Below are positions 1 to 64,000 of a stretch of DNA of 64,000 nucleotides, piece after piece (position 1 is the stretch's first letter; every line of letters begins with the position of its first letter). The translations under genes and the position numbers were made by a program. The notes beneath the pieces are model-generated. The model had not been told where the DNA came from. It worked only from the letters and a program-made list of their open reading frames with translations, and did no database searches. The stretch spans positions 418,157 to 482,156 of the IMG/VR virus record IMGVR_UViG_3300028558_000016; one strand, given 5' to 3'.

Positions 1-56
1 GACAGAGCGCCGGTCTTCGGAACCGGGCGTCGGGAGTTCGAATCTCTCCGTGGGTA
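1..56 (+). tRNA. tRNA-Arg(UCG), 5' end cut by window edge
   Basis: Anticodon arm ccggt-cttcgga-accgg; T arm gggag-ttcgaat-ctctc; 3' acceptor strand cgtgggt plus discriminator A; no encoded CCA. Confidence 0.9.
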
Positions 57-80
57 CTGAAGTAAAATGGAATTAAATAT

Positions 81-170
81 GCCCGTGTAGCCGAGGAAGT
101 TTTCTAAACTTTTATCCGTAATTGGAGCTGCGTCTCACGACTAATGGGGGTTCGAATCCCTCCACGGGTA
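81..170 (+). tRNA. Atypical tRNA-like element, apparent Arg(UCU) anticodon, no D-arm, 33-nt variable region
   Basis: Acceptor gcccgtg/cacgggt; T arm ggggg-ttcgaat-ccctc; arm gaagt-tttctaa-acttt has the same loop as the canonical Arg(UCU) gene at 4389; only 8 nt between acceptor and anticodon arm. Confidence 0.55.
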
Positions 171-185
171 CTTAAAATTAAAGTT

Positions 186-1349
186 ATGAAAATTGATATT
201 GATAAAATAAAACAGATCCCCAAAGAGATTTCGGAAGAATTTGGGATGTGCGTCTATGGACCAATCTCAGATGAGATTAAGGCATGGATGGAATTCCATG
301 GTATGCAATCGCAAAACATGGGAAATTATACAAACATCTATACAGATAAAAACATTATTGATCTGTTCAATAAACCAGAACCATTTGAATACATCGATGG
401 GTTCAGTCCAAACCTAAACAAGAATCTTCACATTGGACACTTCTCAAATTTAGTTCTTGCAAAGGCTTTCGTCTCTCTTGGAATAGCAAAGAAGACTGTG
501 GCAATATTGGGAGACACGTTAGAAGGGGATGTTTCAAAGGAAGATGCGTTGAACAACTACAATGAGATATGTGAGAAATTCTCATACCCCGTAGATAAGA
601 TGTTCATGGCTTCTGAAATGGAATCTGATTACAACCTCGTGGATGGTGTTCATGAATATGAAGGAACCAAAGTGTTCTATCTTGATACGCCATTAGTTGG
701 AATCAAAAGCGATGGGTCAACAACATATTTCTATCAGGACGTTGCATTGGCACAAAAATTAAATGCTCCAACATTATATCTTACAGGAAGCGAACAGAAC
801 GGACATTTCAACAGCTTAAAGGAAATGTTTCCTAAAATAAAGCACATTGGACTTGGACTTGTAAAAGCAAAAGGAGGAAAGATGTCAAGCAGACTCGGAA
901 ATGTTATTTGGATGCAAGATGTCATCGATGAAATGATGAGCAACTTTCAAGACGAAAAAGTGTGCTATAATGTTTTTGCAGGATTTATTTTGAAATCAAC
1001 TCCTAAGTCTGAAAAGAACATAGACATATATCAATTGGACAATCCATTGAATTCACCTGGATTGTACTTAAGCTATACGTTAGCAAAACTAAAAAGCGCT
1101 GGAGTGAAATGTGAAGGAAAAACATTCACCTCTCAAGATCTTCAATTCAAATACATGAAGGCCTTGAACTCTCTTTCTCCAAATATTTTGCTTGAAGGTT
1201 TAATTGATCATGCAAAGAAGATAAGCGGTTTATACATCACTCACAAGATAAAAGATAATGCGGTGAACCAGTCCATGTTTGAAATATTGGGTTCAGATTT
1301 ATTATTAGGAATGAGCCTCCTGGGTTTATTTGATGTTGACAAGGTTTAA
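186..1349 (+). CDS. argS: Arginyl-tRNA synthetase, shortened (about 387 aa)
   Basis: SPNLNKNLHIGH (HIGH motif), KSDGSTTY, KMSSRLGNVI and a DALR-like SPGLYLSYTLAKL segment; start moved to ATG 186 because the upstream ORF part overlaps the tRNA-like element. Confidence 0.9.
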   Translation: MKIDIDKIKQIPKEISEEFGMCVYGPISDEIKAWMEFHGMQSQNMGNYTNIYTDKNIIDLFNKPEPFEYIDGFSPNLNKNLHIGHFSNLVLAKAFVSLGIAKKTVAILGDTLEGDVSKEDALNNYNEICEKFSYPVDKMFMASEMESDYNLVDGVHEYEGTKVFYLDTPLVGIKSDGSTTYFYQDVALAQKLNAPTLYLTGSEQNGHFNSLKEMFPKIKHIGLGLVKAKGGKMSSRLGNVIWMQDVIDEMMSNFQDEKVCYNVFAGFILKSTPKSEKNIDIYQLDNPLNSPGLYLSYTLAKLKSAGVKCEGKTFTSQDLQFKYMKALNSLSPNILLEGLIDHAKKISGLYITHKIKDNAVNQSMFEILGSDLLLGMSLLGLFDVDKV

Positions 1350-1406
1350 TTAATTTTTCGTAAATTAGTCTTGCGCATCTATTTATAAACTGATAATCTA
1401 AATCAA

Positions 1407-2363
1407 ATGGCAACCAAAACATCTAAAGCCGCAACAGGAACCGTGAAAGCACGAACAGCAGGAAGAAAAGCAACGACATCAACAAAGACACCAATGAAAG
1501 CAGAAACTACATTGGAACCAAAAAAGGCCTCGAAGATTAAAATAAGTGGAAAAGAAGTTACATTGAACGGGTATTTTAAAATTGAATTGGGAACCTTTTC
1601 GATTTTAAAGCACAACATCCGAAACAACATAAGCACTCTTTTAATAGGTCCAACAGGACTTGGAAAAACAGATGTCGCAGTTAACATTGCGTCTGTGCTC
1701 GATGTTCCTATAACCATATTTGATATGGGAACGATGACTGACCCCATCATGGGACTTGTTGGAACTCACGTCATAGAGGTTAAAGATGGAAAAACATATT
1801 CTGAATTCAAGAAAAGCAGATTCTCTGACGTCATCCAAAAACCAGGAATAGTTTTATTGGATGAGGTCAATCGTGCTGCATCAGCCGCTAACAACTTATT
1901 ATTTCCTTGTTTAGATTTCAGAAGAGAGCTTCCAATGGAATATTCGTTTGGAGATACTAAGCCAATTCCAATTCATCCTAAATGTGTTTTCTTTGCAACG
2001 GCAAATATAGGATCTCAGTATACCGGAACTCACAAGCTTGACAGAGCATTAATCGATAGGTTCATGATTATTGCAGTTGATAGTCTCAACACTCAACAAA
2101 TTATGTCCACGTTAGAAGTGACTCATTCTAAATTAAGTGAGACTGACAGAAAAAAGATTGTTGACATTTACAACAAGATAAACAAAGAGCATGACGATTT
2201 CAAAATAGGTTTCAATTTGTCAATACGACATTTGAAAACTGTTGCGACACTTGTGCAAAACAAGTTCACGATATATGATGCGTATTATGCAATATGCAAA
2301 GGACTTGGTGGACCAGAAGGATTAAAAGCTATTGAATCGATCTTAAGCACCTCTAAAAAATGA
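1407..2363 (+). CDS. MoxR/CbbQ-NirQ-NorQ family AAA+ ATPase
   Basis: GPTGLGKT Walker A, LLDEVNR Walker B, ATAN sensor, LDRALIDRF. Confidence 0.9.
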   Translation: MATKTSKAATGTVKARTAGRKATTSTKTPMKAETTLEPKKASKIKISGKEVTLNGYFKIELGTFSILKHNIRNNISTLLIGPTGLGKTDVAVNIASVLDVPITIFDMGTMTDPIMGLVGTHVIEVKDGKTYSEFKKSRFSDVIQKPGIVLLDEVNRAASAANNLLFPCLDFRRELPMEYSFGDTKPIPIHPKCVFFATANIGSQYTGTHKLDRALIDRFMIIAVDSLNTQQIMSTLEVTHSKLSETDRKKIVDIYNKINKEHDDFKIGFNLSIRHLKTVATLVQNKFTIYDAYYAICKGLGGPEGLKAIESILSTSKK

Positions 2364-4099
2364 TAGGATTTGATATTACAGGAAAGAAATCAAAAAGCGT
2401 AACTAAATGGGAAGACTCATTGTTTGGAGGCTATTACAGAACTGTAATGGATTACCCGGACGTGAAAGTTCACAGCAACGTTGATTTTGATTTTGGAACC
2501 ATAGCGTATGGAAGTTACTTTTTAAAAGAGAAGATCTTGAAGATTTTCTTATCTAAGGTTAAAACACACGGTTACACTACAAAGCTTTTGGATAACTGTA
2601 CTGTCGAAAGAAAACGAGATGCATGGGGTGATGAAATCACTGAGGCCACCGTAGATAATAACAGCAAGCTCAGTACAATAAGAGCTGTGATTGCAAGAGA
2701 ACCAGAGTTTGCTCCTATGTTTTCCCATTATATGAAGTTTATAATGGACACCAGAATTTACTTTTACAAAAGCAATTCTAAAGCTCCAAGCAATGGGACT
2801 GGTTCTTCAGACGACGATTTTGAAGAATTTAAGGATGAAAACGAAAATGACGAATCATCCGGAAAATCAGAAGAAGAAAAATCTAAAAACGGAAACTCCG
2901 GTAAAGGCAAAGAGAAAGAGAAAGAAGAAGAGAAACCAGAAGAAACCAAGGATGAAAGCTCTGGTGATGGAGAAGGAGAAGAAAAAGAGGAGCCAGAAAA
3001 TTCCGAATCTGATGGTTCAAATTCTGAAGAAGAAAAGGAAGAAGAAAAAGGAGATGGAGAAGGAGAAGGAGAAGAAAAATCTCCAGAGGATAAGGCGTTG
3101 GAAGATAAATTAGAAAAAGAACTTGAGAAAAGGAAACAGGAAATAGAAGAACGAGAACAGAAGGCAAAACAAAAACCTGTCAAAAAATTAACTCAGGCTG
3201 AAATAAATCAAATCCAAGAATCTTTCAAAAAGGCCATTCAAAGTATAGTTGAAGAGTCCATTGTTCATAGCTACATTTCAGGATTTAAAAAACCTGTTAA
3301 AGTAATTTTTGAACGACCAAATGTTAGAGACACTGAGTTTAATTACGAAGACAAAAGAATAGCCGAGAATCTCGTTAAGATGCTCGACATTTCATTTGAC
3401 CCAGCGAAAGAAATAGTAAAGAACTTGCGTCTTGGCAAATTGGACATATCAAAGATTGCAGAGGTTCCAGCCGGAAATATTGCCATATACAAGCAGGATG
3501 TGGAAAATCAAACGACTAAACCATTTAGCATTGTAATATTATGTGATGAGTCAGGAAGCATGGGTTCTGGACATGAATACAAAGGACGTGGCGATAAATT
3601 GTATTCGCAATATAGAATAGTCAAACAATTGTACTTGGCATTTTCTGACATCATTCCACAGAATAAACTCTATGTGTATGGACATTCGGGATCAGAAGAA
3701 CCTGAGCTTTATGTTTATCAAGATTCTTATCGTCCAAATTTTACCAAGACGATTGATCACATGATCCACAACCATAATCACCATTCCAATTATGATGGAC
3801 CTGCAATAGAAGAAGTTTACAATCAGGTAAGAAATTCCACCGATGATAGAATAATTTTTATTTGTCTTTCTGATGGTCAACCTGCTGGAAATAATTATGG
3901 AGGTCACGATGATCAATTGAAAATGAAACAAATAATTGAAAAATGTAAGAGGGATGAATTCGTGACTGTTGGTGTTGGAATTCAATATTTCACCGTAAAG
4001 AATCTTTATCAATACAGCACGGTGGTAACTGATCTGGATGAAATGGCTAAGAAAGTGAGTCACATAGTCAATCACGTGGTCAAAAGTGAGTTTCAATAA
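2360..4099 (+). CDS. CobT-like vWA-domain protein with long acidic/charged linker; probable partner of the MoxR ATPase
   Basis: MIDAS-like ILCDESGSM and CLSDGQP; E/K/S/G-rich linker; ATGA overlap with the ATPase. Confidence 0.85.
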   Translation: MIGFDITGKKSKSVTKWEDSLFGGYYRTVMDYPDVKVHSNVDFDFGTIAYGSYFLKEKILKIFLSKVKTHGYTTKLLDNCTVERKRDAWGDEITEATVDNNSKLSTIRAVIAREPEFAPMFSHYMKFIMDTRIYFYKSNSKAPSNGTGSSDDDFEEFKDENENDESSGKSEEEKSKNGNSGKGKEKEKEEEKPEETKDESSGDGEGEEKEEPENSESDGSNSEEEKEEEKGDGEGEGEEKSPEDKALEDKLEKELEKRKQEIEEREQKAKQKPVKKLTQAEINQIQESFKKAIQSIVEESIVHSYISGFKKPVKVIFERPNVRDTEFNYEDKRIAENLVKMLDISFDPAKEIVKNLRLGKLDISKIAEVPAGNIAIYKQDVENQTTKPFSIVILCDESGSMGSGHEYKGRGDKLYSQYRIVKQLYLAFSDIIPQNKLYVYGHSGSEEPELYVYQDSYRPNFTKTIDHMIHNHNHHSNYDGPAIEEVYNQVRNSTDDRIIFICLSDGQPAGNNYGGHDDQLKMKQIIEKCKRDEFVTVGVGIQYFTVKNLYQYSTVVTDLDEMAKKVSHIVNHVVKSEFQ

Positions 4100-4116
4100 T
4101 TTTTTGTATATTAGCT

Positions 4117-4389
4117 ATGTTCTTTGACACGATACAAAATATTCTTCTCGCAAAGAGAAAGAGAAAAGAGTATGGATATACAGCAGTAGGAGAATTGCTT
4201 AGAAATGTTCATGGAACTGAAGCAAAAATAATAGATGTTATTTTTAATCCGGCTGGATCCATTATAAAATTTGCTTACGATGATGACATGTTCTATTATA
4301 CAACAATAGAGAAGCTCCAGACAAAATATTTTAAGATGATTGAATATTCTTCTGGTAGAATGTCAAATGAAGAATATGGAAATGAATAG
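4117..4389 (+). CDS. Hypothetical protein
   Basis: 90-aa ORF in the co-oriented block. Confidence 0.6.
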   Translation: MFFDTIQNILLAKRKRKEYGYTAVGELLRNVHGTEAKIIDVIFNPAGSIIKFAYDDDMFYYTTIEKLQTKYFKMIEYSSGRMSNEEYGNE

Positions 4390-4462
4390 GTCCCGTAGCT
4401 CAGCTGGATAGAGCACAGGTTTTCTAAACCTGCGGTCCTTGGTTCGAATCCAAGCGGGATCA
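4389..4462 (+). tRNA. tRNA-Arg(UCU)
   Basis: Full cloverleaf: ggtcccg/cgggatc; D arm gctc-agctggata-gagc with A20; caggt-tttctaa-acctg; T loop ttcgaat. Confidence 0.95.
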
Positions 4463-4466
4463 CAAA

Positions 4467-4706
4467 ATGGAGAAATTTTTTAGCGACATACAGAAACACA
4501 TCCTAATCGTCAGAAAAGGAAAGATGATGGGAAAGGAACTCAGCGATAAAATAAAAGATTTATCCTCAGTTACTGACAAAATGAGAAAAAATTTGTTGAA
4601 CGATCTTGAAACAAAATTTGGAATAAGGATTGAAGCAATGACAACAGTGACATTCGATAAAAATGGAAAAGTTAAAACGGAAAGAATAATAGATTTTAAG
4701 GAATAA
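4467..4706 (+). CDS. Hypothetical protein
   Basis: 79-aa ORF, stop/start coupled to the next gene. Confidence 0.65.
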   Translation: MEKFFSDIQKHILIVRKGKMMGKELSDKIKDLSSVTDKMRKNLLNDLETKFGIRIEAMTTVTFDKNGKVKTERIIDFKE

Positions 4707-5047
4707 TGGAAATAATAATGTTTATACTTGGAGCAGCCACGGTGCTGTTCATTCAGTTTTTAATGAAGAACAATTCTACAAAGAAGGTGATGAAAACTAT
4801 TTATAACCCAATAGTTGAAGCCACTTATGAGAAAGGAATTATGACTGTGAAATATCACAATGGACAAGTTTCTCGATACCAGGGAAGTTCCACAGTGTGG
4901 CATTCATATCCATTGATGCACAGGATAGGAACTTTGGGAGAAGGAAGATTGTGTGATATTTACCAATACATTAAAACTCATGGAAATCCTTATCCAACAG
5001 CACACAAGAAATTAGAAGAAGAAAAGAAAAACGCGTTTTACGAATAA
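4706..5047 (+). CDS. Hypothetical protein with N-terminal hydrophobic anchor
   Basis: MEIIMFILGAATVLFIQFLM; coupled ORF. Confidence 0.65.
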   Translation: MEIIMFILGAATVLFIQFLMKNNSTKKVMKTIYNPIVEATYEKGIMTVKYHNGQVSRYQGSSTVWHSYPLMHRIGTLGEGRLCDIYQYIKTHGNPYPTAHKKLEEEKKNAFYE

Positions 5048-5418
5048 TGTTCATGTACGGATTATATGCAAATGATGAAACCATGCGACAGTATGTGGAA
5101 TTCATCTGTGCTCAAATAAGCACACGCTGTGGAGCATCCGTTAATGCGACCAGCGGTTTTCCTATGAAAGGCTATTACGTTCCCGTTAAGTTGGAAATAA
5201 AAGAAAAGCTTTCAAGATCTGCTGAAATGAAAATGACCGTGTTTGGATATGAAAAAGAATTCATATTCTTCATGAGCAGACACAAGAGTCCTGATTCATT
5301 GTTGCATGAGCTCCAAAGAAAGATCGATGAATTGACTTTGGAAGTAATAAAAGAAAATAACATGGACCAAGACAAAATATACAATGACCATCATCCTTTA
5401 AAAAATTTAAAATTATAA
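5047..5418 (+). CDS. Hypothetical protein
   Basis: 123-aa coupled ORF. Confidence 0.6.
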   Translation: MFMYGLYANDETMRQYVEFICAQISTRCGASVNATSGFPMKGYYVPVKLEIKEKLSRSAEMKMTVFGYEKEFIFFMSRHKSPDSLLHELQRKIDELTLEVIKENNMDQDKIYNDHHPLKNLKL

Positions 5419-5419
5419 T

Positions 5420-6112
5420 ATGTCAGCATTTAATTTAGCAGTTCCACCACATCCACTATCCTCGTTATTACTAAGAGCAATTAACTGGGCACAGCCTGAT
5501 GATCCTGAAAAGAAATATCCTATTCTTGGAAGAATGAGATATGTTTGGATCGATGAAGAGAAAAATATTAAGATTCTGGTTAGAGATGCTCCTGACTCAT
5601 GGTCAGAGGAAAAGGACGAAGTGATGAAACAAATCAAAGGTCATGAAACTTTTGTGAGTGTTGAAGTTTCTGAAAAAGATTCTACACATCTAATTGCCAC
5701 ATTCAAGCCTGTAATGGAAACTTCTTATGACAGAAGCATTCCAATGGATGAATTCCTCGATAACATCCACATATTTGATGAGGGTGCTCAATCTAAAGGT
5801 TGGCCGTCTCTTCTTGTTGGACCATGGGAATTATTTGATATTGCTATGGAGAAAATGAAAAATGGAGAGATGAGTCCCAAGATGGAGAGATTTGGTGAGC
5901 AATTAAAAGAAATGCTAAATGAGTCGGAAGCGGAAGACAAGCTTGAAGAGATGACAAAGGAAGCTGGTATTGATGGATTTGAAACTAAGAAAATAAAAGT
6001 GATGACAGTCGACAGAGTAGGAAATTTGAGTGATGAGACTGAAAGATTCATGAAAGAAAATGACAATGGAAAAACTCCTGGACAAGATACAAGCCAAGAT
6101 ACTCGTTCTTAA
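5420..6112 (+). CDS. Hypothetical acidic protein
   Basis: 230-aa ORF. Confidence 0.7.
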   Translation: MSAFNLAVPPHPLSSLLLRAINWAQPDDPEKKYPILGRMRYVWIDEEKNIKILVRDAPDSWSEEKDEVMKQIKGHETFVSVEVSEKDSTHLIATFKPVMETSYDRSIPMDEFLDNIHIFDEGAQSKGWPSLLVGPWELFDIAMEKMKNGEMSPKMERFGEQLKEMLNESEAEDKLEEMTKEAGIDGFETKKIKVMTVDRVGNLSDETERFMKENDNGKTPGQDTSQDTRS

Positions 6113-6221
6113 GCGAAAGAAACTGGCTAACATTGCAGTTTATTCAAAAGCTGTAAATGAAAGGTTTTATGGAAACATTACGGTGAAAACATTCACAATT
6201 GAATTAAAAATAAAGGAATGA
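6066..6221 (+). CDS. Small hypothetical protein (51 aa, not in ORF track)
   Basis: MEKLLDKIQAKILVLKRKK resembles the start of 6547..6840 (MEKFANKITELLVLKRKN); TGA overlaps the ATG at 6218. Confidence 0.55.
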   Translation: MEKLLDKIQAKILVLKRKKLANIAVYSKAVNERFYGNITVKTFTIELKIKE

Positions 6222-6547
6222 AAATAATTGAAAAGGAAAATAAAGAGGTAAACGTATTAAAGGATGTCATCTGCGACTGCTGTGGGAAAAGCTGTAACAT
6301 ATTCTTGGAAAAAGATCACCTTGTATCAAATTTCGAGTGCATGACACTCAAAGCCAATTGGGGATATGGCACTAAGAAGGATATGGAAAGATGGACTGCT
6401 CAAATATGCGAAAAATGCGTGGATGAAAAATTAGTTCCATTAATTAAGTTTAAAAAGGAAGATCTCGATTTCAATACCGTTATAGGAACTCAATCAGATT
6501 ATGGAAATAGATTAGAAGAAGGTCCATATCCAGGAATAGAAGACTAA
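6218..6547 (+). CDS. Hypothetical zinc-finger-like protein
   Basis: CDCCGKSC and CEKC cysteine clusters. Confidence 0.65.
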   Translation: MKIIEKENKEVNVLKDVICDCCGKSCNIFLEKDHLVSNFECMTLKANWGYGTKKDMERWTAQICEKCVDEKLVPLIKFKKEDLDFNTVIGTQSDYGNRLEEGPYPGIED

Positions 6548-6840
6548 TGGAAAAATTTGCAAATAAAATAACCGAATTGCTCGTTTTAAAGAGAAAAAAT
6601 AACAAAATCTTTAAAAACGTTTCAGGAATGGAATTTATTTGGGAAATGGCAGCAAATTTTGGAATCCATAATATACAAACTGTTTCTATAATAGCAGAAA
6701 AAGATTTTATGACGCCGATGGTAGTTATAAATGGATTGGTTGTCGGAAACATATCGCGTGAAATGCTTCAGGATATTAAATCTAAAGGTTCACCGCCGGC
6801 ATGTTGGAATGAGGAAATAATGGAAATAATGGTCCCTTAG
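6547..6840 (+). CDS. Hypothetical protein
   Basis: 97-aa coupled ORF; last codons overlap the tRNA. Confidence 0.6.
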   Translation: MEKFANKITELLVLKRKNNKIFKNVSGMEFIWEMAANFGIHNIQTVSIIAEKDFMTPMVVINGLVVGNISREMLQDIKSKGSPPACWNEEIMEIMVP

Positions 6841-6904
6841 CTCAGTTGGTTAGAGCGCCTGACTCATAATCAGAGGGTCGCAGGTTCAAATCCTGCAGGG
6901 ACCA
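6831..6904 (+). tRNA. tRNA with CAU anticodon, probably Ile2 (lysidine-type)
   Basis: ggtccct/agggacc acceptor, loop ctcataa; overall sequence resembles recalled bacterial tRNA-Ile2 (GGCCCCTTAGCTCAGTGGTTAGAGC...GACTCATAATC) more than initiator Met. Confidence 0.9.
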
Positions 6905-6905
6905 C

Positions 6906-7493
6906 ATGATAACAATTGGTATAGCTGGTGGAATGGGTTCTGGTAAGAGCCACATAAGCAAAGCATTTGCAAAGAATGGAATTCCTGTTTATGACTGTGA
7001 TAGCCAAACTAAGGATTTGTTAAACAGGAATGAAAGATTAAAATCCAACATGATTTCCGCGTTTGGAGAAGGATGTTATGTTAACGGAAAATACAGCAGA
7101 GATTACATAGTCGAATTGGCATCTAAAAATCCTAATGTGGTAGATGATACTGGAAAAATAATAGGTCCGTATCTTATTGAAGACTTCAAAACATTTAAAG
7201 AAATTAATGAGTCTTTCCATACTCCATTCATTGCTATAGAATCTGCGATACTTACTAAATCAAAAAAGCTTATGAATGAAATCAATAAGCTTCTTGTGGT
7301 GACTGCCCCATTTGAAATAAGAATGGATAGAATTAAAAAGAGAGATCCATTTAGAACTGACGATGAAATCAAATTGTTATTAAGCAAACAGCCTGAGATC
7401 AAATTGTGTGAAATAGATTTTCTTATAGATAATGATGGAACTAAAAATGTGGATGATGCCGTTGTGACAATTATTAATGGACTTATTCCTTAA
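6906..7493 (+). CDS. coaE: Dephospho-CoA kinase
   Basis: ITIGIAGGMGSGKS P-loop, IPVYDCD, AIESAIL, LLVVTAPFEIRMDRIKKRD. Confidence 0.85.
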   Translation: MITIGIAGGMGSGKSHISKAFAKNGIPVYDCDSQTKDLLNRNERLKSNMISAFGEGCYVNGKYSRDYIVELASKNPNVVDDTGKIIGPYLIEDFKTFKEINESFHTPFIAIESAILTKSKKLMNEINKLLVVTAPFEIRMDRIKKRDPFRTDDEIKLLLSKQPEIKLCEIDFLIDNDGTKNVDDAVVTIINGLIP

Positions 7494-8022
7494 CTATCTG
7501 AATGCACTTAGGATTGAAAACGATATAGCTATAAATGTCATCTCCTTTTAAAACTGTTGCTCCATCATATTTTATGTGAACCATGTTCTTGGCAAATAAA
7601 TCAGGTTTCCCTTCGTAAAATTCATCAGCTAAAATCTTATAACAGTTGTGAGCACTTCCACCATTCATGATGTGATCAATGGCTTTGAAATATGCTTCCC
7701 TTGCATTGTGATCAAACTTCTTTAATGTCTCATCCTTGTCTGGCGCATAAGACAACATGTAAACGACGTCATCTCTTTTTGGAGGTCCTTGGTCAGAAAC
7801 CATTCTTCCTAATTTAAGTTGTGCTTTGGTAACATAGGCTCCATGTTTTCTTGCATCATTTTCCTTGGACAAAAATAATATTCCAGACACCTCATCTTTG
7901 TGTTCAAACATGTTATCAAACGTGAATCCTTTTTTCACTTCAATTCCACCATGATAGCCCACGATCATTTCAGGTCCTACCTTGTCAGGAAATCTTTCTT
8001 TGAAACGTTGAATGTATCCCAT
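7483..8022 (-). CDS. Putative ADP-ribosyltransferase-fold protein (ART-PolyVal-like)
   Basis: VGYHGG, ILFLSKE..A..HG, and terminal YDGATVL..DIYSYIVFNPKCIQIV pattern. Confidence 0.55.
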   Translation of the reverse strand: MGYIQRFKERFPDKVGPEMIVGYHGGIEVKKGFTFDNMFEHKDEVSGILFLSKENDARKHGAYVTKAQLKLGRMVSDQGPPKRDDVVYMLSYAPDKDETLKKFDHNAREAYFKAIDHIMNGGSAHNCYKILADEFYEGKPDLFAKNMVHIKYDGATVLKGDDIYSYIVFNPKCIQIVKE

Positions 8023-8339
8023 TACTTTTTAAATAATTTCTTTAAATCATTGATGCAAATCCTCTTCCATACCATGGCGTGCAATTTCAATTTTTTGAAA
8101 AAAGACTTCTCGCCAACTTTCTTAATTCTCATCCTTCTTACAAGCATTCGCTTCTCATTCAAAAGAGCATTCGACATTTCATATTCTTCAAACTGTGTGC
8201 AGCTTTTAATCCATCTGTTCAGTAATAAAATCTTTTGATTGTCGTTTAGCTTTTTTCTTTCAGCAGAGTACCAGGCAAGAATGAATTTAACTTTGTTGCG
8301 GCTATTATTTCTATCGTTATTGTTGCTCACGTTATCCAT
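8022..8339 (-). CDS. Hypothetical basic protein
   Basis: 105-aa ORF preceded by an AATATATA box. Confidence 0.6.
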   Translation of the reverse strand: MDNVSNNNDRNNSRNKVKFILAWYSAERKKLNDNQKILLLNRWIKSCTQFEEYEMSNALLNEKRMLVRRMRIKKVGEKSFFKKLKLHAMVWKRICINDLKKLFKK

Positions 8340-8426
8340 CTATTCTATATATTCGTGATTTTACGAAGTATTTTTCTATTATGAATATCATTTATTGAAT
8401 GGAAATTTGCATGGAAATGTCATTTT

Positions 8427-8453
8427 GTAACTATTTGATAATCAATAAGTTAC
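8427..8453. promoter_or_regulatory. 27-bp imperfect palindrome (operator-like)
   Basis: GTAACT-at-TTGAT-A-ATCAA-ta-AGTTAC in a divergent intergenic region; related copy at 15298-15324. Confidence 0.55.
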
Positions 8454-8518
8454 GCAATCATTTTTATATATGGAAAATAGTTAGTATATTTACATTGTAA
8501 ATCAAAACCAACCAAAAA

Positions 8519-8779
8519 ATGAGTGCAACCAAAGCGTACTATGAACAGTTCTTCCAGGAAGAACATCATGATTTTGTAGATGAATCCTCTTATGAAGATT
8601 TTCTTCGTATGGAAAGAGAACATCAACAACAAGAATTAAATCTTCTTGAAATGAGCGTCGAAGAACATGATGAAGAAATCATCGTTCAAAGAAGTCCAAA
8701 AACCCAAATAAATTGGGAAGAAAAAGCCAATGAGTTTTTGGCAGGAAGCAAAACTCCAATTCGTGACTTACCATTTTAA
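8519..8779 (+). CDS. Hypothetical acidic protein
   Basis: 86-aa ORF after an A-rich leader. Confidence 0.65.
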   Translation: MSATKAYYEQFFQEEHHDFVDESSYEDFLRMEREHQQQELNLLEMSVEEHDEEIIVQRSPKTQINWEEKANEFLAGSKTPIRDLPF

Positions 8780-8789
8780 AATTTAAAAC

Positions 8790-9254
8790 ATGAAATCATT
8801 ATTGACATTAAAAGATACGGATGTTATGCAAGGATATAACACCATCATGGAAAGAATCGAAAACGGTTTTTATGACCAATACATAGGAACCAAAACTTTC
8901 GGAAGAAAAAGCCATTATAAAAAACTAATCGATAGAACTGGAATTTCTCTTACTCAAATGGATTCGCTCCTTTCTGTAAAAGATTACACTACTATTCAAT
9001 TTCATTTTGAACAAAATTATAAACCAAAAGCTGTTAGCTTGGCTCAAGATGAATTGAAAGGAAAAAATGCAGAAATTCTAATGCAAAATAACATTGAAAA
9101 TTCTGAATTGGCCGATAAAGAAGAAAGAGAAAGAATCAATGGAATTCTTTCATCTATTCCAAGCGAAGATCTTAATGGATATGGTTATTCAGAAGGAGCA
9201 GAGATTGCAATAGCTCATATTCTGAAGAACTATAATTTAACTTTTAAAAATTAA
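8790..9254 (+). CDS. Hypothetical protein
   Basis: 154-aa ORF. Confidence 0.65.
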   Translation: MKSLLTLKDTDVMQGYNTIMERIENGFYDQYIGTKTFGRKSHYKKLIDRTGISLTQMDSLLSVKDYTTIQFHFEQNYKPKAVSLAQDELKGKNAEILMQNNIENSELADKEERERINGILSSIPSEDLNGYGYSEGAEIAIAHILKNYNLTFKN

Positions 9255-9884
9255 ATGAAAAACATAAAACCATTTTCGAAAGTTTCACTTAATGTGGAAC
9301 TTTCGTACGTTTCGCCGGGTGCCTTCAAAGAAGGAAGCAATTGTTGCGATTGGAATAATCCAACTGAAGTTGCACTCGTAAAAGCAGCTCACATGAACGA
9401 TGAAGCAAAAAAGGTTTTGAACTCAACAATCAGAGCTAATTTCCATGTTGAAATCAAAACAAAGGATAAAACAATGTTTGAAGTTGTTTCAGAAATGAAT
9501 AGATTAAACACAGATGAAAAAATTCAAAGGGTCATTCAGTTATCTAAAGAATTACAAGAATATATTCTGTCTGTGACAAAATCTGTTTTTCCAGACCATC
9601 CTGCAACATATCCAGAAATAGTTGAGAAAGATTGGATGGATAAAATGAAGTTCAACAAAAAGACTGTTGATTATAATACCAACATTTACAGATGGAGCAC
9701 CGACCATTCAATAGAAATAAAAATTCTTGATATTCTCCAAAAGTTCGTTGATGAAGGTTTAGAAAAACATATCAATCTTACAATGCACTATAATTGTTGG
9801 GCATATTTTTATAACAACAAACAAGTGTATGAGTCTCCGTTACAGGAAATAATTAACCACAGAAGAAAACAAATAACACTATGA
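9255..9884 (+). CDS. Hypothetical protein
   Basis: 209-aa ORF. Confidence 0.65.
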   Translation: MKNIKPFSKVSLNVELSYVSPGAFKEGSNCCDWNNPTEVALVKAAHMNDEAKKVLNSTIRANFHVEIKTKDKTMFEVVSEMNRLNTDEKIQRVIQLSKELQEYILSVTKSVFPDHPATYPEIVEKDWMDKMKFNKKTVDYNTNIYRWSTDHSIEIKILDILQKFVDEGLEKHINLTMHYNCWAYFYNNKQVYESPLQEIINHRRKQITL

Positions 9885-10075
9885 AAAAAACATCATTACA
9901 CCTTTCCGGATTTTGGTTTCACATCACTTGGGAAAACGATTGCGTTGGCCATGATCAGCATGGAACAAAGTGGAACAACATTAAAAATCCACAATGCAGC
10001 AATCCAGTCATCGCTCCTATATGCGAAATAATGCATGATACAATTATAAAATTAACTAAACTGCAATTACAATAA
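9881..10075 (+). CDS. Hypothetical protein
   Basis: 64-aa ORF coupled on both sides. Confidence 0.55.
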   Translation: MKKTSLHLSGFWFHITWENDCVGHDQHGTKWNNIKNPQCSNPVIAPICEIMHDTIIKLTKLQLQ

Positions 10076-10518
10076 TGGAAATTATATTAGATTTCGACGG
10101 AACAGTCGTAGAACACAATTACCCTAAAATGGGAAGATGCAACTTCGGTTGTTTTGAAGTTTTAAAGAAGCTGCAAGATGCAGGACATAAAATCATTCTG
10201 AATACATACAGGGCTGATTGTAACAATGGAACTCTCGAACAAGCTTTGAAATTGCTCAACGAACAATATTGGATGATGCTAAAAGACAGAAGCATGAGAG
10301 AAGATTTCGAAATGAAACCGATAACGGAATTTTATAAAAGCAAAGTTGATCCACACCCATTTGATTGGGAAGCCATCAAACGCGACAACAGAATATTCAT
10401 AGATGACATCGCATATAATATTCCATTGAAGAAAGCTTGCATGGTACAAAGCGATATGGTTGATTGGGATGAGCTTGATAAGCAGTTTGAAGAAAACGGA
10501 ATGTATGAAAAATTGTAG
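10075..10518 (+). CDS. HAD-superfamily hydrolase (BT0820-like)
   Basis: IILDFDGTVVEH motif I, IILNTYR motif II, IFIDD motif IV. Confidence 0.8.
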   Translation: MEIILDFDGTVVEHNYPKMGRCNFGCFEVLKKLQDAGHKIILNTYRADCNNGTLEQALKLLNEQYWMMLKDRSMREDFEMKPITEFYKSKVDPHPFDWEAIKRDNRIFIDDIAYNIPLKKACMVQSDMVDWDELDKQFEENGMYEKL

Positions 10519-10873
10519 AGGAGAATCAATAGGACAACCCATCGTCGGTTGTGATTGCGAATATTGCTATCCTCGTTTGAGGAAATGGTATAAGGAGAAA
10601 AGAGAAAAGGAAGCTCCACACAAAGCAAACAGATTCAAATTTGTGAAAGCTGTTGTTGAGTCTGGTATTCCTGTCGATGACAATAATTGTGAGATGATAG
10701 CTAAATGGAATCAAATCATTGGAGACGAATCAAGCTTAATGACCACAACTAATATCATGAAAGTTCCTGCGTTGCTGTCTCGATTGAAACTTTACATCCC
10801 ATTTGATGGAAGAAATTTAAAACAAGAAACCAAAGATAGAGTACGCGAAATATGGAACAGTCTAAAAAAATGA
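10505..10873 (+). CDS. Hypothetical protein
   Basis: GCDCEYCYP cysteine cluster; start placed at the second Met. Confidence 0.55.
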   Translation: MKNCRGESIGQPIVGCDCEYCYPRLRKWYKEKREKEAPHKANRFKFVKAVVESGIPVDDNNCEMIAKWNQIIGDESSLMTTTNIMKVPALLSRLKLYIPFDGRNLKQETKDRVREIWNSLKK

Positions 10874-11136
10874 AAAACAAGCAACTGGTAATAAACTTCT
10901 TTAATCATCTGGTTGAAGGAGGAATGCGCCAGGACGTTGCGGCAAGAAAGACTGCTAAAACATATTCTATTCCCGTAAAGAAGATCAGAGCGTTACTCCT
11001 GATTAAACCCAACAAAGTCACTGACCAAAGAAATGCCCTAATTAAATACCTTCATAAAGAACACAAAATGGGTGCCGACGAGATAGGAATTATCATAGGA
11101 ATGGCACCAGTTTACATTAAGAGATTTCTAAAGTAA
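10870..11136 (+). CDS. Small basic protein, possible double HTH
   Basis: Two short helical basic segments; ATGA overlap. Confidence 0.55.
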   Translation: MKNKQLVINFFNHLVEGGMRQDVAARKTAKTYSIPVKKIRALLLIKPNKVTDQRNALIKYLHKEHKMGADEIGIIIGMAPVYIKRFLK

Positions 11137-11162
11137 TAATTTTTTATTTGTCATAAAAATGT

Positions 11163-11170
11163 TATATTTG
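11163..11170 (+). promoter_or_regulatory. Bacteroidota-type -7 promoter box (TAnnTTTG)
   Basis: TATATTTG 38 nt upstream of ATG 11208; similar boxes at 29257-29264(-), 32120-32127(-), 61587-61594(+). Confidence 0.55.
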
Positions 11171-11207
11171 TGACAACTTATCTATTATTAACTAAAACAA
11201 ACACAAC

Positions 11208-11768
11208 ATGATCGGAATCTTATTATTTGGAACACTGTGGTTTTGGGTATTGGTTGCAGTGGCATCAATCCTCATTATCTTCTTCTTGGAAAGAGCACTT
11301 GACGATGAATATCACGACACTGGTGGAGGATTTCCATCAACAATCACCATCCTGATTTTTATTGCACTCTACTACTTCTTGGGATCAAAACAAGACGTAT
11401 ATGATTTCTTCGCATACATGCGAGATTACCCTTGGTTCACTATTGGCAGAGTGGCAGCTTACATTGGAATTGGAGTTATTTGGTCCATATTCAAATGGTA
11501 TTTCTTCTTGCAAAATAAGAAGTATCAATTGACGAAAAAAATGGAAGACAGAGAGATCGATGAAATAAACGAAAGCGATATTCCTCAAGCAAAGAAAAAC
11601 AAAGCAAGAATTATTTCTTGGATGTCATATTGGCCATTCTCCATGTTATGGACGTTGATCAACGAACCTGTAAAGAAAACATTCAGATTCATCTACTCGA
11701 AAATCGAAGGCATCTTCCAAAAGATGTCCGATCGTATTTTCAAGGATTTCAAAGTAAAAAAGAAATAA
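11208..11768 (+). CDS. Membrane protein
   Basis: Three to four hydrophobic segments; SWMSYWPFSMLWTLINEP. Confidence 0.7.
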   Translation: MIGILLFGTLWFWVLVAVASILIIFFLERALDDEYHDTGGGFPSTITILIFIALYYFLGSKQDVYDFFAYMRDYPWFTIGRVAAYIGIGVIWSIFKWYFFLQNKKYQLTKKMEDREIDEINESDIPQAKKNKARIISWMSYWPFSMLWTLINEPVKKTFRFIYSKIEGIFQKMSDRIFKDFKVKKK

Positions 11769-11795
11769 ACCCCATCAATTAAAATCATCATTAAT

Positions 11796-13514
11796 ATGAG
11801 CACTACCAGAAGCGAACGCAATGAGAGTTTCAAGAAGGCTTTTGTAATAAAAGCCATTCCATTTCTCAAATCAATTTTTGCAAAAACTCAACTCGGTTAC
11901 AATAGCATTGACGTCAAAAGCACTTGTGACAAACATGAAATCCCGACAAATGCCGTTCCAACGATGGTTGACCTCGGCATTTTAAAGATGCAAGGAGAAA
12001 AACGATCCGCAATGTACCATTGGAAAGGTGGTCTTATTAGTGATGATATGGCGGCAAGAATTTACGAAAGAATTCAGATGAACAAGCAACACGCCAAGAT
12101 TAAAAAGAAAATGGAAGAACAACACGATAATAAGCTATCGAGCAAAAAGCTTGTTAAAGTGATTGGTTCTAAAAGACCGGTTGAATTTAAAAACGATCAC
12201 GAAGCTGCCGCCATATTAAGATCAATGGTTGAAGTGTATGCTGGAACCAAGAACAAAGGAATGAAAACGGCAGGAATGATCCTCGAGATTATTAGAAAGG
12301 AAGTTAATAATGATACGTTGGCCGATAGAATTTTGAAAGGGCTTGTTGATGGAAATTACATTACGGTCAATAAGAATTTAAACACGATCGACTTATACAC
12401 CTGGAACGAAGATGAACCAAACGAGGAACATGCTCTATTTATGAAGGACATGATCAAGGAAACAGTAGGAGACGACAGACCAAACAGAATATTTAATTTC
12501 CTGATGTACCTCTATAAGTTTAAGACCTTCACACACGCTAAATTACGTTCAGAGGTTGTCAAGTTTAATTTGACTTATAATGACCAATCAGTCATCACGG
12601 CAGATGTTCTTGAATTCAGAGGTTCAAAAATCGATAGAGAGTATAAATGGAAATTGAGCGAAGCTCCATCAATACAGCTCGCAGAAGTGCTTGACCGAAA
12701 AGTAAAAGCATACGGAGCCAAATACAAAAAGGATTACACTCCTAAAAAGGAATCTCCTAAAATGGATAAACACGTCAAGGAAGAAAAGCCTAAAACAGTT
12801 GGTACAACCAACTATGGAGCTTCAACATTAACCGTGTTAGAATATCTTAAAACACACGATCAGATGACAACTGATGAAGCGTGTGAGCTTCTTAAGCAAG
12901 ACAAGCATACAATTTCCAATATATTCTGGAGATTGTGTAAGGATAAATTGACATACCGAGTTAAAATGAAAACCTATGCAATGGTTGGAAATTCAGCTCC
13001 TGTTAAAAAAGAAGAACCGGTTGTTGTAGTTCAACACGTAAACAAAGAAGTAATGACACATGATAATGATTTCTTAAGCAGTTTAAAATCTGCTTTGGAC
13101 ACCATGAGAGAGAAAGAGATTAAGCTTACAAGAGAATTGAATGATGTTAAGGAAAAGATTAAAGAAGGTGAGGATCTTCTCGCCCTTAAGGAAAGAGAAC
13201 ATTCTTACATGGCTTCAATAGGAAAGTTTATAGGAAAGAAGAAAAATCCTGTCATTGACCAAATATCGACAGCTCTTATAAAGAGCCAAGATAATGGAAG
13301 AAAGAGACACGCGCATGACAAACAAACGATACTTGATACTCTTAACAGAAAAGAACAAGTAACGCTTGATGAATTCATTGAAATATTTTATCCTGGAAAA
13401 GGTTTAAACTGGAACAGCGATGAAGTTAAATCACTATCTGCAATGATATATTCTTTGAAAAAGGATGGAAAAATTGAATCTCCGGAAAAAGCAATATACA
13501 AGTTGAAAAAGTAA
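11796..13514 (+). CDS. Large basic protein with several putative winged-helix domains and a coiled coil
   Basis: VLEYLKTHDQMTTDEACELL..ISNIFWRLCKDKLTYRV and ILDTLNRKEQVTLDE..SAMIYSLKKDGKIESPEKAIYKL patterns. Confidence 0.6.
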   Translation: MSTTRSERNESFKKAFVIKAIPFLKSIFAKTQLGYNSIDVKSTCDKHEIPTNAVPTMVDLGILKMQGEKRSAMYHWKGGLISDDMAARIYERIQMNKQHAKIKKKMEEQHDNKLSSKKLVKVIGSKRPVEFKNDHEAAAILRSMVEVYAGTKNKGMKTAGMILEIIRKEVNNDTLADRILKGLVDGNYITVNKNLNTIDLYTWNEDEPNEEHALFMKDMIKETVGDDRPNRIFNFLMYLYKFKTFTHAKLRSEVVKFNLTYNDQSVITADVLEFRGSKIDREYKWKLSEAPSIQLAEVLDRKVKAYGAKYKKDYTPKKESPKMDKHVKEEKPKTVGTTNYGASTLTVLEYLKTHDQMTTDEACELLKQDKHTISNIFWRLCKDKLTYRVKMKTYAMVGNSAPVKKEEPVVVVQHVNKEVMTHDNDFLSSLKSALDTMREKEIKLTRELNDVKEKIKEGEDLLALKEREHSYMASIGKFIGKKKNPVIDQISTALIKSQDNGRKRHAHDKQTILDTLNRKEQVTLDEFIEIFYPGKGLNWNSDEVKSLSAMIYSLKKDGKIESPEKAIYKLKK

Positions 13515-14011
13515 TGTCCTATGACGTCATATTAAAGGAAGTAGGTCGTGCTAAATTAGGAGTGGTTAAGACGATCATGGATCTAACTGGTCTTGGATTA
13601 AAAGACTCAAAGGACTTGGCAGATGATGTGGACCCTCGTGTTGGAAAAGGAAGAGTGATAAGAAGAACAGATTCGCTCGAAGAAGCAGAGTCAGTAAAAA
13701 TACCGCTTGAAAATGCTGGAGCAACAGTTGAAATCATGAATAATACTACATTGGAAACAATACAATCAACATTAACGAGTTTCAAAGTTGTCACCAGCGG
13801 TTCAATATTGCAATACACATCTTCCACGCCAAGTTTAACTGGAATATTTGAACCTATCGCTGGTACTGGGATTGGCGGGAAATCATTTCGCATTAATTAC
13901 AGATCTAAAGATGGCGAAGATAAAACAGAAACAATAGAAGCTCCTACTTTAGAAATTGCTAAAACAAAGATACTTGATTTAGATTATGTTAACTACCACA
14001 TGGGAGGTTGA
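13514..14011 (+). CDS. Ribosomal protein bL12 (L7/L12) C-terminal domain fused to an unknown domain
   Basis: YDVILKEVGRAKLGVVKTIMDLTGLGLKDSKDLAD...EEAESVKIPLENAGATVEI. Confidence 0.8.
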   Translation: MSYDVILKEVGRAKLGVVKTIMDLTGLGLKDSKDLADDVDPRVGKGRVIRRTDSLEEAESVKIPLENAGATVEIMNNTTLETIQSTLTSFKVVTSGSILQYTSSTPSLTGIFEPIAGTGIGGKSFRINYRSKDGEDKTETIEAPTLEIAKTKILDLDYVNYHMGG

Positions 14012-14042
14012 AACAAGTTAACATCTGTGCCATAAAATTGAT

Positions 14043-14753
14043 ATGGCATTATTACCACATTACAGACCTGTTATGGTCTCCTCCGAACTTGTAAAAGTTC
14101 AACCGATGTCTCCTCCCGATGGAACGGCCCTGTTAGCATATATGGATGTTAAATACGAATCAAAAATGGAAAAGAAAAGCAGAAGGAAAAGCACGATGAG
14201 ACGTTTTAAAATAAAATATACAAATACAAAAGGTGTTGTAAAAACTCGTAACATCAAAGCCACAAGCGAAGAGAGGGCAATGTCTGAAATTAAAGACATG
14301 GGTCAACATCATTATACTATCGTGGAATCTCTTGATGAGCCTGATCCTGTCAATCCATGCAAAGAAGTAAAACTTGATTTATCCAAGTTCACACGTCCCG
14401 GAATTTATTCAAGAGAAAATGATCAAAATCTTGGACGGTTGGAAAGATTAGAAAAATGGTCAACCGTTATCACTGGTTTAGCTGGTTCTGGGAAAAGTAA
14501 TCTTAGTGCTGAAAAAATAGGATGGCTTAGCGAATATGCAGCAAACCATGCACAATGGGAATCATCTTCAAATTCCATTTACACTCCATATTTAGATACT
14601 TGGGATGACAGTAGCCATGCTGCGATGAAAATAGCTGACAATTCATCGTATGGAATTTTTACTGAGTTACCTATTGCGAGACGAGTATTTTCATCACTTA
14701 CGCCGCAATCGGCAATTGATGTCTCTCCTTTGAACGCGGAGAAAAAGAACTAA
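14043..14753 (+). CDS. Hypothetical protein with gp23 (major capsid)-like fragments
   Basis: VKVQPMSPPDG..AYMDVKY at the N-terminus; LEKWSTVITG and LPIARRVFSSLTPQSAIDVSPL near the C-terminus. Confidence 0.45.
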   Translation: MALLPHYRPVMVSSELVKVQPMSPPDGTALLAYMDVKYESKMEKKSRRKSTMRRFKIKYTNTKGVVKTRNIKATSEERAMSEIKDMGQHHYTIVESLDEPDPVNPCKEVKLDLSKFTRPGIYSRENDQNLGRLERLEKWSTVITGLAGSGKSNLSAEKIGWLSEYAANHAQWESSSNSIYTPYLDTWDDSSHAAMKIADNSSYGIFTELPIARRVFSSLTPQSAIDVSPLNAEKKN

Positions 14754-15225
14754 CGATCCTGAATTCAATGTTTGGATTTTGTTCTTCCATTTTAGTTAAT
14801 CTACTTTCAAAATTTTCATCTTTTGGATTTCTTACGATCTCTATCGATGATATAAATCTTTTTATTCCTTTGATTTCTTTCTTAGTAATTCTTTCTTCTC
14901 TTTCATCTCCATATAATTCTCTTCTCTCCTTATAATCCATGTGTTCTGGATCATAAAACATTGGATCTTTTTCTGGGTCATAAAGGAATGGTTCAAAATG
15001 GAATTTATCACTCATGGCATCTCCGTCAAAAGTTATTCTACAATTTCTTCTATGGAATTTGAATAATGGATTTCGTGTGAATGAAATATAATCGAACATG
15101 GCAGATGATTCCATTCTATCTTCCTCGAGTATTCCCTCAAGCGAATCAAACAAAGTAAAATGGTAAATTGAACCTACTTGTTTTTTCTCACATACAAATG
15201 ACTCGAATGTTCTCAAATGCCTCAT
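14698..15225 (-). CDS. Putative ART-fold protein with capsid-targeting-like N-terminus
   Basis: Starts MRHLRTFESFVCE; IYHFT...ISFTRN...ITFDG...DEREERI (H-S-ExE). Confidence 0.55.
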   Translation of the reverse strand: MRHLRTFESFVCEKKQVGSIYHFTLFDSLEGILEEDRMESSAMFDYISFTRNPLFKFHRRNCRITFDGDAMSDKFHFEPFLYDPEKDPMFYDPEHMDYKERRELYGDEREERITKKEIKGIKRFISSIEIVRNPKDENFESRLTKMEEQNPNIEFRIVSSFSPRSKERHQLPIAA

Positions 15226-15297
15226 GGTCTATATATTCAAAATCATTTATCTATTCTCTATTATACAACAGCTTAATAGCCAGTTAGTTATGTACTT

Positions 15298-15324
15298 CTA
15301 ACTGCTTGATAATCAATAGATTAG
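15298..15324. promoter_or_regulatory. Second copy of the TTGATAATCAA palindrome
   Basis: CTAACT-gc-TTGAT-A-ATCAA-ta-GATTAG in a divergent intergenic region. Confidence 0.5.
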
Positions 15325-15405
15325 ATTTCCATTTATTAATGGAAATATTTTTTTATATGATAAAAATTTAGTAATTTTACTATGTAAATCATTATAAACC
15401 AACTT

Positions 15406-16413
15406 ATGAAAAAGCAAACTAAAAAAACAAGCAAACCTGCTGCAAAAAAACCTGCTGCAAAAAAATCAACAAAACCTGCAAAGAAAGTTACGGCTAAAAA
15501 ACCGGCAAAACCTTCTGCAAAGAAACCATCTGCTAAAAAACCAGCAAAAAAAGTTGTTGCTGCGAAACCAGCGAAACCGGTTTCTAAAAAACCATTTAAG
15601 CTGGATCCCAAAGTAGGTACAATCATTGTTTTAAGCAAACCTGTAACTGCACCAGTTAGCAAAAGCAAAAAACCACACATTTCTGGTTTTATTCCAACTG
15701 TGGCTGTTGACAAAAAACAAAAGTTTAAAAAACCTGCAATCGTTCAAACTGAACATGGTCTTGGTTTAGTTTATGAACATGAACCAAAAGTTTCTGTAAA
15801 ACAAGGTCCATTTAATTCAATTGAAAAAACCATTGTTCACTTGGTGAAAGATAACATGGAGCCAAGGACAATGAATGGTCAACCTAAAAAAATTCTGACC
15901 AATAATTTCTCAGTTATTAAACCTGCTGAAGAAATTAAAGTTGAAAGAACAAAACGTGTTAAAGGTGAACCTTCAAACAAGGATTTCAGCAAGTATAAAT
16001 TCCAAGGAAAACTTTTAAGCAAAGGAAGATTGATCCTTGCAGTTATCGCAAAATTCGCTGAAGACAACAATCCTTCAATGATTGAATTGAATACCGCATT
16101 CCCTCATGAATTAATTCGTCCTTACGGTAAAGGTTTATTCGTTTCTCTTGAAGAAGCTGAGAGAATTAACACTGAGTCAAAACGTACAAGGTTCTTCACA
16201 AACAAAGAAGATGTTGTGAAAATCAAAGGTGCTAAAGTTGCGGTGTCAAACCAAATCGATGGTGAACTTGTAAAACGTTTCTTACCTATCGCGGAAAAAC
16301 ATGGTTGCAAAATAACCATGGAGAATTCAACAGAAGTTAAACCTGTTGTCATCGGTGGCCCAAAGGTTACCAATAACATGGAAATCGGAAGCGAAGCTTA
16401 TATGAGTAACTAA
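15406..16413 (+). CDS. Histone-H1-like K/A/P-rich protein with a C-terminal domain paralogous to 61734..62135
   Basis: KKPAAKK repeats; C-terminal KDFSKYKFQGKLLSKGRLILAVI..RFF..VAVSNQ. Confidence 0.7.
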   Translation: MKKQTKKTSKPAAKKPAAKKSTKPAKKVTAKKPAKPSAKKPSAKKPAKKVVAAKPAKPVSKKPFKLDPKVGTIIVLSKPVTAPVSKSKKPHISGFIPTVAVDKKQKFKKPAIVQTEHGLGLVYEHEPKVSVKQGPFNSIEKTIVHLVKDNMEPRTMNGQPKKILTNNFSVIKPAEEIKVERTKRVKGEPSNKDFSKYKFQGKLLSKGRLILAVIAKFAEDNNPSMIELNTAFPHELIRPYGKGLFVSLEEAERINTESKRTRFFTNKEDVVKIKGAKVAVSNQIDGELVKRFLPIAEKHGCKITMENSTEVKPVVIGGPKVTNNMEIGSEAYMSN

Positions 16414-16739
16414 TGAAAGAATTATTAACTATATTGGAAACTGCTGCCAAATCGGTAGCATTTCCGCCGACGATAAAATACATTTGTGTTTGCCGTGCGA
16501 GTTTATGCGGTGCAGAAAGAGAACGCCAATTGCCATCGTTCATTCAATCTAAAAGTGCATTAACCATAAATTTGTGGTTGATGCCAGAAGTTGCCGCTGG
16601 ATTCAAATACAGAGAAGCGTGCAAAATCGCGTGTGAGGAACTCCAATCCCAATTGGGAGAAGGATATAACGTTGGAACATGTCCAACGAAAAGTGATCTA
16701 ATTATGTCAAATGACAATTTTATAACAATAAACAAATGA
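16413..16739 (+). CDS. Hypothetical protein
   Basis: 108-aa coupled ORF. Confidence 0.55.
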   Translation: MKELLTILETAAKSVAFPPTIKYICVCRASLCGAERERQLPSFIQSKSALTINLWLMPEVAAGFKYREACKIACEELQSQLGEGYNVGTCPTKSDLIMSNDNFITINK

Positions 16740-16879
16740 AAAAGTTTTGGAAAGAATACTCAGAAACATTTTGGGTAGTAACAATGATGCTGGGATGCCT
16801 TTGTGGATTATTTTTTGTTCAAGCGAGCAGAAATGAAAAAGCTGAAAAAAAGCCTTCTACATTAACCATTCCAAAATAA
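16736..16879 (+). CDS. Small membrane peptide (47 aa, not in ORF track)
   Basis: MKKFWKEYSETFWVVTMMLGCLCGLFFVQ; ATGA overlap; followed by a terminator. Confidence 0.45.
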   Translation: MKKFWKEYSETFWVVTMMLGCLCGLFFVQASRNEKAEKKPSTLTIPK

Positions 16880-16936
16880 TTCTCTTTGAGTAACATGGTT
16901 GGTTAACCTTGATTTACATACTCAAAGTTGAAGAGG

Positions 16937-16964
16937 AAGCCCCGAAAGGGGCTTTTTCTTTTTT
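16937..16964 (+). terminator. Rho-independent terminator
   Basis: aagcccc-GAAA-ggggctt followed by a T-rich tract. Confidence 0.85.
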
Positions 16965-17010
16965 AGAAACTTTTTGTTCTGACGGTGATATTATTTATGA
17001 TATTATTTAT

Positions 17011-17430
17011 ATGATCACTGCTTGCGGCATAATTGTTTTATACGAAAACAAAGTTCTTCTTTGTCACCCAACTAATTCTCGTTGGGAAGGAACTTATGGT
17101 GTTCCTAAAGGCAGAATAGAAGAAGGCGAAGAAACAATAGATTGTGCTGTAAGAGAATTTTTCGAAGAAACAGGCATCATAATAGATAAAGATAAATTGA
17201 ATGCCAAGACCATTATTGGTTATAAGAATTATCAGTCGGGCGAAGTCTACAAAGAACTTTGCTTATTCATACACAAAATCAATCACCTATCAGAGATAGG
17301 ACTCGATAATGAGGTTATCCCACAATCTCAATTACAGATAACAGAAATAGATTGGTGCGGATTCTTAACAAAAGATGAAGCAACACCAAAAATGTTTATC
17401 AAACAAATCCCAGTATTAAATTTTCTATAA
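17011..17430 (+). CDS. NUDIX hydrolase
   Basis: Nudix box PKGRIEEGEETIDCAVREFFEETG; start moved past the terminator. Confidence 0.9.
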   Translation: MITACGIIVLYENKVLLCHPTNSRWEGTYGVPKGRIEEGEETIDCAVREFFEETGIIIDKDKLNAKTIIGYKNYQSGEVYKELCLFIHKINHLSEIGLDNEVIPQSQLQITEIDWCGFLTKDEATPKMFIKQIPVLNFL

Positions 17431-17482
17431 TTTCTTTTTTACTATATTAGCTTCAACCATCAATCACTGATAACTGAGGCGT

Positions 17483-17932
17483 ATGAAATTGTTCCTGATA
17501 AAAGAGATTAAAAGCAAAGAAGGTGAATTACACTTTCGCAGATGGAGATTGCTTTCAACTCCTTGGTTCAATATCTACGTTCATGGAATTTATAAAGAGG
17601 ATGAAGATGCACATCTGCACGATCATCCGTGGAATTATCTCTCGATCGTGTTGAGAGGTTATTTCTCCGAGAAGACTTTGAACTATGATGTAATTACGGA
17701 CGAGAAAGCAAAGGAATGGAAAAGCAGAAGAATAGAAGAAATAGTTGTTGGACCAAGCTCTTTTATTTATAGAAAAGCCGAGTCATTTCACAAGATACAA
17801 AAATTGCATTCTAAATCAGTATACACTTTGTTCTTCACTGGAAAAAGAAAAAGAGAATGGGGATATGATGTTAATGGTCGTTGGATCGATAATGTCACAT
17901 ATAGGAAGATGAAGAACGAAAACAAGTTGTAA
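17483..17932 (+). CDS. Cupin-fold protein
   Basis: HLHDHPWNYLSIVLRGYFSE and ESFHKI cupin motifs. Confidence 0.7.
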   Translation: MKLFLIKEIKSKEGELHFRRWRLLSTPWFNIYVHGIYKEDEDAHLHDHPWNYLSIVLRGYFSEKTLNYDVITDEKAKEWKSRRIEEIVVGPSSFIYRKAESFHKIQKLHSKSVYTLFFTGKRKREWGYDVNGRWIDNVTYRKMKNENKL

Positions 17933-17947
17933 CCAAAATAAACAAAT

Positions 17948-18208
17948 ATGGCAAATCTAAGAAAAAACATCGCGCGAAAAAGACAACTCGCAAAAAGAAA
18001 TCACATCATTCGCAGAAATGCAGGTGAAGCGACAGAACTACAGGTTAAAAAGAACTACACCGTTAGAGCCGGTTCAAAGGTAGGTCTTATGGAAACTATC
18101 GAGAAAGTTAAGGTTGTTAGAAAGGATAACAATATCCCACCAACAAAACCTTCTTTTGTTTTCCACAAGTATGGGAAAAATAGCGTACGTAAATTTAAAG
18201 TTGCGTAA
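17948..18208 (+). CDS. Small basic hypothetical protein
   Basis: K/R-rich 86-aa ORF. Confidence 0.55.
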   Translation: MANLRKNIARKRQLAKRNHIIRRNAGEATELQVKKNYTVRAGSKVGLMETIEKVKVVRKDNNIPPTKPSFVFHKYGKNSVRKFKVA

Positions 18209-18209
18209 C

Positions 18210-18365
18210 ATGAAGAAATTTATGGATCTCCTTGACAAGGACAAAAAGAACATTGTACCAATCATCATGGTGACTATAATGTTCGCATGCGCGATAATCA
18301 TCTCATTGAAGAATGATCGTGAAGCAAAAACAAAAATGGAAAGTAAAATAAATATAAACAAATAA
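18210..18365 (+). CDS. Small membrane protein
   Basis: IVPIIMVTIMFACAIIISL. Confidence 0.5.
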   Translation: MKKFMDLLDKDKKNIVPIIMVTIMFACAIIISLKNDREAKTKMESKININK

Positions 18366-18377
18366 AAACAAAAACAA

Positions 18378-18569
18378 ATGAAAACAGCAGAAAGTTTAAA
18401 AGCTCTTGTTGAGACCTTAGCGTCAGACGAGCAAAAATTCAGTGATGGAAACAATTCAGCAGGTTCTCGCATGAGAAAAACCTTGCAGGAGATTAAGAAA
18501 CTCGCACAAGCCGGCCGTGTGGATGTTCTTGCTAAACAAAAAGCAAACAAGCCTGCAAAAGCGAAGTAA
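18378..18569 (+). CDS. Hc1-family histone H1-like protein
   Basis: EQKFSDGNNSAGSRMRKTLQEIKKLAQAGR pattern. Confidence 0.75.
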   Translation: MKTAESLKALVETLASDEQKFSDGNNSAGSRMRKTLQEIKKLAQAGRVDVLAKQKANKPAKAK

Positions 18570-18600
18570 TTAATTAACCGTTCGTAATCACAACAATTAA

Positions 18601-21117
18601 ATGATGACTCCAACTGAAAGAATCGGCGACCTCGTGTTGCCACAGGGAACTTACGTTCTCATTCAGGATGGATCAAACGGTCAGGTCGATGTCATTGTTG
18701 GTCCAAACAAGACTGCAATGCAGGAAACAGACAAACCTGTGATCTATAAACCTGAAACTGGTCGGTTTGAAAAAATCTCGAATGCGCTTGATGCGGTTCA
18801 GAGTTTTTCCACCGCAAACGAAGGACAGTACATCGTCCTTCATAATCCTTCCAAAGGAAACAAAGAACACCCTAACAAGGGAAGAAACACCGAGTCCACA
18901 GAATTAAGCATTGGAAATAAGATCAACATCACCGGTCCACAATCTTTCGCTTTATTTCCTGGACAACACGCGCAAATAATCGACGGACACCAACTCAAAT
19001 CAAACGAATACTTGGTTGTGAGAGTGTACAACGAGGAATCTGCAAAAGAAAACATCGCAAAAGCGATAGTTAAAGCGGCAGAAGGCGCTGAGAAAAAGAA
19101 AAGCGAAATCAAAAAGGAAGATCTTGTTAATGGAAAATTGTTCATTATCAAAGGTACTGAGATTTCGTTCTACATTCCTCCAACCGGTATTGAAGTAGTG
19201 AAAGAGCCAACAAGCAATTCTTACGTAAGGAAAGCTGTTACTCTTGAAAGACTTGAGTATTGCATTCTTCTTGAGCAAAATGGAAACAAACGTTACGTAA
19301 AAGGTCCTGATGTTGTGTTTCCTGAACCAACAGAAGAATTCATAGGACAAAACGGAAACAACAAGTTCAGAGCTCTTGAATTAAACGATAACATGGGTAT
19401 TTATATCAAGGTTATTGCGGACTACAAAGATGGAGACAATGAACACAAAGCAGGTGATGAAATGTTCATCACCGGAAAAGAACAAAAAATTTATTACCCA
19501 CAGCCTGAACATGCCATCATTAAATATGGCGATCAAATAATCCATTATGCAATTGCAATTCCTTCCGGAGAAGGTCGTTACATTCTTAACAAGAATAACG
19601 GAGCAGTTGAAATGGTTAAAGGTCCAAAAATGTTCTTGCCAGATCCACGTAAGGAAGTTGTTGTTAAGAGAATTCTTGATGACAAGACTGTGGAATTGTT
19701 CTATCCTGGAAATTCCGAAGCGGTGGAATACAACCGCGAACTTCAAGGAGTAATGGACACTCTTGAAGAAGATGAAAACTCACGCTCATTCTCAAATTCC
19801 GGAAGATACTTCTCTGCTGGAAATATGGGAGGAAGCAACAGAAGCCACGCACAATTAAATGAGTTCCTCGATCTTTCTGCACAAGGAAGCTTAGGATTAG
19901 AAGGTCCTTTAGGAAACTCAACACTTTCGAGATCTAAATCTGCTTCTTCGTCCACTATGAAGCGTTCAACCAAACACACCAAACCAAGAACCATCACCCT
20001 TGATACTAAATATGAGGGAGTTGTTTCCATGAACGTTTGGCCTGGTTACGCTATACAAGTGATTAAGAAGAATGGAGAACGCGAAGTAGTGTATGGCCCT
20101 AAGGTCGTATTGCTTGAATACGATGAGACGTTAGAAGTTCTTGAGCTTTCTACTGGAAAACCTAAGAGTGATGGAAACCTCATCAAAACAGTTTACCTGC
20201 AAACAAACAACAACATTGTTTCAGACATCATCGAGGTTGAGACCAAGGATTCTGTCACAGTGTCTATAAGATTGTCTTACAGAGTTAACTTCAAAGAAGA
20301 CGATGCGAAAAAATGGTTTACCGTATCCAACTACGTGAAGCTTCTAACACAACACCTGCGTTCAGTTGTAAGAAACAGCGTGAAGAAGAACACCATCGAA
20401 GAATTCAACAACGCGGCAACAGACATCATACGTAACATAATTCTCGGAGAACCAAAAGATGGTAAGCGCGAAGGAAAATACTTCGAGGAAAATGGAATGA
20501 ATGTGTATGACGTTGAAGTATTAAACATCAAAATCGGTGACGATAGAATCGCATCGATGTTAAAAGATGCTCAGTACAACACCGTTGAAAAGAATCTTCT
20601 CATCGCAAAAGAAAAGAAGAACCTGGAGTACGTTAAGGAAACAGAGGGATTCAAAAGAGAGAGGATCAAAGAGGAAGCAAGTACGGAAGAACAACGTATG
20701 GTAAGCTTACTCGAAAAAATACAGTCCGATGCAAAAGCTGAACTTGAGAAATTAAAGAACGAAGAAGCTGCACAAGCTTCTAAGAGCAAAATCGCCGATG
20801 ATGTTCTCGAAAGAGAAAGAAAATCGAAAGAAATGATCTTGAATTTCTTAAGCAAAGAAGCTGACATCGAGATTAAGAAAGTGAAAGAGAAGATGGAAGC
20901 AGTAACTCCAGGACTTATTGAAGCGATCACATCGCTTGGTACAGTTTCGTTATCAGAAATTCTTGCTAAGAACCTCAGAGCTCAAACGAGCGGATTGCAT
21001 GGAATATTCCCTGAAGGCGGAATGGATGGATTAATGCACACCATCAAAGGAACAGCTCTTGAAAAACAATTTACTGACTTGCTTAACAAGCATGCAAAAA
21101 CTCCAATAACCAACTAA
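18601..21117 (+). CDS. Major vault protein (MVP) homologue
   Basis: Vault-type beta repeats (AVTLERLEYCILL..RYVKGPDVVFPEPTEEF); VVYGPKVVLLEYDETLEVLELSTGKPK..SDIIEVETKDSVTVSIRLSYRVNF leading into an SPFH-like shoulder; C-terminal coiled coil. Confidence 0.85.
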   Translation: MMTPTERIGDLVLPQGTYVLIQDGSNGQVDVIVGPNKTAMQETDKPVIYKPETGRFEKISNALDAVQSFSTANEGQYIVLHNPSKGNKEHPNKGRNTESTELSIGNKINITGPQSFALFPGQHAQIIDGHQLKSNEYLVVRVYNEESAKENIAKAIVKAAEGAEKKKSEIKKEDLVNGKLFIIKGTEISFYIPPTGIEVVKEPTSNSYVRKAVTLERLEYCILLEQNGNKRYVKGPDVVFPEPTEEFIGQNGNNKFRALELNDNMGIYIKVIADYKDGDNEHKAGDEMFITGKEQKIYYPQPEHAIIKYGDQIIHYAIAIPSGEGRYILNKNNGAVEMVKGPKMFLPDPRKEVVVKRILDDKTVELFYPGNSEAVEYNRELQGVMDTLEEDENSRSFSNSGRYFSAGNMGGSNRSHAQLNEFLDLSAQGSLGLEGPLGNSTLSRSKSASSSTMKRSTKHTKPRTITLDTKYEGVVSMNVWPGYAIQVIKKNGEREVVYGPKVVLLEYDETLEVLELSTGKPKSDGNLIKTVYLQTNNNIVSDIIEVETKDSVTVSIRLSYRVNFKEDDAKKWFTVSNYVKLLTQHLRSVVRNSVKKNTIEEFNNAATDIIRNIILGEPKDGKREGKYFEENGMNVYDVEVLNIKIGDDRIASMLKDAQYNTVEKNLLIAKEKKNLEYVKETEGFKRERIKEEASTEEQRMVSLLEKIQSDAKAELEKLKNEEAAQASKSKIADDVLERERKSKEMILNFLSKEADIEIKKVKEKMEAVTPGLIEAITSLGTVSLSEILAKNLRAQTSGLHGIFPEGGMDGLMHTIKGTALEKQFTDLLNKHAKTPITN

Positions 21118-21177
21118 ATTGGAAAGATAGTAGAGTAGTGTAGTAGTTCATGTGTTAATGTTTATTTGGTTAGCTTG

Positions 21178-21207
21178 AAGGCCATTCGCGAGAATGGCTT
21201 TCTCGTT
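21178..21207 (+). terminator. Hairpin, probable terminator after the MVP gene
   Basis: aaggccattc-GCGA-gaatggcttt with a weak U tract. Confidence 0.55.
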
Positions 21208-21292
21208 TAACAACCCTGAGTCTTGAGGGGTAAATGCACCAGCAGAGAGATTACGGAGTCCAACCTCTGAGTGATACTGCTGGTTTTTTTGT

Positions 21293-21300
21293 GATATATA
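21293..21300 (+). promoter_or_regulatory. Putative late promoter (RATATATA)
   Basis: GATATATA 19 nt upstream of ATG 21320; motif recurs just upstream of many late genes. Confidence 0.5.
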
Positions 21301-21319
21301 CTTCATAATAACAAACACC

Positions 21320-21616
21320 ATGAAAGTATACCTCCTAATAAACGAAGAAGGAAAATATAAGATCGGTTTCACAGAACGAGAAACAAAGAAGCGAATAAAA
21401 GAATTACAGACAGGATCACCATCAGAAATGAGAGTCGTCCAAGAATATGAAAGCGACAATGCAAGGAAGATAGAAACAATCCTACACAGGTTCCTAAGGT
21501 CTAAACGAATAAGTGGAGAGTGGTTTGAATTGACGAATGAAGAGGTTGCAGACTTTAAGAACAGATGCGCCAAGATCGATTACAATATAAAATTTCTCGA
21601 AGAAAATAAAATATAA
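21320..21616 (+). CDS. T5orf172/MUG113-type GIY-YIG nuclease-family protein
   Basis: VYLLINEEGKYKIGFT..KRIKELQTGSP..ETILHRFL...SGEWFEL. Confidence 0.85.
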   Translation: MKVYLLINEEGKYKIGFTERETKKRIKELQTGSPSEMRVVQEYESDNARKIETILHRFLRSKRISGEWFELTNEEVADFKNRCAKIDYNIKFLEENKI

Positions 21617-21617
21617 T

Positions 21618-21893
21618 ATGGAAAACCTAAAGACATTTGAAAGCTTCAATGATCCAAACCAGAAAACGGTTGAGAAGATCCAGCTTTCTTCCTACATCAC
21701 AAAAAGTGATTTCTTTTCTATGAAGAAGAAAAATGAAAAGGATGCTATTAAGAAATTGATTGCTGTTGGCGAAGTGCTACCAGACAAATACAAGAAAGAC
21801 AGTGAAGGAAACTATGTTATAGAAACTGGAAATCCTGATGTCAAAGAATTGACAATCCCAAAGAAATTCATTTACGAAATTTTTAAGAAATAA
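21618..21893 (+). CDS. Motif-bearing small protein
   Basis: Starts MENLKTFESFND. Confidence 0.65.
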   Translation: MENLKTFESFNDPNQKTVEKIQLSSYITKSDFFSMKKKNEKDAIKKLIAVGEVLPDKYKKDSEGNYVIETGNPDVKELTIPKKFIYEIFKK

Positions 21894-22511
21894 TTAGAAT
21901 TTATTTGGAAACTCTTTTTCGAGAGTTTTTCCAATTGATTTTTGCCCAGGAGATGTTTCTACAAAAGTTTTTAGTTCTTCTGGAAACCATTCCTTGACGG
22001 CTCTATATGCAAAATCTTCCCACGAATCACCTACTTCATAAACTTTTCTAACAACCAAGATTTTCTTGACAAGCTTATTCCAATCAGGAATAGCTTTAAT
22101 ACGAATTTCTGCCTCGCTGTTATCCGTTAAATTGAGAACATCAAATTTTTCTAATAAATCTTTCATAGAAAAGACTAAACAAATGTTTGACTCTCCAGTG
22201 ACTCCAGCCGAAACGTAACTTGGATCTATTGTCAGACAAACTCCAGCTGCGGTAGAAATTCCAGAAGAAATTTCATTTGTTTCTGATCCAAGAATAAATT
22301 TTGGTTTAGGTAAAGCAGGCATCTCTACTTTTTTTCCTGTGTTTGGATTCTTTCTTAAAACGTAAGGACCTGTGTTAATGTCTGGTAATTCATATATTTG
22401 ACTAAAAAGATTTCCTTCATTTACCCAATGATAGGCATAATCAATAGTAGACAAGTCTTCTATCTTGCGTTGCTCATCTCTGAATTTTTCAAAAAGTTTT
22501 AAATATTTCAT
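21894..22511 (-). CDS. Putative ART-fold protein with motif N-terminus
   Basis: Starts MKYLKLFEKFRDE; YAYHWV..GVCLTID..CLVFS..SEAEIRI, similar layout to 14698..15225. Confidence 0.5.
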   Translation of the reverse strand: MKYLKLFEKFRDEQRKIEDLSTIDYAYHWVNEGNLFSQIYELPDINTGPYVLRKNPNTGKKVEMPALPKPKFILGSETNEISSGISTAAGVCLTIDPSYVSAGVTGESNICLVFSMKDLLEKFDVLNLTDNSEAEIRIKAIPDWNKLVKKILVVRKVYEVGDSWEDFAYRAVKEWFPEELKTFVETSPGQKSIGKTLEKEFPNKF

Positions 22512-22735
22512 TACAGGTTTGAAATAAGAGCCCTGAACAATACGTCTTTAGCATCTTCTACAGAAAGATTTCCGTATTCTGGTTTGTTGGCAATATCGTT
22601 AGCCAATATGTTCATGTTAATATCCTGATTGTCGGAATCATTAGCATAATCTGTAATTCTCCTTTTTACTTCAGGAGTTAATTTAGTTAAGTCGACAGAT
22701 TCAAATATTTGTGTATAAGTTCTAATATGTTTCAT
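22511..22735 (-). CDS. Motif-bearing small protein
   Basis: Starts MKHIRTYTQIFE. Confidence 0.65.
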   Translation of the reverse strand: MKHIRTYTQIFESVDLTKLTPEVKRRITDYANDSDNQDINMNILANDIANKPEYGNLSVEDAKDVLFRALISNL

Positions 22736-22736
22736 G

Positions 22737-23000
22737 TTATCTGCTTCTTCCGTTTTTTAAATCATTCCAAAACTGCATAGTTTTGTATGCCACTATAGAA
22801 GCGACAGTTGGAGCTAATCCATATCCAAGAATATCCATAACAAAATCAACTCCTGTGTCCGACTTAAAATGTCCTATCACAGAACCTATTGTTATTAGTT
22901 CATAAATCGTTATTCCGAATGCTACCAAAAATATTTGGATGAATGTGTTCTGCCACATTATCTTGAAGAAATTCTTAAAGCTGTTGTCAAATTGTTCCAT
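22737..23000 (-). CDS. Small membrane protein
   Basis: Two hydrophobic segments. Confidence 0.6.
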   Translation of the reverse strand: MEQFDNSFKNFFKIMWQNTFIQIFLVAFGITIYELITIGSVIGHFKSDTGVDFVMDILGYGLAPTVASIVAYKTMQFWNDLKNGRSR

Positions 23001-23284
23001 TAGTCGTTCTTAATTATTTGTGACACAGTGTGTTTTTTGTTAGCTTCTGCATCCTTTTTGATTTTAGGCCAAAGTGTTTCGCAGATGTATTGTAATTGTT
23101 CGAGAGACATTACTGCTGTTCCGCTTGTTGCAATGTCAATTCTCCAATCTGATGTAGCCATTTTCTGCAAACTGTTTCTTAATGTAACAGTACAATATCC
23201 AACATCTTTTGGTTTGATGTCGTAAGATTTTCTGATTGAATCTTGCCCCTTTAAAGCTTCATTTATGTCTTTAATGTGTTTCAT
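23000..23284 (-). CDS. Motif-bearing small protein
   Basis: Starts MKHIKDINE. Confidence 0.65.
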   Translation of the reverse strand: MKHIKDINEALKGQDSIRKSYDIKPKDVGYCTVTLRNSLQKMATSDWRIDIATSGTAVMSLEQLQYICETLWPKIKKDAEANKKHTVSQIIKND

Positions 23285-23745
23285 TAGAAATCGCTAAATT
23301 TTTTTATGTTCTTCAAACCATTTGATTTTTCAAATGTTGCGGGTTCTCCAGAAGTGTAATCCATGAGTCCAGTATCTACAGGTTCTCCTTTAACTCCAGA
23401 CTGATTTCCTTTATCACCGCCTTCAGCGAATTTAACGCTGCTTGGAGCCAATTCAATAACCTCACCGTCTTCTTCTATCTCAATGGATATGTTCTCTCCT
23501 TTTTCATCCTTCTGAACTCTAACAACACTACCTGTGTGTTCTTTAGAATCTTCAACACCTTTTCCAGTTATGAAATCTCCTTCTTCAATTCCATCGATAA
23601 CGTCATTGACAGGTTTATCAATAGAGTCTGGGGCTTTCTTGTTAGAAAGAGTATCCAATGAACGATAACGAATCTTAAAGATGTCATTAGCGTATGTTGG
23701 ATCCCACATGGATGGAAGATCTTCAAAAAGTTTTATGTGCTTCAT
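23284..23745 (-). CDS. Motif-bearing protein with an SH3-like beta segment
   Basis: Starts MKHIKLFED; IEEGDFITGK..HTGSVVRV..ELAPSSV. Confidence 0.65.
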   Translation of the reverse strand: MKHIKLFEDLPSMWDPTYANDIFKIRYRSLDTLSNKKAPDSIDKPVNDVIDGIEEGDFITGKGVEDSKEHTGSVVRVQKDEKGENISIEIEEDGEVIELAPSSVKFAEGGDKGNQSGVKGEPVDTGLMDYTSGEPATFEKSNGLKNIKKFSDF

Positions 23746-24258
23746 TTAGTATATACCATTCTTCTTGTTATCCTTAATGGCCTTGTCAAGCTTTTTTAAT
23801 CTTGAATGGATCACGGCTGAGAGTTCATAGTTTTCTTCCTTCACAGATTTCACGAGCATCTCTTTAAGAACATCTCTTTCAATCTCATCGGAATTTCCTA
23901 CTGGATCTTCTTCTTCTGGTGAATTATCATTCTCACACATAACAGCACGCGTCGGAGTGAATACGATTTCAAGTCTGTATCCACTTTCTTTGTTGGACCA
24001 AAAAATAATCCAATTGTTATGCTGCAATTCATTAAAATTGCTGTCAATAACAAACTTAACAAGGTCTCTTAATTCCTTCTTAATTGCAAAGACGCTCTTC
24101 GTGGTTACGCGTACTTTTTTACCCTTTTTACTCGTAGTGTCCTCGTAAGCATCTCCATGCTGCGTTTCAAAATACCTCATGATGTGGTCCCAATCTAAAC
24201 GTTTGAACACCTCATCTATCAACTTTGAATAGTTTTCCATTTTAAATTTTTCGTTCAT
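23746..24258 (-). CDS. Hypothetical protein with C-terminal UVR (UvrB/C) motif
   Basis: LKEMLVKSVKEENYELSAVIHSRLKKL; start placed downstream of the AATATATA box at 24294-24301. Confidence 0.6.
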   Translation of the reverse strand: MNEKFKMENYSKLIDEVFKRLDWDHIMRYFETQHGDAYEDTTSKKGKKVRVTTKSVFAIKKELRDLVKFVIDSNFNELQHNNWIIFWSNKESGYRLEIVFTPTRAVMCENDNSPEEEDPVGNSDEIERDVLKEMLVKSVKEENYELSAVIHSRLKKLDKAIKDNKKNGIY

Positions 24259-24369
24259 TTCTAATAAACGGAAAGCGCTTTCTATTCTTACTTTATATAT
24301 TTGATTTTGTATGGAAATCACCACATTTTCCTAAATAAAAACGCCTTACAAAGTAAGGCGTTAAGTATT

Positions 24370-24561
24370 TTAATCAAGTCTATTTGTGTGATGATGAGGG
24401 CTTTCCTTTCTCTCATCTTCAAGAACTTTTTTGTATGATTCAAAACAATCTTCCAAAAATTGCTTGTACTCACTTTCAGTAAATTTCGTCGAACGATCTT
24501 TACAAAAACCTTTGCTGTAGAAATAAGACGCAACATAATTTGTAAATTTATCCTGATCCAT
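24370..24561 (-). CDS. Hypothetical protein
   Basis: 63-aa ORF. Confidence 0.55.
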   Translation of the reverse strand: MDQDKFTNYVASYFYSKGFCKDRSTKFTESEYKQFLEDCFESYKKVLEDERKESPHHHTNRLD

Positions 24562-24577
24562 TTTACATTAAATTATT

Positions 24578-24922
24578 TTACAGAACAAAAGGATACTGTT
24601 GGTATCTAAATCCAATAAAGGAAGCTCCACCATCTGCAACAAGCTTTTTCAAGTACATGTAATAAACAACTCCTTGCTTGAAAGATCCAGCTGGATAAGA
24701 TACTGCGGCAGCATCACCAAGCAATTGAACTTGTGTAGTTCCTGTTGAAGTAACTGTACAGAACAATGCAAACACAGGAGAATTTAATCCTGCTGCTACA
24801 GTTGGACCTGGAGGAGATGTTGGTCCTAAATTTGGATCAACGTGTGTTGTTGTTTGCTGTGTTGGAGTGTAATCTGTTCCCACTGCAATTGCGATTTGCG
24901 AATAAGCTGAATTTGGATTCAT
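24578..24922 (-). CDS. Hypothetical protein, possibly virion-associated
   Basis: T/P/G-rich then beta-rich 114-aa ORF in the late block. Confidence 0.55.
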   Translation of the reverse strand: MNPNSAYSQIAIAVGTDYTPTQQTTTHVDPNLGPTSPPGPTVAAGLNSPVFALFCTVTSTGTTQVQLLGDAAAVSYPAGSFKQGVVYYMYLKKLVADGGASFIGFRYQQYPFVL

Positions 24923-24945
24923 TATATTTTTATTATTATTTTGTT

Positions 24946-25455
24946 TTAGTTGAATGCAAGTACTTTAACTCTCACATCAAAATTTAAGTGTGGATTAAAA
25001 ATCGTAATTCCACCTGGAGATTCATCGAGTCCCCAACCTGAACCTATCTTAGTTGTTCCTGACAACATCATTATCTTTCCAATGTTTAAGTAACCGCTAC
25101 CCATTGTTGGATATAAGAACTTAATGTATTTTTCTGTAGTCTCAACTATGATTTGATTTACGTCTGCCTGAGGATATTTTACTACCAATGCGATAAATTG
25201 TACTTCTCCAGCATCATTTAAAATGCTATCAATGTCTAACAACACAGAAGCATTTGCTTTCACAACATACTCTTGGCTCATCCATTGATCAGCAGGCATG
25301 AACACGTCCTTCAAAGAGAATTCAAGAAGCGTGTCAGCTCCTTTAACAATCGACATGCTTGGATTGTTATTGGTTCCATCAAATATAAATCCCTGAAACG
25401 ATGAACCATCGTCGCATTTAAGATTGTTATTTGGATTTTGATTAGGAAGTCCCAT
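24946..25455 (-). CDS. Hypothetical beta-rich protein, possibly virion-associated
   Basis: 169-aa ORF in the late block. Confidence 0.6.
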   Translation of the reverse strand: MGLPNQNPNNNLKCDDGSSFQGFIFDGTNNNPSMSIVKGADTLLEFSLKDVFMPADQWMSQEYVVKANASVLLDIDSILNDAGEVQFIALVVKYPQADVNQIIVETTEKYIKFLYPTMGSGYLNIGKIMMLSGTTKIGSGWGLDESPGGITIFNPHLNFDVRVKVLAFN

Positions 25456-25474
25456 TATTCTCTTTTAATTATTT

Positions 25475-26050
25475 TTACTGGTCGTGATTTGTATAAGGAG
25501 CAATGTCATCCTCATCTGTCTTATTTATCTTTTCAGACTCAACAATTTTAGGTTCTTCCACTTTTTCATTGGAGGATTCCTTCTGTCTAAGCTTATCACC
25601 AAATTTGATGTAGTAGTTTAATGCTATCAAAGACATCATAGGAATTGAACCTCCTTGTACTATAGCCAATAATCTCCTGTGATCTACAGGAGTCCAATCT
25701 TCAAAGAACGGTTGGACGAGTTCCATCCATGATTTAAACAACGAACCATTTTGGTCTATGTCGTTAAATTCAAAGAAGACGTTACCTATGATTTGAATGG
25801 AAGTTACAAGCGCAAATAGAAACCAAACTGACGCACGATTAATGTTTATGCTTGCTGCAGAAACAGAAGCCAATGCAAATATCTCAATTGCTATTGAAAG
25901 ATAAACTGCCCAGGCAAATGGGTTTCCTAAATCATACCAGCTCACAACGTGTGAAATGGACATTGCAACAACCAATAAAATTGGCAAAAGGAAAGAATTC
26001 TTTATAAGAACGTCTCTCCTCATGCCTTTCAACCAATTTAAAATTTTCAT
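25475..26050 (-). CDS. Multi-pass membrane protein
   Basis: About four hydrophobic segments. Confidence 0.75.
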   Translation of the reverse strand: MKILNWLKGMRRDVLIKNSFLLPILLVVAMSISHVVSWYDLGNPFAWAVYLSIAIEIFALASVSAASININRASVWFLFALVTSIQIIGNVFFEFNDIDQNGSLFKSWMELVQPFFEDWTPVDHRRLLAIVQGGSIPMMSLIALNYYIKFGDKLRQKESSNEKVEEPKIVESEKINKTDEDDIAPYTNHDQ

Positions 26051-26391
26051 TTACCAGAGCTTAATTTTTCTTGAAGCTCTTTGATCTTTTGATCGTATTC
26101 ATTCATCCTGTCGTCGGGTCTCACTGTGGTCCTGACGATTGCATTCTGGTCATAGAGCATTCTCTTCGAGATTTCATATCCCTCAATGGTCATTCTTGTG
26201 TCAAGCTCTTGCTTTCCATAAGTATTGTCCTTGAGAGCCTTAACTGTCGTACTCAAGCTGTCAACCTCCTTACGCAACTTAATGTTCTCTTTTTGGTGGC
26301 TGCAACTCTGACAGCTGTTTATGCCGGTCAAAATAAGCAATAAATATATTGCTATGACCACAAATCTGTTGAGTTTATCTAAGATGTTCAT
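26047..26391 (-). CDS. Putative lipoprotein with coiled coil
   Basis: Signal-like N-terminus ending INSC, then heptad pattern; ATGA overlap with the membrane gene. Confidence 0.6.
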   Translation of the reverse strand: MNILDKLNRFVVIAIYLLLILTGINSCQSCSHQKENIKLRKEVDSLSTTVKALKDNTYGKQELDTRMTIEGYEISKRMLYDQNAIVRTTVRPDDRMNEYDQKIKELQEKLSSGK

Positions 26392-26392
26392 T

Positions 26393-26923
26393 TTACTTTT
26401 CCGGAGTTTTTTCTATTTCAATTCCATTTTCAGCAGCTGCCAATTTGCTTTCAAGTGAATTAACTTTATCCGTATCCTGCTTGATTAATTTCAAAGCTTC
26501 ATCCAAAGGCTTCACAAACTTAATGTGTCTTTCTGCTCTTTGAAGTCCTTTGTCCTCAACCTTTGAAAGGAAGAAGCTTAATGCTTGGATTGGAAGAGAC
26601 TGTAGAAAAATGTTTCCAGATTTTAATCCTTTTGCTTTTTCTACGTGTAATGCTTTAGAAACTTCTATTATTCCAAGAGCTTCCATGTTCTTCCATGTTG
26701 CACCATTGTCGATGAAATCGATCAAAGCTATTAGAGAAATTTCGTCTTCCAATTTTATTGGATAAACCTTATTCTTCATGTCAGCATTTAATGCGTCAAG
26801 CTCCTTTGTGATGTCATCCACAAGCTTTTGGTCTATTGCAACCGGTTTTGATTCTGTTGGATTAGCTTCCACTGTATTTTCTGTTGATACGGCGGTTAAA
26901 TCTTTGTTGTCTTCTGTGCTCAT
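26393..26923 (-). CDS. Hypothetical helical protein
   Basis: 176-aa ORF preceded by an AATATATA box. Confidence 0.65.
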   Translation of the reverse strand: MSTEDNKDLTAVSTENTVEANPTESKPVAIDQKLVDDITKELDALNADMKNKVYPIKLEDEISLIALIDFIDNGATWKNMEALGIIEVSKALHVEKAKGLKSGNIFLQSLPIQALSFFLSKVEDKGLQRAERHIKFVKPLDEALKLIKQDTDKVNSLESKLAAAENGIEIEKTPEK

Positions 26924-26989
26924 TTTTATATGTTTTAAACGTTATACGGTTAATAAATTACATTGTTTCAGCTACTTTTCTATATATTC

Positions 26990-27934
26990 TTAAAATAGGA
27001 GAGGATCACCGAAATTAAGCAGATCTCCCATCTGGGTGGCCTTCTCTAATTGGTACTCTGGAATAGAAGGTCTCACATAAGGACGCACCTTAAACATGTC
27101 TGGGTTCTTCTCTTTGAACTCAAGCATCTTAAGAACTTCATTTGTCATATCTCTGCATTCTATTATCTGTGGGTCATCGTTATGCTCATTAAACCATACG
27201 ATGTACATTTTCTCATGAAGCTTAATGTTGGTGTTCTTTTCCAACAAATACTTGTAAGTGTAAAGCTGCAAAGAATAAGTGTTAAGCTCGCACGAGTCAA
27301 GATGACTTAAGCATTCCTTCATTTGGTACTTATTGGTCCATGCCAGTTTCCTGTTGGTCTTCCAATCGTAGAGTTGTAAGGCATTAAGCTGAGTGTTATA
27401 GAACAATTGATCAATCTGACCAGCAAGCTTCAGCTCCTTTGCTCCTACGACCAATTCTGATTTAACTGGAATTAGTATTCCAGTTTCAATGTATTTCTTG
27501 TAAAAGTTATTAGCAAGCTTCTTCATCATGAAGAAGGTTTTTTCGATGTCGTCGAAAGTAACAACGTCTTGGCCGGATTTATCTTCCATTACATCCTTGT
27601 TGGCCATTAGATTTTCGAGGTAGCTGTGGATCAATCTTCCTTCGTAAATTCCATGTCTGTTCTTGTAGGTCCACTCGGCTTTTAAATCTTTCTTGTGGCG
27701 TTCGAGAGCTTGATCATAAGTTTCCAATGAAAATTCGGTAATGCCTCCAGCTGCGTTTATTCTTTCGTCAGCTTTTATCTTGAGCCATTTCTCTTCATCA
27801 AATTCCTCTGTGAATCTGTGAATTAATCCTGTGACTGAAATGACTTGCTCGTCGTCTATGAAATAAACGTGAGGCTCATCGTAGAATTTAATGTTATTAA
27901 ACTTTGAAAATTCCTTAAAGATTTCGTAATTCAT
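26990..27934 (-). CDS. PD-(D/E)XK (Cas4-like/YqaJ-like) exonuclease
   Basis: EPHVY..SVTGLI..SELVV..AGQIDQLF..LYDWKTN..YSLQLYTY. Confidence 0.8.
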   Translation of the reverse strand: MNYEIFKEFSKFNNIKFYDEPHVYFIDDEQVISVTGLIHRFTEEFDEEKWLKIKADERINAAGGITEFSLETYDQALERHKKDLKAEWTYKNRHGIYEGRLIHSYLENLMANKDVMEDKSGQDVVTFDDIEKTFFMMKKLANNFYKKYIETGILIPVKSELVVGAKELKLAGQIDQLFYNTQLNALQLYDWKTNRKLAWTNKYQMKECLSHLDSCELNTYSLQLYTYKYLLEKNTNIKLHEKMYIVWFNEHNDDPQIIECRDMTNEVLKMLEFKEKNPDMFKVRPYVRPSIPEYQLEKATQMGDLLNFGDPLLF

Positions 27935-27973
27935 CGTTGGTTTTCTTTGTTATACCAACGACAATATTAAAAG

Positions 27974-28435
27974 TTACGGATGTATGAAATTGTATAACCA
28001 AGAGAAACCCATTCCGATTTTGTGTATTAAATCGAATTTAGATTCTGCCCACCACAATAACAATAATATTGCAGTCCACTTGATAATCCAATAGAGAGAA
28101 AGTTCTCTGAACAAAGGAATGTATTTAACACCAAACGCATAAACGCCAGCATCAGGATTGCATTGATCGTCGATCTTAACTGTGACAACTTCTTGCAAAT
28201 TCAAAGCAGCGAGATATTCGTTGATGGGTTTTAATTGCTCTATGACATAGAGCTGGTAGTATTGTTTTTCTGATTCATAAACTTCTGGTGGAAGATTTAT
28301 GACGGTGTACATTATTCCGAAATAACCAACTCTCAGATTTTTGGTTTTCCAATCTTCTGTGTTCTTGTTTTTCTTTATGGTCTTCCTAATGAAGAAGTAG
28401 TTACTGATTTCCTTTAGTATTCTGAATAATTTCAT
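27974..28435 (-). CDS. Hypothetical protein with C-terminal membrane anchor
   Basis: 153-aa ORF; WIIKWTAILLLLWW. Confidence 0.65.
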   Translation of the reverse strand: MKLFRILKEISNYFFIRKTIKKNKNTEDWKTKNLRVGYFGIMYTVINLPPEVYESEKQYYQLYVIEQLKPINEYLAALNLQEVVTVKIDDQCNPDAGVYAFGVKYIPLFRELSLYWIIKWTAILLLLWWAESKFDLIHKIGMGFSWLYNFIHP

Positions 28436-29231
28436 TTTGCATTACGTAATTTACGTACCCTTTAACGGACTCTGGTACTCGACCAAGTGCTCTCGGAAGT
28501 GAATCTCCCATTGCATAACATGCCAAAGCCATTTGCCATGCTTCTCCTTGATCCTTTTTTCTTTTATACCAATACTCATACTTTTGTTTCAGCAACAAAG
28601 AACCACAGATGAGATTGTTTAGAGATGTGTTTCCTCCTTTCAGAGAAAGGACATCGTAGAAATGTTTAAATGTGATAGGCATCATTTGCATGTAACCCAT
28701 TGCGCCAGAAGATGAATTGACTGCTGATGAATCAAATCTCGATTCGTGGTGAATAACCCTCACATAAATGGAGATAGGAATGTTCATCTTCTCAGCATTA
28801 TCTTTTATGGCCAACAAGTGATTGTCAGGAACTTTGCTTGGAACTAAAATTCCGCTCTTACTGTAAATCACAAATCTTATGTATGACTCGGTGTTCATCA
28901 GAGAATCCATGCATTCATCATACACGGTTTCCTTTGCGTTTGAATAGAGATTGGAAATTTCCTTATATGTTCCTTTGAGCTCTTGATCTTTGTTGTCTAT
29001 TGTATCCATCAAGACAAAGTTGTTTAAAAGGACAGCTCCCATAAAATAAATGACTGCCATGAAGGCAGTCACTTTAAAAAATCTTTTAATTGGAAATGTT
29101 TTAGTCCTGAATTCTGGATACAAAATGTACTCACAAAAAGAGATAGCGATCCTGTTGAACCGTGTATCCTTCTCATAACCCATTCTTAATCTTCTATAGA
29201 AATTTCTGATATTATTTTTCATCTTCTCCAT
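28401..29231 (-). CDS. Membrane-anchored lytic transglycosylase (SLT)
   Basis: VIHHESRF..AVNSSSGAMGYMQMMPIT..ALACYAMG. Confidence 0.85.
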   Translation of the reverse strand: MEKMKNNIRNFYRRLRMGYEKDTRFNRIAISFCEYILYPEFRTKTFPIKRFFKVTAFMAVIYFMGAVLLNNFVLMDTIDNKDQELKGTYKEISNLYSNAKETVYDECMDSLMNTESYIRFVIYSKSGILVPSKVPDNHLLAIKDNAEKMNIPISIYVRVIHHESRFDSSAVNSSSGAMGYMQMMPITFKHFYDVLSLKGGNTSLNNLICGSLLLKQKYEYWYKRKKDQGEAWQMALACYAMGDSLPRALGRVPESVKGYVNYVMQNEIIQNTKGNQ

Positions 29232-29292
29232 TTTAGTATCAATTGATTATCTAATACAAATATACTAAAAAAATGTCAAAAAAGGAAATAAA

Positions 29293-29430
29293 TTAGTTAC
29301 TTTTTTCTATAGACTTTATCTTATCCTCGATTTCCACGAGTTCTTCTGTAAGAACCTCTATTAGGTCATCCGATAGCTTTTTTAACAGCTCGTCGTTCAA
29401 GGATTCATTCATTGTAGGCATTGTGCTCAT
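29293..29430 (-). CDS. Small acidic protein (45 aa, not in ORF track)
   Basis: MSTMPTMNESLNDELLKKLSDDLIEVLTEELVEIEDKIKSIEKSN; ATGA overlap. Confidence 0.45.
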   Translation of the reverse strand: MSTMPTMNESLNDELLKKLSDDLIEVLTEELVEIEDKIKSIEKSN

Positions 29431-29897
29431 ATTTCTTGGTTGTTGTATAATATAGTGCTTGAATGTAAGTTCAATGTTATCTCTTTAGTTCTTGCAGCCT
29501 GCAGAAAATTATTTTCTTCCAGGTGTGTGAAAAAAAGAAGATCATCAAAGTCCACGCTCATGTTGCACTCCTTATATATCAAGGTGCCTATGATTTTACC
29601 CTTCTTACCATAATCATTATCCAAAATGGAAATTATGACGTCAGACTTCTTTTGGCTGTTTTTAAGCTTCAAAAGAGAATCGACAGGAACTATCTTCCTT
29701 GTGTCATTTTGGTAATAGAGTCCAAATGTTATCTCACGAGATGAAACAGACTTCACACAATCGTGCAAGATCTGTTTATCCTCGTCAGTTAAATCTACTG
29801 AAGTGAATTCAACATCAAAGTATGTCGAATAAATCGGTTCCAGCTTCTTCACATTTTCCTCTTGCTTCAATAATTGATTGCTCGAATTCGTCTTCAT
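29427..29897 (-). CDS. Hypothetical protein (start uncertain)
   Basis: Open frame that overlaps the end of the sigma gene. Confidence 0.55.
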   Translation of the reverse strand: MKTNSSNQLLKQEENVKKLEPIYSTYFDVEFTSVDLTDEDKQILHDCVKSVSSREITFGLYYQNDTRKIVPVDSLLKLKNSQKKSDVIISILDNDYGKKGKIIGTLIYKECNMSVDFDDLLFFTHLEENNFLQAARTKEITLNLHSSTILYNNQEI

Positions 29898-30843
29898 CGT
29901 TATGTTGGGTTTGTTTGTTTTTATTTCGTGACTGAACGAGCTTGAAGTATTCTGGATTGTTCTCAATGATCTGAGTTCTCGCCCTCTTTATTCTCGTCTT
30001 AACGCTGTTAATGTTTATGTTGTGCTTCTCAGCAATTGCTTTATACTTCATTCCATTTAATTCTCTGTCGATCATGATCTCCTTGTAAAATCTTGAAAGG
30101 CCATTTATCTCCTTTAAAACTTTTTCATAGACAACCTGATGAACATCTTCAGACTCATTGAGATCCCAATCAGGATCCACTTGCACCAATTCTTCGTCAG
30201 CACCACATCTTATCAAGTTGTGCTCGCTGTATTGCATTGCTTCCGAATGATTGCTTCCAGCATTTAATGAAACCAGCATCTTATTTTTTCTGATGTGTTG
30301 CATCGCCTCGTTGTGTACTATTCTATAAGCCCAAGTCGAAAAGTTCCAGTACTTGTTGTATTGATCTATCTTGCTCCAGATCTTTGTGAATGCAATAGAC
30401 ACAACATCTTCTGCAGAAGCTTCGTCTTTCAATATGTTCATTGCATGGAAAATCATTCCAGGTTTTAATCTTGCGTAAAGATTATTGAAATCTCTTTCTG
30501 ATCTGCTCTTGTAAAATTCAAGTGCTATCTTCTGTAATCCTTTTGCCTTGATGATGTCATCCTCGGTTACTATTAATTCCTTTGGAATTTCTACTTCTAT
30601 GTCTGCAACTTTTTCTGGTAAAGCAACAACTGCAGGAAGCTTTTGACAGTCGATGTAATTATCGAACTTCAATTCACCTTTCTTAAGTTTACCTTTGTAC
30701 CATGAAATATTTCCAGGTCCAGTCCTCGATCCCATTATTCTCATCACCTCATCCGCGATCTGCTTGTTCGTCCACTCCTTGTTGTAGAAGATCAAGTGCA
30801 TTGCACAATGTGCTATGCTTGGAAATTTTTGTTCTGTTGACAT
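29815..30843 (-). CDS. ECF-type sigma-70 family RNA polymerase sigma factor with N-terminal extension
   Basis: Region 2 AEDVVSIAFTKIW..FSTWAYRIVHNEAMQHIRK; region 4 LNGMKYKAIAEKHNININSVKTRIKRAR. Confidence 0.9.
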   Translation of the reverse strand: MSTEQKFPSIAHCAMHLIFYNKEWTNKQIADEVMRIMGSRTGPGNISWYKGKLKKGELKFDNYIDCQKLPAVVALPEKVADIEVEIPKELIVTEDDIIKAKGLQKIALEFYKSRSERDFNNLYARLKPGMIFHAMNILKDEASAEDVVSIAFTKIWSKIDQYNKYWNFSTWAYRIVHNEAMQHIRKNKMLVSLNAGSNHSEAMQYSEHNLIRCGADEELVQVDPDWDLNESEDVHQVVYEKVLKEINGLSRFYKEIMIDRELNGMKYKAIAEKHNININSVKTRIKRARTQIIENNPEYFKLVQSRNKNKQTQHNDEDEFEQSIIEARGKCEEAGTDLFDIL

Positions 30844-30879
30844 TGTTGTTACTTTTATTTTTACGTTCCGTTTATAATT

Positions 30880-31173
30880 TTACTTTAAATCTGACATCTT
30901 CGTTGTTGATCTTAACATCAATCTTATCATGATGACCAACAAATAAGTTTTGATATAAGACAGCGGATGTTCAGTGACTACGTAATTCCAAATCCACCAA
31001 ATTGCAATTGATTCTGCTGCGACAATTCCTGCCGCCCAAAATATGCTTGTCACCATTGACCTGACAGAATTTTTAACCTTATCTACTGGTGATATTTTTT
31101 CTTTTTTCTCTTCTCCAATCGGACCATCTTTTTCTATTCCTCTTCCTTGTTGGTAGTGTCTCATGTTATTCAT
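30880..31173 (-). CDS. Small membrane protein
   Basis: Two hydrophobic segments. Confidence 0.6.
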   Translation of the reverse strand: MNNMRHYQQGRGIEKDGPIGEEKKEKISPVDKVKNSVRSMVTSIFWAAGIVAAESIAIWWIWNYVVTEHPLSYIKTYLLVIMIRLMLRSTTKMSDLK

Positions 31174-31561
31174 TTTTAAATTGTTTTATCATTTCCACAA
31201 AAGCTGGATTCATCCAACCTCCAAAATCATCTCTCGCTTCTAACTTTAGAATTAAATCATAAGATTCTTTTTGTCCTATTTGAACTTGCATCTCTCTTGG
31301 TTCCATTCCAACTTGACTGTCCTCGAGTTCTCCCCAAGAATCTTGTCTTGCTTTTATGAAAGCATTTAATGGATCTGTTGGTCCGTTGCCGTTCATTCCA
31401 TAAGTCATGTTCATCATGAATGCTCTCATTCTTTCGTTTGAAGCCCTGCTGACATAAGCTTGTTTTTCTTCCTCGCTCATGTGTTTAATCATGTTGATCT
31501 TGTAATGCAAAGTTCCTATTGCACCTGGTTCAAGATCGTAAAATCCTGGTTCGGTATACAT
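31166..31561 (-). CDS. Hypothetical protein
   Basis: 131-aa coupled ORF. Confidence 0.6.
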   Translation of the reverse strand: MYTEPGFYDLEPGAIGTLHYKINMIKHMSEEEKQAYVSRASNERMRAFMMNMTYGMNGNGPTDPLNAFIKARQDSWGELEDSQVGMEPREMQVQIGQKESYDLILKLEARDDFGGWMNPAFVEMIKQFKNE

Positions 31562-31971
31562 TAATCAATGTTTATTTTTTCTACTAATAATCCCTGAGAC
31601 TTTAAGAAATCTATTCCAGTCGTGTCTCTGTATTCTTCACAATAAACAATTCGAGTTATCCCGGATTGGAGAATAAGCTTGCTGCACTCCTTGCACGGTG
31701 AAAGAGTGACGTATAACGTAGAACCTATAGATGATACTGGATTTTTTGCAAGCTTCGCAAGAGCGTTTGACTCAGCGTGTAGAACTTGCCAATTAGTATT
31801 ATTGTTTTCATCCTCACAACAGTTGTCCATTCCTGTTGGCATTCCATTGAAGCCATCAGAGATGATCACATTGTCTTTTACGACCAATGCGCCTACTTTA
31901 TTTCTATTGCAGTGAGAATTTTGGCCCCAAATGGAAGCCATTTTCATGTATGAAACATCAAACCTATTCAT
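31561..31971 (-). CDS. dCMP deaminase
   Basis: SHCNRNKVGA, HAESNAL, PCKECSK zinc motifs. Confidence 0.9.
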   Translation of the reverse strand: MNRFDVSYMKMASIWGQNSHCNRNKVGALVVKDNVIISDGFNGMPTGMDNCCEDENNNTNWQVLHAESNALAKLAKNPVSSIGSTLYVTLSPCKECSKLILQSGITRIVYCEEYRDTTGIDFLKSQGLLVEKINID

Positions 31972-32155
31972 CAGATATTCAGGGTCTGGTTATATGCAAA
32001 GATGACAGCAATGTTTCGCGGCATTTATGCAGACAACAATGTTTGGGCAATAGGGGATTTGATATGGATTGGAGGGCTTTTGACCCATCTGAACGAGAGT
32101 TCAGAATTTCCTGACGAGACAAATATAGATTAATTACTTGAAACAAAAAAATTAA

Positions 32156-35100
32156 TTATGCAACAGTTTGCACTTTTAACGTTCCTTGTAAAATCATTTT
32201 TATGTCCTTCAATGCGCCAGCCATACTCGCCATGTTTGTAGTTAAATCAGTCATCATCTGAGTTAACTGAGCATTATTTTGCTGAGCACCTGGTTTTGTT
32301 TGTGTAGCAACCTCAGCTGGTTTAACAGCAGTTTTTCCTGGTTCAGAATTTATTGCAGTTGTAGGAGTTGGCTCTGTAACAGGCGTTGCAGGTTTAGCAT
32401 TACCTTTTTCATAAATGAAATTGATGAGTGCTGCACCCTTATCCGTCAATGTACTGAACGCATTTGGATCAACCTTAGCAAAAGTAACTAATGATTGAAT
32501 CAACAAGTCAGAAGTCTTAACGGTCTTTCCGTCCATCTTCTTAAATGTTCCTGCAAACTTGTCCATGCTCTTAGCAATTCTCTCAAAAGAGTCTGCGAGC
32601 TTAGTTAATGGATCAGCAGTTGCAGCCATTCTCTCGAGATAACCAACGGCTTTATCAAGAGACGTCATGTCCATGTTAGGTTTTATTCCTGCGATGGTTG
32701 CCATTATTTTGGAAAGGCTTGATGACAATCCGCTTCCAGTTTTTTCTGTTATCTTCTTCTCTTCAACCTTAGCAAGAAGGTCAATGAAGTTTTTCAAAGG
32801 ATCCACGAGGGTTCCGAATATGTTTGTTACAGCCTCAAGTTTTTCTTTATTAGGCTCAATTATTTTCGCAGCATCCAAGAATGCTTGCGGAATGACCATC
32901 AACGTTAATTTAATTCTGTTTGCTACCTGAGAGAAATCTTTAACTGCAGCGACAGATGTAACCATCGCAGCAATTCCATTTAAGTCTGCAGAAATTCCTT
33001 GTATTGCAGCTTTACCTTTTTCAATGTCGCTGTCTCTGAACCAACCTGAATTTGCTGCTTCACCAGAACCAACATCAGCTAAAGCTCCAGTAACAGCCTT
33101 GATCATGTTGATGATGTTAGTTCTAACAGAACCACCTTCAGCCAACATGGAAGGATCAATTACAGTTACTCCGGTCTGTTTACCGTTTTTGTCGTAAATA
33201 GGGAAAGTTAAGTTTGCAGCCTTCTGAACGAAATCAGCAAGACCAACAAGATCACCACCAATTCCTCTAATTACTTCTGCACCTTTTTCTCCGTCAGATT
33301 TACTGAACCATCCTGTCTCACCTTGAGATTTTCCAACCTCAGTTAAAGTTCCTGCAATGGCAGTGATCAACATCTTCATGTTGGTCGTAACCTGCTGGAA
33401 TTGCTTGTCGCCTATTCCGAAATATCCTGTGATCTTTCCGTTCTTATCGTAAATAGGGAATTTCAAGTCTGCCATCTTGGCAACACCTTCAGCCATTCCC
33501 TTAATAATATTTCCTACACCTGAGACTGCATCAATACCATCCTCAACATCATCCCAATCAACTGCAGTTCCTTTTCCTCTGCTAACATCAACAAACGCAT
33601 TCAACACGCTCGTCAATACTGAATTGACAGATTTGCTTACGCCTTCTATTCCTCCAGGAATTCCTCTTTGGATTATGTTTGCAAATCCTGCTAAACCACC
33701 TGCGATGCTCATCAATGCAAAACCTGCCATCAACCAAGCTGGAACTGAAGCGTAGAATCCTAATAATTTTATTGGACCCATCACCATGCCATCGACTACT
33801 GAAGAAAGAGCTGCGTCTATATTTGTTCTTCCTTTATAAGCACTCATCGTTGATTCTTCAAACAACATAGCAGATTTCTTGTAAGCAAAATTGAATGCAA
33901 GAAGTCCACCAGTCAATGTGATCAACGCAACAGATGCTACTATCAATCCAGCGGCACCCAATAACATGAATGCACTCTTGATTGGATTTATTGTGAATGC
34001 GCTCACGATTCCTGTAATTACAGAATTCATCATGAGCTCCTCAGGATCGTTTGGATCTTGTTTTAAAATTCCGTCCTTAGCTTTATTGAACGCAAAATTT
34101 ATTGCGAGCAAACCGACAGACAACGTGATCATTGCTATTGAAGCAACGAGCAACGCAGCGGCTCCGGCAAGCATGAATACCGATTTGATTGGATTTATTG
34201 CAAACGCATCTGCAATTCCTCCGATCATTACTTCCATGTTAGATTCATCTGGATATTGCGTGCTTGGTGCGAGAAGTCCTGTCATCGCTTTTTGATAAAC
34301 CGCGTTCAACGTCAAAATTCCTAATGACAACGTGATCATTGCTATTGAAGCAACGAGCAACGCAGCGGCACCCAACAATATTGGAATTGCCATCAATCCT
34401 GCAAGGAACATGGCTCCACCAACCGCAACAACTGCTGCGCCAGCCATGAGAAAATCTTCTGAAGTAATCTTAAATAATTTGAATGAACCAATTCCAAGAG
34501 CAAGCGCAATCAATGCTAATCCTCCAAATGCGAGAGCCAATGCACCTTCTTCTATTTCGCTTGCAAACATTCCTACAAGACCCATTGCCAATCCTGTTAC
34601 TGCAACAGCGGCTCCGGCAATCAGGACAGATTTTATATCGATCTTTAATAATTGGAATGAAGCAATACCGAACGCAAGGGATATTAAAGCAAGTCCCATC
34701 CAAGCGGCTGCCTTTGCACCTTGCTCAATTGGATCTGCGAATTGTCCAAGGAAATAAAACGCGAGACTGAACACAGTCAATCCAGCAATAACTATCAAAG
34801 CTCCTTCGGCGTAGGCCTTCCAGGAACCTCCAGCTAATTCTTTTGTTGCGAATAAAGCGATGGAAAATCCTACGATTCCCAACGACATCCATCCTATGGA
34901 TTTTGCACCTTCTGTTATGTTCTCAGCCACCTCACCTATCTTTGAGAAGGTGTAAGCGTAAAGAGCCAACATTGGAATGATTATAAGAGATCCTATCGCG
35001 CCAATGACATAAAGAGGAGTTGCTAAAAATAAAACCAATCCAAGCTGTGCGATTCCTAAAGCCATCACGCTTAATCCTTCGCCACCTTCTTTTATTTTCT

Positions 35101-35515
35101 TCGTGTCAATGCTTTGAAATTGATCTGAGATTTTCTTTAAAAATTGTATTAAATTATCGACGGCATCCTCTGGGATTTTTGAATAAAATTTCAAAGCAAC
35201 GTTTAAAGATTTTAAACCTTCCGTCAATGCCTTGAATCCTTCTTTTAGTTTTGGACCTGCCTCAGCCAAATCAGAAAGACTGCTTGTTAAATTCTTAAAT
35301 TTATTTGCTATTCCTCCCAATGCGGCTTCCTCAGCTTTTCCACCAGATTTACCGCTTCCGCCTTTACCAATAGAGTCGAGCCTGTCAGCAAGTCTGTCCA
35401 ACGTGGCAGCTTGTTGTTCTGCAAGGGACTCCAACTTGTTAACTACGTGGTCCATCGATCTTGCCGAATCGACCAACATAGATGCGGCCATTAATAATGC
35501 TTTTTCTGATGCCAT
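32156..35515 (-). CDS. Tape measure protein
   Basis: 1119-aa A/G/hydrophobic helical protein with internal repeats, downstream of the baseplate hub genes and a late-promoter box. Confidence 0.75.
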   Translation of the reverse strand: MASEKALLMAASMLVDSARSMDHVVNKLESLAEQQAATLDRLADRLDSIGKGGSGKSGGKAEEAALGGIANKFKNLTSSLSDLAEAGPKLKEGFKALTEGLKSLNVALKFYSKIPEDAVDNLIQFLKKISDQFQSIDTKKIKEGGEGLSVMALGIAQLGLVLFLATPLYVIGAIGSLIIIPMLALYAYTFSKIGEVAENITEGAKSIGWMSLGIVGFSIALFATKELAGGSWKAYAEGALIVIAGLTVFSLAFYFLGQFADPIEQGAKAAAWMGLALISLAFGIASFQLLKIDIKSVLIAGAAVAVTGLAMGLVGMFASEIEEGALALAFGGLALIALALGIGSFKLFKITSEDFLMAGAAVVAVGGAMFLAGLMAIPILLGAAALLVASIAMITLSLGILTLNAVYQKAMTGLLAPSTQYPDESNMEVMIGGIADAFAINPIKSVFMLAGAAALLVASIAMITLSVGLLAINFAFNKAKDGILKQDPNDPEELMMNSVITGIVSAFTINPIKSAFMLLGAAGLIVASVALITLTGGLLAFNFAYKKSAMLFEESTMSAYKGRTNIDAALSSVVDGMVMGPIKLLGFYASVPAWLMAGFALMSIAGGLAGFANIIQRGIPGGIEGVSKSVNSVLTSVLNAFVDVSRGKGTAVDWDDVEDGIDAVSGVGNIIKGMAEGVAKMADLKFPIYDKNGKITGYFGIGDKQFQQVTTNMKMLITAIAGTLTEVGKSQGETGWFSKSDGEKGAEVIRGIGGDLVGLADFVQKAANLTFPIYDKNGKQTGVTVIDPSMLAEGGSVRTNIINMIKAVTGALADVGSGEAANSGWFRDSDIEKGKAAIQGISADLNGIAAMVTSVAAVKDFSQVANRIKLTLMVIPQAFLDAAKIIEPNKEKLEAVTNIFGTLVDPLKNFIDLLAKVEEKKITEKTGSGLSSSLSKIMATIAGIKPNMDMTSLDKAVGYLERMAATADPLTKLADSFERIAKSMDKFAGTFKKMDGKTVKTSDLLIQSLVTFAKVDPNAFSTLTDKGAALINFIYEKGNAKPATPVTEPTPTTAINSEPGKTAVKPAEVATQTKPGAQQNNAQLTQMMTDLTTNMASMAGALKDIKMILQGTLKVQTVA
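34119..34369. repeat. Exact 44-nt direct repeat inside the tape measure gene
   Basis: gacaacgtgatcattgctattgaagcaacgagcaacgcagcggc at 34119-34162 and 34326-34369 (period 207 nt = 69 codons). Confidence 0.9.
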
Positions 35516-35550
35516 TTAATAAGAGAATTCTATTCATCCTATATATTTGG

Positions 35551-35582
35551 AAAAAAAGAAGCCCCGAATCTCTTCGGGGCTT
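35551..35582 (-). terminator. Rho-independent terminator
   Basis: aagccccgaa/ttcggggctt stem; U tract on the - strand. Confidence 0.85.
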
Positions 35583-35588
35583 AAAAGT

Positions 35589-35716
35589 AAGAATGCAGAG
35601 TTATTCTATTGTTTCCAATTCTTTATTAACCTTACGGTCGCAGTTTTGAGCTTTTATAAGCGGACTAATTCCTGTTATTCCAGCACCTCCATCAGATTTT
35701 CCCTGATTGCATTCTT
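35589..35716 (-). ncRNA. Candidate structured RNA
   Basis: 9-bp closing stem aagaatgca/tgcattctt enclosing several short hairpins, two with GNRA loops; no ORF. Confidence 0.35.
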
Positions 35717-36473
35717 ATTTATTGTCTGTATCTTTTTTCAAGTCCTTGTTCAATTCTTCCTCTTTTTCTGCACCGTTGTCAGCTATCAAAGAATCCAATG
35801 AAGCAGAATACATCCTTGAATTTGAATTAGAAGATCTCAGTTTAGAAACTGAAGCGCTCATGTTCATATATGCGGTGTTGACACCTTTTCCTGTATTGGA
35901 ATAAGATAGAGTGTTTCCTGCAGAAACTCCCATGCTTCCACCTGCCTGCATAGTATCAATGTTTGCTCCAATGAATACGAAAGCCCATTTGTCTTCGTCC
36001 TGTCTTTTCTTGATGGACTCAAACACGGCTTTTTGGGTGTATTCCCTGCTGGAATTTTCCTCACCGTCTGTCATGATTAATACCACAACCTTATCCGATT
36101 TGTCTGCTGCGTCCTTCCATTGATTATAGACTGTATCGATTGTAGAACCGATTGCATCATACATCGCTGTCATTCCTTTAGGAACGTAAGTTTCTTTGGT
36201 CAATTGAGGAATGCTTTGAATGTCAGCACGATCGTGGATTATCTCGTAAGTTTTTCCACCACCAGCAGCATCACCGTATCCGCCGTCAAATAAGCAAAGA
36301 GTCAAAGTCGCTTTGCCGACGGCTTTCTTTTGTTCTCCAAGAAATGCGTTAAATCCTTCAATTGTTTTTTCTACCAATCCAGACGTTTGGATAGAAGTAG
36401 ACCTGTCGAGAATACAGATGATGTCTGTAGTTTCGTCTTCGGCATTTTTGATTGTTTTGTGTTCCGTTGTCAT
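35715..36473 (-). CDS. Stand-alone vWA-domain protein
   Basis: IICILDRSTSI, GMTAMYDAIG, LIMTDGEENSS. Confidence 0.85.
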   Translation of the reverse strand: MTTEHKTIKNAEDETTDIICILDRSTSIQTSGLVEKTIEGFNAFLGEQKKAVGKATLTLCLFDGGYGDAAGGGKTYEIIHDRADIQSIPQLTKETYVPKGMTAMYDAIGSTIDTVYNQWKDAADKSDKVVVLIMTDGEENSSREYTQKAVFESIKKRQDEDKWAFVFIGANIDTMQAGGSMGVSAGNTLSYSNTGKGVNTAYMNMSASVSKLRSSNSNSRMYSASLDSLIADNGAEKEEELNKDLKKDTDNK

Positions 36474-36480
36474 TTTTATT

Positions 36481-36741
36481 TTAGTTAAAGTTTTTTGCAG
36501 ATTCTAATAATTTTTTTGCTATTTCCTTGTGCTCTTCCGGCGTATGTTCGATGGTTAACAAATGCTTGTTTTCCGTCAAAAATTCCAAACATTTATCATA
36601 TTCTCCGGAATGAAAATTCTGGTAATAATCAATATGTTCTGGATTCAGATAAATATTTGTATTTATCAATGCAATTTCTGACGGTTTAAATGTTGCCATT
36701 ATTTTTTCCGTCAATTCTTCCTTCGTTTTTAAAATTTCCAT
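36481..36741 (-). CDS. Hypothetical protein
   Basis: 86-aa ORF. Confidence 0.6.
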   Translation of the reverse strand: MEILKTKEELTEKIMATFKPSEIALINTNIYLNPEHIDYYQNFHSGEYDKCLEFLTENKHLLTIEHTPEEHKEIAKKLLESAKNFN

Positions 36742-36790
36742 TTGGTTTGGTTTTAATTGTTATTAGATAATTATAGCAATATACTAAAAG

Positions 36791-36821
36791 AATATCCCAC
36801 CTTTTTTATCAGTGGGATATT
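36791..36821 (-). terminator. Probable terminator
   Basis: aatatcccac/gtgggatatt stem after the gp51-like gene. Confidence 0.65.
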
Positions 36822-36823
36822 TA

Positions 36824-37180
36824 TTATTTAAACTTAGATGGCATGTTTGGCATTTTAGCTGATGGCATCTTCACGCCTTTCATAAATTTGCCTGCCTCTT
36901 GACTCGGATTCATCGAACCTGATTGAGAGCTTGTGTCTTTTTCTGCTGCCTGTTTCTTTTTAAGAACGTCAGTTAAAAGTTCCACATATTCCTCGTATTC
37001 CCAATAGGGCCAATTGTCTATTTGTTCCGGAGAGATCTGCATGTGGTACATGAAGGCAAATTTAACCTTGATGTAGTTCTCGAGATTTACTTGGAATAAT
37101 CCAAACAATCCCTGCACTTCAGATTCTTCCATCAAACCTTCATCACTCTCCTCCAAGTATGTCTGCGAGAGGGTCGCCAT
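36824..37180 (-). CDS. gp51: T4 gp51-like baseplate hub assembly protein (start uncertain)
   Basis: LENYIKVKFAFMYHMQISPEQIDNWPYWEYEEYVELL; follows the gp26-like gene. Confidence 0.6.
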   Translation of the reverse strand: MATLSQTYLEESDEGLMEESEVQGLFGLFQVNLENYIKVKFAFMYHMQISPEQIDNWPYWEYEEYVELLTDVLKKKQAAEKDTSSQSGSMNPSQEAGKFMKGVKMPSAKMPNMPSKFK

Positions 37181-38180
37181 AAAGGAAGAGGGATCGAACT
37201 CCTCCGGGAAAGCTCAGAGGTGCAGAGACCTCAGCTCCGCATTTGTTACATTGTCTCGTCAATTTCGTCTTAACTCCGAATCTTATTAATTCTACAAGCT
37301 TCAACATTGCTGAAAGCTTTTTGGTGTTCCAACCAAAAGAATCCTGTTCAGCTTTCTTGTAAGAAGCATCTGTCATTGTTCTCCAATCGGCGAACGCAAA
37401 CGAAGCAACCTTTGCAAAAGTTCTGTCAAAGAATTCTTGTTTTCTTCCCTTGTCTCTCAGGTAATTCTTAATGAAAGTCGTCACTCCAAGAGATGGAATA
37501 TAGAGCTTTAAAGTTCCAACTTCTTTTGAGGGAATCACGAAGCATCTTTCAGAAGGAGAATAGAATCTCATCAGCTTAGGATCTATCGTGTAGTATTCAA
37601 AATTGTCGTTGTTCAATTCGATCTTCTCGTTGTAAGAACCGTCTCCAAGGCAGGTCTGTCCGCATTTTAAATTCACGAAAAGCTTGTTCTCTCCATTCTT
37701 AAATGTCAAGGCTCTTATCGCGAAAATCAAACAGAATCTGTCCTCTTCTTTTAGGTCCTTCCAGTTTGCGTGTCTGTCTGGAAATTTAACCTGAAGACAT
37801 TTGTCAACAACCATGTTAAGCTTGTCGTCCAAATCCAACGGGTCATTCTCGTCAATCGTAGAGAAGTGTCTCACCTCTGCAACGGATGCCGCTCTGATGT
37901 TGAACGTTGTTCCGTCTGGGTAGAACATGCCTCTTGATGGAAGGTTCTCTGATGGGAAAGGCTTCCATCCTATCTCAACTCCTGCAGCTTCTTCCTGAAT
38001 GGTTTGCTGCTGTTTCCAACCTTCTGATTTTCCGAGTGGAGCAACCGTTTCGGCAACTTCTTCCTTGGTCAAATCTTCTGGCTGTCCTTGCGGTTCATCG
38101 TATACTATACCTGAAGCCGCTTCCTTTTGCTTGAGAAGCTTTGCAGCATCCTCGTCGCTTATTTTCTTATTGTTATCCAT
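37143..38180 (-). CDS. gp26: T4 gp26-like baseplate hub subunit
   Basis: LPSRGMFYP..IRAASVAE..LKCGQTC..CNKCGAEV..GVRSLF. Confidence 0.7.
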   Translation of the reverse strand: MDNNKKISDEDAAKLLKQKEAASGIVYDEPQGQPEDLTKEEVAETVAPLGKSEGWKQQQTIQEEAAGVEIGWKPFPSENLPSRGMFYPDGTTFNIRAASVAEVRHFSTIDENDPLDLDDKLNMVVDKCLQVKFPDRHANWKDLKEEDRFCLIFAIRALTFKNGENKLFVNLKCGQTCLGDGSYNEKIELNNDNFEYYTIDPKLMRFYSPSERCFVIPSKEVGTLKLYIPSLGVTTFIKNYLRDKGRKQEFFDRTFAKVASFAFADWRTMTDASYKKAEQDSFGWNTKKLSAMLKLVELIRFGVKTKLTRQCNKCGAEVSAPLSFPGGVRSLFLYGDPLADILGGE

Positions 38181-38203
38181 TTGAATCTATTATCGTTTTG
38201 TAG

Positions 38204-39001
38204 TTATACATCTGAATCATCAGATTGTTCCTCTTGGTCATTTTCGAGGATCCTTCTTATCTTGTCTCGTACCCTTGCCGCTTCCTCATAGTCTTCATTC
38301 TCAATCAGATTCTGAAGCTCTTTCTTTAGCTTTTCTATGTCATCTCTGTCTTTGAGTTTAAATGCTTCTATCTTTTCCACGCCAAGCGATTCAAGAACCT
38401 CATCAAGGACTTTCTTCCTTGCTTCAGGATCTCCGTAATAGCTCATCTCAAAAAGAATGGAATGGATCACCTCGAATAGCGTGAAGGCCTTCGTGCAGGA
38501 GAGAACAATCGACTCTTTTTCTGCGGAGTTTACCTTTCGTACTATGTAATTTTCGTTCAACCTAACTTCCATTTTCCTGTATGATGATACCGGAGAGAAT
38601 TCGACGCTAAACAGTTCTCTGTCCTTACCAACACCTCTCATTCTTGCGACGCTGTACAATGTCATGTCGTCATCCGTAACCGGATCTATCTCATGCGCAA
38701 TCTCCATCCAGGAGAGCGTTTGATCTTGTGGGGATTCTATGTTCATTTCGTTCCAGAACTTGATGAAGCTTTGCCCTGCAAGAGACGAATCGAAAATATA
38801 ATCGGTCGTCTCGGGATTCAACGCAAGTAAAAACATGATGTCTTCCACTAAGACTCCCTCGTCAACCGTCACCGGAAAGGTGAGGTATGACACTATTCCG
38901 AGGCTTGTGCCAAGTACATCCAATGATTGTCTCGTCTCGTTTCCCTCTTCATCAATCTCAACGAATTCGAAAAAGACTCCTTCCTTTGAAATTCTTATCA
39001 T
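38204..39001 (-). CDS. Hypothetical protein with C-terminal UVR motif
   Basis: LKKELQNLIENEDYEEAARVRDKIRR. Confidence 0.7.
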   Translation of the reverse strand: MIRISKEGVFFEFVEIDEEGNETRQSLDVLGTSLGIVSYLTFPVTVDEGVLVEDIMFLLALNPETTDYIFDSSLAGQSFIKFWNEMNIESPQDQTLSWMEIAHEIDPVTDDDMTLYSVARMRGVGKDRELFSVEFSPVSSYRKMEVRLNENYIVRKVNSAEKESIVLSCTKAFTLFEVIHSILFEMSYYGDPEARKKVLDEVLESLGVEKIEAFKLKDRDDIEKLKKELQNLIENEDYEEAARVRDKIRRILENDQEEQSDDSDV

Positions 39002-39081
39002 GAGGTTCGTATTATTTGAGGCGGTAACAGAATATCTGTGGCCGTCAAATTATATATTTTCTGGAAAATTTAGGCAAAATC

Positions 39082-39615
39082 CTACTTGTCCATCAAGGAC
39101 AGATTGTGCAACTCTATCTTAGCGATGAGCTTTTTAGAATAACCTGGATCTGTTGCATATCCAGCTTTAAGCAATCCCTCGGCCCAACCCTTATAGTCGC
39201 ATGGGTCCAGTTTGAAAAGGAAAGCGTATCGTTTTGCGCCTGCAAGGAAAACTGAATGGTCTCTGTAAGAATCGAGAACCGTCGGATATTTTCTAAAGCA
39301 TTCGTCTTTTAAATCGTCAGTGTATTTGTAGGTTTCTCCCCACCAATCTCCCTTGCATTTTATTCCAAAGTGGTTGTTGGCCTTTGTGGCAAGGTCGCTC
39401 TTTCCAGCAGCACTTTCTAACAATGCCTGAGCGAGAGTTATGCTTGCCGGAATTTTGAAGATCTTCATCTCAAGTATGGCAGCATCTCTGTATTTAGAAA
39501 TGTATTCGCTCTCGGTTTTAAATTCTATCTCAGCCGAAACGGCAGGTGAAAATTCTCTATAAATGAAGAAAATAACTATGAAAGAGAAGAATAATCCTAT
39601 TAATAAATTTTTCAT
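39082..39615 (-). CDS. Glucosaminidase (GH73/FlgJ-type muramidase), N-terminally anchored
   Basis: IPASITLAQALLES..SDLATKANNHFGIKC..GYATDPGY. Confidence 0.9.
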   Translation of the reverse strand: MKNLLIGLFFSFIVIFFIYREFSPAVSAEIEFKTESEYISKYRDAAILEMKIFKIPASITLAQALLESAAGKSDLATKANNHFGIKCKGDWWGETYKYTDDLKDECFRKYPTVLDSYRDHSVFLAGAKRYAFLFKLDPCDYKGWAEGLLKAGYATDPGYSKKLIAKIELHNLSLMDK

Positions 39616-39887
39616 TTTTTCTTGTAGAAATCAAATAAATCCTGCCACATGTGCTGGTTGGTTCCAGTCTTAATGTCTTCCAAATAGGCATCAAACATTC
39701 CTCTGTCCTGTCTGTATAAGTAATCACCGGCTAAACTCTTTCTTGCTCCTGTCGCTCTGCTGCTTGCGGTCTTGTTGTCTTTTCCATAAACCTCGTTCAT
39801 GAGTTTTCTCAATAAAGGAGCCGTGATAATCTTTTTAAAATTCTCAAGTTCTTGGTCAAATCCCTCGAATATTTTTAGGTATTTCAT
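39612..39887 (-). CDS. Motif-bearing small protein
   Basis: Starts MKYLKIFEGF. Confidence 0.7.
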   Translation of the reverse strand: MKYLKIFEGFDQELENFKKIITAPLLRKLMNEVYGKDNKTASSRATGARKSLAGDYLYRQDRGMFDAYLEDIKTGTNQHMWQDLFDFYKKK

Positions 39888-40237
39888 TTGATGTTATTCT
39901 TCTTGAGAACCGCTCTGTACATCTTGGCGATGTCATTGAGCTGAGGAATTCCGTCAAATTCCATTCTCGCCTGAGTCACTCGGTCTTTCTTAAGTTTATC
40001 CTTTCCAGAACCATCATATTCAGTGTATTCTATGAAAAGATTCTTGTTCTTGTAAACTACCGGCTTATATTTCATTGGAGCTTCCCATGTGCTCGATTTG
40101 TCGATTACTTCCAAAGGATCTCCATCAATATCAATCGCTTTAGCAATCAAAGCATTTACCTCTGCAACCTTCTTTTGAATTGCTGCGTCTGACATCCCCT
40201 CATTTAGGAAGTTCTCATATAGTTTTATGTGTTTCAT
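39884..40237 (-). CDS. Motif-bearing small protein
   Basis: Starts MKHIKLYENFLNE. Confidence 0.75.
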   Translation of the reverse strand: MKHIKLYENFLNEGMSDAAIQKKVAEVNALIAKAIDIDGDPLEVIDKSSTWEAPMKYKPVVYKNKNLFIEYTEYDGSGKDKLKKDRVTQARMEFDGIPQLNDIAKMYRAVLKKNNIK

Positions 40238-40842
40238 GTAATGGAAGCTTCTACGGTAGCTTTAATTATTTTTGGCATTTCGTCTTCAAAATTCTTTGCG
40301 AGATTAACGGTATCTATATTAGACAATTCGGCAATGACATCATGCGTTGACAAGAAAGAATCCAATAATTCATCAGAAAGCTTTCCAGCAACAATGCAAA
40401 TCATTACTGTTAGAGCAACGTTACCGAATGTTTTCTTTTGTTCTCCGTTCAACGAATCTATGAAATTCTTCAAAAGAGGAATCTTATTAGAAATTCTTAA
40501 AATCAATTTGAAAATTCCTGCCGTGTATATGTCTCCTTTGTGCTTCAACCATTCAGCCATTTTAAATGTGACTCTGCCAACCTTCTCGCTTGATTCCATT
40601 CCAATATATGTCAATGCAGCACTCGCGAGATGTGCTACTTTTCCAAGACTCAATGCTGCACCTATTGCTAATGTGGCCAAAACGGCTTCATTATTTCCGT
40701 CAAGCTTTGCTACAAGCACTCCGTCTTTTTTAATCTCTTTCTCGGTATCGGAAGCGATCTTATCGTCATCAACGATTTTTAATATCTCGTCGAAGATGTT
40801 TACGTCGATCTCAAATTCCTCAAACAGTTTTATGTGTCGCAT
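40234..40842 (-). CDS. Motif-bearing protein with hydrophobic helices
   Basis: Starts MRHIKLFEEF. Confidence 0.7.
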   Translation of the reverse strand: MRHIKLFEEFEIDVNIFDEILKIVDDDKIASDTEKEIKKDGVLVAKLDGNNEAVLATLAIGAALSLGKVAHLASAALTYIGMESSEKVGRVTFKMAEWLKHKGDIYTAGIFKLILRISNKIPLLKNFIDSLNGEQKKTFGNVALTVMICIVAGKLSDELLDSFLSTHDVIAELSNIDTVNLAKNFEDEMPKIIKATVEASIT

Positions 40843-41099
40843 TACTTTTCTTCTTTATCTGTTTCTTCCCATTCTCTTATGGTGCCTTCAGCATCCCATA
40901 GAGCACAACACATTCTCTCAGAAACCTTCTGGTCAACCTGAGGATGCTTGCACATCTTTTCTTTTAGATCTATGAATTTACAATTAGCACAGTTTGTGCC
41001 TTCAACATTTTCTGGAAGCGTGACAAGATCTGCCGCTTTTGCTCTATCGAGACGGCTTGGTTTGTCCTCTTCATTCTCGTAAATCTTTAAGTGTTTCAT
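40842..41099 (-). CDS. Motif-bearing HiPIP-like Cys protein
   Basis: Starts MKHLKIYENE; CANC-x8-C-x13-CCALW. Confidence 0.6.
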   Translation of the reverse strand: MKHLKIYENEEDKPSRLDRAKAADLVTLPENVEGTNCANCKFIDLKEKMCKHPQVDQKVSERMCCALWDAEGTIREWEETDKEEK

Positions 41100-41101
41100 T
41101 G

Positions 41102-41431
41102 TTATCCGAGTAATTTTTCAAGCTTTTTAACGAGCGTTTCTACGGTAGTTGAATATCCGTATAAACCATTAATGTCTGTTCCAAGACTTACTCCTCTGTT
41201 TGACATTGTAATTTTGAAATTGGTTCCAAGATAGGAACATTCAAAATAATCATTGGTAAAAAAGTCTATGTCATCATTTTTAATGACAGTCTTCTTTATT
41301 CTTATTCCAGCGGCCTTCAATTGAGTAGCAACAGCGCTCATGTATTCTTTCTTTGCTTCGCTGTAGATTCCACGTTTGACGTCCATAAGATTTCCAGCAG
41401 ATGCAGCCTCAAATAATTGTAAGTGTTTCAT
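41102..41431 (-). CDS. Motif-bearing small protein
   Basis: Starts MKHLQLFE. Confidence 0.7.
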   Translation of the reverse strand: MKHLQLFEAASAGNLMDVKRGIYSEAKKEYMSAVATQLKAAGIRIKKTVIKNDDIDFFTNDYFECSYLGTNFKITMSNRGVSLGTDINGLYGYSTTVETLVKKLEKLLG

Positions 41432-41432
41432 A

Positions 41433-41741
41433 TTATGCTTTAGCTCTTTTTATGTGCAAGTAAACAAACTCATCCACGTCTTCCAAGCTTCCCTTTACTT
41501 TCTTTGGAAATTTGTCAGTCACCAACTTATAAATACGTCTTGCTTCTGTCTTATCTTTATCACCTGGAGTTTCATCTCCTGTGTTACCATTTTCTCTTGT
41601 AGTCAATAGGATCTCATCATCGTCTTCCTCTTCAATGTCAAACCAACTATGTTCTTTCTTTACGAAATCACATATTTCTTTCCATTCAGTCGAGGTTGTT
41701 TCTTCGTTCAAGAATCCCTCAAATAGTTTAATGTGTTTCAT
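41433..41741 (-). CDS. Motif-bearing small acidic protein
   Basis: Starts MKHIKLFEGFLNE. Confidence 0.75.
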   Translation of the reverse strand: MKHIKLFEGFLNEETTSTEWKEICDFVKKEHSWFDIEEEDDDEILLTTRENGNTGDETPGDKDKTEARRIYKLVTDKFPKKVKGSLEDVDEFVYLHIKRAKA

Positions 41742-41743
41742 AT

Positions 41744-42139
41744 TTAAGATTTTTTAGTTTGGTCGCTGATGTCTCCAGGTTCTACGTCTGCTGGAATTTC
41801 TTCCACGATGTCAACCATAGTTCTGTTATACAAAGCTGCTTCCTTTTCTGAAAAAGAATCAGATAAAGCTTTGATGAAAGCCTTTGGAGTTTTTGGATTT
41901 AAGTTGATGCTTCTCTTATGTGAGTGTCCAATCTCAAGAGTGTAACCGAAATATCCGATCATGTCCTCAACTGTTCCCTTCACATATTTAATTCTTGTTC
42001 TTCCTTGACCCTTGTCGTAGGTTACTTTAACGATGAAAGCTTTTCCAGGTTTTGCTGGCTTTGCAGCTGATTCAGGATTAGGTGCATCAGTGAATTTATT
42101 CTCGTTGATAAATCCTTCAAACAATTTAATGTGTTTCAT
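41744..42139 (-). CDS. Motif-bearing small protein
   Basis: Starts MKHIKLFEGFINE. Confidence 0.75.
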   Translation of the reverse strand: MKHIKLFEGFINENKFTDAPNPESAAKPAKPGKAFIVKVTYDKGQGRTRIKYVKGTVEDMIGYFGYTLEIGHSHKRSINLNPKTPKAFIKALSDSFSEKEAALYNRTMVDIVEEIPADVEPGDISDQTKKS

Positions 42140-43124
42140 TCTTCTTGATTATTATTTCTCTGTTACCAGGTATAACGTTGTATTCTTTTCCTAAAACATC
42201 CTGTATCATTTTGATCTTGCTCGTCATGTCACCGGTTTGTTTAACCGTAAATCTTCCAGTAGCATCGAAGGTCTTGCTGTATGTTATAGGTTTCCATGTG
42301 CTGTCTGTTCCGAAATTATGTCCAAAGCTATCTCCAAGTTTTGCTCTTAATAATTTTAATACCTCTTTATATGGATGTGTTTCTGCCGTTTTTACTATTT
42401 TTACTGGAACTTTTAATCTCGATTTTATCTTCAGCATGTTAGTGTTCTCGCTCTCGTCTGGAGTGCTTAATGCTTCCAAATAAATTTTTTCTGTAAATTT
42501 CTTAGCATCTTCTATTTGGTCCTTTTCAAATCTTTTATTCATAACCATGTTTGGACCGCTGGTAGTTTGAAATGAAATCTTCCATTGGTCAAGACCGTCT
42601 CCTCCAAGATTTGAAGCTAAAAAACCAGAATTGTATAATGATGCAACAGTCTCTCCGTGAATGGTCAAATGCCAAGCTCTTAATTCATTGTCATGGCCTA
42701 TTGAAGATTTTCCATATTCTTTGGCATTCTGCTTCCAAGAAAATTTAACGGATTCTTCAGCTTCATCCAATTCCTCGTTGGATTTTCTGTCTCCCATTAT
42801 GGTGTAATAAGTTCCTTCACCGTTCATGCCTTCGCCAATAATGTCAAGCTTGTAATCGCTTTTTTGTAATGCTTCTATGGCATCCCATGCGTGACCTTCT
42901 GAATCGAAGTAGTCATCGGTTCCATCAAATCCTTCATAATCGTCATCAACGGTCAACTCGTGGATGTAAAGAGTCTCACCTGCTTTCAACCTCTCTTTTA
43001 CTTCTTTAACCTCTTCCTTATCGAAATATTCTTCATAATCAGAAAAACTCTGTGAAGTTAATTTTTCAAAATCTGGGCCGAGATCATTAGGATCGAAATT
43101 TTCAAATAGCTTAATGTGTTTCAT
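42126..43124 (-). CDS. Motif-bearing multidomain protein
   Basis: Starts MKHIKLFENF at the second Met; about 332 aa. Confidence 0.75.
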   Translation of the reverse strand: MKHIKLFENFDPNDLGPDFEKLTSQSFSDYEEYFDKEEVKEVKERLKAGETLYIHELTVDDDYEGFDGTDDYFDSEGHAWDAIEALQKSDYKLDIIGEGMNGEGTYYTIMGDRKSNEELDEAEESVKFSWKQNAKEYGKSSIGHDNELRAWHLTIHGETVASLYNSGFLASNLGGDGLDQWKISFQTTSGPNMVMNKRFEKDQIEDAKKFTEKIYLEALSTPDESENTNMLKIKSRLKVPVKIVKTAETHPYKEVLKLLRAKLGDSFGHNFGTDSTWKPITYSKTFDATGRFTVKQTGDMTSKIKMIQDVLGKEYNVIPGNREIIIKKNETH

Positions 43125-43126
43125 TA

Positions 43127-43387
43127 TTATGCTTTGCTTGCTTTTACCCATTCATCCCAAAAGTCTTCACCGTCCATTAAATAATAACCTATGAAGTCGG
43201 CTATCTTTTCTGGAAAATCTTCGATGCCTTTTATTTTTTTAGGATCAATTCCAAATCTTTTAGCGTTATCAAACACGAATTTACCCAAAGGCTCTTTCAT
43301 GTGTCCTCTGTTTCCAAGCTCTTTTGTAACTTTTTCTACAGTGTTTAATTCTGTATGGAAGTTCTCGAATAATTTAATGTGCTTCAT
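43127..43387 (-). CDS. Motif-bearing small protein
   Basis: Starts MKHIKLFENFHTE. Confidence 0.75.
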   Translation of the reverse strand: MKHIKLFENFHTELNTVEKVTKELGNRGHMKEPLGKFVFDNAKRFGIDPKKIKGIEDFPEKIADFIGYYLMDGEDFWDEWVKASKA

Positions 43388-43397
43388 AATTATAAAT

Positions 43398-43694
43398 TTA
43401 TTTTACCCAATCCTTAGATCTTCCGGCGTTGTCATCTCCTAAATTATTCTTGTATTGCTCGTGTTCTTTCTTGTCTTCAGGTTTAAGCAAAGGTTCAACC
43501 TCTTTATAAGTTGCATCCTGACAATCGTCAAGACTCTTTCCAATCTTATACTTGATCATGTAATTGGTTTCTCCAGCCATGTCACCAAACGGTTCTTCCC
43601 AAAAGAACACTTTCTTTCCGTTAGTTAAGTCGTAATAGTCTGGACCCATGTTTGAATCCTGATCGAAATCCTCAAATAATTTAATGTGATTCAT
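43398..43694 (-). CDS. Motif-bearing small protein
   Basis: Starts MNHIKLFEDF. Confidence 0.75.
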   Translation of the reverse strand: MNHIKLFEDFDQDSNMGPDYYDLTNGKKVFFWEEPFGDMAGETNYMIKYKIGKSLDDCQDATYKEVEPLLKPEDKKEHEQYKNNLGDDNAGRSKDWVK

Positions 43695-44104
43695 TATTTA
43701 AAACTTTTAGTTAAAAAATTCCATGCAGCGTTTGCTTCAGACTCTTTCTTAATATCTACTGATGCTATAGTTCCAGCCATTGGATCGTCGTATAGAATAG
43801 AAAATTTTCCTTCTTCATTAAAGAAGAATAGTTGTCTTTCTGACTTATCTTCGTTCTCAAGGAAATATCCATCAATAGAATTACCCTGTTTAATTTCCAT
43901 ATCAGATGCTTCAGAGACAGTCCATTTTCCTTTTTTTGATTTTACATCATTAGAAAAATCTTCTAAAAATTTCTTGAAGCTCTCATACTCTTCATCATAA
44001 GTAAGAACGTCCAATGCGAACTTTCCAACTTTTTCTATAGCGTTAGCAACGTCAACGAGGATCCCCTCGTTTGTAAATTGCTCAAATAGTTTAATGTGCT
44101 TCAT
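43694..44104 (-). CDS. Motif-bearing small protein
   Basis: Starts MKHIKLFEQFTNE. Confidence 0.75.
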   Translation of the reverse strand: MKHIKLFEQFTNEGILVDVANAIEKVGKFALDVLTYDEEYESFKKFLEDFSNDVKSKKGKWTVSEASDMEIKQGNSIDGYFLENEDKSERQLFFFNEEGKFSILYDDPMAGTIASVDIKKESEANAAWNFLTKSFK

Positions 44105-44286
44105 TATTTCTTATTAAGGATTTCTTCTATTTTTGTCCTCTGTTCAACAGACAAAGCAATTGGTTTGCCCATGTGAATGAACGAATAAACGGTTTCGCCT
44201 GAATTTTTACCTTCAGCTCTTTCTATTCTTATTTGTTCTGGGTTAAGATAGTTTGTATCTTTTTCGAAAATTTTAATGTGTTTCAT
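44104..44286 (-). CDS. Motif-bearing small protein
   Basis: Starts MKHIKIFE. Confidence 0.7.
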   Translation of the reverse strand: MKHIKIFEKDTNYLNPEQIRIERAEGKNSGETVYSFIHMGKPIALSVEQRTKIEEILNKK

Positions 44287-44287
44287 G

Positions 44288-44773
44288 TTACTTGTTCTTT
44301 AAATATGTATCAAGCAATTTCTTGCCGCTTTTCGTCCACTTCTGTTTGTATAGGTCTATGTCCTTCCAACGTTTCAGAGCTTCCTTAAATAATTCCATAC
44401 CAGTTCCCTTTGATTGTTCTTTTGGATCGACCATGACATTTATGTTTCCCTTGTCCTCGTATGGTGGAAAATCGAACGGGTAATGATTTAAAACACCTAT
44501 GAGCTTTCCTGATTTATTTCTATATAAAAGACAGTCAACCCATTTGTCTCCAACCTCACCTTTGAAATAACTTATTCCAGGTTCTCCTTTTTTATCATAT
44601 TGTCCAATCTGGTGATCCCAGAATTCCTTGAAGTTTTCAATGTCTGGAATCTCAATGACCTTCTTCTTTGAATTCGCTTTTTCCACGTTTGCTCTAACGT
44701 GAGCCAAATCATGAGACTTTGCGTATTGGTCGTCCTTGTTTTCAAATAACTTAAAAGACGTTAGGTGTTTCAT
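44288..44773 (-). CDS. Motif-bearing GNAT-family acetyltransferase
   Basis: Starts MKHLTSFKLFEN; acetyl-CoA motif A VMVDPKEQSKGTGMELF. Confidence 0.7.
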   Translation of the reverse strand: MKHLTSFKLFENKDDQYAKSHDLAHVRANVEKANSKKKVIEIPDIENFKEFWDHQIGQYDKKGEPGISYFKGEVGDKWVDCLLYRNKSGKLIGVLNHYPFDFPPYEDKGNINVMVDPKEQSKGTGMELFKEALKRWKDIDLYKQKWTKSGKKLLDTYLKNK

Positions 44774-44997
44774 AAAGATGCAATACTTTTTTTAAATGAA
44801 TCAACATCAGATTGAGACTCAGATATAAAATACTTTACGCCTGAATGTGAAGCTAATAAAAACATTTTGTGTTCTTTTGCCAGCTTGGTGATTTTCTTGT
44901 TAGTTTCTGAATCTTTCGACCATATCTTAACACCTAAAAAATCCTTTAAAAATTCAATATTTGAGTTTTCACCCTCAAAAAGCTTTATGTGTTTCAT
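44770..44997 (-). CDS. Motif-bearing small protein
   Basis: Starts MKHIKLFEGE at 44997, just after an AATATATA box. Confidence 0.7.
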   Translation of the reverse strand: MKHIKLFEGENSNIEFLKDFLGVKIWSKDSETNKKITKLAKEHKMFLLASHSGVKYFISESQSDVDSFKKSIASL

Positions 44998-45076
44998 TAT
45001 CGTATATATTTGGTTATAAAACAAAAACAGCAGGTTTCCCTGCTGTTCCGTTAATTTTATTGAAGTAAACCGAATA

Positions 45077-45646
45077 TTAGACGAAAGTGTCCTCCCAGTA
45101 GTCAGCTGCAAATGTCAGCGACAGAATCCAAACGTCAGTAGATTGGTAATCTAATTCCATTGGATTGATAGGAGTGATAGGCCACATTACCGGTAGTCTC
45201 ACTTTTCTGTGAATGTCTCCAGCTTTGTTGAATATTGTTATTAAACCTGAACCAACGTAATCCTTCTTTAATCCCATACCACCGGTATTTGGATTGTAGA
45301 TAAGGTCGCTCCATTGTCTCAAAGTCTTGAAGGTGTACATGCTGTTTGCATCGTTTAAGTTAACCTCGAAATCGATTGCTACATCGATCGTGGTTGTCTC
45401 TGGACGAGCACCTGCATACCTTCTCTTAGCGAACTTGTAGTATTGTTCCACAGTTCCAGGGTTCTTGTCTATCTCTAAACCAGATACCTTCTTAACGTGT
45501 TCCAACAATAGGTTCTGCCCGTTGTTTCCTGTTCCAGCATCAATTCCAGAGGGTGGAATCAATGTGACTTCGAACTGATTCAAAAATACAGGTTCGAAAT
45601 TTTTCATCGAAGCCTTACTATTCTTATAATGCGATAAACCTGCCAT
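45077..45646 (-). CDS. gp19: Tail tube protein (T4 gp19-like)
   Basis: EPVFLNQFEV..QYYKFAKRRYAG..LRQWSDLIYNPNTG..KKDYVG..WPITPINPMELDY..TFAADYW. Confidence 0.85.
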   Translation of the reverse strand: MAGLSHYKNSKASMKNFEPVFLNQFEVTLIPPSGIDAGTGNNGQNLLLEHVKKVSGLEIDKNPGTVEQYYKFAKRRYAGARPETTTIDVAIDFEVNLNDANSMYTFKTLRQWSDLIYNPNTGGMGLKKDYVGSGLITIFNKAGDIHRKVRLPVMWPITPINPMELDYQSTDVWILSLTFAADYWEDTFV

Positions 45647-45682
45647 TATTATAAAGTGTTATTTTTCTCTTTTATTATATAT

Positions 45683-45815
45683 CTAAACAGTTTCGAATTT
45701 CCACTTAAACCCATGAGCTGTCTTTCTTTTTGTTCCAGCACAACATTCACGTATGTTTCTGTGATTATAACCTGTTTCTCTATATATCTCGTATCTTGTA
45801 TATGACAGACTTCAT
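45683..45815 (-). pseudogene. Collapsed GIY-YIG/NUMOD1 homing endonuclease remnant
   Basis: MKSVIYKIRDI* followed in another frame by RETGYNHRNIRECCAGTKRKTAHGFKWKFETV*. Confidence 0.7.
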
Positions 45816-46067
45816 TTACTTTATATTCCCGTCTTTATCCCAAGTTTTTTCTCCAGCCAAATTATTATCAGGTTTTATTGTCTTTAGAATGTCTTGGTAT
45901 TTGATCTTGTATTGTTTAGCTATTTCTTTCGCTGCCTTTATAGTTCTTGTATTGGAACCTAAAACCTTTTTGTATAATTCCTTTTTCAAGGAATAAAAAT
46001 CTCTAAGGACTTCATCCATAACAACCTCTTCGTTCAGAAAATTTTCGTATAATTTAATATGTTTCAT
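45816..46067 (-). CDS. Motif-bearing small protein
   Basis: Starts MKHIKLYENFLNE. Confidence 0.75.
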   Translation of the reverse strand: MKHIKLYENFLNEEVVMDEVLRDFYSLKKELYKKVLGSNTRTIKAAKEIAKQYKIKYQDILKTIKPDNNLAGEKTWDKDGNIK

Positions 46068-46405
46068 TATTCTGTTCTTAAAGGCCAATTCTTCTTTATT
46101 CCTTCTATGTTAGCATTAAGCCATTCCTTTGCAGCCTCTAACGTCTCAGACTCATGTTTCAATGTAATCCACTTCCACTTGCAATTAGGATTGTCATCCG
46201 TTATGGTTGTCCCGTTCTTCATGACCATGAACCTAATCTTAAATGGCTTCTCTGGGTTAATACTTCCAACTTCAAAACCTTTAAGCTTAATATGATGACT
46301 TGAACTATAGAATGATCTGTAACGTCCGGTAGGTTTTTCAGTTTTGAACGTGAACTTTTCAACTGCTTCATTCAAGAAGTTTTCATATAGTTTTACGTGT
46401 TTCAT
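46067..46405 (-). CDS. Motif-bearing small protein
   Basis: Starts MKHVKLYENFLNE. Confidence 0.75.
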   Translation of the reverse strand: MKHVKLYENFLNEAVEKFTFKTEKPTGRYRSFYSSSHHIKLKGFEVGSINPEKPFKIRFMVMKNGTTITDDNPNCKWKWITLKHESETLEAAKEWLNANIEGIKKNWPLRTE

Positions 46406-46695
46406 TATTTAAAGTCTTTCAGCCAGCCTTTTTGCTCTGCATATTTTGCATGTTCTGTGTCAAGCTGTGTTGTATCTCCTTCAACATCGTTCACCATCAA
46501 TTGAAGCGCATCATCTATGGTTGCAGGAGTTATTTCTCCTCTTAACATTCCGAAGAAGAAATATTCTGTTCCAGCTTGCATGTCATCTAAAACTTTCTTT
46601 TGTTCTGGAGTTGCAACTGACATAACCTTCTTTGCCTTTTCTGTATTATCGGTTTTCTCGTTTAAGAAACCTTCAAACAATTTAATGTGCTTCAT
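46405..46695 (-). CDS. Motif-bearing small protein
   Basis: Starts MKHIKLFEGFLNE. Confidence 0.75.
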   Translation of the reverse strand: MKHIKLFEGFLNEKTDNTEKAKKVMSVATPEQKKVLDDMQAGTEYFFFGMLRGEITPATIDDALQLMVNDVEGDTTQLDTEHAKYAEQKGWLKDFK

Positions 46696-46702
46696 ATATT
46701 TA

Positions 46703-46999
46703 TTAATCTATTCTTAATGCACCTTGCATGTGGCCAAACAGGTAAACCCCGTAAGCTGATGTGAACTCAATCGTATAACCAACAAGATCTCCTCCTTTGG
46801 TGTTTCTAAATTGCTTGAATTCAGATACGTGTTTCTGGTCCTTCATTTTTGTAAGAATGTTCTCTACGTTGGAAACCTGATCCTGACCAAATGAAACATC
46901 CAGTGTTACTGGAACTTTTTCTTTTGGAAATCCATCTCTGAATTTTGTCGTATCATTTTCTGAAGCACCAAAATTTTCAAATAATTTTATGTTTTTCAT
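46703..46999 (-). CDS. Motif-bearing small protein
   Basis: Starts MKNIKLFENF. Confidence 0.75.
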   Translation of the reverse strand: MKNIKLFENFGASENDTTKFRDGFPKEKVPVTLDVSFGQDQVSNVENILTKMKDQKHVSEFKQFRNTKGGDLVGYTIEFTSAYGVYLFGHMQGALRID

Positions 47000-47280
47000 T
47001 ATTTAATTTTTTCTATTTGTGAAATAATATCCTTCTTCAAAGCGGCTTTTATTCCAGGAGACAAAGCATCTCCAGCTTCATCCAATGCAGCCTTTGCTTT
47101 CTTGGTGAATTCATCAAGAGCTTTAATAAGATCTTCCACGGCTTTCTTTGGTTTACCGTATTTGTAATCATCGTACGTCAACCAATGGCTCAATTCAGCT
47201 TCATTGATTCCGCTAATTTGTGCTAATCTTGCTTTTAATTCGCTGGTATCGAATTTTTCAAATTGTTTGATGTTCTTCAT
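46999..47280 (-). CDS. Motif-bearing small protein
   Basis: Starts MKNIKQFEKF. Confidence 0.75.
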   Translation of the reverse strand: MKNIKQFEKFDTSELKARLAQISGINEAELSHWLTYDDYKYGKPKKAVEDLIKALDEFTKKAKAALDEAGDALSPGIKAALKKDIISQIEKIK

Positions 47281-47573
47281 TACAATTTCTTTATTTCTTG
47301 TGCTAAGTCATCGAAGTTTGAATCTTCCAATGCGTATGAAGCAACATCTATAATCTTGTCGCCATCCCACTCACAAAACTTAGATACGATTATTCCAAGA
47401 ACCTGTTCGTCAGTTATCTTTCCAGACTTCTGTGCTTCAGGCGTGAATATCACACTCTTGCAATAAGCTATAATCGGAGTTAAATGTTCCTTGATATAAG
47501 CTTCTGTGTTCTCAGGAACCTTTGTGAAAGGAGCTGAAACCTCATTTAAGAATTCGTCGAATTTCTTTATCAT
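47280..47573 (-). CDS. Motif-bearing small protein
   Basis: Starts MIKKFDEFLNE. Confidence 0.75.
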   Translation of the reverse strand: MIKKFDEFLNEVSAPFTKVPENTEAYIKEHLTPIIAYCKSVIFTPEAQKSGKITDEQVLGIIVSKFCEWDGDKIIDVASYALEDSNFDDLAQEIKKL

Positions 47574-48097
47574 TATGCTGCTTGTTTAAATTTACCTGCT
47601 TTCATCTGTTCTTTCCATTCCTTCCATAAATCGAAATAAGATCTCTTGAAGTAATCCTTGCCATAATCCTTAAGGAGGTCAAGGTCCTTCAACATCTGCA
47701 ATTTCTCATTAGCAATCTTTGCCGTTGCAGCAAACATTACTCCTGAGCTTTGTCCTATCATCCATTCCCAATTTGCAATTCCTTTTGTGTAACCATACTT
47801 GTCAACACAAACGTAAGAAGCTTCATCTTGTAAATACAAATCAAAATACTTTGAACCTTCTGATGCCATCATGCCAACCGGTTTTGGAGCCGGAGCCATT
47901 CTTGGTCTTACCTCATCTACGTCTTTTATTTTGTCTGCATATCTTTTCTTTTCTGAATCATCTTCATTGACAGGTGCCTTTTCCGATTTTGCATCGAATA
48001 AATCTCCAAATGCATCATCATCCCAAGTTGTGTCAGGTTTAGTTTCTCCTGGATCTTGCTCGTTGAGGAAAGCCTCATATAGTTTTACGTGTTTCAT
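47573..48097 (-). CDS. Motif-bearing protein
   Basis: Starts MKHVKLYEAFLNE. Confidence 0.75.
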   Translation of the reverse strand: MKHVKLYEAFLNEQDPGETKPDTTWDDDAFGDLFDAKSEKAPVNEDDSEKKRYADKIKDVDEVRPRMAPAPKPVGMMASEGSKYFDLYLQDEASYVCVDKYGYTKGIANWEWMIGQSSGVMFAATAKIANEKLQMLKDLDLLKDYGKDYFKRSYFDLWKEWKEQMKAGKFKQAA

Positions 48098-48098
48098 A

Positions 48099-48434
48099 TT
48101 ATTCGTCTTTTTTCATTAATTGAGCTACCTGAGATCTTTCTACTTTCACTGTGTCTCCAATTTTCACATTGTGCACGACAGCAGGATCGTTATCAAGCTT
48201 TCCTTCAAAATGATCTGCGTCAACAACCTTCTCAATGTTAACCCACATCCATTCGACTTCCTCATCTTCTATGAAAGCAATCTTAACCCAATCTCCAATT
48301 TCTACAGGAGTCTTTGCGTTATCGTCTTGCCATTTTTTAAGTCTTGCATATCCTGCATCCTTATGAAGAATTCCAAGATTTTCAATTGGTTCTCTTTCTT
48401 CGTTAAATTCTCCGAATTGTTTAATGCGGTTCAT
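48099..48434 (-). CDS. Motif-bearing DUF2314 (YegJ-like) protein
   Basis: Starts MNRIKQFGEFNE; EWMWVNI..FEGKLDNDP..VKIGDTV. Confidence 0.7.
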   Translation of the reverse strand: MNRIKQFGEFNEEREPIENLGILHKDAGYARLKKWQDDNAKTPVEIGDWVKIAFIEDEEVEWMWVNIEKVVDADHFEGKLDNDPAVVHNVKIGDTVKVERSQVAQLMKKDE

Positions 48435-48435
48435 A

Positions 48436-48807
48436 TTATTTTCTTTGGTTTTTGAAATGATTATTAAACTTCATCTGTTGAATAAAATCTTGTCTCTTCA
48501 ATGATTTGAGAACCGCACCATACGCTTCCCACGCATCTCCAAGGTTAATGTGTTGTAAAGTGATATTATCTCCACCATTATCTTTGGTAACTCTGTATTG
48601 TGCACGTCCGTCACCCATAGGCATCTCCCAAATAAAACCAACGAGATTTTGTTCTGTTGCTTTATCAGAAGCTTCTTCCAATTCCTTTTCTACTTTGTTA
48701 TATTCAGCTTCATCTTTATCCCAACCTATGAGAGTTTCTTTAGGATACGATTCCTTTTCAAGCTTTGCTTCTCCCAAGAAGCTTTCAAATAATTTTAATC
48801 TTTTCAT
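48436..48807 (-). CDS. Motif-bearing small protein
   Basis: Starts MKRLKLFESFLGE. Confidence 0.75.
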   Translation of the reverse strand: MKRLKLFESFLGEAKLEKESYPKETLIGWDKDEAEYNKVEKELEEASDKATEQNLVGFIWEMPMGDGRAQYRVTKDNGGDNITLQHINLGDAWEAYGAVLKSLKRQDFIQQMKFNNHFKNQRK

Positions 48808-49415
48808 TTCTTAATTTCTTTTACTTTTGGAAGAGCTAATACTTTCTTTAAATCGTCTTCGGTGATATAGAATTTTCCTCTTGCTTCTATTCCTCCACCA
48901 AGTACAATATTCCCATCAGCATCGATCTTTGACCATGAATACATTGGAAAATGCATGTTCATTGCTTCAGTTTCTTCTTCAGTTAAATCTCTCTTTATAG
49001 GTTCTTTAGGAAGTGTTGGCTTGTCAAATTGCTTTACCAACTTCATTGCTTCAGTTGATTCGTTTACAAACGAAACCTCAGACTCATTTATTCTTACAGT
49101 CTTTTCAAAATCGTCAAAGCTTTTCATGTTGTATATATTTTGATTATTCTCGAACAATCCAGGATATAAATGAACCATGTCAGGCATTGGAAGGGGATCA
49201 ACCTCTTGCAATAAATTCAAGATGTCATCACCTATTTCCTTTGTAGGAAAACTAACTTCGTATGTGACATCCTTGCCACTTCTGCTTTCTTCCTTAACTG
49301 AAGCTCCAAGAACTTCAAGTCTCATTATGATATTGTCATCAAGATTATACATCGTGATTATTCCTGAATTAGCAACATTGTACTCGTTAAGGAAATCTTC
49401 AAATAGCTTTATCAT
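48804..49415 (-). CDS. Motif-bearing protein, apparent fusion of two cassettes
   Basis: Starts MIKLFEDFLNE; internal in-frame MKSFDDFE..INE at 49127 preceded by AATATATA. Confidence 0.7.
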   Translation of the reverse strand: MIKLFEDFLNEYNVANSGIITMYNLDDNIIMRLEVLGASVKEESRSGKDVTYEVSFPTKEIGDDILNLLQEVDPLPMPDMVHLYPGLFENNQNIYNMKSFDDFEKTVRINESEVSFVNESTEAMKLVKQFDKPTLPKEPIKRDLTEEETEAMNMHFPMYSWSKIDADGNIVLGGGIEARGKFYITEDDLKKVLALPKVKEIKK

Positions 49416-49460
49416 TTTTTAGGTTTGGTTTTAGGTTTTTTAGGAAAGCAACACATGTTA

Positions 49461-49763
49461 TTATTTGTTTATGTCTAATAGTTCTTTGATGATGTACTTC
49501 TTATTCTTCTCATACATTTTCTTTTCATCTTCGGTGAACGATGGAGCACACATTCTTTTGTACACATCTTCAATGACTTGTATCTTTGTCTTCTCTTCAA
49601 GAAACTTAAACAGCTTATTACCCTTCATTAACCCTGAAATATCATCGTTAATGTCTTTGATTAGTTTTTCTTTAGAATCTTCCACATCATTTTTTCCAAT
49701 CGCATATTTACTGTGCGTTGCATAATGAGCATCCAATCCCTCGAAAGTTTTTAGGTTTTTCAT
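49461..49763 (-). CDS. Motif-bearing small protein
   Basis: Starts MKNLKTFEG. Confidence 0.7.
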   Translation of the reverse strand: MKNLKTFEGLDAHYATHSKYAIGKNDVEDSKEKLIKDINDDISGLMKGNKLFKFLEEKTKIQVIEDVYKRMCAPSFTEDEKKMYEKNKKYIIKELLDINK

Positions 49764-50170
49764 TTGTTTTTCTTTTTTAGTTCATCTTTTATCTCGATCA
49801 CAAGTCTCTCTACGTTATTCAATTGCTTCTTTATTTGTCTTATCTCTTTCTCAGCCTTCATGTCAATATCCAAATCCTGCATGGATCTCTTTCTGTCTCG
49901 CTCCTCAACTCTTCTTTGGCTCATCATAATTATGGGAGCCTGTAATGCTGCCACTGTTGATAATATCAAATTCAGTAATATGAATGGATATGGATCAAAC
50001 GGCTTCCAAAGAAATTGAACAGAATTTATTATCATCCACAAGAACAAAAATCCAAGGAACGATAATATGAATGCCCAGCTTCCACCAAACTTCGATATTT
50101 TGTCAGAGACTCTATCTGCAAATGAAAGAATTTCTTCTTCGTTTCCTATTGTAGAATTTTGGTCTTTCAT
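49760..50170 (-). CDS. DUF1003-family membrane protein
   Basis: FGGSWAFI..FDPYPFILLNLILSTVAALQAPIIMMSQ. Confidence 0.9.
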   Translation of the reverse strand: MKDQNSTIGNEEEILSFADRVSDKISKFGGSWAFILSFLGFLFLWMIINSVQFLWKPFDPYPFILLNLILSTVAALQAPIIMMSQRRVEERDRKRSMQDLDIDMKAEKEIRQIKKQLNNVERLVIEIKDELKKKNK

Positions 50171-50385
50171 TAAATACCTTCTTTTATTGATTTAGCATCT
50201 TTTTTCGTGAGATATTGATTTATGTAAACAACCAATAAATCCGCCTTAGGATTAACACCATCAACTTCTTCTGCGTTTGATGTTAATTGTTCCAACAAAT
50301 TGTCTAATTCTTTTGTATGAAAATAAGCATCATCACCATGTGGACCTGCTTCATTTAATTCGTTAAATCCTTTTATGTTTTTCAT
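50170..50385 (-). CDS. Motif-bearing small protein
   Basis: Starts MKNIKGFNELNE. Confidence 0.7.
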   Translation of the reverse strand: MKNIKGFNELNEAGPHGDDAYFHTKELDNLLEQLTSNAEEVDGVNPKADLLVVYINQYLTKKDAKSIKEGI

Positions 50386-50386
50386 G

Positions 50387-50875
50387 TTAGTCAAGTCTTA
50401 TATCTATTATAGATGGAATTTGTTTGTGCAATGCACCTAAAGTTCCATTGTGTCCATACATCATACTGCTCGTGTTTCTGAACGGTTTAGGTAGATCTTC
50501 ATACGCATCTGACGGATTTAATTCATCATCCAATTTAATGAAAACAGTATTAACACCACCAGTTGATTCTCCGTCTTCGAATATATCGTATCCTTCAACA
50601 AAAATATCCAATTCTGGAATGTATCCTAAATAAGACTCTTGTCCATCAACTTCTCCTGAATCTCCTTTTAATTGGTTATCGGCAAATTCCATTAAAACTT
50701 TCATATAGATCTTATCAAAGAATTCATTTCCTCTGTATGTCAACTTATCATGGTAGTGATCGTTGATCACCTTTGTTGCTTCTGCGTGATTCATGCCTTT
50801 AGTTGCAGTAATCTCAAACTTTTCTTTTCCAACTTTTTCACCAAGGAACGACTCAAATAATTTAATATGTTTCAT
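50387..50875 (-). CDS. Motif-bearing protein
   Basis: Starts MKHIKLFESFLGE. Confidence 0.75.
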   Translation of the reverse strand: MKHIKLFESFLGEKVGKEKFEITATKGMNHAEATKVINDHYHDKLTYRGNEFFDKIYMKVLMEFADNQLKGDSGEVDGQESYLGYIPELDIFVEGYDIFEDGESTGGVNTVFIKLDDELNPSDAYEDLPKPFRNTSSMMYGHNGTLGALHKQIPSIIDIRLD

Positions 50876-50881
50876 AAGATA

Positions 50882-51193
50882 TTAGTTTTTTGGAATTCCA
50901 TAATCATTTTGAGCTGCCTCAATGTCAGATATAATAAGATCTTTTAATTGAGAAGCAATCTTCTGGTATTCTTCATGAAGCTTGATCATCTTATCAAACG
51001 CAGATCCATTATGTTTTCTTGCTTCGATGTATTCATCGAAGTCACCGCCAAATAATCCTTCTTCTTGTGCTATTTCAAATGCACCATAGAAATTATATTT
51101 CTCGCAAGCAGCATCAAAAAGTTTTAAACCTTCTAAGTTGATTTCGTTTTCGTCATTCTCATTGAGCTCATCAAATCTTTTTATATTCTTCAT
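50882..51193 (-). CDS. Motif-bearing small protein
   Basis: Starts MKNIKRFDELNE. Confidence 0.75.
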   Translation of the reverse strand: MKNIKRFDELNENDENEINLEGLKLFDAACEKYNFYGAFEIAQEEGLFGGDFDEYIEARKHNGSAFDKMIKLHEEYQKIASQLKDLIISDIEAAQNDYGIPKN

Positions 51194-51205
51194 GTTAGTT
51201 ATTGT

Positions 51206-51490
51206 TTATTTCAATTCAAATAATTTTACGAACTTTTTAAGTTCTCCTGAATCTCCTTCAGAATTTTTGCTTATTACAAGTACCATATTATCCGTAACGA
51301 ATTGTGCATCACAGTTTGCTTGTTCAGCAACGGATCTAATCCATTTTACTTTATTTGGAATGTTCTTATTGTTAGACAAGTAAAGAACTATAGCATTATC
51401 GTATCCTGAAATCTCTTCAGATGTTTGATAACTGTTTTGTGAACCTTCATTTAGTTCATTTAGTTCATTGAAGTTCTTAATGTTTTTCAT
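51206..51490 (-). CDS. Motif-bearing small protein
   Basis: Starts MKNIKNFNELNELNE. Confidence 0.75.
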   Translation of the reverse strand: MKNIKNFNELNELNEGSQNSYQTSEEISGYDNAIVLYLSNNKNIPNKVKWIRSVAEQANCDAQFVTDNMVLVISKNSEGDSGELKKFVKLFELK

Positions 51491-51740
51491 AGTTCTTCAT
51501 TTTATTTTCGTAATCATTGATTTGCTCCATTGACAACCATTCAGGCTTTTCTTTTAAAGCATTCCATATCTTTTTCATTTCAGCGATCTGTTTTTCAACA
51601 GACCCTTGATGTAAAACTCTTTCAGAACCTTTTCCATAATTCAAGAAATATTCACAATCTGATTGTAATCTATTAAGCATCATGTAATCAAATTCTGTAC
51701 CTTCGTTTAAAAATGCTTCGTATAATTTTATATTCTTCAT
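51477..51740 (-). CDS. Motif-bearing small protein
   Basis: Starts MKNIKLYEAFLNE. Confidence 0.75.
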   Translation of the reverse strand: MKNIKLYEAFLNEGTEFDYMMLNRLQSDCEYFLNYGKGSERVLHQGSVEKQIAEMKKIWNALKEKPEWLSMEQINDYENKMKNYEKH

Positions 51741-51761
51741 GGATGTCAATTTATTTCTATC

Positions 51762-51796
51762 AAAAAAGGCGAAGAGAATTCTCCCCTCGCCTTTTT
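51762..51796 (-). terminator. Terminator after the tail sheath gene
   Basis: ggcgagggg/ctcttcgcc stem with G-U pairs and a U tract on the - strand. Confidence 0.75.
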
Positions 51797-51818
51797 AGCT
51801 TTTTTGTTAGTTATGTGA

Positions 51819-54527
51819 TTACGCGATTGTAAATCCACCAGATGCAATTGCACCTGTTTTCGCGATCGTGATTCTGTTGATGAACTTGTGAATTCCTCTT
51901 GCAGGCTCTACAACGATGTCGATTATTCCCATGTTGTTGTCGATAATCTCTGGCGTGTTGTTTGAGCTGTCCATGATGGTCACGAAGTTGAAGATACCAC
52001 CAGCTGATTGTACACCTTCTAAGTAGCTATCCACTTTAGATTTTATTTCCAATCTGATTGAAGGATCGTTGAACTCAAATAAGTAGTTACTTAAGATTGT
52101 TTCAGTATCCTCTTCGATTGTGATTAACAAATCACGTACGTGCAAGTTGTTCAATGCTGAGTTCACTCTTTGGAAACCTGTTTGGTTAGCGAAGATCATG
52201 ACACCAACACCTCTTCTTCTGATGATCGGATTGATACCGAATGGCTCAAGGAATGCTCTGTCATCGTCAGTGAAGTCGTATTCAACTCCAACTAAGTTTG
52301 GATCAGAGATTAAACCTCTTCTTGAACCTGCAACGATTGCGAATGGAGTTCCGTTCAAGAATTTCTGAACGAAAAGATTCGATACCAATGCAGATGGAGG
52401 AACAGAAATATTCTTATTGTTCTCTCTCAAGATGATGAACGGTGCGAAGTATCCAACGTATTTAGAACCTAAAGTCTCGTCGACAAGCGTGTATGAGAAG
52501 CTTGGATTCAAGTCTTGGTTACCACCGTCAGGAATAAATCTGATGTCCAATATCGGTTTTGGATTGCTTGCTGTTGGTGCATCAGTAAATTTAGGGTCTG
52601 TGCTGTCTGTAAATTGCTTCATTGATGGAGCATTTAATAACGCAAGACATTTCTTTCTACCAACTGCAATTTGTGCAAGTCTGTTTTTAGAGTTCGGCTC
52701 AAGACCACCCCAGAATGTATCAACGATATATCTGAACGTGATGATGTCCTTGCTTTGAAGCGATGTTGCAATGTTAGTGTTGAACATTACATCTAAGATC
52801 TCATTCATTCTAAGGTCTGAACCATTAGGCATGTGAGTGTCTTTCAAAGTGAAACCTTTTAGGTAATTGAATTGTAATTCAGTTACGAAATCCTGAAGTC
52901 TTTGGAATTTCTGAACTCTGTTCGAAGAATAGAATTTAATTGAAACTCCGCAAGTGATCTTCACATTTCCAATAAGGTCGTATTGTGATTTCTTAATTAC
53001 TCTTGTTAATCTTGCACCTGAAGCGTCAACAAGTAAGTCACCGATGTTGATGCTCTTTGCATCAGCGTTAGTAACGATACACTCGTTGTTTGTGATAGGC
53101 TTCTGAGGATCTGCAGAGATTGTAGAGAAGAATTCGTTGTATGTTCCATAAAGAGAAACGATGTCCCATTTAGAACCTGTAACTAAAGCTCCTGCTGAGC
53201 TGTAAGTTGTTCCAGATGAAACGATGTTTTCTTGCGATGCGAATGTGTCGTCATCGTAAGCTCTAACTTCTACGTATGGATCTCCAAAGCTGTCTGTGAA
53301 TGGGAAGAACTTCAAGAACTGTTTTGTTCCGATGTTATTCTTGATGATGTAGTCACCGTCAGTGATCACACCAGATTTCCAGTCATTATAAACGTCAGTT
53401 CCATTTGGGAAACCACCGCTTGGTCCGTATGCAACAAAGATGTCGAACGGAGAAGAGTAAGTAAGATACGATGGCGAAATGTCATCATACACTTGGTCAT
53501 TCTTCAATGGAGCCTTGTAAGAAATTAAATCGATGTGATCTTGTCCACCAACTAAAGCTGCGATCAAGTTGTGACCAACTAAATCTATTTTGCTTGAATT
53601 GTTTTCTAAGTTATCGAGAGCAAGCTTATTAACAGCACAGAATAATCCTGTGATTGCTGTTGAGTTGTTCACGAGAGTTTCTATAGATTGGTTAGAACCG
53701 TTTGCGTCTCTTAAATCAGGGATGATGCAACCTGTGATGGAAGCAACAAGACTAATTTCAGGACGTGAAGTAAATTCATCTAAAAGATCTTTCTTGAAAC
53801 CTTTTACATCAAAATATTTGCTGTAAATAGGATCGATGGAAAGATTTGCGTAATCTGTCCAATCACCTGCAACTGCTACCACGTCAACGAAGAAATCGCT
53901 GATGTAATCGTTGTCATCTAAGAAATCAGGTTTTGGAGTTCCTAAGCTGCTGTACCATTCTTTTGCAGTAAGGTCGTAACCTTTAACCGCAGATTTTCTC
54001 ACTATCAAAGATAATGGAGTTTTTCCAAGGTTAACGAAATCGAAAAGCTTTGGCTCATCGATAACAGAAACTGTTGCTAAGAAATATTCAGGATCTGGGA
54101 ACCAGAATTTTTGCTTGTTGTAGAACGAGCTTGCAAGTCTTGGAGTAAGAACTCCGTTGAATTCAGCTGTGTCAATTGAGAAAGCTCTATAATTTACTTT
54201 GTCAGAATTATCTGGCGAAGTTGTTGTGTCGTCGTTAAGAGCGAGAAGATTCAGTGCAAACACTGGACCTGTTGATAAACAGGTGAACAAACTTCTGTGG
54301 AAAAATGATCCTTTTCTTTCGAGAGATGTGTCAATGTCGCCGAATACTGTTCTTGCAGTTTTGATGTCAGGACAGAAAACAGGTGCATTGAAAGGTCCTT
54401 GTTTAGAGAAACCTACAACAAGTCTAACCGTTTGTGGGGTCAGCGTAATGTTTTCTGATTGATCAAATTCGAGCGTGTAAATTCCCGAAGCTTTAAATTT
54501 GTTCAAATCTAATCTGATAGTTGCCAT
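51819..54527 (-). CDS. gp18: Contractile tail sheath protein (T4 gp18-like)
   Basis: ASGIYTLEFDQS..LVVGFSKQGPFNAPV; C-terminal VPPSALV..AGSRRG..INPI..LNNLHVRDLLITIE..DSSNNTPEIIDNN..VEPAR. Confidence 0.95.
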   Translation of the reverse strand: MATIRLDLNKFKASGIYTLEFDQSENITLTPQTVRLVVGFSKQGPFNAPVFCPDIKTARTVFGDIDTSLERKGSFFHRSLFTCLSTGPVFALNLLALNDDTTTSPDNSDKVNYRAFSIDTAEFNGVLTPRLASSFYNKQKFWFPDPEYFLATVSVIDEPKLFDFVNLGKTPLSLIVRKSAVKGYDLTAKEWYSSLGTPKPDFLDDNDYISDFFVDVVAVAGDWTDYANLSIDPIYSKYFDVKGFKKDLLDEFTSRPEISLVASITGCIIPDLRDANGSNQSIETLVNNSTAITGLFCAVNKLALDNLENNSSKIDLVGHNLIAALVGGQDHIDLISYKAPLKNDQVYDDISPSYLTYSSPFDIFVAYGPSGGFPNGTDVYNDWKSGVITDGDYIIKNNIGTKQFLKFFPFTDSFGDPYVEVRAYDDDTFASQENIVSSGTTYSSAGALVTGSKWDIVSLYGTYNEFFSTISADPQKPITNNECIVTNADAKSINIGDLLVDASGARLTRVIKKSQYDLIGNVKITCGVSIKFYSSNRVQKFQRLQDFVTELQFNYLKGFTLKDTHMPNGSDLRMNEILDVMFNTNIATSLQSKDIITFRYIVDTFWGGLEPNSKNRLAQIAVGRKKCLALLNAPSMKQFTDSTDPKFTDAPTASNPKPILDIRFIPDGGNQDLNPSFSYTLVDETLGSKYVGYFAPFIILRENNKNISVPPSALVSNLFVQKFLNGTPFAIVAGSRRGLISDPNLVGVEYDFTDDDRAFLEPFGINPIIRRRGVGVMIFANQTGFQRVNSALNNLHVRDLLITIEEDTETILSNYLFEFNDPSIRLEIKSKVDSYLEGVQSAGGIFNFVTIMDSSNNTPEIIDNNMGIIDIVVEPARGIHKFINRITIAKTGAIASGGFTIA

Positions 54528-54551
54528 CCTTATTAGTGGTTATATTTTATT

Positions 54552-54559
54552 TATATATT
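54552..54559 (-). promoter_or_regulatory. Putative late promoter upstream of the sheath gene
   Basis: - strand aaATATATAAATA, which also contains the T4 late consensus TATAAATA. Confidence 0.6.
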
Positions 54560-54596
54560 TTTTACCGAGCCAAAAATTCCCGTTAAAACAGCAATC

Positions 54597-56411
54597 TTAT
54601 TGCATTAATCCTCTCAAAAATCCCATATCAAACCCATCGTCACTTCCACCGACATCTCCGGCCTTAAGTTTTTCCGCAATTGCTTTTTTGTACTTATCTT
54701 CGAGCGTATCGTATATATCCTCTACCATCTCGAAATATTGACTTGACGTGAAAAAAGAACTCATGTTCACAATGGTCATTGCAATATCATCGTGTCCAAT
54801 CTGTGAAGAGTATGAGCCACGCTTGTTTATGCCAAACGAAGTGAGCTCGTTGAACGTTATTTTCTCGTTGGGAATTATTTTTCCACCCTTAACGAGCCTT
54901 CTCATTTCCATGCAATACTGAAGCTTGTTCTTAGGATTAAGTTTTAATCCTGGTCGTAACTGCTTTGCATTTTCAGAATGTTTGGTATGTATGAATATGT
55001 CATCATAAAATTCCTTATGCCTTGACATTCTCTCAAACACGAGATTTCCTTTGAAATCCATCTCAAGAACTATCCTAACGTTGTCAGAATCGAAGGTCCT
55101 ATATAAGAGAGTCTCTATTATAGGAACAAGAATTTCCAAATCAGTTGAATTGCTTCTGTACATTCCTATTTGTAATAGACTAAAGAAATCACTTTCGTCC
55201 GTGAATGATGTTGCTTTTTCAACTGCAAACAATGGCATTGGAATCATTTTAAAAATGTTTACGACTGAGAAGTCGCTTTTTCCACCACCACCACCAGCAG
55301 TATCCACAGCAAACACGAACTTATCGGTTGGTCTCACGTTCTCAAAAGAGAATTTAGGATGCCATCTCAATCCGTCATAGTCTAATCCAACGTCTCCAAG
55401 ATCCTCTATTTCTCTCCATTCATATTCAACAGTCAAACTTTTTGTTTGAGCAAGTGTTCTTGAGTCGAGAAGCAATTTGGACGACGCAAGAAATTGACAG
55501 CCAAACTCTTGGTTGAAATCTTCTTCCGATCCGAGGTTGGAAATTTCTTTTAATCTCCATGCTTCATCTCTTCCTGGAACCTGCCACCAGTCAACTCTTA
55601 TCGCTCTGAATTCATTATGACCTTCAAGGGCTCCAAGATAAATCTCGTAGAATTTGTTTTGTCCATTAGGCGTCGACGTTATTACACAACGTGAGATCTT
55701 CGATGAAGAAAGCGTTGGATAAACAGACCTCCAAAACGGATCGATGAAGTTTGCATGTATGTGAGCAAACTCATCACAGTATAAGAAGTGGACCGCGAAA
55801 CCGATTGCGGCAGTCTTTGTGGTGTTTCTACCAAATAACCTGCAACCGTTGTCAAACTTCATTGTCATTTGATTATTAACTATAACACCAGGCTTCAAGA
55901 AGAATGGAAGATTTGATAAAATTACTTTTATCTTGTCTATGATCTCTATTGTTGTTGCTCCTGTATTTGACAGGATCATTAAGTTCTTGTCTGTATTAAA
56001 CAGAAGGTACCATGTCAAGAATATTCCTGTAACAATTGTTTTACCAACCTGTCTTGGTGACACGAAGGCACAGAACCTGTTTTCTTGAAATTCTCTTAGG
56101 ATGTCTTCTTGATAATCTCTTAGTTGAATGTTTGCAATTCCATCATCGGTCATTGCGAACACATATTTATTAGCGAAGTAAATTACGTCTCGAGAACATT
56201 TCTCGATTTCCTGTAATTCTTCTGGAGTGTATTCAAACACTATGTTAGCGGCCTTCCACTCAGGTTTACCGTCCCAGAACGGGGTCTCATACGGTTCTAT
56301 TCCTGATTCAAGCTGATTGAGTAATTCTTCTACTCGCTCTGACGTCCAAACGAGAGATTCCTTGGAGTCTTTTGAAGGTGCCGCAGGTTTATTAAATTTT
56401 TTATCTGCCAT
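54597..56411 (-). CDS. gp17: Terminase large subunit (T4 gp17-like)
   Basis: SPRQVGKT Walker A, LYCDEFAH Walker B, ITSTPNG, RNase-H-like FAVDTAGG..DFS and GHDD. Confidence 0.95.
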   Translation of the reverse strand: MADKKFNKPAAPSKDSKESLVWTSERVEELLNQLESGIEPYETPFWDGKPEWKAANIVFEYTPEELQEIEKCSRDVIYFANKYVFAMTDDGIANIQLRDYQEDILREFQENRFCAFVSPRQVGKTIVTGIFLTWYLLFNTDKNLMILSNTGATTIEIIDKIKVILSNLPFFLKPGVIVNNQMTMKFDNGCRLFGRNTTKTAAIGFAVHFLYCDEFAHIHANFIDPFWRSVYPTLSSSKISRCVITSTPNGQNKFYEIYLGALEGHNEFRAIRVDWWQVPGRDEAWRLKEISNLGSEEDFNQEFGCQFLASSKLLLDSRTLAQTKSLTVEYEWREIEDLGDVGLDYDGLRWHPKFSFENVRPTDKFVFAVDTAGGGGGKSDFSVVNIFKMIPMPLFAVEKATSFTDESDFFSLLQIGMYRSNSTDLEILVPIIETLLYRTFDSDNVRIVLEMDFKGNLVFERMSRHKEFYDDIFIHTKHSENAKQLRPGLKLNPKNKLQYCMEMRRLVKGGKIIPNEKITFNELTSFGINKRGSYSSQIGHDDIAMTIVNMSSFFTSSQYFEMVEDIYDTLEDKYKKAIAEKLKAGDVGGSDDGFDMGFLRGLMQ

Positions 56412-56472
56412 GCATTTATTTGATTAGTTACGAGATATATACCAAAAGAAGTCTAAAAGAAAGCAATTCAAC

Positions 56473-57180
56473 ATGAAGAGAATTAAATTGTTTGAAGCAT
56501 TCATCAACGAAACTGATGATCTCGATAAGGATTTTTACACTCCAAAAGATATGGAAGAATTCAAGAAGTTTCTTGTCGATGAAATGGGCGTTAAAGCTGA
56601 TCTCATAGACAAATGCATCATGAAGACAACCAAGGGACATTCAAGAGAAATCGGTCTCATGGCAATGTGGTTAAATCACAAAGCAACAGCTGAAGGAAAA
56701 GAAATCATCGAGAAATACATTCAAGATAAAATAGTTCCTAACTTTCCTGAACTCGCTTATTTAAAAGGAGAATCAGTTAAAGAATCCAATACTCTGTTTT
56801 CTTTAAAAGAAAACAAAGCAGAAGTAAAAGTTCCAGAATCAATCGATGGTGTTGCAGTTCAACAAGTAGGATTTTATGATTTCAAAAAAGCTGTCATCAA
56901 GAAAGAAGGAATAGTTCTTCTTGGAACAGGTGGTGATATTGCTGAATGGGTCAATGGAGTAACAAAGGTTCTCAATGATGAAGGAATCGCAAAAGGAACT
57001 ACAAAAGATCTTTGGTCTGAAATTTATGTCATGAAAACAACAGGTGGAAGATCTGACACTGCATTGGTATTCGCCGAAGGAGATCACATCAATGTTGGAA
57101 AGATGGCAATGTGGAGATTGAAATTCGGTGATTGCTCATGGATCAGCGATTATTTAGATAATTACGCAAAACAACACTAA
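56473..57180 (+). CDS. Motif-bearing two-domain protein
   Basis: Starts MKRIKLFEAFINE; GATATATA box upstream. Confidence 0.75.
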   Translation: MKRIKLFEAFINETDDLDKDFYTPKDMEEFKKFLVDEMGVKADLIDKCIMKTTKGHSREIGLMAMWLNHKATAEGKEIIEKYIQDKIVPNFPELAYLKGESVKESNTLFSLKENKAEVKVPESIDGVAVQQVGFYDFKKAVIKKEGIVLLGTGGDIAEWVNGVTKVLNDEGIAKGTTKDLWSEIYVMKTTGGRSDTALVFAEGDHINVGKMAMWRLKFGDCSWISDYLDNYAKQH

Positions 57181-57202
57181 TTAAAAAACAACACTAATTA
57201 AT

Positions 57203-57478
57203 ATGAACCACATTAAATTGTTTGAAGACTTTCAAGGTAAACCAGATGCTTTACAAGCATTCCTTATAAAAATCAATGCTTTGCCTGAAAATGTAATCAG
57301 AGATATAATGGGAGATGCTGAATATATTGACACTCCTGGAAATTACGATGAAGAAAAGAAAGACTACGATGACGTTGAAGACTACATGCAACAAAACATG
57401 GGAACTGAATCGTATAAAAAATTGATTGATTGGTATCACGAAAACCCGGACAAGGTAGAGAAAATCATGTCCAAGTAA
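57203..57478 (+). CDS. Motif-bearing small protein
   Basis: Starts MNHIKLFEDF. Confidence 0.75.
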   Translation: MNHIKLFEDFQGKPDALQAFLIKINALPENVIRDIMGDAEYIDTPGNYDEEKKDYDDVEDYMQQNMGTESYKKLIDWYHENPDKVEKIMSK

Positions 57479-57507
57479 ATATATACATAAATTAACCCAA
57501 ACACAAG

Positions 57508-57810
57508 ATGAATATCTTCGACATCAAACAAAGAAAGACTATGTCTTTCGAAGAATGGATGAAAAACCGTAAGGTTGCTGAAAAAGGTAGCCAAACCGAA
57601 AAAGGTGCAGCTGAAATCACCAAAGATGGTGGAGCTTTAAATCCTGAAAAAGGAAAAGCAGGTTATGACAATGCAATGGATGCTGAAAAAGCAGACCTTG
57701 ACAAAGCAAAACACGCTGCAACAAAAGCTACTTACGACGGACCAGCTAAAGGTGAAGCAGGTTACGACAACGCAATGGATGATCCTAAGACGATCAACAT
57801 CAAGAAGTAA
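57508..57810 (+). CDS. Low-complexity protein with AGYDNAMD repeat
   Basis: KGKAGYDNAMD and KGEAGYDNAMD; N-terminus paralogous to the next gene. Confidence 0.7.
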   Translation: MNIFDIKQRKTMSFEEWMKNRKVAEKGSQTEKGAAEITKDGGALNPEKGKAGYDNAMDAEKADLDKAKHAATKATYDGPAKGEAGYDNAMDDPKTINIKK

Positions 57811-57844
57811 TTTCAAATTTTCTAAAAAGTAATTCCTAACTCAC

Positions 57845-58261
57845 ATGAACACGTTTGATGTAAGCAAGAGATGTATCTGGACCTATGAGGAATTCCTCAA
57901 AGACAGAAAAAAAGCTGCCGATGCAGATCACACCGAAAAAGGTGAAAATGACATTGTGAAAAAATCAATGGGCGGCGAAGTTGAAGGCAAGAAAGGTTAT
58001 GCAACTCTTTCTGAAAAACACATCAAACCTTTCGAGAACTTTTTGAATGAGAAGGAATTTTCAAAAGAGAAAAGAGAAAAACTCGCAGATAAAGGTGAAG
58101 CAATGAAAGACGGATCTTTTCCTATTGAATCTCCAGAAGATTTAAGAAATGCCATCAAGGCAGCAGGAAGAGCTAAGGACAAAGAAGCAGCTCACAAGCA
58201 CATCAAGAAGAGAGCTAAAGAACTTCAGATGGGTCACCTAATTCCAAAAGATTGGAAATAA
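57845..58261 (+). CDS. Protein with an internal motif copy and a C-terminal phage head-associated-type domain
   Basis: Internal KHIKPFENFLNE; REKLADKGEAMKDGSFPIESPEDLRNAIKAAGRAKD. Confidence 0.7.
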   Translation: MNTFDVSKRCIWTYEEFLKDRKKAADADHTEKGENDIVKKSMGGEVEGKKGYATLSEKHIKPFENFLNEKEFSKEKREKLADKGEAMKDGSFPIESPEDLRNAIKAAGRAKDKEAAHKHIKKRAKELQMGHLIPKDWK

Positions 58262-58656
58262 TGAAACACTTAAAACTTTTCGAAGGATTCTTAAATGAAT
58301 CATCTTACACAGACTTCTTAATGAAGCGCAGTGATGAGATCAAAGAAGCTATCAAAAAGCTTTCTATTTTAGGAAAACATTTTGGCGATGTAACTGGAAA
58401 CATTGACGGCTTAGATGACGATACAGTTAATAAGTTAATGGATAAACTTAAAGTATACGATTCAAATGTTCCACAACAAATAGAACATTGGGTCGCTTTA
58501 TCAAAACACCATCCAGTAGATGCTGACACGATTGCTAAATTTGCATTGGATAACATGAACAGATATGGAACAGAAATGCAAATGGTTCTATATGCTATAG
58601 ACGATTACTTTGATATTATTGATAGAAAATATAACATAAGTCCAGAAGAGGAATAA
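58261..58656 (+). CDS. Motif-bearing small protein
   Basis: Starts MKHLKLFEGFLNE. Confidence 0.75.
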   Translation: MKHLKLFEGFLNESSYTDFLMKRSDEIKEAIKKLSILGKHFGDVTGNIDGLDDDTVNKLMDKLKVYDSNVPQQIEHWVALSKHHPVDADTIAKFALDNMNRYGTEMQMVLYAIDDYFDIIDRKYNISPEEE

Positions 58657-58667
58657 TCTAACCCGCC

Positions 58668-60809
58668 ATGAACAAAAATCAATTCTTTGCAAAATTTCAA
58701 AATCTAAATCTAAGACGTGAAGAATTAGAAAGACAATGGAAAGTGCATCTCGAAGAACAAGAAGAGATGAATAGAAGATGGCAGATGTTACGTGAAGCTG
58801 AAGATGCTGAAGGTAAACAAAATTCATCGACAACTACAACTACATCTAATTCTTCGTCTTCTGCTGCATCAGCGGGTTCAGGTGGAGCTGGCGGTGGCGG
58901 AGGTAGTATAGTTATTTTGGAAGACGAAACATTTTTAGAATTTTTTAAGATAGATGGTTCTGATACTTGGAAATACTTCTTGATGAATGTTTCAGGAATC
59001 AAATCAGAACTTTTAGATAGCGGGATCTCCGCAGATTGGAGCATTGATTGGTATTTTCCTCCGGTTCAAAAGAAAGGTTATGCAGCCGTTTTTCGCGGTC
59101 CAGACACATACACTTTCATCATGATCAACACTGATGGTACTTTATTGGGATCATTTACTACGGAAACAAACTGGTGGAATGGCGATGATTTAGACGGAAG
59201 AGCAATTGCATTTTATTATACAATAGGTTCAGATTATAACTTCATTTATTATGATGGAGAAAATTATAGACAAACTTTGTTCACTGGAAGTTTTTCAACA
59301 GGAAATATACAAAATTTTAATATAGGTACAGACTGGGATTACACGACAATAGACAATAAAACATTGGTTACCATTGAATATTCTAATGGAGATCAAAGCT
59401 ACAGAATACTTGATATACACGGCAACAACGAATTTTATTACTTGGTAAGTGGAAATATACGTGCTTCAGTTGCCTTTTACTCATTTGGAAATTTTATTTT
59501 ATTATTTCTTTATGATAACAACACTAACCAATACACCAGATTACAGCTATATAATACAAGCGGAATTCTTCTCAGCGTAGACATTGATTTAACTGCTGTA
59601 AATATTTTTGACAATTTAGATTATAATTTTTACGGAACAAATAAACTCCAAGCCATATTTTCAAATAGTGGAAATAATGCCATTGATTATTACATAGTAA
59701 ATTACAATGGCACAACAACTAATGCAATAATAACTTCACAAATAAGAGGACCGTTCGTTTCGATTATTACTCAGACTGAAAATAAATATCCATTCAATAA
59801 TTTATCTTTTGATCCAGAAGGAATATTAAACACATTTTACAGTTGGGATGGATATGATGGTTTTATAAGAACAGGATATGCCAAATTTACATTTTTGTTT
59901 GAAGGTGATTCTGCGTATGGAGAATATTTGTTTACAAATTCAGGAGTTCCTGATAAAGGCGTTATTCCTTGGATTCAAAGTTCAACATCTGATTCAGCTG
60001 GTGTAATAGTTGACGGTCTTAACGGAAGCCTAACTAATCTTTTATTTTTTCCAGGAGGTTCTACATCTTCAATTCCGTTAGCGTTAACGTCTGACATGGA
60101 CAGCATAAACAATTTTTCTTATTCTAACTGTGGAAGTAAAAAGCTTTTTTCCTATCCAGTAACTGGGTCAACCGGAACAAGATGGAAATTGTATTCAGCG
60201 GTTGGTTCTCTCTTGGGTTCTATTTTTACAACCACCAATTCATATTCAGATACGAGATATAATTCATTTTATGTAAGACAGTATGACAGTGGGAATGAGA
60301 GATTTTGGTATTTTAATAATTCAGTAACTTCATTCACTGAAATATCTCCAGCTTTTGTTATTGATAATGTTTATCAACCTTTTTACGAGATTCCAGATAA
60401 CATTGATAAGGGTCCTTTTTTATTCTTTAATATTGCAACTCCATGCGCAAGAATTCTTTCAATTGATAACACTCCTGGAACTTTGGATCTTCCACCAACA
60501 TCTAATGATTATAGAATAGGACTTGCTATCGAAAATTTCTTTTATGTTTACCAAGACATTGATAGCAAAGTAATAATAAATCTTTATGATTTAGCAGGAA
60601 CACTTTTGAACACAATATCAACTGAATTTACTTCTGTAGCTTCTCTTAACGATTATATCTCAGTTGAACATAGATTTGTATTCGTATTTGTGGAAGGTTC
60701 AACATACACTACTTACATGATGACTCCAACTTCAGTTGAAACGGATGTTACAACGGATGTATTAGATCGAGGAAGAATGGTTAACGACTTTGCTTATTAC
60801 GATGATTAA
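58668..60809 (+). CDS. Large beta-rich protein, possibly virion-associated
   Basis: Helical N-terminus, S/T/G linker, then about 600 aa rich in N/S/T/Y/F. Confidence 0.7.
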   Translation: MNKNQFFAKFQNLNLRREELERQWKVHLEEQEEMNRRWQMLREAEDAEGKQNSSTTTTTSNSSSSAASAGSGGAGGGGGSIVILEDETFLEFFKIDGSDTWKYFLMNVSGIKSELLDSGISADWSIDWYFPPVQKKGYAAVFRGPDTYTFIMINTDGTLLGSFTTETNWWNGDDLDGRAIAFYYTIGSDYNFIYYDGENYRQTLFTGSFSTGNIQNFNIGTDWDYTTIDNKTLVTIEYSNGDQSYRILDIHGNNEFYYLVSGNIRASVAFYSFGNFILLFLYDNNTNQYTRLQLYNTSGILLSVDIDLTAVNIFDNLDYNFYGTNKLQAIFSNSGNNAIDYYIVNYNGTTTNAIITSQIRGPFVSIITQTENKYPFNNLSFDPEGILNTFYSWDGYDGFIRTGYAKFTFLFEGDSAYGEYLFTNSGVPDKGVIPWIQSSTSDSAGVIVDGLNGSLTNLLFFPGGSTSSIPLALTSDMDSINNFSYSNCGSKKLFSYPVTGSTGTRWKLYSAVGSLLGSIFTTTNSYSDTRYNSFYVRQYDSGNERFWYFNNSVTSFTEISPAFVIDNVYQPFYEIPDNIDKGPFLFFNIATPCARILSIDNTPGTLDLPPTSNDYRIGLAIENFFYVYQDIDSKVIINLYDLAGTLLNTISTEFTSVASLNDYISVEHRFVFVFVEGSTYTTYMMTPTSVETDVTTDVLDRGRMVNDFAYYDD

Positions 60810-60827
60810 TCTCACAATATATAGTAA

Positions 60828-61118
60828 ATGAAATACATAATAAATGCAGACTGTTATCTTGTAGATAATGATGGAAATATTTCTAATCTGACTAATCCTA
60901 CATTTGATGTTAATTTTGGAAGTAGCACAGATGCTTCTTTAATAAAAACAGAAATAAAGAAGAGACTCGTCGCTACATTTCCATATATTAAAATCAAAGA
61001 AAGTTTAAAAAACAGAGAAGATAAAGAAGTAGCCGGAGCTGTTTCGGAAAACAGTTTATACTACGAATTATATGTAGGAAAAACTGGAACAGAAGTAATT
61101 AAAGATAAAACAAAGTAA
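60828..61118 (+). CDS. Hypothetical protein
   Basis: 96-aa ORF after an AATATATA box. Confidence 0.6.
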   Translation: MKYIINADCYLVDNDGNISNLTNPTFDVNFGSSTDASLIKTEIKKRLVATFPYIKIKESLKNREDKEVAGAVSENSLYYELYVGKTGTEVIKDKTK

Positions 61119-61120
61119 TC

Positions 61121-61474
61121 ATGATAAAGAAATTCAATGATTTTAAATTAGACGAAGCAGCTGACGTAAATTGGAGAGCTGAAAATGGCGCCAACACTTT
61201 TACATTTGAATATCCTGCGAAAGAAGGCAGCTTAATAAATCAATTCGTTGATTTTGTTTACAACAACCCAGGAAAAACAGTAAAGGATTTCTACAAATCT
61301 ATCAATAGAGAATACAGACCAGGAAACAACTCCTCCTTCTTTGCTGCAATAAACCAATCAGGAATAGTTGAATTGGTAACAGGAAAATATTACATTGGAC
61401 CTAATTTTGGTAAGTGGACACAAGGACTCTTAAAGAGAGACCGATCTCCAAGAAAATCAAATCTCGTACAATAA
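61121..61474 (+). CDS. Motif-bearing protein, possible winged helix
   Basis: Starts MIKKFNDFKLDE; FVYNNPGKTV..FFAAINQSGIVE..YYIG. Confidence 0.65.
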   Translation: MIKKFNDFKLDEAADVNWRAENGANTFTFEYPAKEGSLINQFVDFVYNNPGKTVKDFYKSINREYRPGNNSSFFAAINQSGIVELVTGKYYIGPNFGKWTQGLLKRDRSPRKSNLVQ

Positions 61475-61477
61475 TTC

Positions 61478-61508
61478 AATCCCTCCTTCCTGGAGGGATT
61501 TTTGTTTT
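61478..61508 (+). terminator. Rho-independent terminator
   Basis: aatccctcc/ggagggatt plus T tract. Confidence 0.85.
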
Positions 61509-61733
61509 ACATAATTCATGTTAAAACACTGATAATTATGTAACATTTTATGAACATTATGTAACAATTAACAACAAGAATGTTCGTAAATTTGTACACG
61601 ATTATACCCAATATGCTTACTAAAATACACATTTAAGTTGAACGGATGCATTAACCTGTTGAAACTCAATAAGTAACATTGCCGGCATAATTTTAACTAC
61701 GTAATCAATATAAACCAATAAATAAATAAAACC

Positions 61734-62135
61734 ATGAAAACCACGAGAACGTCAAACATCAGAAACAAAAAGAAAACAAAGAAAAACAGAGATTACTCTA
61801 AGTACCTATTCAAAGGTGAACAGTACGGTAAAGGAACTCTTGTTCATGCAGTAATCAGCGACTATGCTAAAGAGCATCCACGCACAACGGCTGAAAAACT
61901 GCAAAGCATCTTTCCAAGGAAAGTAATTCATTCAACATTTGAAGTTGTTGAAACAGTTAAGAAAGCAACAAAGGGACGTTTCTTCTTAAATCCCGATCTT
62001 CTAATTAAAACCGCAAACTCTAAAGTGGCTGTAACAAGTCAATGGAGCAAAAACAACATCGACTCATTCATCGATTTTGTGAAGAAAAACCTCCACATGC
62101 GGATACAGCACAGGTCATACAAAATGGCCGCTTAA
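61734..62135 (+). CDS. Basic-tailed protein, paralogue of the C-terminal domain of 15406..16413
   Basis: RDYSKYLFKGEQYGKGTLVHAVI..RFF..VAVTSQW. Confidence 0.75.
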   Translation: MKTTRTSNIRNKKKTKKNRDYSKYLFKGEQYGKGTLVHAVISDYAKEHPRTTAEKLQSIFPRKVIHSTFEVVETVKKATKGRFFLNPDLLIKTANSKVAVTSQWSKNNIDSFIDFVKKNLHMRIQHRSYKMAA

Positions 62136-62139
62136 AATT

Positions 62140-62172
62140 AAATCCCCTTCTAATTAGAAGGGGATTTTTTAT
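62140..62172 (+). terminator. Rho-independent terminator
   Basis: aaatccccttct/agaaggggattt plus T tract. Confidence 0.85.
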
Positions 62173-62216
62173 TTAACTAAACTTTACTAACTAAACTTTT
62201 AAAAAATGGAATAGAT

Positions 62217-62501
62217 ATGAACAAAATACAATCGGAAGAAAAAAGATTAATATTGACAATTGCTTTGAAACAAGAATTGATAAAGATCGATCCATCACAC
62301 TACGTGCCAATTGAAGAATGTTACATCAAACTTGATGATGCTAAAAAAGCCTGCCCATCTTATACCCCCACCGAAAAATTTCACTTTGATGTAGTAGAAC
62401 ACGGAAGAACTTCAAAAGTTCATTTCGTTAAATGTCATGATGTGTTGAATACGATAATAATGAAAAATAATCTAATGCACTACGATTGGTATAAATTATA
62501 A
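62217..62501 (+). CDS. Hypothetical protein
   Basis: 94-aa ORF. Confidence 0.55.
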   Translation: MNKIQSEEKRLILTIALKQELIKIDPSHYVPIEECYIKLDDAKKACPSYTPTEKFHFDVVEHGRTSKVHFVKCHDVLNTIIMKNNLMHYDWYKL

Positions 62502-63302
62502 TTAGAAATTATCTTCATCTATTTGAAAACCATTTTCATCCTCGAACTTATCGTGGACGTCATCAGCGGAATCCATTGGATTAGCAGGTCTGTTATGCGG
62601 ATCTGTTAATCTTGGTTTCGTTTCTTCCTCTTTGGTTTCTTCCTTTGCATCTTCTATTTTGCTCTTGATGGATAACATCAAACCCTTAGTTCCTCTTATC
62701 TTTAAAGAATCACCTTCACCAAGAGTTTTCATCTCATCTGGTTCATCTTTGCTTTTATCAAGACTCTTTTGATATTCAACTCTGTCATGATCATCTTTGA
62801 TCTTCTTGTAACCTTCTTCAAGAGTTATCATGTAAGCTGCTTGATGTTTTACAACAACCATCATTTGATTTTGTAATTGTGCAAGAACCTCAAATATCCT
62901 TGGGTGAATGTTTCCCATATCAATTTCTTCCATCAACTTAATGATGGCATGCTGTGTTGTCTTCAATGAGAATATGATGTTAGATAACGTCATCTCATCA
63001 ACTGCCTTCTTGTACTTAAGGTAATCGTTTTTCTTTATGATCTTAGCATCGAGGTAGAAGTCTATAACACTCTTCAAGAGTTTTTTAGATTCTCCTTCAA
63101 TCTCGTCCTTGACGCTATAGAAGTCCATGTTCTTTGTTTGAGGATGTTGCACCTTAGCAAGAGGTCCTTGCTCTTCACCATTGGCGATAGGTTTATCTTC
63201 CTTCATGCTTTTCTCATTGATCTGTTCTCCTCCGAGAAGCATGTCTTCGAGCTGCTTTCTAATATTGTCTTGTGCAGCCTTTTCTTTTTTATCTTCAGCC
63301 AT
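62502..63302 (-). CDS. gp16: Terminase small subunit (T4 gp16-like)
   Basis: HPRIFEVLAQLQ helix and IRGTKGLM segment resemble gp16-family patterns. Confidence 0.6.
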   Translation of the reverse strand: MAEDKKEKAAQDNIRKQLEDMLLGGEQINEKSMKEDKPIANGEEQGPLAKVQHPQTKNMDFYSVKDEIEGESKKLLKSVIDFYLDAKIIKKNDYLKYKKAVDEMTLSNIIFSLKTTQHAIIKLMEEIDMGNIHPRIFEVLAQLQNQMMVVVKHQAAYMITLEEGYKKIKDDHDRVEYQKSLDKSKDEPDEMKTLGEGDSLKIRGTKGLMLSIKSKIEDAKEETKEEETKPRLTDPHNRPANPMDSADDVHDKFEDENGFQIDEDNF

Positions 63303-63819
63303 TTAATTCTATTTGTGTTTTTTCTCCATTCGGCATTGAATACGTTGCATCAGTTAGAAGCATGCTAAGAGGAAAATCAACTTGAAGTCCCTCATACTTC
63401 TTTGCAGCACCCTTTTTGACGTATGAAATAGTCGTATGCGGTCTGTAATTTGGAAATGTTTCTTCATTTGGCAATACTGAAAGAGCAAGATTCATCTTTG
63501 CGAGATCTTCGCTCTCAACAGTTATCATCACAATGTCGAAATCCGGATGGTCTTCGAAAATACCAATGCTTCCAAAATTTGCTTTTGGTGGTGAGAATGT
63601 ATTTAAAATTTCTGATACGTCTTCGGGTTTAACGAAGGAATAGAAACCATAAAGGACTGTTACGTGTGGTTCGTCTTCAATTCCATGATCTTCATCAATG
63701 TCATAGACATCTTCTGGTTTGATTATCGAACAGACTTCGTCCCACTGTGGAACTTCCATCTTCATCATAACGCATCCTCGTTTTCTCACTTTGAAATCTT
63801 TGAATGTTTCAATTGCCAT
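63295..63819 (-). CDS. 2H phosphoesterase (2'-5' RNA ligase/cyclic phosphodiesterase family)
   Basis: Two HxT motifs: PHVTVLYG and PHTTISY. Confidence 0.9.
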   Translation of the reverse strand: MAIETFKDFKVRKRGCVMMKMEVPQWDEVCSIIKPEDVYDIDEDHGIEDEPHVTVLYGFYSFVKPEDVSEILNTFSPPKANFGSIGIFEDHPDFDIVMITVESEDLAKMNLALSVLPNEETFPNYRPHTTISYVKKGAAKKYEGLQVDFPLSMLLTDATYSMPNGEKTQIELNG

Positions 63820-63842
63820 CTATTCTATATATCTCCATAAAC

Positions 63843-63872
63843 AAAAAGAGGGCAAGTTTTAATTGCCCTCTT
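63843..63872 (-). terminator. Probable terminator
   Basis: aagagggcaa/ttgccctctt stem with a U tract on the - strand. Confidence 0.65.
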
Positions 63873-64000
63873 CTAAATCTAAGAATTTGTTCCAGGACCT
63901 AATAAGTCCCTCTATGTTGTCCTTGCCGACACTGTTTGCACTATGGACGTTTATGTCCACGTTCCTGAGATCGTATTTCATCTCATAGATCATCCACTTG
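63859..64000 (-). CDS. Partial CDS: C-terminus of a cyclic-phosphate-processing receiver-like (cREC) protein
   Basis: KWMIYE..INVHSANSVGKDNIEGLI; 5' part lies beyond the window. Confidence 0.6.
   Translation of the reverse strand, partial: KWMIYEMKYDLRNVDINVHSANSVGKDNIEGLIRSWNKFLDLEEGN

Follow-up and report, generated by a model that had tools for sequence, protein, structure and literature searches.

This study asked whether a huge phage encodes a major vault protein (MVP) homologue and, if so, what such a protein might do in the infected bacterium. The gene lies in a 64-kb stretch of DNA, hereafter the window, which covers part of a 482-kb huge phage of the myovirus type from soil/rhizosphere (IMG/VR UViG_3300028558_000016). 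An earlier note on this DNA had described the gene as phage-encoded, and the tail sheath, TerL, baseplate hub-like protein, and tRNAs found in the window of this 482-kb UViG agree with that description; the TerL was nearest to those of Lak-related huge phages. The MVP locus was identical between the independent assemblies L002 and L003, and the Logan contigs of four rhizosphere runs contained it with zero differences and zero joints.

The open reading frame of 838 aa plus stop reported previously was recovered at exactly 18601..21117 on the + strand with zero internal stops, and its product was analyzed through Pfam, sequence and profile matches to MVP in the PDB, and Foldseek. Judged against the curated Pfam cut-offs, the protein matched MVP_shoulder (PF11978) at 96.8 bits (cut-off 25, E = 1.1e-27, model positions 2-118 of 118), Vault_3, the model of the last repeat, at 42.8 bits (cut-off 28.8, E = 5.9e-11), and Band_7 (PF01145), the model of the SPFH domain, at 29.1 bits (cut-off 23.6, E = 1.2e-6). 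The generic Vault repeat PF01505 aligned with residues 261-300 at a sub-threshold 16.8 bits (cut-off 27), and Vault_4 scored 13.7 bits. The HMM check proposed in the earlier note was positive for the shoulder family, whereas for the vault repeat families it was positive with Vault_3 but not with PF01505. The rat and human MVPs of solved structures were matched with a whole-sequence E of 2e-20 in phmmer and with 4.8e-42 by the family profile; query residues 470-798 aligned with rat MVP 453-801. The phmmer alignment also reproduced the one drawn by eye before, in which VVYGPK...STGKPK and ...IEVETKD...YRVNF of the phage protein stand opposite VVFGPE...SAGRPK and ...ITIETADH...YNWHF. The Pfam scores and this alignment together place the likeness to MVP far beyond chance. 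Among PHROGs, zero families, structural ones included, matched the protein, and zero PADLOC defence-system models did so at E <= 0.01.

The AlphaFold2 monomer model had a mean pLDDT of 82, with values >90 across the beta array and the shoulder. Foldseek matched it to whole vault chains at E ~1e-32 over 830-945 columns, whereas the generic SPFH proteins flotillin, QmcA, HflK/C, stomatin, and prohibitin were matched at 1e-6 to 1e-4. The homology to MVP claimed at the outset thus extends over the full length and beyond a generic SPFH domain (~1e-32 for vault chains vs ~1e-6 for flotillin, HflK/C, and stomatin). The phage protein is a full-length MVP homologue in which all MVP modules are kept in the same order.

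The model likewise upheld the layout of beta repeats, S/G-rich insert, shoulder, and coiled coil that had been read from the sequence. The N-terminal beta-repeat array (residues 10-358; 18628..19674, + strand) was all-beta with pLDDT >90 and comprised approximately seven vault-type repeat units, which Foldseek matched to the murine MVP R1-R7 crystal structures (E = 4e-14 to 1.3e-12, TM 0.50-0.56). Internal repeats were detected by using hhalign, which paired residues 8-60 with 312-358 (E = 5.7e-7) and 173-206 with 255-311 (E = 3.9e-5). The phage protein contains approximately eight repeat units and eukaryotic MVP nine (R1-R9); the former number is an approximate count from secondary structure and the hhalign self-comparison rather than from model coordinates. 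Query residue 225 aligned with rat MVP 294, and this 69-residue offset equals approximately one repeat fewer.

The array is followed by a helical pair (residues 359-392; 19675..19776, +; model helices 361-367 and 372-391), the length of which is near-constant in the family (34 residues in 54/81 sequences). The subsequent S/G/N-rich loop (residues 393-456; 19777..19968, +), the insert of the earlier note, was disordered (pLDDT <50) and varies freely over the family (30-90 aa, median 50, column identity 0.18); the loop of the window protein is expanded to 67 aa vs 31-39 in the next clades. A role of this insert as a conserved nucleic-acid-binding tail was considered and rejected, the length and net charge being patternless (median charge 0; 31 positive, 34 negative). 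The last beta repeat (residues 468-535; 20002..20205, +) is equivalent to rat R9, as indicated by the Vault_3 match and by its alignment with rat 453-519. The model placed this repeat at residues 476-530 and the shoulder after it at 538-645. The alpha/beta, SPFH-like shoulder domain (residues 536-647; 20206..20541, +), assigned by the MVP_shoulder and Band_7 matches and by the SPFH matches in Foldseek, leads into a continuous, E/K-rich cap helix of 119 residues (648-766; 20542..20898, +; DSSP H648-766) that aligns with the rat cap helix. The C-terminal, cap-ring-like region (residues 767-838; 20899..21114, +) consists of short helices modelled with lower confidence and carries a conserved A-[IV]-x-P-x-L-[IV]-x-A-L motif, which the profile search set opposite rat 803-816. 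The protein contained neither a hydrophobic segment nor an N-terminal membrane anchor; the N-terminus is polar, and the highest 19-residue Kyte-Doolittle mean was only 1.31, at 771-789. The MVP homologue is therefore predicted to be soluble.

Over 81 diverse relatives, the most conserved motif was S-x-G-x-P-K, represented in the phage protein by the S517-T-G-K-P-K522 loop inside the last beta repeat (20149-20166, +). S517 and K522 were each conserved in 81/81 relatives, P521 in 80/81, and G519 in 79/81, and position 520 was K/R in 52/81. The eukaryotic MVP counterpart, SAGRPK, is located at the interface of adjacent shoulders in human vaults and lines a nucleotide pocket. Human MVP uses its keyhole loop to bind NAD+, ADP-ribose, and ADP there, between neighbouring shoulders. 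The phage S517-K522 loop corresponds to R504/K506 of this human keyhole loop, and the human pocket residues R507, H509, R511, W545, P565, and K573 are replaced by S, N, I, V, S, and Q, respectively.

We further examined the length of the cap helix across 158 distinct relatives. Barring the outliers 92 and 94, the lengths were solely 119, 126, 130, 137, 141, 148, 152, and 155, which differ from the family mode of 137 by -18, -11, -7, +4, +11, +15, and +18; the indels were almost solely steps of 7, 11, or 18 residues. The set of lengths 7a+11b held 97.5% of the 158 sequences vs 19% expected under uniform lengths, in a post hoc test on indel classes that are few and partly inherited. The 119-residue form was found in 12 viral rows, in all six contigs retrieved via near kin of the window protein, and in three genome rows. 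A bundle or barrel in which helices pack against one another requires indels of just this register-preserving kind. Because steps of 7, 11, and 18 residues keep the helical register, the pattern suggests that the cap helices pack laterally in an oligomeric shell. The presence of all modules, the conserved S-x-G-x-P-K loop, and these register-preserving indels make assembly into a vault-like cage plausible.

The surroundings of the gene were also analyzed. An Hc1 (histone H1-like) gene (18378..18569, +; Pfam Hc1 1.3e-14) is located 31 nt upstream of the gene for MVP, and both are possibly co-transcribed. The pairing was retained in L008, an 82%-identical relative. Hc1 was rejected as a general MVP partner, since jackhmmer found an Hc1-like ORF only at L008 and near none of the other 160+ MVP loci. 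A hairpin with an 11-bp stem and a U-rich tract (21177..21202, +) begins 60 nt past the MVP stop, the folded 61-nt stretch reaching -21.1 kcal/mol (z = -3.3 vs shuffles). It is the probable terminator of the unit, an assignment kept tentative because the consensus scan omitted this hairpin; the promoter and terminator counts of that scan were within chance. The MVP neighbours in the window are non-structural (NUDIX, Hc1, CoaE, and an L7/L12-like protein), those in relatives include NAD synthase, dUTPase, and DNA polymerase B, and the virion module lies 30 kb from the MVP gene on the opposite strand. All-against-all BLAST clustering of the ORFs within 6-8 kb revealed no genuine neighbour family that recurred at more than 10 of 166 MVP loci, the large clusters being shadow ORFs inside the MVP gene itself. 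In the 64-kb window, Rfam identified tRNAs only and neither vault RNA nor Y RNA, and no PARP or TROVE domain (minor vault components) was found in the approximately 40 window ORFs scanned. A check for expression listed zero RNA runs.

The family to which the protein belongs has more than 6,000 relatives, among them at least 284 IMG/VR viral contigs, many of 100-500 kb, as well as 486 or more bacterial species genomes. The window protein, with its Band-7 signal in the shoulder, grouped inside the prokaryotic/phage MVP-like family, the members compared including Enhygromyxa, Nannocystis, and Thermoflexibacter. The 80 genome loci showed 42-57% identity to it over residues 1-830, and the nearest cellular-labelled relative (57% identity) was a Cytophagales contig with cellular neighbours. 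In the unrooted tree, viral and cellular lineages interleaved with approximately eight label changes, the clade of the window protein (32 rows) was almost wholly viral with long internal branches, and diversity was greater among viral than among cellular MVPs (median identity 44% vs 62%). The possibility that genome-labelled rows on the viral side were mis-binned phage was rejected for several rows, which were adjoined by SecA, FtsH, a PilB-type ATPase, a Na/Ca exchanger, an MFS transporter, and UbiA. Judging from these sequences, the MVP gene has been exchanged repeatedly between phages and bacteria. The retention of the family in many deep viral lineages implies selection in phages. Among related huge phages the gene is patchy, being present in LR756500 and LR756501 and absent in Lak, LR745206, LR756502, and LR756504. 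None of the 50,697 GenBank phage records represented a cultured MVP-carrying phage, and only three metagenomic assemblies were positive. Many relatives already carry the JGI annotation 'major vault protein', and phage MVPs were reported in a 2023 preprint (bioRxiv 10.1101/2023.11.10.566534), of which the window gene is a further member; the novelty implied by the earlier note was thus overstated.

We consider it probable that the protein is a soluble vault-family subunit that self-assembles into a closed, capped cytoplasmic shell and serves as an accessory, non-virion container or sponge. By homology with eukaryotic MVP, the subunits would pack side by side in the cytoplasm of the infected bacterium, with the beta-repeat array as the shell wall, lateral contacts through both the long cap helix and the SPFH-like shoulder, and closure of the cap by the C-terminal motif. 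The shell would most likely sequester a host or phage component, and the gene would be an accessory gene of huge phages traded repeatedly with bacteria. Because the cap helix is shorter (119 aa) and approximately one repeat is missing relative to rat MVP, the geometry could differ. The earlier note had also offered a membrane-associated SPFH cage that remodels the membrane, a suggestion left unsupported by a highest hydropathy mean of 1.31. A scaffold of this type, organising or remodelling the host membrane in infection as HflK/C, flotillin, or stomatin do, would explain the Band_7 match of the shoulder and the SPFH cages as next-best structural matches, and Band-7 proteins are encoded by other phages and giant viruses. 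Nevertheless, it appears to be the least probable of the readings considered, because a transmembrane segment is absent, MVP_shoulder outscores Band_7 by 96.8 to 29.1 bits, membrane SPFH proteins have nothing equivalent to the 350-residue vault repeat array, and the matches to full-length vault chains are stronger by 25 orders of magnitude. It also seems improbable that the protein is a virion component, whether located in the internal head or inner body or acting as scaffold for the very large capsid. Contigs of 100-500 kb would suit a role related to capsid size, and the adjoining Hc1 DNA-condensing protein in the clade of the window could hint at DNA packaging; however, the MVP gene lies among non-structural genes apart from the sheath/terminase/baseplate block, close full-length relatives reside in ordinary, capsid-free chromosomes (beside SecA, FtsH, and an MFS transporter), closely related huge phages lack the gene, and no PHROG structural family matches it.

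Two further explanations were weighed. The gene may be a host-derived accessory with a bacterial role, for example the amino-acid or nucleotide storage that has been proposed for MVPs of bacteria, and no phage-specific mechanism, or a nearly neutral passenger; this explanation bears on purpose and does not conflict with the assembly of a cage. The interleaved viral and cellular lineages, the Cytophagales contig as nearest cellular-labelled relative, and the auxiliary-metabolic-gene role proposed by Santos et al. (bioRxiv 10.1101/2023.11.10.566534) favour it, whereas the almost wholly viral clade of the window with its long internal branches and the greater diversity of viral MVPs do not, and the passenger version fits poorly with an intact, highly conserved gene. 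We regard it as unlikely, although it is the rival to which we would give the greatest weight. The other explanation sees the cage as a sponge for NAD+, ADP-ribose, or ADP, with dinucleotide binding at the shoulder pocket serving as the phage's buffer against NAD-centred host defence. The binding of these ligands by human MVP, the first half of the keyhole as the top conserved motif (with K520 as K/R in 52/81 and K522 in 81/81), and the NUDIX, NAD synthase, or NAPRTase genes close to some MVP loci would accord with such a sponge. However, most human pocket residues are changed, NAD-related neighbours are rare (an NAD-synthase-like cluster at 5/166 loci), and a PADLOC match is absent. Because the human keyhole loop is conserved in its first half only, nucleotide binding is a very improbable rival.

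The rat vault is a closed barrel of two halves with 78 copies (D39). Eukaryotic MVP (rat/human vault; PDB 4V60, 4HL8, 7PKZ, 9BW5, and 9MXV) has the same module order as the phage protein, namely beta repeats, SPFH-like shoulder, long cap helix, and cap-ring motif; the two also have in common the S-x-G-[KR]-P-K loop and a disordered loop ahead of the last repeat. Nevertheless, identity in structural alignments is only ~17%, the cap helix has 119 residues vs ~155 in eukaryotic MVP, most human nucleotide-pocket residues are altered, and counterparts of TEP1, PARP4, and vault RNA were not found in the 64-kb phage window. Bacterial MVP homologues have been described in chemotrophic gliding/predatory bacteria, Myxococcota, and Cytophagales (Daly 2013 PMC3762200; Sokolskyi 2019 bioRxiv 10.1101/872010). 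They are full-length family kin of the phage protein (40-57% identity, with a detectable Band-7 signal) and as remote from eukaryotic MVP as the phage protein (57-60 vs 76 bits), whereas the window copy is phage-encoded, has a cap helix 18 residues under the family mode, and carries an expanded disordered loop.

Santos et al. (bioRxiv 10.1101/2023.11.10.566534) reported that the gut Caudoviricetes ctOa11 and ct2Ri15 encode bacterial-type MVP homologues of ~810 aa, ~23% identical to human MVP and with a predicted MVP fold, and did not find TEP1 or vPARP. By published description, these human-gut phages are placed near phages of Bacillota hosts, in contrast to the 482-kb rhizosphere huge phage with its Lak-related TerL. 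The SPFH cages (HflK/C, QmcA, flotillin, stomatin, prohibitin, and erlin) resemble the phage MVP in the fold of the shoulder and in having a long helix, with which they build a closed oligomeric dome; unlike it, they are membrane-anchored and without a repeat array, and their matches are ~25 orders weaker than those of MVP. Borg elements encode predicted vault proteins that co-occur with histone genes (PMC12660748). They are another case of a vault-like protein on a giant extrachromosomal/viral-like element, and the histone co-occurrence parallels the Hc1-MVP pair; however, Borgs are archaeal and their histone is of another type, and the Hc1-MVP pairing is restricted to one small clade.

The vault was discovered in 1986 and, to our knowledge, is still without an agreed function. 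The value of the present finding is limited for now because no cultured phage among the GenBank records carries MVP and a preprint has already presented the basic observation. A more far-reaching proposal is that huge phages have long and widely possessed an organelle in the form of MVP cages, possibly sequestering nucleotides or host factors, that the vault spread among bacteria by way of phage-cell gene flow, and that a rooted tree might even place the origin of the eukaryotic vault lineage among phage MVPs; we consider this improbable. Beyond the two gut phages, phage MVP is a large family that spans at least 284 viral contigs, many of them genomes of 100-500 kb, and the phage-bacterium setting could open vault function to simple genetics. 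If cages do form, they would be a second protein compartment of huge phages besides the phage nucleus, and bacterial and phage vaults would be a source of new self-assembling nanocontainers.

The window protein is an MVP (major vault protein) homologue over its entire length. Its 838 residues are encoded by an uninterrupted ORF at 18601-21117 (+), and the MVP-like gene that the earlier note had proposed proved real in a Pfam HMM search: MVP_shoulder (E = 1.1e-27, residues 537-647), Vault_3 (5.9e-11, residues 482-534), and Band_7 (1.2e-6) each exceeded the curated cut-off, and the generic Vault repeat remained below it (16.8 vs 27 bits). Among PDB sequences, phmmer matched major vault proteins only (2e-20), and the match strengthened to 4.8e-42 with a profile from 81 diverse relatives. 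Residues 470-798 paired with rat MVP 453-801, reproducing an alignment to human MVP previously made by eye; a second, weak stretch paired residues 225-367 with rat 294-427. PHROG and PADLOC returned no match to the protein.

An AlphaFold2 model was built from the alignment of the 81 relatives (mean pLDDT 82, above 90 across the beta array and shoulder). Along the chain, the model runs from a beta-repeat array (residues 10-358) through a pair of helices (361-391), a disordered stretch (394-456), a final beta repeat (476-530), and an alpha/beta shoulder (538-645) to a single continuous cap helix (648-766) and short C-terminal helices; it thus contained the predicted layout of beta repeats, S/G-rich insert, shoulder, and long helix. 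In a Foldseek comparison with the PDB, the top matches were whole-length vault chains (E = 9e-33 to 6e-26 over 830-945 aligned columns); murine R1-R7 repeat crystal structures came second (4e-14), and SPFH cages (flotillin, QmcA, HflK/C, stomatin, prohibitin) scored lower still, at best 7e-7. Because vault chains outranked SPFH cages, the homology extends beyond a generic SPFH domain to the whole protein. An hhalign self-comparison revealed two alternating repeat flavours, one linking residues 8-60 with 312-358 (E = 5.7e-7) and 468-535 (1.7e-4), the other linking 173-206 with 255-311 (3.9e-5). BFVD gave a full-length match between the model and a giant-virus protein, the 802-aa 'prohibitin domain' protein A0A3G5A4K1 of Harvfovirus (E = 1.2e-13, 910 columns), so that MVP-like proteins may also be encoded by some giant eukaryotic viruses.

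The window protein has approximately eight repeat units, whereas eukaryotic MVP has nine, and its cap helix spans 119 residues, compared with about 155 in rat MVP, a value with which the aligned range of the profile search agrees. The S/G-rich insert was confirmed, but it is a lineage-specific expansion of a loop whose length (30-90 aa) and charge vary across the family; it measures 67 aa here, against 31-39 aa in the nearest clades, and its position corresponds to a disordered loop in R8 of rat MVP. The distance to eukaryotic MVP was about the same for phage and cellular members: two viral proteins scored 76 and 42 bits, two bacterial ones 57 and 60. The most conserved motif of the family, S517-x-G519-x-P521-K522 (81, 79, 80, and 81 of 81 sequences), was accompanied by N538 (80/81) and aligned in phmmer with the eukaryotic S-A-G-R-P-K, with which the human 'keyhole loop' begins; this loop lies between adjacent shoulder domains and touches NAD+/ADP-ribose. 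The other human pocket residues were not conserved.

We measured the cap-helix segment in 158 distinct relatives. Lengths of 119 (22 sequences), 126 (6), 130 (8), 137 (109), 141 (3), 148 (3), 152 (2), and 155 (3) residues were obtained, with two outliers; the window protein's clade has the short 119 form. The offsets from the modal length (-18, -11, -7, +4, +11, +15, and +18) are made up of 7- and 11-residue steps, alone or combined (helix at window 20542-20898), and the 7a+11b set holds 97.5% of the sequences, compared with 19% expected under uniform lengths. Helical phase was kept within 40 degrees in six of the seven indel classes, for which a rough, post hoc binomial estimate gives a chance of ~0.0025, the events being few and partly inherited. 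The disordered loop, unlike the cap helix, varies freely in length. Packing against neighbouring helices requires indels of this kind, which keep the heptad or hendecad register. The quantised lengths and the S-x-G-x-P-K motif are the two sequence features with a bearing on assembly.

The window is phage DNA, as had been claimed: a tail sheath (PHROG 1.5e-118), a large terminase (2.9e-52), a baseplate hub-like protein, and two tRNAs share it with the MVP gene. Two weak Rfam tRNA-like matches, at 1-56 (truncated by the window edge) and 81-170, were not called by ARAGORN; the latter overlaps the start of an ORF (144-1349, +) encoding an arginyl-tRNA synthetase catalytic-domain fragment. Besides this ArgRS-like fragment, extras typical of huge phages include CoaE, a MoxR-VWA pair (1407-4099, +), a translation-related 165-aa ribosomal L7/L12 C-terminal domain protein (13514-14011, +; 5.4e-15), a NUDIX hydrolase encoded 1.2 kb upstream of MVP (16909-17430, +), and a phage-encoded sigma-70-type factor with regions 2 and 4 (29815-30843, -). 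The gene for the MoxR-type AAA+ ATPase shares 4 nt with that of its partner, a 579-aa protein whose C-terminus carries a VWA domain; in two other contigs with MVP relatives, VWA proteins are likewise encoded 5-7 kb from MVP. The NUDIX hydrolase matched PADLOC candidate PDC-S07 (1.3e-8). The source is a 482,156-bp JGI contig (IMG/VR UViG_3300028558_000016) from rhizosphere metagenomes, and the MVP locus was identical across independent assemblies and runs. The phage's TerL has its closest counterparts (31-36% identity) in metagenomic huge phages sized 462-642 kb and in the Lak megaphages.

MVP is the last in a run of non-structural plus-strand genes and lies 30 kb from the virion module on the opposite strand, where a 1,119-aa ORF (32156-35515, -) matched neither Pfam nor PHROG. 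A strong hairpin with a U-rich tail lies 60 nt downstream of MVP; the gene that directly follows MVP (21320-21616, +) encodes a small T5orf172/MUG113 (GIY-YIG-like) protein that matched PADLOC candidate PDC-S57 (2.2e-11) and is conserved in an 82%-identical relative's contig. A 63-aa Hc1 protein (chlamydial histone H1-like; 18378-18569, +; 1.3e-14) is encoded 31 nt upstream of MVP. This pairing recurred only in the same relative and is recorded as a clade-specific curiosity; histone genes reportedly co-occur with vault-protein genes in Borg elements (PMC12660748). No neighbour family was conserved, the largest real cluster occurring in at most 10 of 166 MVP loci. Rfam revealed no vault or Y RNA in the 64-kb window, and the scanned ORFs contained no PARP or TROVE domain. 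On a 20-kb Methanosarcinales-labelled contig, an MVP relative (6001-8427) adjoins a nicotinate phosphoribosyltransferase gene; this MVP clusters with viral rows, and the contig may represent a Borg-like or viral element of archaea that oxidise methane.

A word-indexed search retrieved over 6,100 relatives; none of the top 120 falls below 51% identity, and contigs of 165-531 kb carry several of them. An exhaustive search yielded 1,171 clusters at 50% identity (578 with E <= 1e-30). Pattern scans confirmed at least 284 relatives in IMG/VR, the best 80 including 17 on contigs of at least 200 kb and 18 more on 100-200 kb, and at least 486 in GTDB species genomes, among them those of the isolates Enhygromyxa salina, Nannocystis radixulma, and Thermoflexibacter ruber. 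In the independent ESM Atlas, the nearest clusters were 43-69% Uroviricota or else Myxococcota. Only three of 50,697 GenBank phage records carry the gene, all metagenomic huge phages (LR756500, 462 kb; LR756501 and LR756503, both 735,411 bp), and it is missing from Lak phages and from other phages with closely related TerL. From these counts and absences, MVP is an accessory gene frequent in very large uncultivated phages.

In a FastTree phylogeny of 166 sequences, midpoint-rooted without a eukaryotic outgroup and so silent on transfer direction, 68 of 80 cellular-labelled sequences (including Myxococcota, Cytophagales, Riflebacteria, Sericytochromatia, and Bacillota) lay to the same side of a branch with SH-like support 94. 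Numerous deep viral lineages made up the remainder, and the other 12 genome-labelled rows were spread through these. Mis-binning of phage contigs was rejected for several of the 12 on the basis of cellular genes beside MVP, and these are genuinely cellular: SecA in a Saccharibacteria row, FtsH and a PilB-type ATPase in Magasanikiibacteria, a Na/Ca exchanger and O-antigen ligase in a gammaproteobacterium, and an MFS transporter, UbiA, SDR, and cytidylyltransferase in a Cytophagales contig (460-5778 and 5914-8379). The label switches at least eight times, indicating repeated gene exchange between phages and cells. Diversity was greater among viral than among cellular sequences (median pairwise identity 44% vs 62%; tree length 31.6 vs 14.65). 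The window protein's clade (32 rows, 100% support) otherwise holds 23 IMG/VR contigs, 6 sequences fetched through close relatives, and 2 genome rows. Its closest cellular-labelled relative, on the Cytophagales contig (57% identity), would fit a Bacteroidota host and is a hint that genes were exchanged with Cytophagales.

Homologues of MVP in bacteria were on record by 2013 at the latest (PMC3762200; bioRxiv 10.1101/872010), those of phages were described in two gut Caudoviricetes in 2023 (bioRxiv 10.1101/2023.11.10.566534), and JGI's pipeline had already named many relatives 'major vault protein'; phage MVP as such is already known. The literature searched contained no published account of how large the family is in huge phages, how its viral and cellular lineages interleave, the lack of a conserved partner, or the quantised cap-helix lengths.

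The membrane-associated SPFH cage suggested in the earlier note was not borne out: the protein has no hydrophobic segment, and with no anchor a membrane scaffold is the least credible role. A nucleotide sponge is scarcely more probable, the pocket being conserved only in part. We also consider a virion component improbable, given the wrong gene neighbourhood and the homologues in cells. A host-like accessory role with no phage-specific mechanism is unlikely, if less so than these, and is compatible with assembly. The reading that we favour, with somewhat more confidence than doubt, is a soluble vault-type subunit; in the infected cell, such subunits would assemble laterally into a capped shell, which may act as a container or sponge.

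What the first reader, a model, noticed from the sequence alone, without database searches (positions are those of the whole stretch)
39612..51740. 12-kb array of 30 unrelated small genes sharing a capsid-targeting-like N-terminal peptide
Seen: 30 of the 32 ORFs in this interval start with variants of M-K-H-I-K-L-F/Y-E-x-F-(L/I)-N-E; the exceptions are the tail tube and DUF1003. The bodies after the motif are unrelated. Ten more such genes lie elsewhere (14698, 21618, 21894, 22511, 23000, 23284, 56473, 57203, 58261, 61121). Known: T4 internal proteins IPII/IPIII begin with a 10-aa capsid-targeting sequence (MKTYQEFIAE) that the gp21 prohead protease removes after (L/I)-X-E; they are injected with the DNA, and IPI blocks GmrSD restriction. 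Inference: this phage packages about 40 different cargo proteins into its head, a very large injected anti-defence/host-takeover repertoire.
Basis: partly seen in the sequence, partly recalled or inferred. Interest (0 to 1): 0.92.

Follow-up and report, generated by a model that had tools for sequence, protein, structure and literature searches.

The report
Capsid-targeting-like leader on many phage genes
A 482-kb uncultured T4-like phage carries dozens of unrelated small genes that all begin with the same 13-residue peptide, which closely resembles the tag phage T4 uses to load proteins into its head, so the phage may deliver an unusually large set of ready-made proteins with its DNA.

Summary
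**Observation: confirmed.** Thirty of 32 minus-strand genes in 39612-51740 start with variants of M-K-H-I-K-L-F-E-x-F-(L/I)-N-E. The bodies are unrelated. Nine more copies lie elsewhere in the window.

**Corrections**
- The gene reported at 14698 is not one.
- Only 12 of the 30 have the full L/I-x-E ending.

**What it is**
- The conservation is in the peptide, not the DNA, and the peptide is strictly N-terminal.
- It is phage-specific: over 120 viral stretches against 5 hits in 596 Gb of cellular genomes.
- The window is the end of a 482-kb T4-like phage contig, which holds at least about 54 such genes.

**Interpretation: largely supported in silico, but unproven**
- Leader residues 7-13 match the propeptides of Salmonella phage S16 internal head proteins (18 bits; null maximum 7.9).
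- Other leader-bearing contigs encode a gp21-family (Peptidase_S77) prohead protease, with leader genes beside it.
- Their capsid proteins start ...L-I-N-E-A.
- The same cargo bodies recur behind different N-terminal peptides that end in L/I-x-E.
- They also recur as domains of polyproteins joined by FINE-A-type linkers.

**Gaps**
- The source genome's own protease was not retrieved.
- No proteomic data exist.
- Expression timing is unknown.

**Verdict:** a new variant of a known kind, greatly expanded.

The parts
39612..39887 (-). leader gene, 91 aa (MKYLKIFEGFDQE; aromatic pair only)
   Evidence: 24.9 bits
39884..40237 (-). leader gene, 117 aa, full leader ending FLNE
   Evidence: 34.1 bits
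40234..40842 (-). leader gene, 202 aa (aromatic pair only); 34% orthologue in L124
40842..41099 (-). leader gene, 85 aa, weak leader, 5 Cys; 67% orthologue in L124
41102..41431 (-). leader gene, 109 aa, weak leader (MKHLQLFEAAS)
   Evidence: 20.0 bits
41433..41741 (-). leader gene, 102 aa, full leader FLNE; leader-bearing homologue in L083
41744..42139 (-). leader gene, 131 aa, full leader FINE; 81% orthologue in L124
42126..43124 (-). leader gene, 332 aa (largest), aromatic pair only; no Pfam
43127..43387 (-). leader gene, 86 aa, aromatic pair only
43398..43694 (-). leader gene, 98 aa, aromatic pair only
43694..44104 (-). leader gene, 136 aa (…FTNE)
44104..44286 (-). leader gene, 60 aa, weak leader
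44288..44773 (-). leader-variant gene, 161 aa, weak GNAT acetyltransferase match
   Evidence: (PF00583 E=0.0013, below cutoff)
44770..44997 (-). leader gene, 75 aa, weak leader; first gene of block 2
45024..45049 (-). terminator-like hairpin (11-bp stem + T run) just after the tube gene
45077..45646 (-). tail tube protein (exception inside the array)
45674..45682 (-). ATATATAA[AT] box 36 nt upstream of the tube gene (late-promoter-like)
45816..46067 (-). leader gene, 83 aa, full leader FLNE
46067..46405 (-). leader gene, 112 aa, full leader FLNE
46405..46695 (-). leader gene, 96 aa, full leader FLNE
46703..46999 (-). leader gene, 98 aa, aromatic pair only
46999..47280 (-). leader gene, 93 aa, aromatic pair only
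47280..47573 (-). short-form leader gene, 97 aa (MIKKFDEFLNE, 11 residues)
47573..48097 (-). leader gene, 174 aa, full leader FLNE
48099..48434 (-). leader gene, 111 aa, DUF2314 domain
   Evidence: PF10077 5e-7
48436..48807 (-). leader gene, 123 aa, full leader FLGE
48804..49415 (-). short-form leader gene, 203 aa (MIKLFEDFLNE); part of the body is homologous to a leaderless L123 protein
49461..49763 (-). leader gene, 100 aa (MKNLKTFEGLD)
49760..50170 (-). DUF1003 membrane protein (exception inside the array)
50170..50385 (-). leader gene, 71 aa, shifted ELNE
50387..50875 (-). leader gene, 162 aa, full leader FLGE
50882..51193 (-). leader gene, 103 aa, shifted ELNE
51206..51490 (-). leader gene, 94 aa, shifted ELNE
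51477..51740 (-). leader gene, 87 aa: leader (1-13) + 2-residue linker + complete LPD11 domain (16-81)
   Evidence: PF18824 2.8e-31; low-confidence model: helix 4-13, break, then domain helices
51771..51786 (-). terminator-like hairpin just after the sheath gene
51819..54527 (-). T4-like tail sheath (context)
54550..54558 (-). ATATATAA[AT]/TATAAATA box 31 nt upstream of the sheath gene
54597..56411 (-). terminase large subunit (context)
21618..21893 (+). leader gene outside the interval, 91 aa (MENLKTFESF)
21894..22511 (-). leader gene, 205 aa
22511..22735 (-). weak leader gene, 74 aa
   Evidence: 12.5 bits
23000..23284 (-). weak leader gene, 94 aa
   Evidence: 13.3 bits
23284..23745 (-). leader gene, 153 aa
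56473..57180 (+). leader gene, 235 aa, full leader FINE
57203..57478 (+). leader gene, 91 aa; its body is an internal domain of 775-1016-aa polyproteins in L006/L103/L099
57845..58261 (+). 138-aa gene with a different N-terminal module ending L-S-E, followed by an internal leader copy (GAA in place of ATG)
58261..58656 (+). leader gene, 131 aa, full leader FLNE; the homologous body follows L-S-E in L123 and I-N-E in L022
61121..61474 (+). short/variant leader gene, 117 aa (MIKKFNDFKLDE); leader-bearing orthologues in L122/L094

Best explanation
The 13-residue N-terminal peptide is a lineage-specific version of the T4-type capsid-targeting sequence (CTS), three residues longer than the T-even form.

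**Proposed mechanism**
1. Each small protein is made with the leader, which is predicted to be an amphipathic helix.
2. The helix docks the protein onto the scaffolding core of the assembling prohead. The aromatic residues at leader positions 7 and 10 correspond to T4 IPIII CTS positions 4 and 7, which determine targeting.
3. Where the leader ends in [ILV]-x-E, the gp21-family (Peptidase_S77) prohead protease cuts after the Glu and frees the body inside the head. Leader positions 11 and 13 correspond to T4 positions 8 and 10, which determine processing.
4. The freed proteins leave with the DNA at the next infection.

The two blocks around the tail tube gene are hyperplastic cassette loci in which unrelated bodies are swapped behind the same leader.

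**Shown**
- The motif, and that selection acts on the peptide at the N-terminus.
- Its restriction to phages.
- Its match to real T-even internal-protein propeptides.
- Its co-occurrence and adjacency with S77 proteases in related contigs.
- The shared [ILV]-N-E signature on several kinds of substrate.
- Exact domain boundaries at the Glu.

**Inferred:** docking, cleavage, packaging, ejection and any counter-defence role.
For: 1. **Peptide-level, N-terminal conservation.** Leu6 uses five codons. Upstream DNA is only A-rich. 34 of 36 hits in the window and 278 of 297 elsewhere directly follow a start codon.
3. **T4-like genome.** Sheath, tube and TerL are T4-like. 60 of 119 leader loci carry T4-type genes.
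4. **Match to S16 internal proteins.**
   - They were the only phage-database hits for a leader.
   - Their propeptides read M-K-T-Y-E-[DE]-F-I-N-E.
   - They score 17.7-18.1 bits against a null maximum of 7.9 over 2,013 N-termini.
5. **Protease link.**
   - S77 protease-scaffold fusions sit next to leader genes, between portal and MCP, in L081, L069 and L315.
   - Five contigs carry both the protease and leader genes.
6. **One signature on four substrate classes.** [ILV]-N-E then A/S/G occurs on leaders, on MCP N-termini (Q-L-I-N-E-A in all 47 L151-type MCPs), at the end of the protease domain (R-V-N-E-S) and in polyprotein linkers.
7. **Boundary at the Glu.**
   - The body of 58261 begins right after the Glu behind three different N-terminal peptides.
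   - The body of 57203 is a polyprotein domain preceded by FINE-A, VNE-A or LDE-A.
8. **Lineage-restricted.** There are 0 leader genes in 1.04 Mb around classical gp21 genes and 0 in MaF61.
9. **Hyperplastic locus.** Gene content differs between relatives whose sheath and tube are about 90% identical.
10. **Cargo-like bodies.** An LPD11 domain in the window. Acb1, GNAT and lysozyme domains elsewhere.
11. **Published T4 rules.** See PMC9026906 and PMC3012670.
12. **Amphipathic helix.** The hydrophobic moment is 0.53-0.56, similar to the S16 propeptide.
Against: - The source contig's own protease, scaffold and MCP were not retrieved.
- Only 12 of 30 leaders in the interval (14 of 40 in the window) have the full processing signature.
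- Both blocks follow terminator-like hairpins and lack the ATATATAA[AT] box found before the sheath and tube genes, so late expression is not shown.
- In other contigs, leader genes mostly neighbour replication genes.
- Most bodies are acidic, whereas T4 internal proteins are described as basic (PMC9026906).
- MaF61 and the LR756500 head region encode S77 proteases but have no leader genes.
- The window's short-form leader found nothing in the phage database.
- No cultured phage carries the leader, and no proteomic data exist.
- The structure model is low-confidence (pLDDT 61).
Confidence: 0.66

Rival explanations
1. The leader is a propeptide recognised by the prohead or another phage protease, but it serves timed activation or inactivation of cytoplasmic proteins (a zymogen-like switch at late times). 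The proteins would not be loaded into the capsid.
For: - The [ILV]-N-E signature is shared with known protease substrates.
- Many leader genes lie in replication regions.
- The bodies are acidic, unlike T4 internal proteins.
Against: - In T4 the protease acts inside the prohead core, on proteins already assembled there (PMC9026906).
- The best-conserved leader positions are those that determine targeting in T4, not the cleavage positions.
- Over half of the window's leaders lack the cleavage site.
Confidence: 0.1
2. The leader is a docking tag for some other phage-specific partner unrelated to the head, such as a chaperone, a degradation adaptor, a membrane or a replication compartment.
For: - It is an amphipathic helix.
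- It is phage-specific.
- It sits on enzymes such as Acb1, GNAT and cytidylyltransferase.
Against: - This does not explain the specific match to T-even internal-protein propeptides.
- It does not explain adjacency to portal, protease and MCP.
- It does not explain polyprotein linkers or domain boundaries at the Glu.
Confidence: 0.12
3. The conserved first codons act on translation. In a host without Shine-Dalgarno sequences they would aid initiation or coupling (A-rich, unstructured start, reinitiation at overlapping stop-start junctions). The peptide itself would be incidental.
For: - Upstream regions are A-rich.
- Genes overlap by 1-4 nt.
- AAA, CAC and CTA codons are enriched in the leader.
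Against: - Amino acids are conserved through synonymous changes.
- The motif is nearly absent from 596 Gb of cellular genomes, including Bacteroidota.
- It is absent from MaF61, which infects Flavobacterium.
- Internal leader-like linkers occur in polyproteins.
Confidence: 0.05
4. The leader is mainly a recombination handle or a relic of common descent. Short shared 5' sequences would let cassettes shuffle, with little function for the peptide.
For: - The locus is hyperplastic.
- Subgroups of leaders share unusual codons, such as Leu CTA in 14 of 55 leader Leu codons against 63 of 1411 in the background.
- There are fusion and split events at the leader.
Against: - The DNA is too diverged for homologous recombination in most pairs, yet the peptide is kept across contigs with 24-47% GC.
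- Recombination may well use the leader, but that does not explain purifying selection on the residues.
Confidence: 0.05

Closest known systems
T4/T-even internal proteins (IPI, IPII, IPIII and relatives, e.g. Salmonella phage S16 Ip4 and gp70.1) with their capsid targeting sequence
   Same: - A short N-terminal propeptide on otherwise unrelated small proteins.
- Aromatic residues spaced i and i+3, followed by I/L-x-E.
- A gp21-family protease in related genomes.
- A hypervariable locus.
- S16 propeptides score 18 bits on the leader profile (PMC9026906; PMC3012670).
   Different: - The leader has 13 residues instead of 10, with an extra K-H-I-K-L-type N-terminal turn.
- The protease is fused to the scaffold.
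- There are about 54 or more genes per genome, against about 3-4.
- The bodies are mostly acidic.
- Many copies lack the cleavage tripeptide.
- The hosts are probably Bacteroidota.
- Nothing has been tested experimentally.
Polyvalent proteins of phages and conjugative elements (Iyer et al. 2017, PMC5512222)
   Same: - They are predicted to be delivered with the DNA.
- One window gene is a stand-alone LPD11 domain.
- Related phages string such domains into 775-1016-aa polyproteins.
   Different: - The window's genes are single-domain, each with its own leader.
- The linkers in the related polyproteins look like prohead-protease sites. As far as I read that paper, this is not described as a feature of polyvalent proteins.
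Propeptide-bearing ejection and inner-body proteins of giant phages phiKZ and SPN3US
   Same: - Many head-internal proteins are cut after Glu by a diverged gp21 homologue and are ejected into the host (PMC9026906, PMC7411985).
- These are large genomes with dozens of head proteins.
   Different: - Those phages use a different short motif before the Glu (S/A/G-x-E, from my own knowledge).
- Their propeptides are long and not uniform.
- They have no common 13-residue leader.
- They belong to a different phage lineage.
Phage P1 Dar anti-restriction proteins packaged in the head
   Same: Counter-defence proteins are loaded into the capsid and injected (PMC9024508, PMC12810830; abstracts only).
   Different: From my own knowledge, loading there depends on protein-protein hierarchies (Hdf, DarA), not on a common cleavable leader.

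Membership tests
T4-type capsid-targeting sequence (CTS) / internal-protein system | Short (10-19 residue) propeptide at the extreme N-terminus | tested here: met
   The leader has 13 residues (11 in two genes). 34 of 36 window hits and 278 of 297 hits elsewhere directly follow a start codon.
T4-type capsid-targeting sequence (CTS) / internal-protein system | Targeting determinants at CTS residues 4 and 7 (aromatic, spaced by 3) | tested here: met
   Position 7 is F or Y in 36 of 37 window leaders and position 10 is F in 25 of 37. In other loci the figures are 194 of 195 and 183 of 195. 33 of 40 window genes keep the aromatic pair.
T4-type capsid-targeting sequence (CTS) / internal-protein system | Processing determinants: L/I at residue 8 and Glu at residue 10 (gp21 site L/I-X-E) | tested here: inconclusive
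   Present in register in 12 of 30 interval genes (14 of 40 in the window) and in 140 of 230 genes elsewhere. Three more are shifted by one residue. In T4, loss of the Glu blocks processing but not targeting (PMC9026906).
T4-type capsid-targeting sequence (CTS) / internal-protein system | Genome encodes a gp21-family (Peptidase_S77) prohead protease and a scaffold core | tested here: inconclusive
   Not retrieved for the 482-kb source contig. Met on five other leader-bearing contigs.
T4-type capsid-targeting sequence (CTS) / internal-protein system | Bodies unrelated to each other and sharing only the propeptide; locus hypervariable between relatives | tested here: met
   Best pairwise E-value 0.03. 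Gene content is replaced between relatives with about 90% identical sheath and tube.
T4-type capsid-targeting sequence (CTS) / internal-protein system | Sequence similarity to bona fide T-even CTSs | tested here: met
   S16 propeptides were the only database hits. They score 17.7-18.1 bits against a null maximum of 7.9.
T4-type capsid-targeting sequence (CTS) / internal-protein system | Proteins present in virions with mature N-termini after the Glu; peptide sufficient to package a foreign protein; ejection with the DNA | not testable with these tools
   No cultured phage carries the leader. No paper contains the peptide string.
Polyvalent proteins (PMC5512222) | Two to fifteen disparate domains in one polypeptide | tested here: not met
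   The window's genes have one small body each. The window has no polyprotein-like ORF. Related loci do have them.
Polyvalent proteins (PMC5512222) | Contains polyvalent-protein-associated (LPD) domains | tested here: met
   LPD11, complete domain, in gene 51477-51740 only.
phiKZ/SPN3US-type head ejection proteins | Cleavage after Glu in that group's own motif; homology to inner-body or ejection protein families | not tested
   The motif here is [ILV]-N-E. No PHROG or Pfam hit to such families appeared in the scans run.

The most novel reading that the evidence does not exclude
An uncultured 482-kb T4-like phage, and in smaller numbers hundreds of related marine and freshwater phages, use an extended CTS to load more than 50 different, rapidly exchanged proteins into the capsid. 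These would include pre-made counter-defence enzymes such as Acb1-type nucleases. The same cargo domains would alternatively be delivered as polyproteins that the prohead protease cuts at FINE-A-type linkers. The leader would then be a sequence tag for listing the injected proteome of uncultured phages directly from metagenomes.
Probability: 0.4. Interest if true: 0.85.

Novelty: new variant of a known kind. Interest (0 to 1): 0.72.

Why it matters
**If the leader really directs packaging**
- It marks, by sequence alone, which of the many orphan genes of huge and T4-like environmental phages encode virion-delivered proteins. That group is where first-minute counter-defence and host-takeover functions are expected.
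- It would raise the known scale of such cargo from a handful per phage (T4) to more than 50.
- It would show two interchangeable architectures for the same cargo: single genes with a leader, and polyproteins with protease-site linkers.
- It would provide a short portable tag for loading proteins into capsids of phages of Bacteroidota-type hosts.

**It is also directly testable**
- by virion or metaproteome mass spectrometry for N-termini that begin after the Glu;
- by cleavage assays with the S77 protease domain.

Tried and rejected
**Searches that led nowhere**
- **N-terminal region search.** The search for homologous proteins on the first 40 residues returned only the query, because word-based candidate selection fails on a 13-residue motif.
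- **Source genome's head genes.** Five routes all missed contig 3300028558_000016:
  - MaF61 MCP search;
  - Gp23 alignment scan;
  - three S77 alignment scans with different lead sequences.
- **Contig walking.** The look-up returned a 38-kb Logan contig that extends only 3.8 kb.
- **Near-DNA search.** The array had no match against phage records.
- **Window short-form leader.** tblastn of the 20 residues against phages found nothing.
- **L099 polyprotein.** No match against phages.
- **Literature.** No paper contains the peptide string.

**Ideas rejected**
- **Vertex protein.** The gene after the MCP with the intermediate leader is not a detectable Gp23 paralogue.
- **Sigma-70 promoters.** The scan was no better than shuffles, 48 against 53.
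- **Bacteroidota -7 box.** TAnnTTTG gave no pattern.
- **General host translation feature.** Rejected, because the motif is nearly absent from cellular genomes.
- **DNA-level repeat or regulatory element.** Rejected, because upstream DNA and third codon positions are not conserved.

Full report
**1. The observation**

Window 39612-51740 holds 32 minus-strand genes. They are packed almost without gaps, with junctions mostly -4, -1 or +1 nt.

- the tail tube, 45077-45646 (phrog_32623 1e-29; tail-tube phrog_45 1.3e-8);
- a DUF1003 protein, 49760-50170 (Pfam 1.3e-35).

The other 30 begin with variants of M-K-H-I-K-L-F-E-x-F-(L/I)-N-E.
- A 13-position profile finds 34 hits of at least 14 bits in the window and none in 20 shuffles.
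- With the first 14 residues removed, no pair among 40 such proteins gives a BLASTP E-value below 0.03. The bodies are unrelated.
The site at 14698 is not.
- The core, positions 1-10, is better conserved than the ending.
- In the interval, 12 leaders have the complete aromatic-x-x-aromatic-[ILVM]-x-E form. Fourteen keep only the aromatic pair and 4 are weak.

**2. The signal is in the peptide, at the N-terminus, and is specific to phages**

- DNA upstream of the start codons is only A-rich.
- Conserved residues vary synonymously. Leu6 uses five codons, so its first codon position carries 0.23 bits.
- The 12 residues after the Met follow an ATG in 34 of 36 cases in the window. In other loci they follow a start codon in 278 of 297 cases.
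It matched only 5 contigs in 596 Gb of bacterial and archaeal genomes. All five are MAG contigs, mostly Bacteroidota.

This excludes a general host translation signal.

No paper in the searchable library contains the peptide string. No record among 50,697 phage genomes carries the canonical form.

**3. The genome**

- The window is the last 64 kb of IMG/VR contig 3300028558_000016, which is 482,156 bp long.
- The sheath, tube and large terminase are T4-like.
- Two other pieces of the same contig (L033, L043) hold about 14 more leader genes. The genome therefore has at least about 54, found in roughly 84 kb sampled.
- Half of all leader-bearing loci (60 of 119) contain recognisable T4-type genes. 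These include polymerase, primase-helicase, portal, MCP, sheath and gp6-like wedge.

**4. The link to the T4 capsid-targeting sequence**

A tblastn of a 20-residue leader against all phage records returned only one locus type. That locus is the N-terminus of 'Ip4 / internal virion protein' in T4-like Salmonella phage S16 and its relatives, at E of about 2.

Read from the DNA, S16's two internal head proteins begin M-K-T-Y-E-[D/E]-F-I-N-E. Scored with a profile of leader residues 7-13 built from 195 non-window proteins, they reach 17.7 and 18.1 bits. The maximum over 2,013 N-termini from phage loci without the leader is 7.9 bits.

The review PMC9026906 states the T4 rules:
- gp21 cuts after Glu in L/I-X-E.
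- Internal-protein propeptides are 10-19 residues long.
- The first ten residues of IPIII are enough for targeting.
- Residues 4 and 7 mainly determine targeting, and residues 8 and 10 determine processing.
- Asp at position 10 blocks processing but not targeting.

The alignment puts leader F/Y7, F10, [ILV]11 and E13 on exactly those four positions. The window's leaders keep the targeting pair almost always and the processing pair only about half the time.

The leader and the S16 propeptide have similar helical hydrophobic moments, 0.53-0.56.

**5. The protease and its other substrates**

Other leader-bearing phages encode a gp21-family protease fused to a long scaffold-like tail (Pfam Peptidase_S77 5e-13; PHROG head maturation protease 4e-38).

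Leader genes lie directly beside it:
- In L081 the order is portal, leader gene, protease-scaffold, then three leader genes.
- In L069 two leader genes precede the protease-scaffold and MCP.
- In L315 a leader gene ends 77 nt before the protease.
- Five contigs carry both leader genes and the protease.

In these lineages the same signature appears elsewhere:
- The protease domain ends R-V-N-E-S.
- The MCP starts M-Y-A-N-Q-L-I-N-E-A or M-A-N-L-I-N-E-[AS].
- The protease has an L-I-L-E site near its N-terminus, like the LIE-9 site of T4 gp21.

Leader use is restricted to certain lineages:
- 77 loci (1.04 Mb) around classical stand-alone gp21 genes have none.
- MaF61 (150 kb read) and its relatives have none.
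- The protease-fusion lineages have 1.6-2.2 per 100 kb near the head module.
- The window has about 62 per 100 kb.

**6. Junction evidence**

The body of gene 58261 follows the leader ...F-L-N-E in the window. In L123 the homologous body follows a different 56-residue N-terminal module ending L-S-E. In L022 it follows a 7-residue peptide ending I-N-E. In each case the homology starts at the residue after the Glu.

The body of gene 57203 is an internal domain of 775-1016-aa proteins in L006, L103 and L099. There it is preceded by V-N-E-A, L-D-E-A or F-I-N-E-A.
- Those proteins have 9-22 such sites.
- The sites form linkers every 70-80 residues, often as doublets of the type I-K-E-S-F-I-N-E-A.
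- The L103 protein begins M-N-F-N-Q-F-L-N-E-A.
- ORFs with several such linkers occur only in leader-bearing loci.

A 349-aa leader protein in L003 equals the C-terminal 330 residues of four larger proteins. Those proteins keep an internal leader remnant at the join.

Window gene 57845-58261 contains an internal leader copy with GAA where the ATG would be.

Leader-tagged modules and polyproteins are therefore interconvertible, and the Glu marks the module boundary.

**7. What the cargo is**

Of the window's 39 proteins scanned, only three have a domain match:
- a complete LPD11 domain at residues 16-81 of gene 51477-51740, directly after the leader (2.8e-31);
- a DUF2314 domain;
- a weak GNAT match.

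LPD11 is one of the domains associated with polyvalent proteins. These are predicted to be injected with phage or plasmid DNA (PMC5512222).

Among 148 leader proteins from other loci, about 120 have no Pfam match. The rest include anti-CBASS Acb1 / 2H phosphoesterase (6), GNAT (3), cytidylyltransferase-like (3), LRR (3), lysozyme (2) and ATP-grasp (2). None is a core replication or structural protein.

**8. Dynamics**

- In L124 the sheath is 90% and the tube 92% identical to the window's. Its sheath-tube gap holds 4 small ORFs instead of 16, and only three post-tube genes are orthologous.
- In L123/L005 and L125 almost none are orthologous.
- Only 9 of the 40 bodies have any homologue in about 2.8 Mb of related loci.

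This matches what PMC3012670 describes for T-even phages: internal proteins that are diverse defence proteins sharing only a CTS.

**9. What remains open**

- The source genome's own protease, scaffold and MCP could not be fetched.
- Both blocks start after terminator-like hairpins. They lack the ATATATAA[AT] box that lies 31-56 nt upstream of the sheath gene, the tube gene and two other genes. Their expression timing is therefore unknown.
- In other contigs, leader genes mostly neighbour replication genes.
- Most bodies are acidic.
- A single-sequence structure model of the LPD11 protein is low-confidence (pLDDT 61). It shows a helix at residues 4-13, a break, then the domain helices.
- Packaging, cleavage and ejection are inferences.
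- Capacity is not an obstacle. T4 holds about 1,100 internal-protein molecules in a 170-kb head (PMC9026906). A 482-kb head could plausibly hold tens of copies each of 50 or more species. This last point is my own inference.

**10. Verdict**

The kind of system is known from T-even phages. Four things are new:
- the extended 13-residue leader;
- its wide distribution in uncultured T4-like phages that have protease-scaffold fusions;
- the scale, about 54 or more genes in one genome and 30 within 12 kb;
- the equivalence with linker-separated polyproteins.

Noticed in passing
L099:4360-7407 (+), L006 (805-aa ORF), L103:9810-12134 (-); also L049, L083, L108, L024, L007, L054, L035, L034: These are polyprotein-like ORFs of 536-1016 aa. 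Their ~70-80-residue domains are separated by periodic linkers such as I-K-E-S-F-I-N-E-A, with 9-22 [ILV]-x-E then A/S/G sites per protein. They occur only in leader-bearing loci. The L099 protein has no match in 50,697 phage records.
   Followed up: partly
window 57508-57810 (+) and 57845-58261 (+): These two paralogous genes share a second kind of N-terminal module (M-N-[TI]-F-D-..., about 56 residues ending L-S-E). In L123 that module is fused directly to the body that the window encodes behind a leader at 58261. The second gene also contains an internal leader copy with GAA in place of ATG.
   Followed up: partly
window 54550-54558, 45674-45682, 39049-39057, 24292-24300 (all minus strand): ATATATAA[AT] occurs only 5 times in 64 kb, fewer than in shuffles. 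Four of those lie 31-56 nt upstream of same-strand gene starts: sheath, tube, the gene starting at 39001 and the gene starting at 24258. This is a candidate T4-like late promoter box.
   Followed up: partly
L151:13833-14945 (+), L155:13782-14855 (+): A conserved gene directly after the MCP begins M-x-K-L-K-T-Y-x-E-F-[VI]-N-E. This is intermediate between the S16 propeptide and the window's leader. It is not a detectable Gp23 paralogue.
   Followed up: partly
window leader codons (all 40 genes): Leu CTA makes up 14 of 55 leader Leu codons, against 63 of 1411 in gene bodies. His CAC is also enriched (odds ratio 4, p=0.006). This suggests that some leaders share recent DNA ancestry, or that early codons are under translational selection.
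   Followed up: no
window 1407-2363 (+) and 2360-4099 (+); 144-1349 (+); L230:671-1402: There is a MoxR-type AAA ATPase next to a VWA-like protein. The window also has tRNA-synthetase-like ORFs (weak PF00750 in the window, PF00579 just upstream of it), tRNA-Arg(TCT) at 4389-4463 and tRNA-Met at 6831-6905.
   Followed up: no
window 29815-30843 (-): A phage-encoded RNA polymerase sigma-factor-like protein (phrog_1740, 8.5e-20). It may drive the phage's own promoter class.
   Followed up: no
window 49760-50170 (-): A DUF1003 membrane protein sits in the middle of leader block 1, overlapping its neighbours by 1-4 nt. It is the only non-leader, non-structural gene in the array.
   Followed up: no
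L142:2983-3483 (Salmonella phage S16 gp71): The annotated start of the S16 internal virion protein lies 8 codons upstream of an in-frame ATG, and the propeptide M-K-T-Y-E-D-F-I-N-E begins at that ATG. The annotated start is probably too far upstream.
   Followed up: no
L311 (LR756500.1 205064-246671): This 462-kb uncultured phage shares the head-module layout: portal, a 632-aa S77 protease-scaffold fusion, and an MCP starting M-I-K-L-I-N-E-A. It shows no leader genes in 41 kb, so leader use varies within the head lineage.
   Followed up: partly

Follow-up and report, generated by a model that had tools for sequence, protein, structure and literature searches.

What does it mean that, in one stretch of a huge phage genome, gene after gene begins with much the same run of DNA? 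The stretch analyzed here (the window, 64,000 nucleotides) is the terminal part of a contig of 482,156 bp that was recovered from a rhizosphere metagenome and resembles a myovirus, and the original prediction held that near-identical blocks at gene starts within 41701-46695 could drive the shuffling of cargo cassettes. The three blocks it quoted end at 41741, 42139 and 46695, exactly as claimed, and each is the reverse complement of ATG plus 12 codons at the start of a minus-strand gene. They are 82-87% identical in pairs over 39 nt (83-93% over 29 nt) and encode 13 residues that are identical save one L/I change, the remaining differences all being synonymous. A degenerate 23-nt pattern representing the block start matches the window at 23 sites, a number reached by 0 of 100 shuffled windows (expectation 0.08), and the whole genome at 46, where the reversed control of this pattern yields no sites. 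A repeat search of 39000-52000 returns the block family as the sole large direct-repeat family. The blocks are coding DNA, the first 30-39 nt of genes, and occur far beyond chance.

Map of the locus

The peptide encoded by the blocks is called the leader below. The features of the window are as follows.

56473..58656, plus strand: three leader genes on the opposite strand, 56473-57180, 57203-57478 and 58261-58656 (pattern and PSSM)
54597..56411, minus strand: large terminase of T4 type (Pfam Terminase_6N, 1.4e-20; PHROG terminase matches)
51819..54527, minus strand: tail sheath, a conserved backbone gene (phrog_34521, 1.5e-118; Pfam Phage_sheath_1C)
51760..51800, minus strand: terminator-like hairpin and T run directly 3' of the sheath gene (read from the sequence)
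45816..51740, minus strand: cargo array 1, 17 abutting small genes in the sheath-tube interval (ORF list, N-termini, PSSM)
51477..51740, minus strand: first cargo gene, leader at residues 1-13 and LPD11 at residues 16-81 (Pfam, 2.8e-31)
48099..48434, minus strand: cargo gene with leader and DUF2314 at residues 49-107 (Pfam, 5.1e-07)
46657..46695, minus strand: quoted leader block, start of a 96-aa ORFan (quoted-block check, PSSM score)
45077..45646, minus strand: tail tube, a mid-array backbone gene without leader (phrog_32623, 1e-29; tail tube PHROGs)
45024..45049, minus strand: terminator-like hairpin, 11 pairs and T run, directly 3' of the tube gene (hairpin scan)
39612..44997, minus strand: cargo array 2, 16 abutting genes from the tube to the conserved flank (ORF list, N-termini)
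44288..44773, minus strand: cargo gene with a weak GNAT match (Pfam Acetyltransf_1, E 0.0013, below the curated cut-off)
42101..42139, minus strand: quoted leader block, start of a 131-aa gene (quoted-block check)
41102..41741, minus strand: two cargo genes missing between orthologous neighbors in relative L001 (DNA and protein comparison)
41703-41741, minus strand: third quoted leader block, within the two-gene segment above
39082..39615, minus strand: conserved 177-aa gene with a hydrophobic N-terminus, closing array 2 (66-77% identity in L144 and L202)
38204..39001, minus strand: conserved 265-aa gene, right flank (68-75% identity in L001, L144 and L202)
21618..23745, both strands: leader-gene cluster, 21618-21893 (plus), 21894-22511 (minus) and 23284-23745 (minus), with weaker leader genes between them (PSSM)
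18601-21117: 838-aa protein with MVP shoulder and vault repeat domains

Both arrays share the orientation of the sheath, tube and terminase genes. Of the 17 genes of array 1, 16 start with the leader, in full or shortened (junction gaps -14 to +45 nt), and the leader or a close variant starts all 16 genes of array 2. Blocks do lie at 41701-46695, but the family fills 39612-51740 and recurs elsewhere in the window and the genome, on both strands; the plus-strand genes at 56473..58656 show that the leader follows gene starts and not one DNA strand. The short spacing described in the original prediction (0.2-1 kb) is real, although the range we found is 0.2-2 kb, and stops and starts do usually overlap or abut, with gaps of -25 to +12 nt at most junctions, the exceptions adjoining the tail sheath and tail tube genes. 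It is only 3' of these two genes that the hairpin scan finds hairpins at the arrays, the stem after the sheath gene being listed at 51786-51771.

A portable leader peptide

As derived from 60 seed genes, the leader has the 13-residue N-terminal consensus M-K-H-I-K-L-F-E-x-F-[LIV]-N-E. Scoring with a position weight matrix finds it on 69-83 of the 722 ORFs of the genome (fewer than one expected), roughly 40 of the carriers lying inside the window, and some 90% of the genome's genes, packed as tightly, are without it. The term 'near-identical' suits selected pairs of copies but not the family, in which mean identity over 39 nt is 61% across 1770 pairs, the longest exact run has a median of 6 nt and reaches at least 14 nt in 5% of pairs, and fewer than 1% of pairs have 20 nt in common. 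Substitutions within the leader are conservative (I/L/V, F/Y, K/R), and the codons for K, I, L, F and E vary. A check for excess synonymous conservation in the motif, as suggested in the original prediction, gave an observed codon identity of 0.54 against 0.49 expected, as compared to 0.51 against 0.45 for ordinary gene starts, and neighboring copies are no closer to one another than distant ones. Because the copies show as much synonymous variation as gene starts in general, the target of selection is the peptide and not the DNA, the gene starts being alike as a by-product of encoding it. With the synonymous excess absent and most copies sharing some 6 nt exactly, the DNA block falls away as a conserved, selected object.

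Once the leader is removed, 75 of 75 carrier bodies are singletons, and the Pfam domains found on different carriers comprise LPD11, DUF2314, ATP-grasp, Pol-beta-like, alpha/beta-hydrolase and a weak GNAT. The 96-aa ORFan starting at the 46657..46695 block matched only itself in a word search of 5.8 billion proteins. The LPD11 domain of the first cargo protein is complete (profile 2-69 of 69), and the AF2 model of this protein has the leader as a detached helix of low confidence and LPD11 at pLDDT above 90. Among 28 homologues, some have the leader joined to LPD11 by a variable linker, some lack the leader, and in others LPD11 follows a different domain. Two of the leaderless homologues sit in elements having no leader genes, and one adjoins ArdA and YodL in a mobile element, a setting that would fit a role early after DNA entry. 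The leader is a portable add-on ahead of independent domains.

Beyond this contig, the leader is present in at least 117 IMG/VR stretches, all 50 source records examined are from huge phages, and it is almost absent from bacterial genomes and absent from the cultured relatives PTm1 and MaF61. It is the mark of one clade of huge phages, and as such serves as a simple marker of the clade and as a guide to the right start codon. The phage of this contig is related to T4 and probably has Bacteroidota as hosts.

The leader and the phage head

Where might such a peptide send its cargo? The genome encodes a gp21-family protease (Peptidase_S77 match of 30.8 bits, Pfam cut-off 27), and its gene adjoins that for a gp23-like capsid protein (Gp23, 2.4e-43). 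The protease is fused to a scaffold-like region of 13 tandem 14-residue repeats, each with the motif Y-x-E-Y-[LI]-A-E and thus with L/I-A-E. The same repeats are found in 12 of 12 leader-bearing relatives and in LR756502, and are absent from PTm1 and Lak-A1, both without leader; all five records with a completeness of 90% or more have an S77 protease. The second half of the leader (positions 7-13) fits the heptad [FY]xx[FY][LIV]xE, which is present in 43 N-termini where 5.9 would be expected, for the most part at positions 7-13. The last residues of the leader match a cleavage motif of gp21 type, aliphatic-x-Glu, often with an aromatic ahead of it. The heptad is also found in T4 IPII and IPIII, just before the cleavage point, and at residues 59-65 of T4 gp23, the propeptide of which is 65 residues long and is cut after Glu. 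Targeting by the T4 capsid-targeting sequence is governed by its residues 4 and 7, and processing by residues 8 and 10; in the heptad these four places are taken by the two aromatics, the aliphatic and the Glu. The propeptide of the capsid protein ends in L-x-E, conserved in the clade.

On balance we favor the reading, drawn from these sequence comparisons, that the leader serves as a capsid-targeting propeptide and that its carriers make up a hypervariable battery of cargo proteins packaged by the phage. It would act as the T4 sequence does: the aromatic-x-x-aromatic-aliphatic-x-Glu core of the leader would imitate a single repeat of the protease-scaffold protein of this phage and carry the cargo into the prohead core, where the S77 prohead protease may cut after Glu at residue 13, and possibly after residue 8 as well. 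The mature cargo would then remain in the head and be delivered with the DNA, as a fast-changing arsenal of putative takeover and counter-defense proteins.

The likeness to T4 drawn in the original prediction through the IPI locus is apt, since the peptide encoded by the block resembles the capsid-targeting sequence of T4. As on IPI, IPII and IPIII, a short N-terminal leader stands on unrelated, fast-evolving small proteins, starts with M-K, is hydrophobic or aromatic at positions 4 and 7 and ends in aromatic-aliphatic-x-Glu, as at T4 protease sites; the protease and capsid protein families are the same, and the T4 internal-protein loci, like the leader arrays, are polymorphic between relatives. 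In contrast to T4, the leader has its own consensus of 13 residues (10-19 in T4), carriers number some 70-80 per genome (three in T4) and include enzymes, the arrays are inserted between sheath, tube and terminase, and the scaffold is fused to the protease and resembled by the leader. Encapsulin cargo-loading peptides are likewise short terminal peptides that send diverse cargo into an HK97-fold shell; these are usually C-terminal, bind the shell protein directly and stay uncleaved, and have no sequence similarity to the leader. Polyvalent proteins of phages and conjugative elements offer a parallel in their LPD domains, one cargo here being a standalone LPD11, but fuse their domains into one giant protein instead of encoding them in separate small genes, each with its own leader. 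The giant phages phiKZ, 201phi2-1 and SPN3US have propeptide-bearing ejection proteins, an S77-family protease that cuts after Glu, and many head proteins, among them paralogues whose short N-termini are identical (PMC5694885). Their propeptides mostly exceed 100 residues and belong to paralogue families, as opposed to one short leader on unrelated singletons.

Several points count against the capsid reading. The heptad is short, and its match to T4 could be convergence or chance. Leader, scaffold repeat and protease co-occur in one clade, and since ancestry is shared their association is confounded. Seventy-odd packaged species, ATP-grasp and Pol-beta-like enzymes among them, would far exceed the three of T4, and hairpin terminators part the arrays from sheath and tube. 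The mature cargo, unlike some T4 internal proteins, is not basic, its median pI of 5.8 not differing from that of other small proteins.

The same portable, peptide-level, N-terminal amphipathic helix on diverse cargo, enzymes included, would also suit a sorting or docking tag for a site other than the capsid, such as a vault/SPFH-like shell, a chaperone or unfoldase, or a membrane-associated assembly, and the 838-aa vault-like protein is encoded in the same window. We consider this improbable: nothing connects the leader with that protein, Sec, Tat and lipoprotein signal features are absent from the leader as read from the sequence, and the heptad common to the scaffold repeats and two T4 protease sites points to the head.

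Turnover of the arrays

Genes bearing the leader occupy hyperplastic slots between conserved structural genes. The backbone is kept in relatives: the terminase, which forms the conserved left flank (68-86% identity in L004 and L204), the sheath (73-90% in L202, L001, L204 and L004), the tube (75-95%) and the 265-aa gene; the 177-aa gene has in L202 a copy bearing Pfam Glucosaminidase. In the two slots between backbone genes, gene number and identity differ almost wholly among relatives, and shared cassettes change order or slot, so the content and order of the arrays are not fixed, as the original prediction expected. Nine of the 17 genes of array 1 have a homologue in L202, the closest relative, two of them swapped in order; array 2 has four genes in common with L001 (one just 34% identical), one with L144 and two with L202. 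The homologue of the 131-aa gene lies downstream of the tube in L001 and upstream of it in L146.

Could the gene-start DNA itself be functional, kept as microhomology by which recombination swaps, adds or deletes cassettes? These strong differences among relatives are what it would produce, and the two genes missing in L001 have leaders on both sides, each edge of the difference lying within about 15 nt of a leader ATG, with an L001 leader that could be read as a chimera. The leader stands on at least five unrelated domain families and must have been joined to new bodies repeatedly, and T4-type phages are reported to recombine on patches of less than 50 bp, inter-ORFan repeats driving shuffling (PMC2839356). 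Differences between relatives, the nearest of which are only ~75-80% identical in DNA, do end at leaders, but the genes abut, and whole-gene changes would end there under any mechanism. Copies that typically share about 6 nt of exact identity are for that reason a poor substrate for homologous exchange, and the codon and neighbor comparisons above show no extra conservation of the DNA. Closely matching contigs from four other public runs are all of the same clone, the only joints in them having sides of 20-22 nt at leader copies and being flagged as unreliable by the tool, and in the same slots relatives carry GIY-YIG endonuclease genes, an alternative source of turnover. We therefore rate selection for microhomology as distinctly unlikely and the blocks as, at most, shufflers by side effect; the similarity of gene starts may still give in-frame joints for occasional cassette exchange. 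The PeSL cassettes in hyperplastic regions of T4-like phages are promoter/stem-loop elements for which mini-circles have been demonstrated by experiment (PMC2839356, PMC4122927). Like the leader blocks they are short repeats before many ORFans in hypervariable regions with whole-ORF indels and replacements, a pattern of the sort envisaged in the original prediction, but they are intergenic, ~100 bp long and hold promoter and terminator. No intergenic repeat of this type was met in the arrays, where the repeat lies in the CDS and leaves no intergenic space.

Still less credible is an expression element, in which the 5' coding DNA or nascent peptide aids initiation or re-initiation in a host without Shine-Dalgarno pairing. 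Overlapping stops and starts do couple the genes translationally, AT-rich codons abound in the leader, and codons are skewed at three positions (His3 CAC, Leu6 YTA, Glu8 GAG). Yet the residues are kept while codons vary, with changes conservative at the protein level, conservation reaches residue 13 and matches the protease-site heptad, and the great majority of equally packed genes in the same genome do without. That the carriers are one paralogous family with bodies diverged past recognition behind a conserved N-terminus would agree with most bodies being small ORFans without detectable relatives, and can be all but dismissed given the unrelated known folds (LPD11, ATP-grasp, Pol-beta-like, alpha/beta hydrolase, DUF2314) and the occurrence of LPD11 elsewhere without the leader.

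Returning to the capsid reading, a bolder form of it, which we put forward tentatively and as rather doubtful, has the leader as a clade-wide 13-residue loading tag, imitating the scaffold repeat of these phages, by which about a tenth of the proteome (70-80 unrelated proteins, enzymes included) would be packed and injected with the DNA. All cassettes open with one shared in-frame tag, and leader-to-leader exchange during co-infection would therefore act as a protein-level integron, continually renewing the arsenal. Of the hundreds of ORFans that huge phages carry, the leader puts some 10% in one functional class and predicts their destination and processing. If it is a loading tag, the number of protein species injected by these phages would far exceed that of any phage studied, the arrays would list candidate takeover and counter-defense factors against Bacteroidota, and the leader would be a ready tool for packing foreign proteins, as has been done with the T4 sequence.

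Repeated gene starts and the peptide they encode

The three blocks quoted in the original prediction end exactly at 41741, 42139 and 46695, and each reads on the minus strand as ATG followed by 12 codons. They are 82–87% identical over 39 nt and encode peptides that are the same bar one L/I change, the remaining differences being synonymous. A degenerate pattern covering the first 23 nt matches 23 times in the window (0.08 expected) and 46 times genome-wide, its reversed control giving 0, and the encoded leader, a 13-residue N-terminal peptide of consensus M-K-H-I-K-L-F-E-x-F-[LIV]-N-E, represents the sole large direct-repeat family within 39000–52000. Stop and start codons were said to overlap or abut, and most neighbour-gene junctions are indeed overlaps or few-base gaps. 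Exact positions, pattern matches in excess of expectation, a single large repeat family and tight junctions confirm the repeated-block observation and extend it considerably. The blocks mark where genes begin, on either strand, with plus-strand examples at 56473, 57203 and 58261. The term near-identical, however, suits selected pairs only, mean identity over all pairs being 61% over 39 nt and the median longest exact run 6 nt.

Across 60 seed genes the residues M1, K2, H/N3, I/L/V4, K5, L6, F/Y7, E8, x9, F10, N12 and E13 are strongly conserved, position 11 is often L/I/V, and codon choice for Lys, Ile, Leu, Phe and Glu is variable. Extra conservation of synonymous positions, expected if the DNA itself were maintained, was not found: same-residue pairs use the same codon in 54% of cases versus 49% expected from codon usage, and the corresponding values at ordinary gene starts of the same genome are 51% versus 45%. 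Neighbouring leader copies are no more similar than copies 100 kb apart. Pairwise codon comparison within this genome thus reveals neither excess synonymous-site conservation nor any sign of homogenisation, and selection therefore acts on the leader peptide. Skews at codons 3, 6 and 8 are small beside this protein-level signal: His3 is CAC in 29 of 36, Leu6 is CTA or TTA in 30 of 42 (130 of 147 in other phages), and Glu8 is GAG in 25 of 51, this last skew being specific to this genome.

Carrier genes, their bodies and their distribution

Scored with a position weight matrix derived from the seed genes, 69–83 of 722 ORFs exceed thresholds that are reached by fewer than one internal Met-started segment. 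These carriers have a median length of 113 residues, cluster at 140–160, 200–220 and 260–280 kb and are densest at 440–480 kb, with about 40 lying within the window. That their bodies form one paralogous family was rejected, as all 75 clear carriers become singletons once the first 15 residues are removed (BLASTP at 1e-5, each compared with the other carriers and with the remaining proteome). Most carriers have no Pfam or PHROG match; those with a Pfam match in the window are the following.

Window carriers with a Pfam match
51477–51740, minus strand, LPD11 carrier
48099–48434, minus strand, DUF2314 carrier
44288–44773, minus strand, GNAT carrier (weak match)

Carriers elsewhere in the genome include an ATP-grasp enzyme, a Pol-beta-like nucleotidyltransferase and alpha/beta hydrolases, and the families matched are mutually unrelated. 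A word search with a 96-aa cargo protein, which is blind to longer or shorter kin, returned only the query itself, and the charge of the mature cargo does not differ from that of other small proteins. Leader forms that are one to two residues shorter N-terminally, yet keep the heptad [FY]xx[FY][LIV]xE of positions 7–13, occur at 47280–47573 (minus), 48804–49415 (minus) and 61121–61474 (plus), and come close in length to the ten-residue T4 sequence. A sub-type, M-K-N-I-K-x-F-x-E-L-N-E, lacks the second aromatic residue and clusters at the sheath-proximal end of array 1 (50170–50385, 50882–51193 and 51206–51490, all minus).

The LPD11 carrier holds its complete domain at residues 16–81, immediately behind the leader. 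About two thirds of 28 LPD11 homologues have the leader and then a variable-length linker; 8 begin at the domain itself and 3 bear a different N-terminal domain. Two homologues, one domain-first and one with a different N-terminal domain, belong to elements without leader-like genes; the latter homologue adjoins ArdA and YodL, beside an integrase. An AlphaFold model from the homologue alignment predicts the domain with pLDDT >90 and the leader as a helical extension with pLDDT ~54. Judged by these comparisons the leader is a portable module, with LPD11 as the clearest case.

The source genome is a 482,156-bp single contig of 36.8% G+C from a rhizosphere metagenome, rated complete as a virus record, and the window, its final 64 kb (418157–482156), encodes a T4-type large terminase, tail sheath and tail tube. 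By sheath protein, the closest named phages are uncultured huge phages of 462–735 kb, Flavobacterium phage MaF61, Prevotella Lak phages and Tenacibaculum phages PTm1/PTm5, all only 32–39% identical, and GenBank phages hold no near-identical DNA. Since these relatives include phages of Flavobacterium, Prevotella and Tenacibaculum, a Bacteroidota host is likely. The window also encodes a 401-aa protein that partially matches the arginyl-tRNA synthetase catalytic domain (144–1349, plus; 4e-08), a 579-aa VWA/CobT-like protein (2360–4099, plus) and an 838-aa protein (18601–21117, plus) in which Pfam recognises MVP_shoulder (1.1e-27), one Vault_3 repeat and Band_7/SPFH. A shell component resembling the major vault protein is unusual for a phage.

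The strict pattern M-K-H-I-K-L-F-E-x-F is present in at least 117 IMG/VR stretches, the consensus in other leader phages continuing with an aliphatic residue, N and E, and by CheckV completeness all 50 source records examined come from very large phages, either as fragments or as complete genomes. Bacterial and archaeal genomes (596 Gb) yielded only 5 leader matches, 3 of them in Bacteroidota metagenome bins. Complete relatives have 6–18 matches to the 23-nt pattern versus 46 here, so this genome is unusually rich in leader genes. The cultured relatives PTm1 and MaF61 lack the leader. We found no description of it in the literature searched on huge phages with capsid targeting or N-terminal motifs, which is weak evidence of novelty, and the peptide searched as text in the literature returned noise only.

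Variation and expression of the arrays

Relatives for synteny comparison were found via the tube protein and the LPD11 cargo. They keep the order terminase, sheath, slot 1 (45816–51740 in the window, holding array 1), tube, slot 2 (39612–44997, holding array 2), 177-aa gene and 265-aa gene, with slot contents as listed.

Genes per slot
Window: slot 1, 17 genes; slot 2, 16 genes
L202, related stretch, tube 93% identical: slot 1, 13 genes; slot 2, 7 genes
L002, from a complete 374-kb genome: slot 1, 3 genes; slot 2, 0 genes

Only 9 slot-1 and 2 slot-2 window genes have homologues in L202, and four further related stretches (L001, L144, L155 and L204) each have a different subset of the window cassettes. 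Seven common cassettes follow the order A,B,C,D,E,F,G in the window; L202 has A,C,B,D,E,F,G, and L204 has D before A and F before E; the homologue of 41744–42139, downstream of the tube gene in the window, lies upstream of it in stretch L146. The predicted variability of array content and order is thus borne out, as slot gene numbers, subsets and cassette order all differ among relatives.

Whether breakpoints fall at the leader could be examined in a single case, the two genes at 41102–41741 that are extra relative to L001, where the edges of the difference lie within ~15 nt of a leader. This carries little weight, because the genes abut, so that gain or loss of a whole gene must in any case end at a leader, and because the relatives' DNA is only 75–80% identical even where the tube protein is 92–95% identical. 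Fine mapping of the crossover gave one informative site only, which is not significant. Reads and contigs of four rhizosphere runs on 41000–46999 represent an identical clone at low depth, with no differences; two apparent joints and many loose ends at leader copies (20–22 nt sides) were rejected as rearrangements and treated as cross-matches of other leader genes. One indirect argument favours recombination at or just behind the leader: it stands on at least five unrelated folds, followed by a variable linker, and has therefore been joined to new bodies many times. Candidate routes are homologous exchange from leader to leader among related phages, illegitimate joining, and repair after cuts by a GIY-YIG endonuclease. 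The microhomology reading of the blocks is only partly supported: content and order vary, but synonymous sites lack extra conservation. Its closest model is the promoter/stem-loop (PeSL) cassettes of T4-like phages (PMC2839356, PMC4122927), whose defining intergenic promoter-terminator structure is absent at this locus.

Several relatives, unlike the window, have free-standing GIY-YIG-like ORFs a short way upstream of the tube gene; the L155 insertion falls precisely at the boundary between a 35-nt element (window 45792–45826) and the tube upstream region.

ORFs with a GIY-YIG-like N-terminus in related stretches
L155:1412–2068
L003:7576–8283
L004:9293–9982
L147:268–993
L148:61–753

The 35-nt element, upstream of the tube gene on the minus strand and unique in the genome, is 94–100% identical in L001 and L155 amid flanking DNA of only ~80% identity, and possibly serves to regulate the tube gene. 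Both arrays are co-oriented with terminase, sheath and tube, and a terminator-like hairpin precedes each.

Terminator-like hairpins with a T run
45024–45049, minus strand, directly after tail tube, before array 2
51760–51800, minus strand, directly after tail sheath, before array 1

Such an arrangement would fit co-expression at a lower level. A sigma-70 promoter scan, with a model unsuited to a Bacteroidota host, gave no excess over shuffles, and no RNA runs containing 41000–46999 were found.

A possible link to head assembly

A Peptidase_S77 domain (T4 gp21 family), above the Pfam cut-off, forms the start of a 700-residue protein encoded outside the window (whole-genome 68283–70385, minus strand; L173:7283–9385), directly adjoining the gene for a gp23-family major capsid protein; the protease is present in 5 of 5 IMG/VR records at least 90% complete. 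Its tail comprises 13 tandem 14-residue repeats of core Y-x-E-Y-[LI]-A-E, each with an L/I-A-E site, and the protein is probably a protease-scaffold fusion. All 12 relatives examined have such repeats, in 3–13 copies. Leader positions 7–13 match the repeat shape (aromatic, x, x, aromatic, aliphatic, x, Glu), and this heptad begins within the first 14 residues of 43 proteins versus 5.9 expected, 26 of them at position 7.

In the T4 record, residues 4–10 of the ten-residue IPII and IPIII leader fit the heptad, as do residues 59–65 of gp23, whose propeptide is given in a review as 65 residues, with the cut following a Glu. According to the review, packaging needs no more than the first ten IPIII residues, of which 4 and 7 act in targeting and 8 and 10 in processing; these four residues coincide exactly with the heptad's two aromatics, its aliphatic residue and its Glu. 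In an alternative, unshifted alignment, T4 IPI and the present leader have M1, K2, a hydrophobic residue at 4, K5 and F7 in common. The clade's capsid protein conserves L-x-E where its N-terminal extension ends. Leader-bearing LR756502 (642 kb, 10 matches) has 11 perfect repeats, whereas leaderless PTm1 and Lak-A1 have 0 heptads and leaderless LR756500 only two, both degenerate, a covariation of leader and scaffold repeat that is suggestive but confounded by ancestry.

The explanation we favour, with moderate confidence, is a leader that targets proteins to the capsid, can be removed by the protease and is carried by a hypervariable set of cargo genes. By mimicking a scaffold repeat, the leader would dock cargo on the scaffold portion of the prohead core, the protease would cut it off after Glu13 and possibly also after Glu8 (within L-F-E), and the cargo would stay in the head and enter the cell with the DNA. 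In function the nearest known system is T4, with its capsid-targeting sequence and polymorphic loci for internal proteins; it has in common with this phage a shared leader, a cleavage-type ending and matching head machinery. Unlike in T4, the leader has its own consensus and resembles a scaffold repeat, protease and scaffold are probably fused, carriers are ~25-fold more numerous, and the arrays sit between tail and packaging genes. Read in this way, the leader would provide a testable role for about a tenth of the genes in a clade of huge phages.
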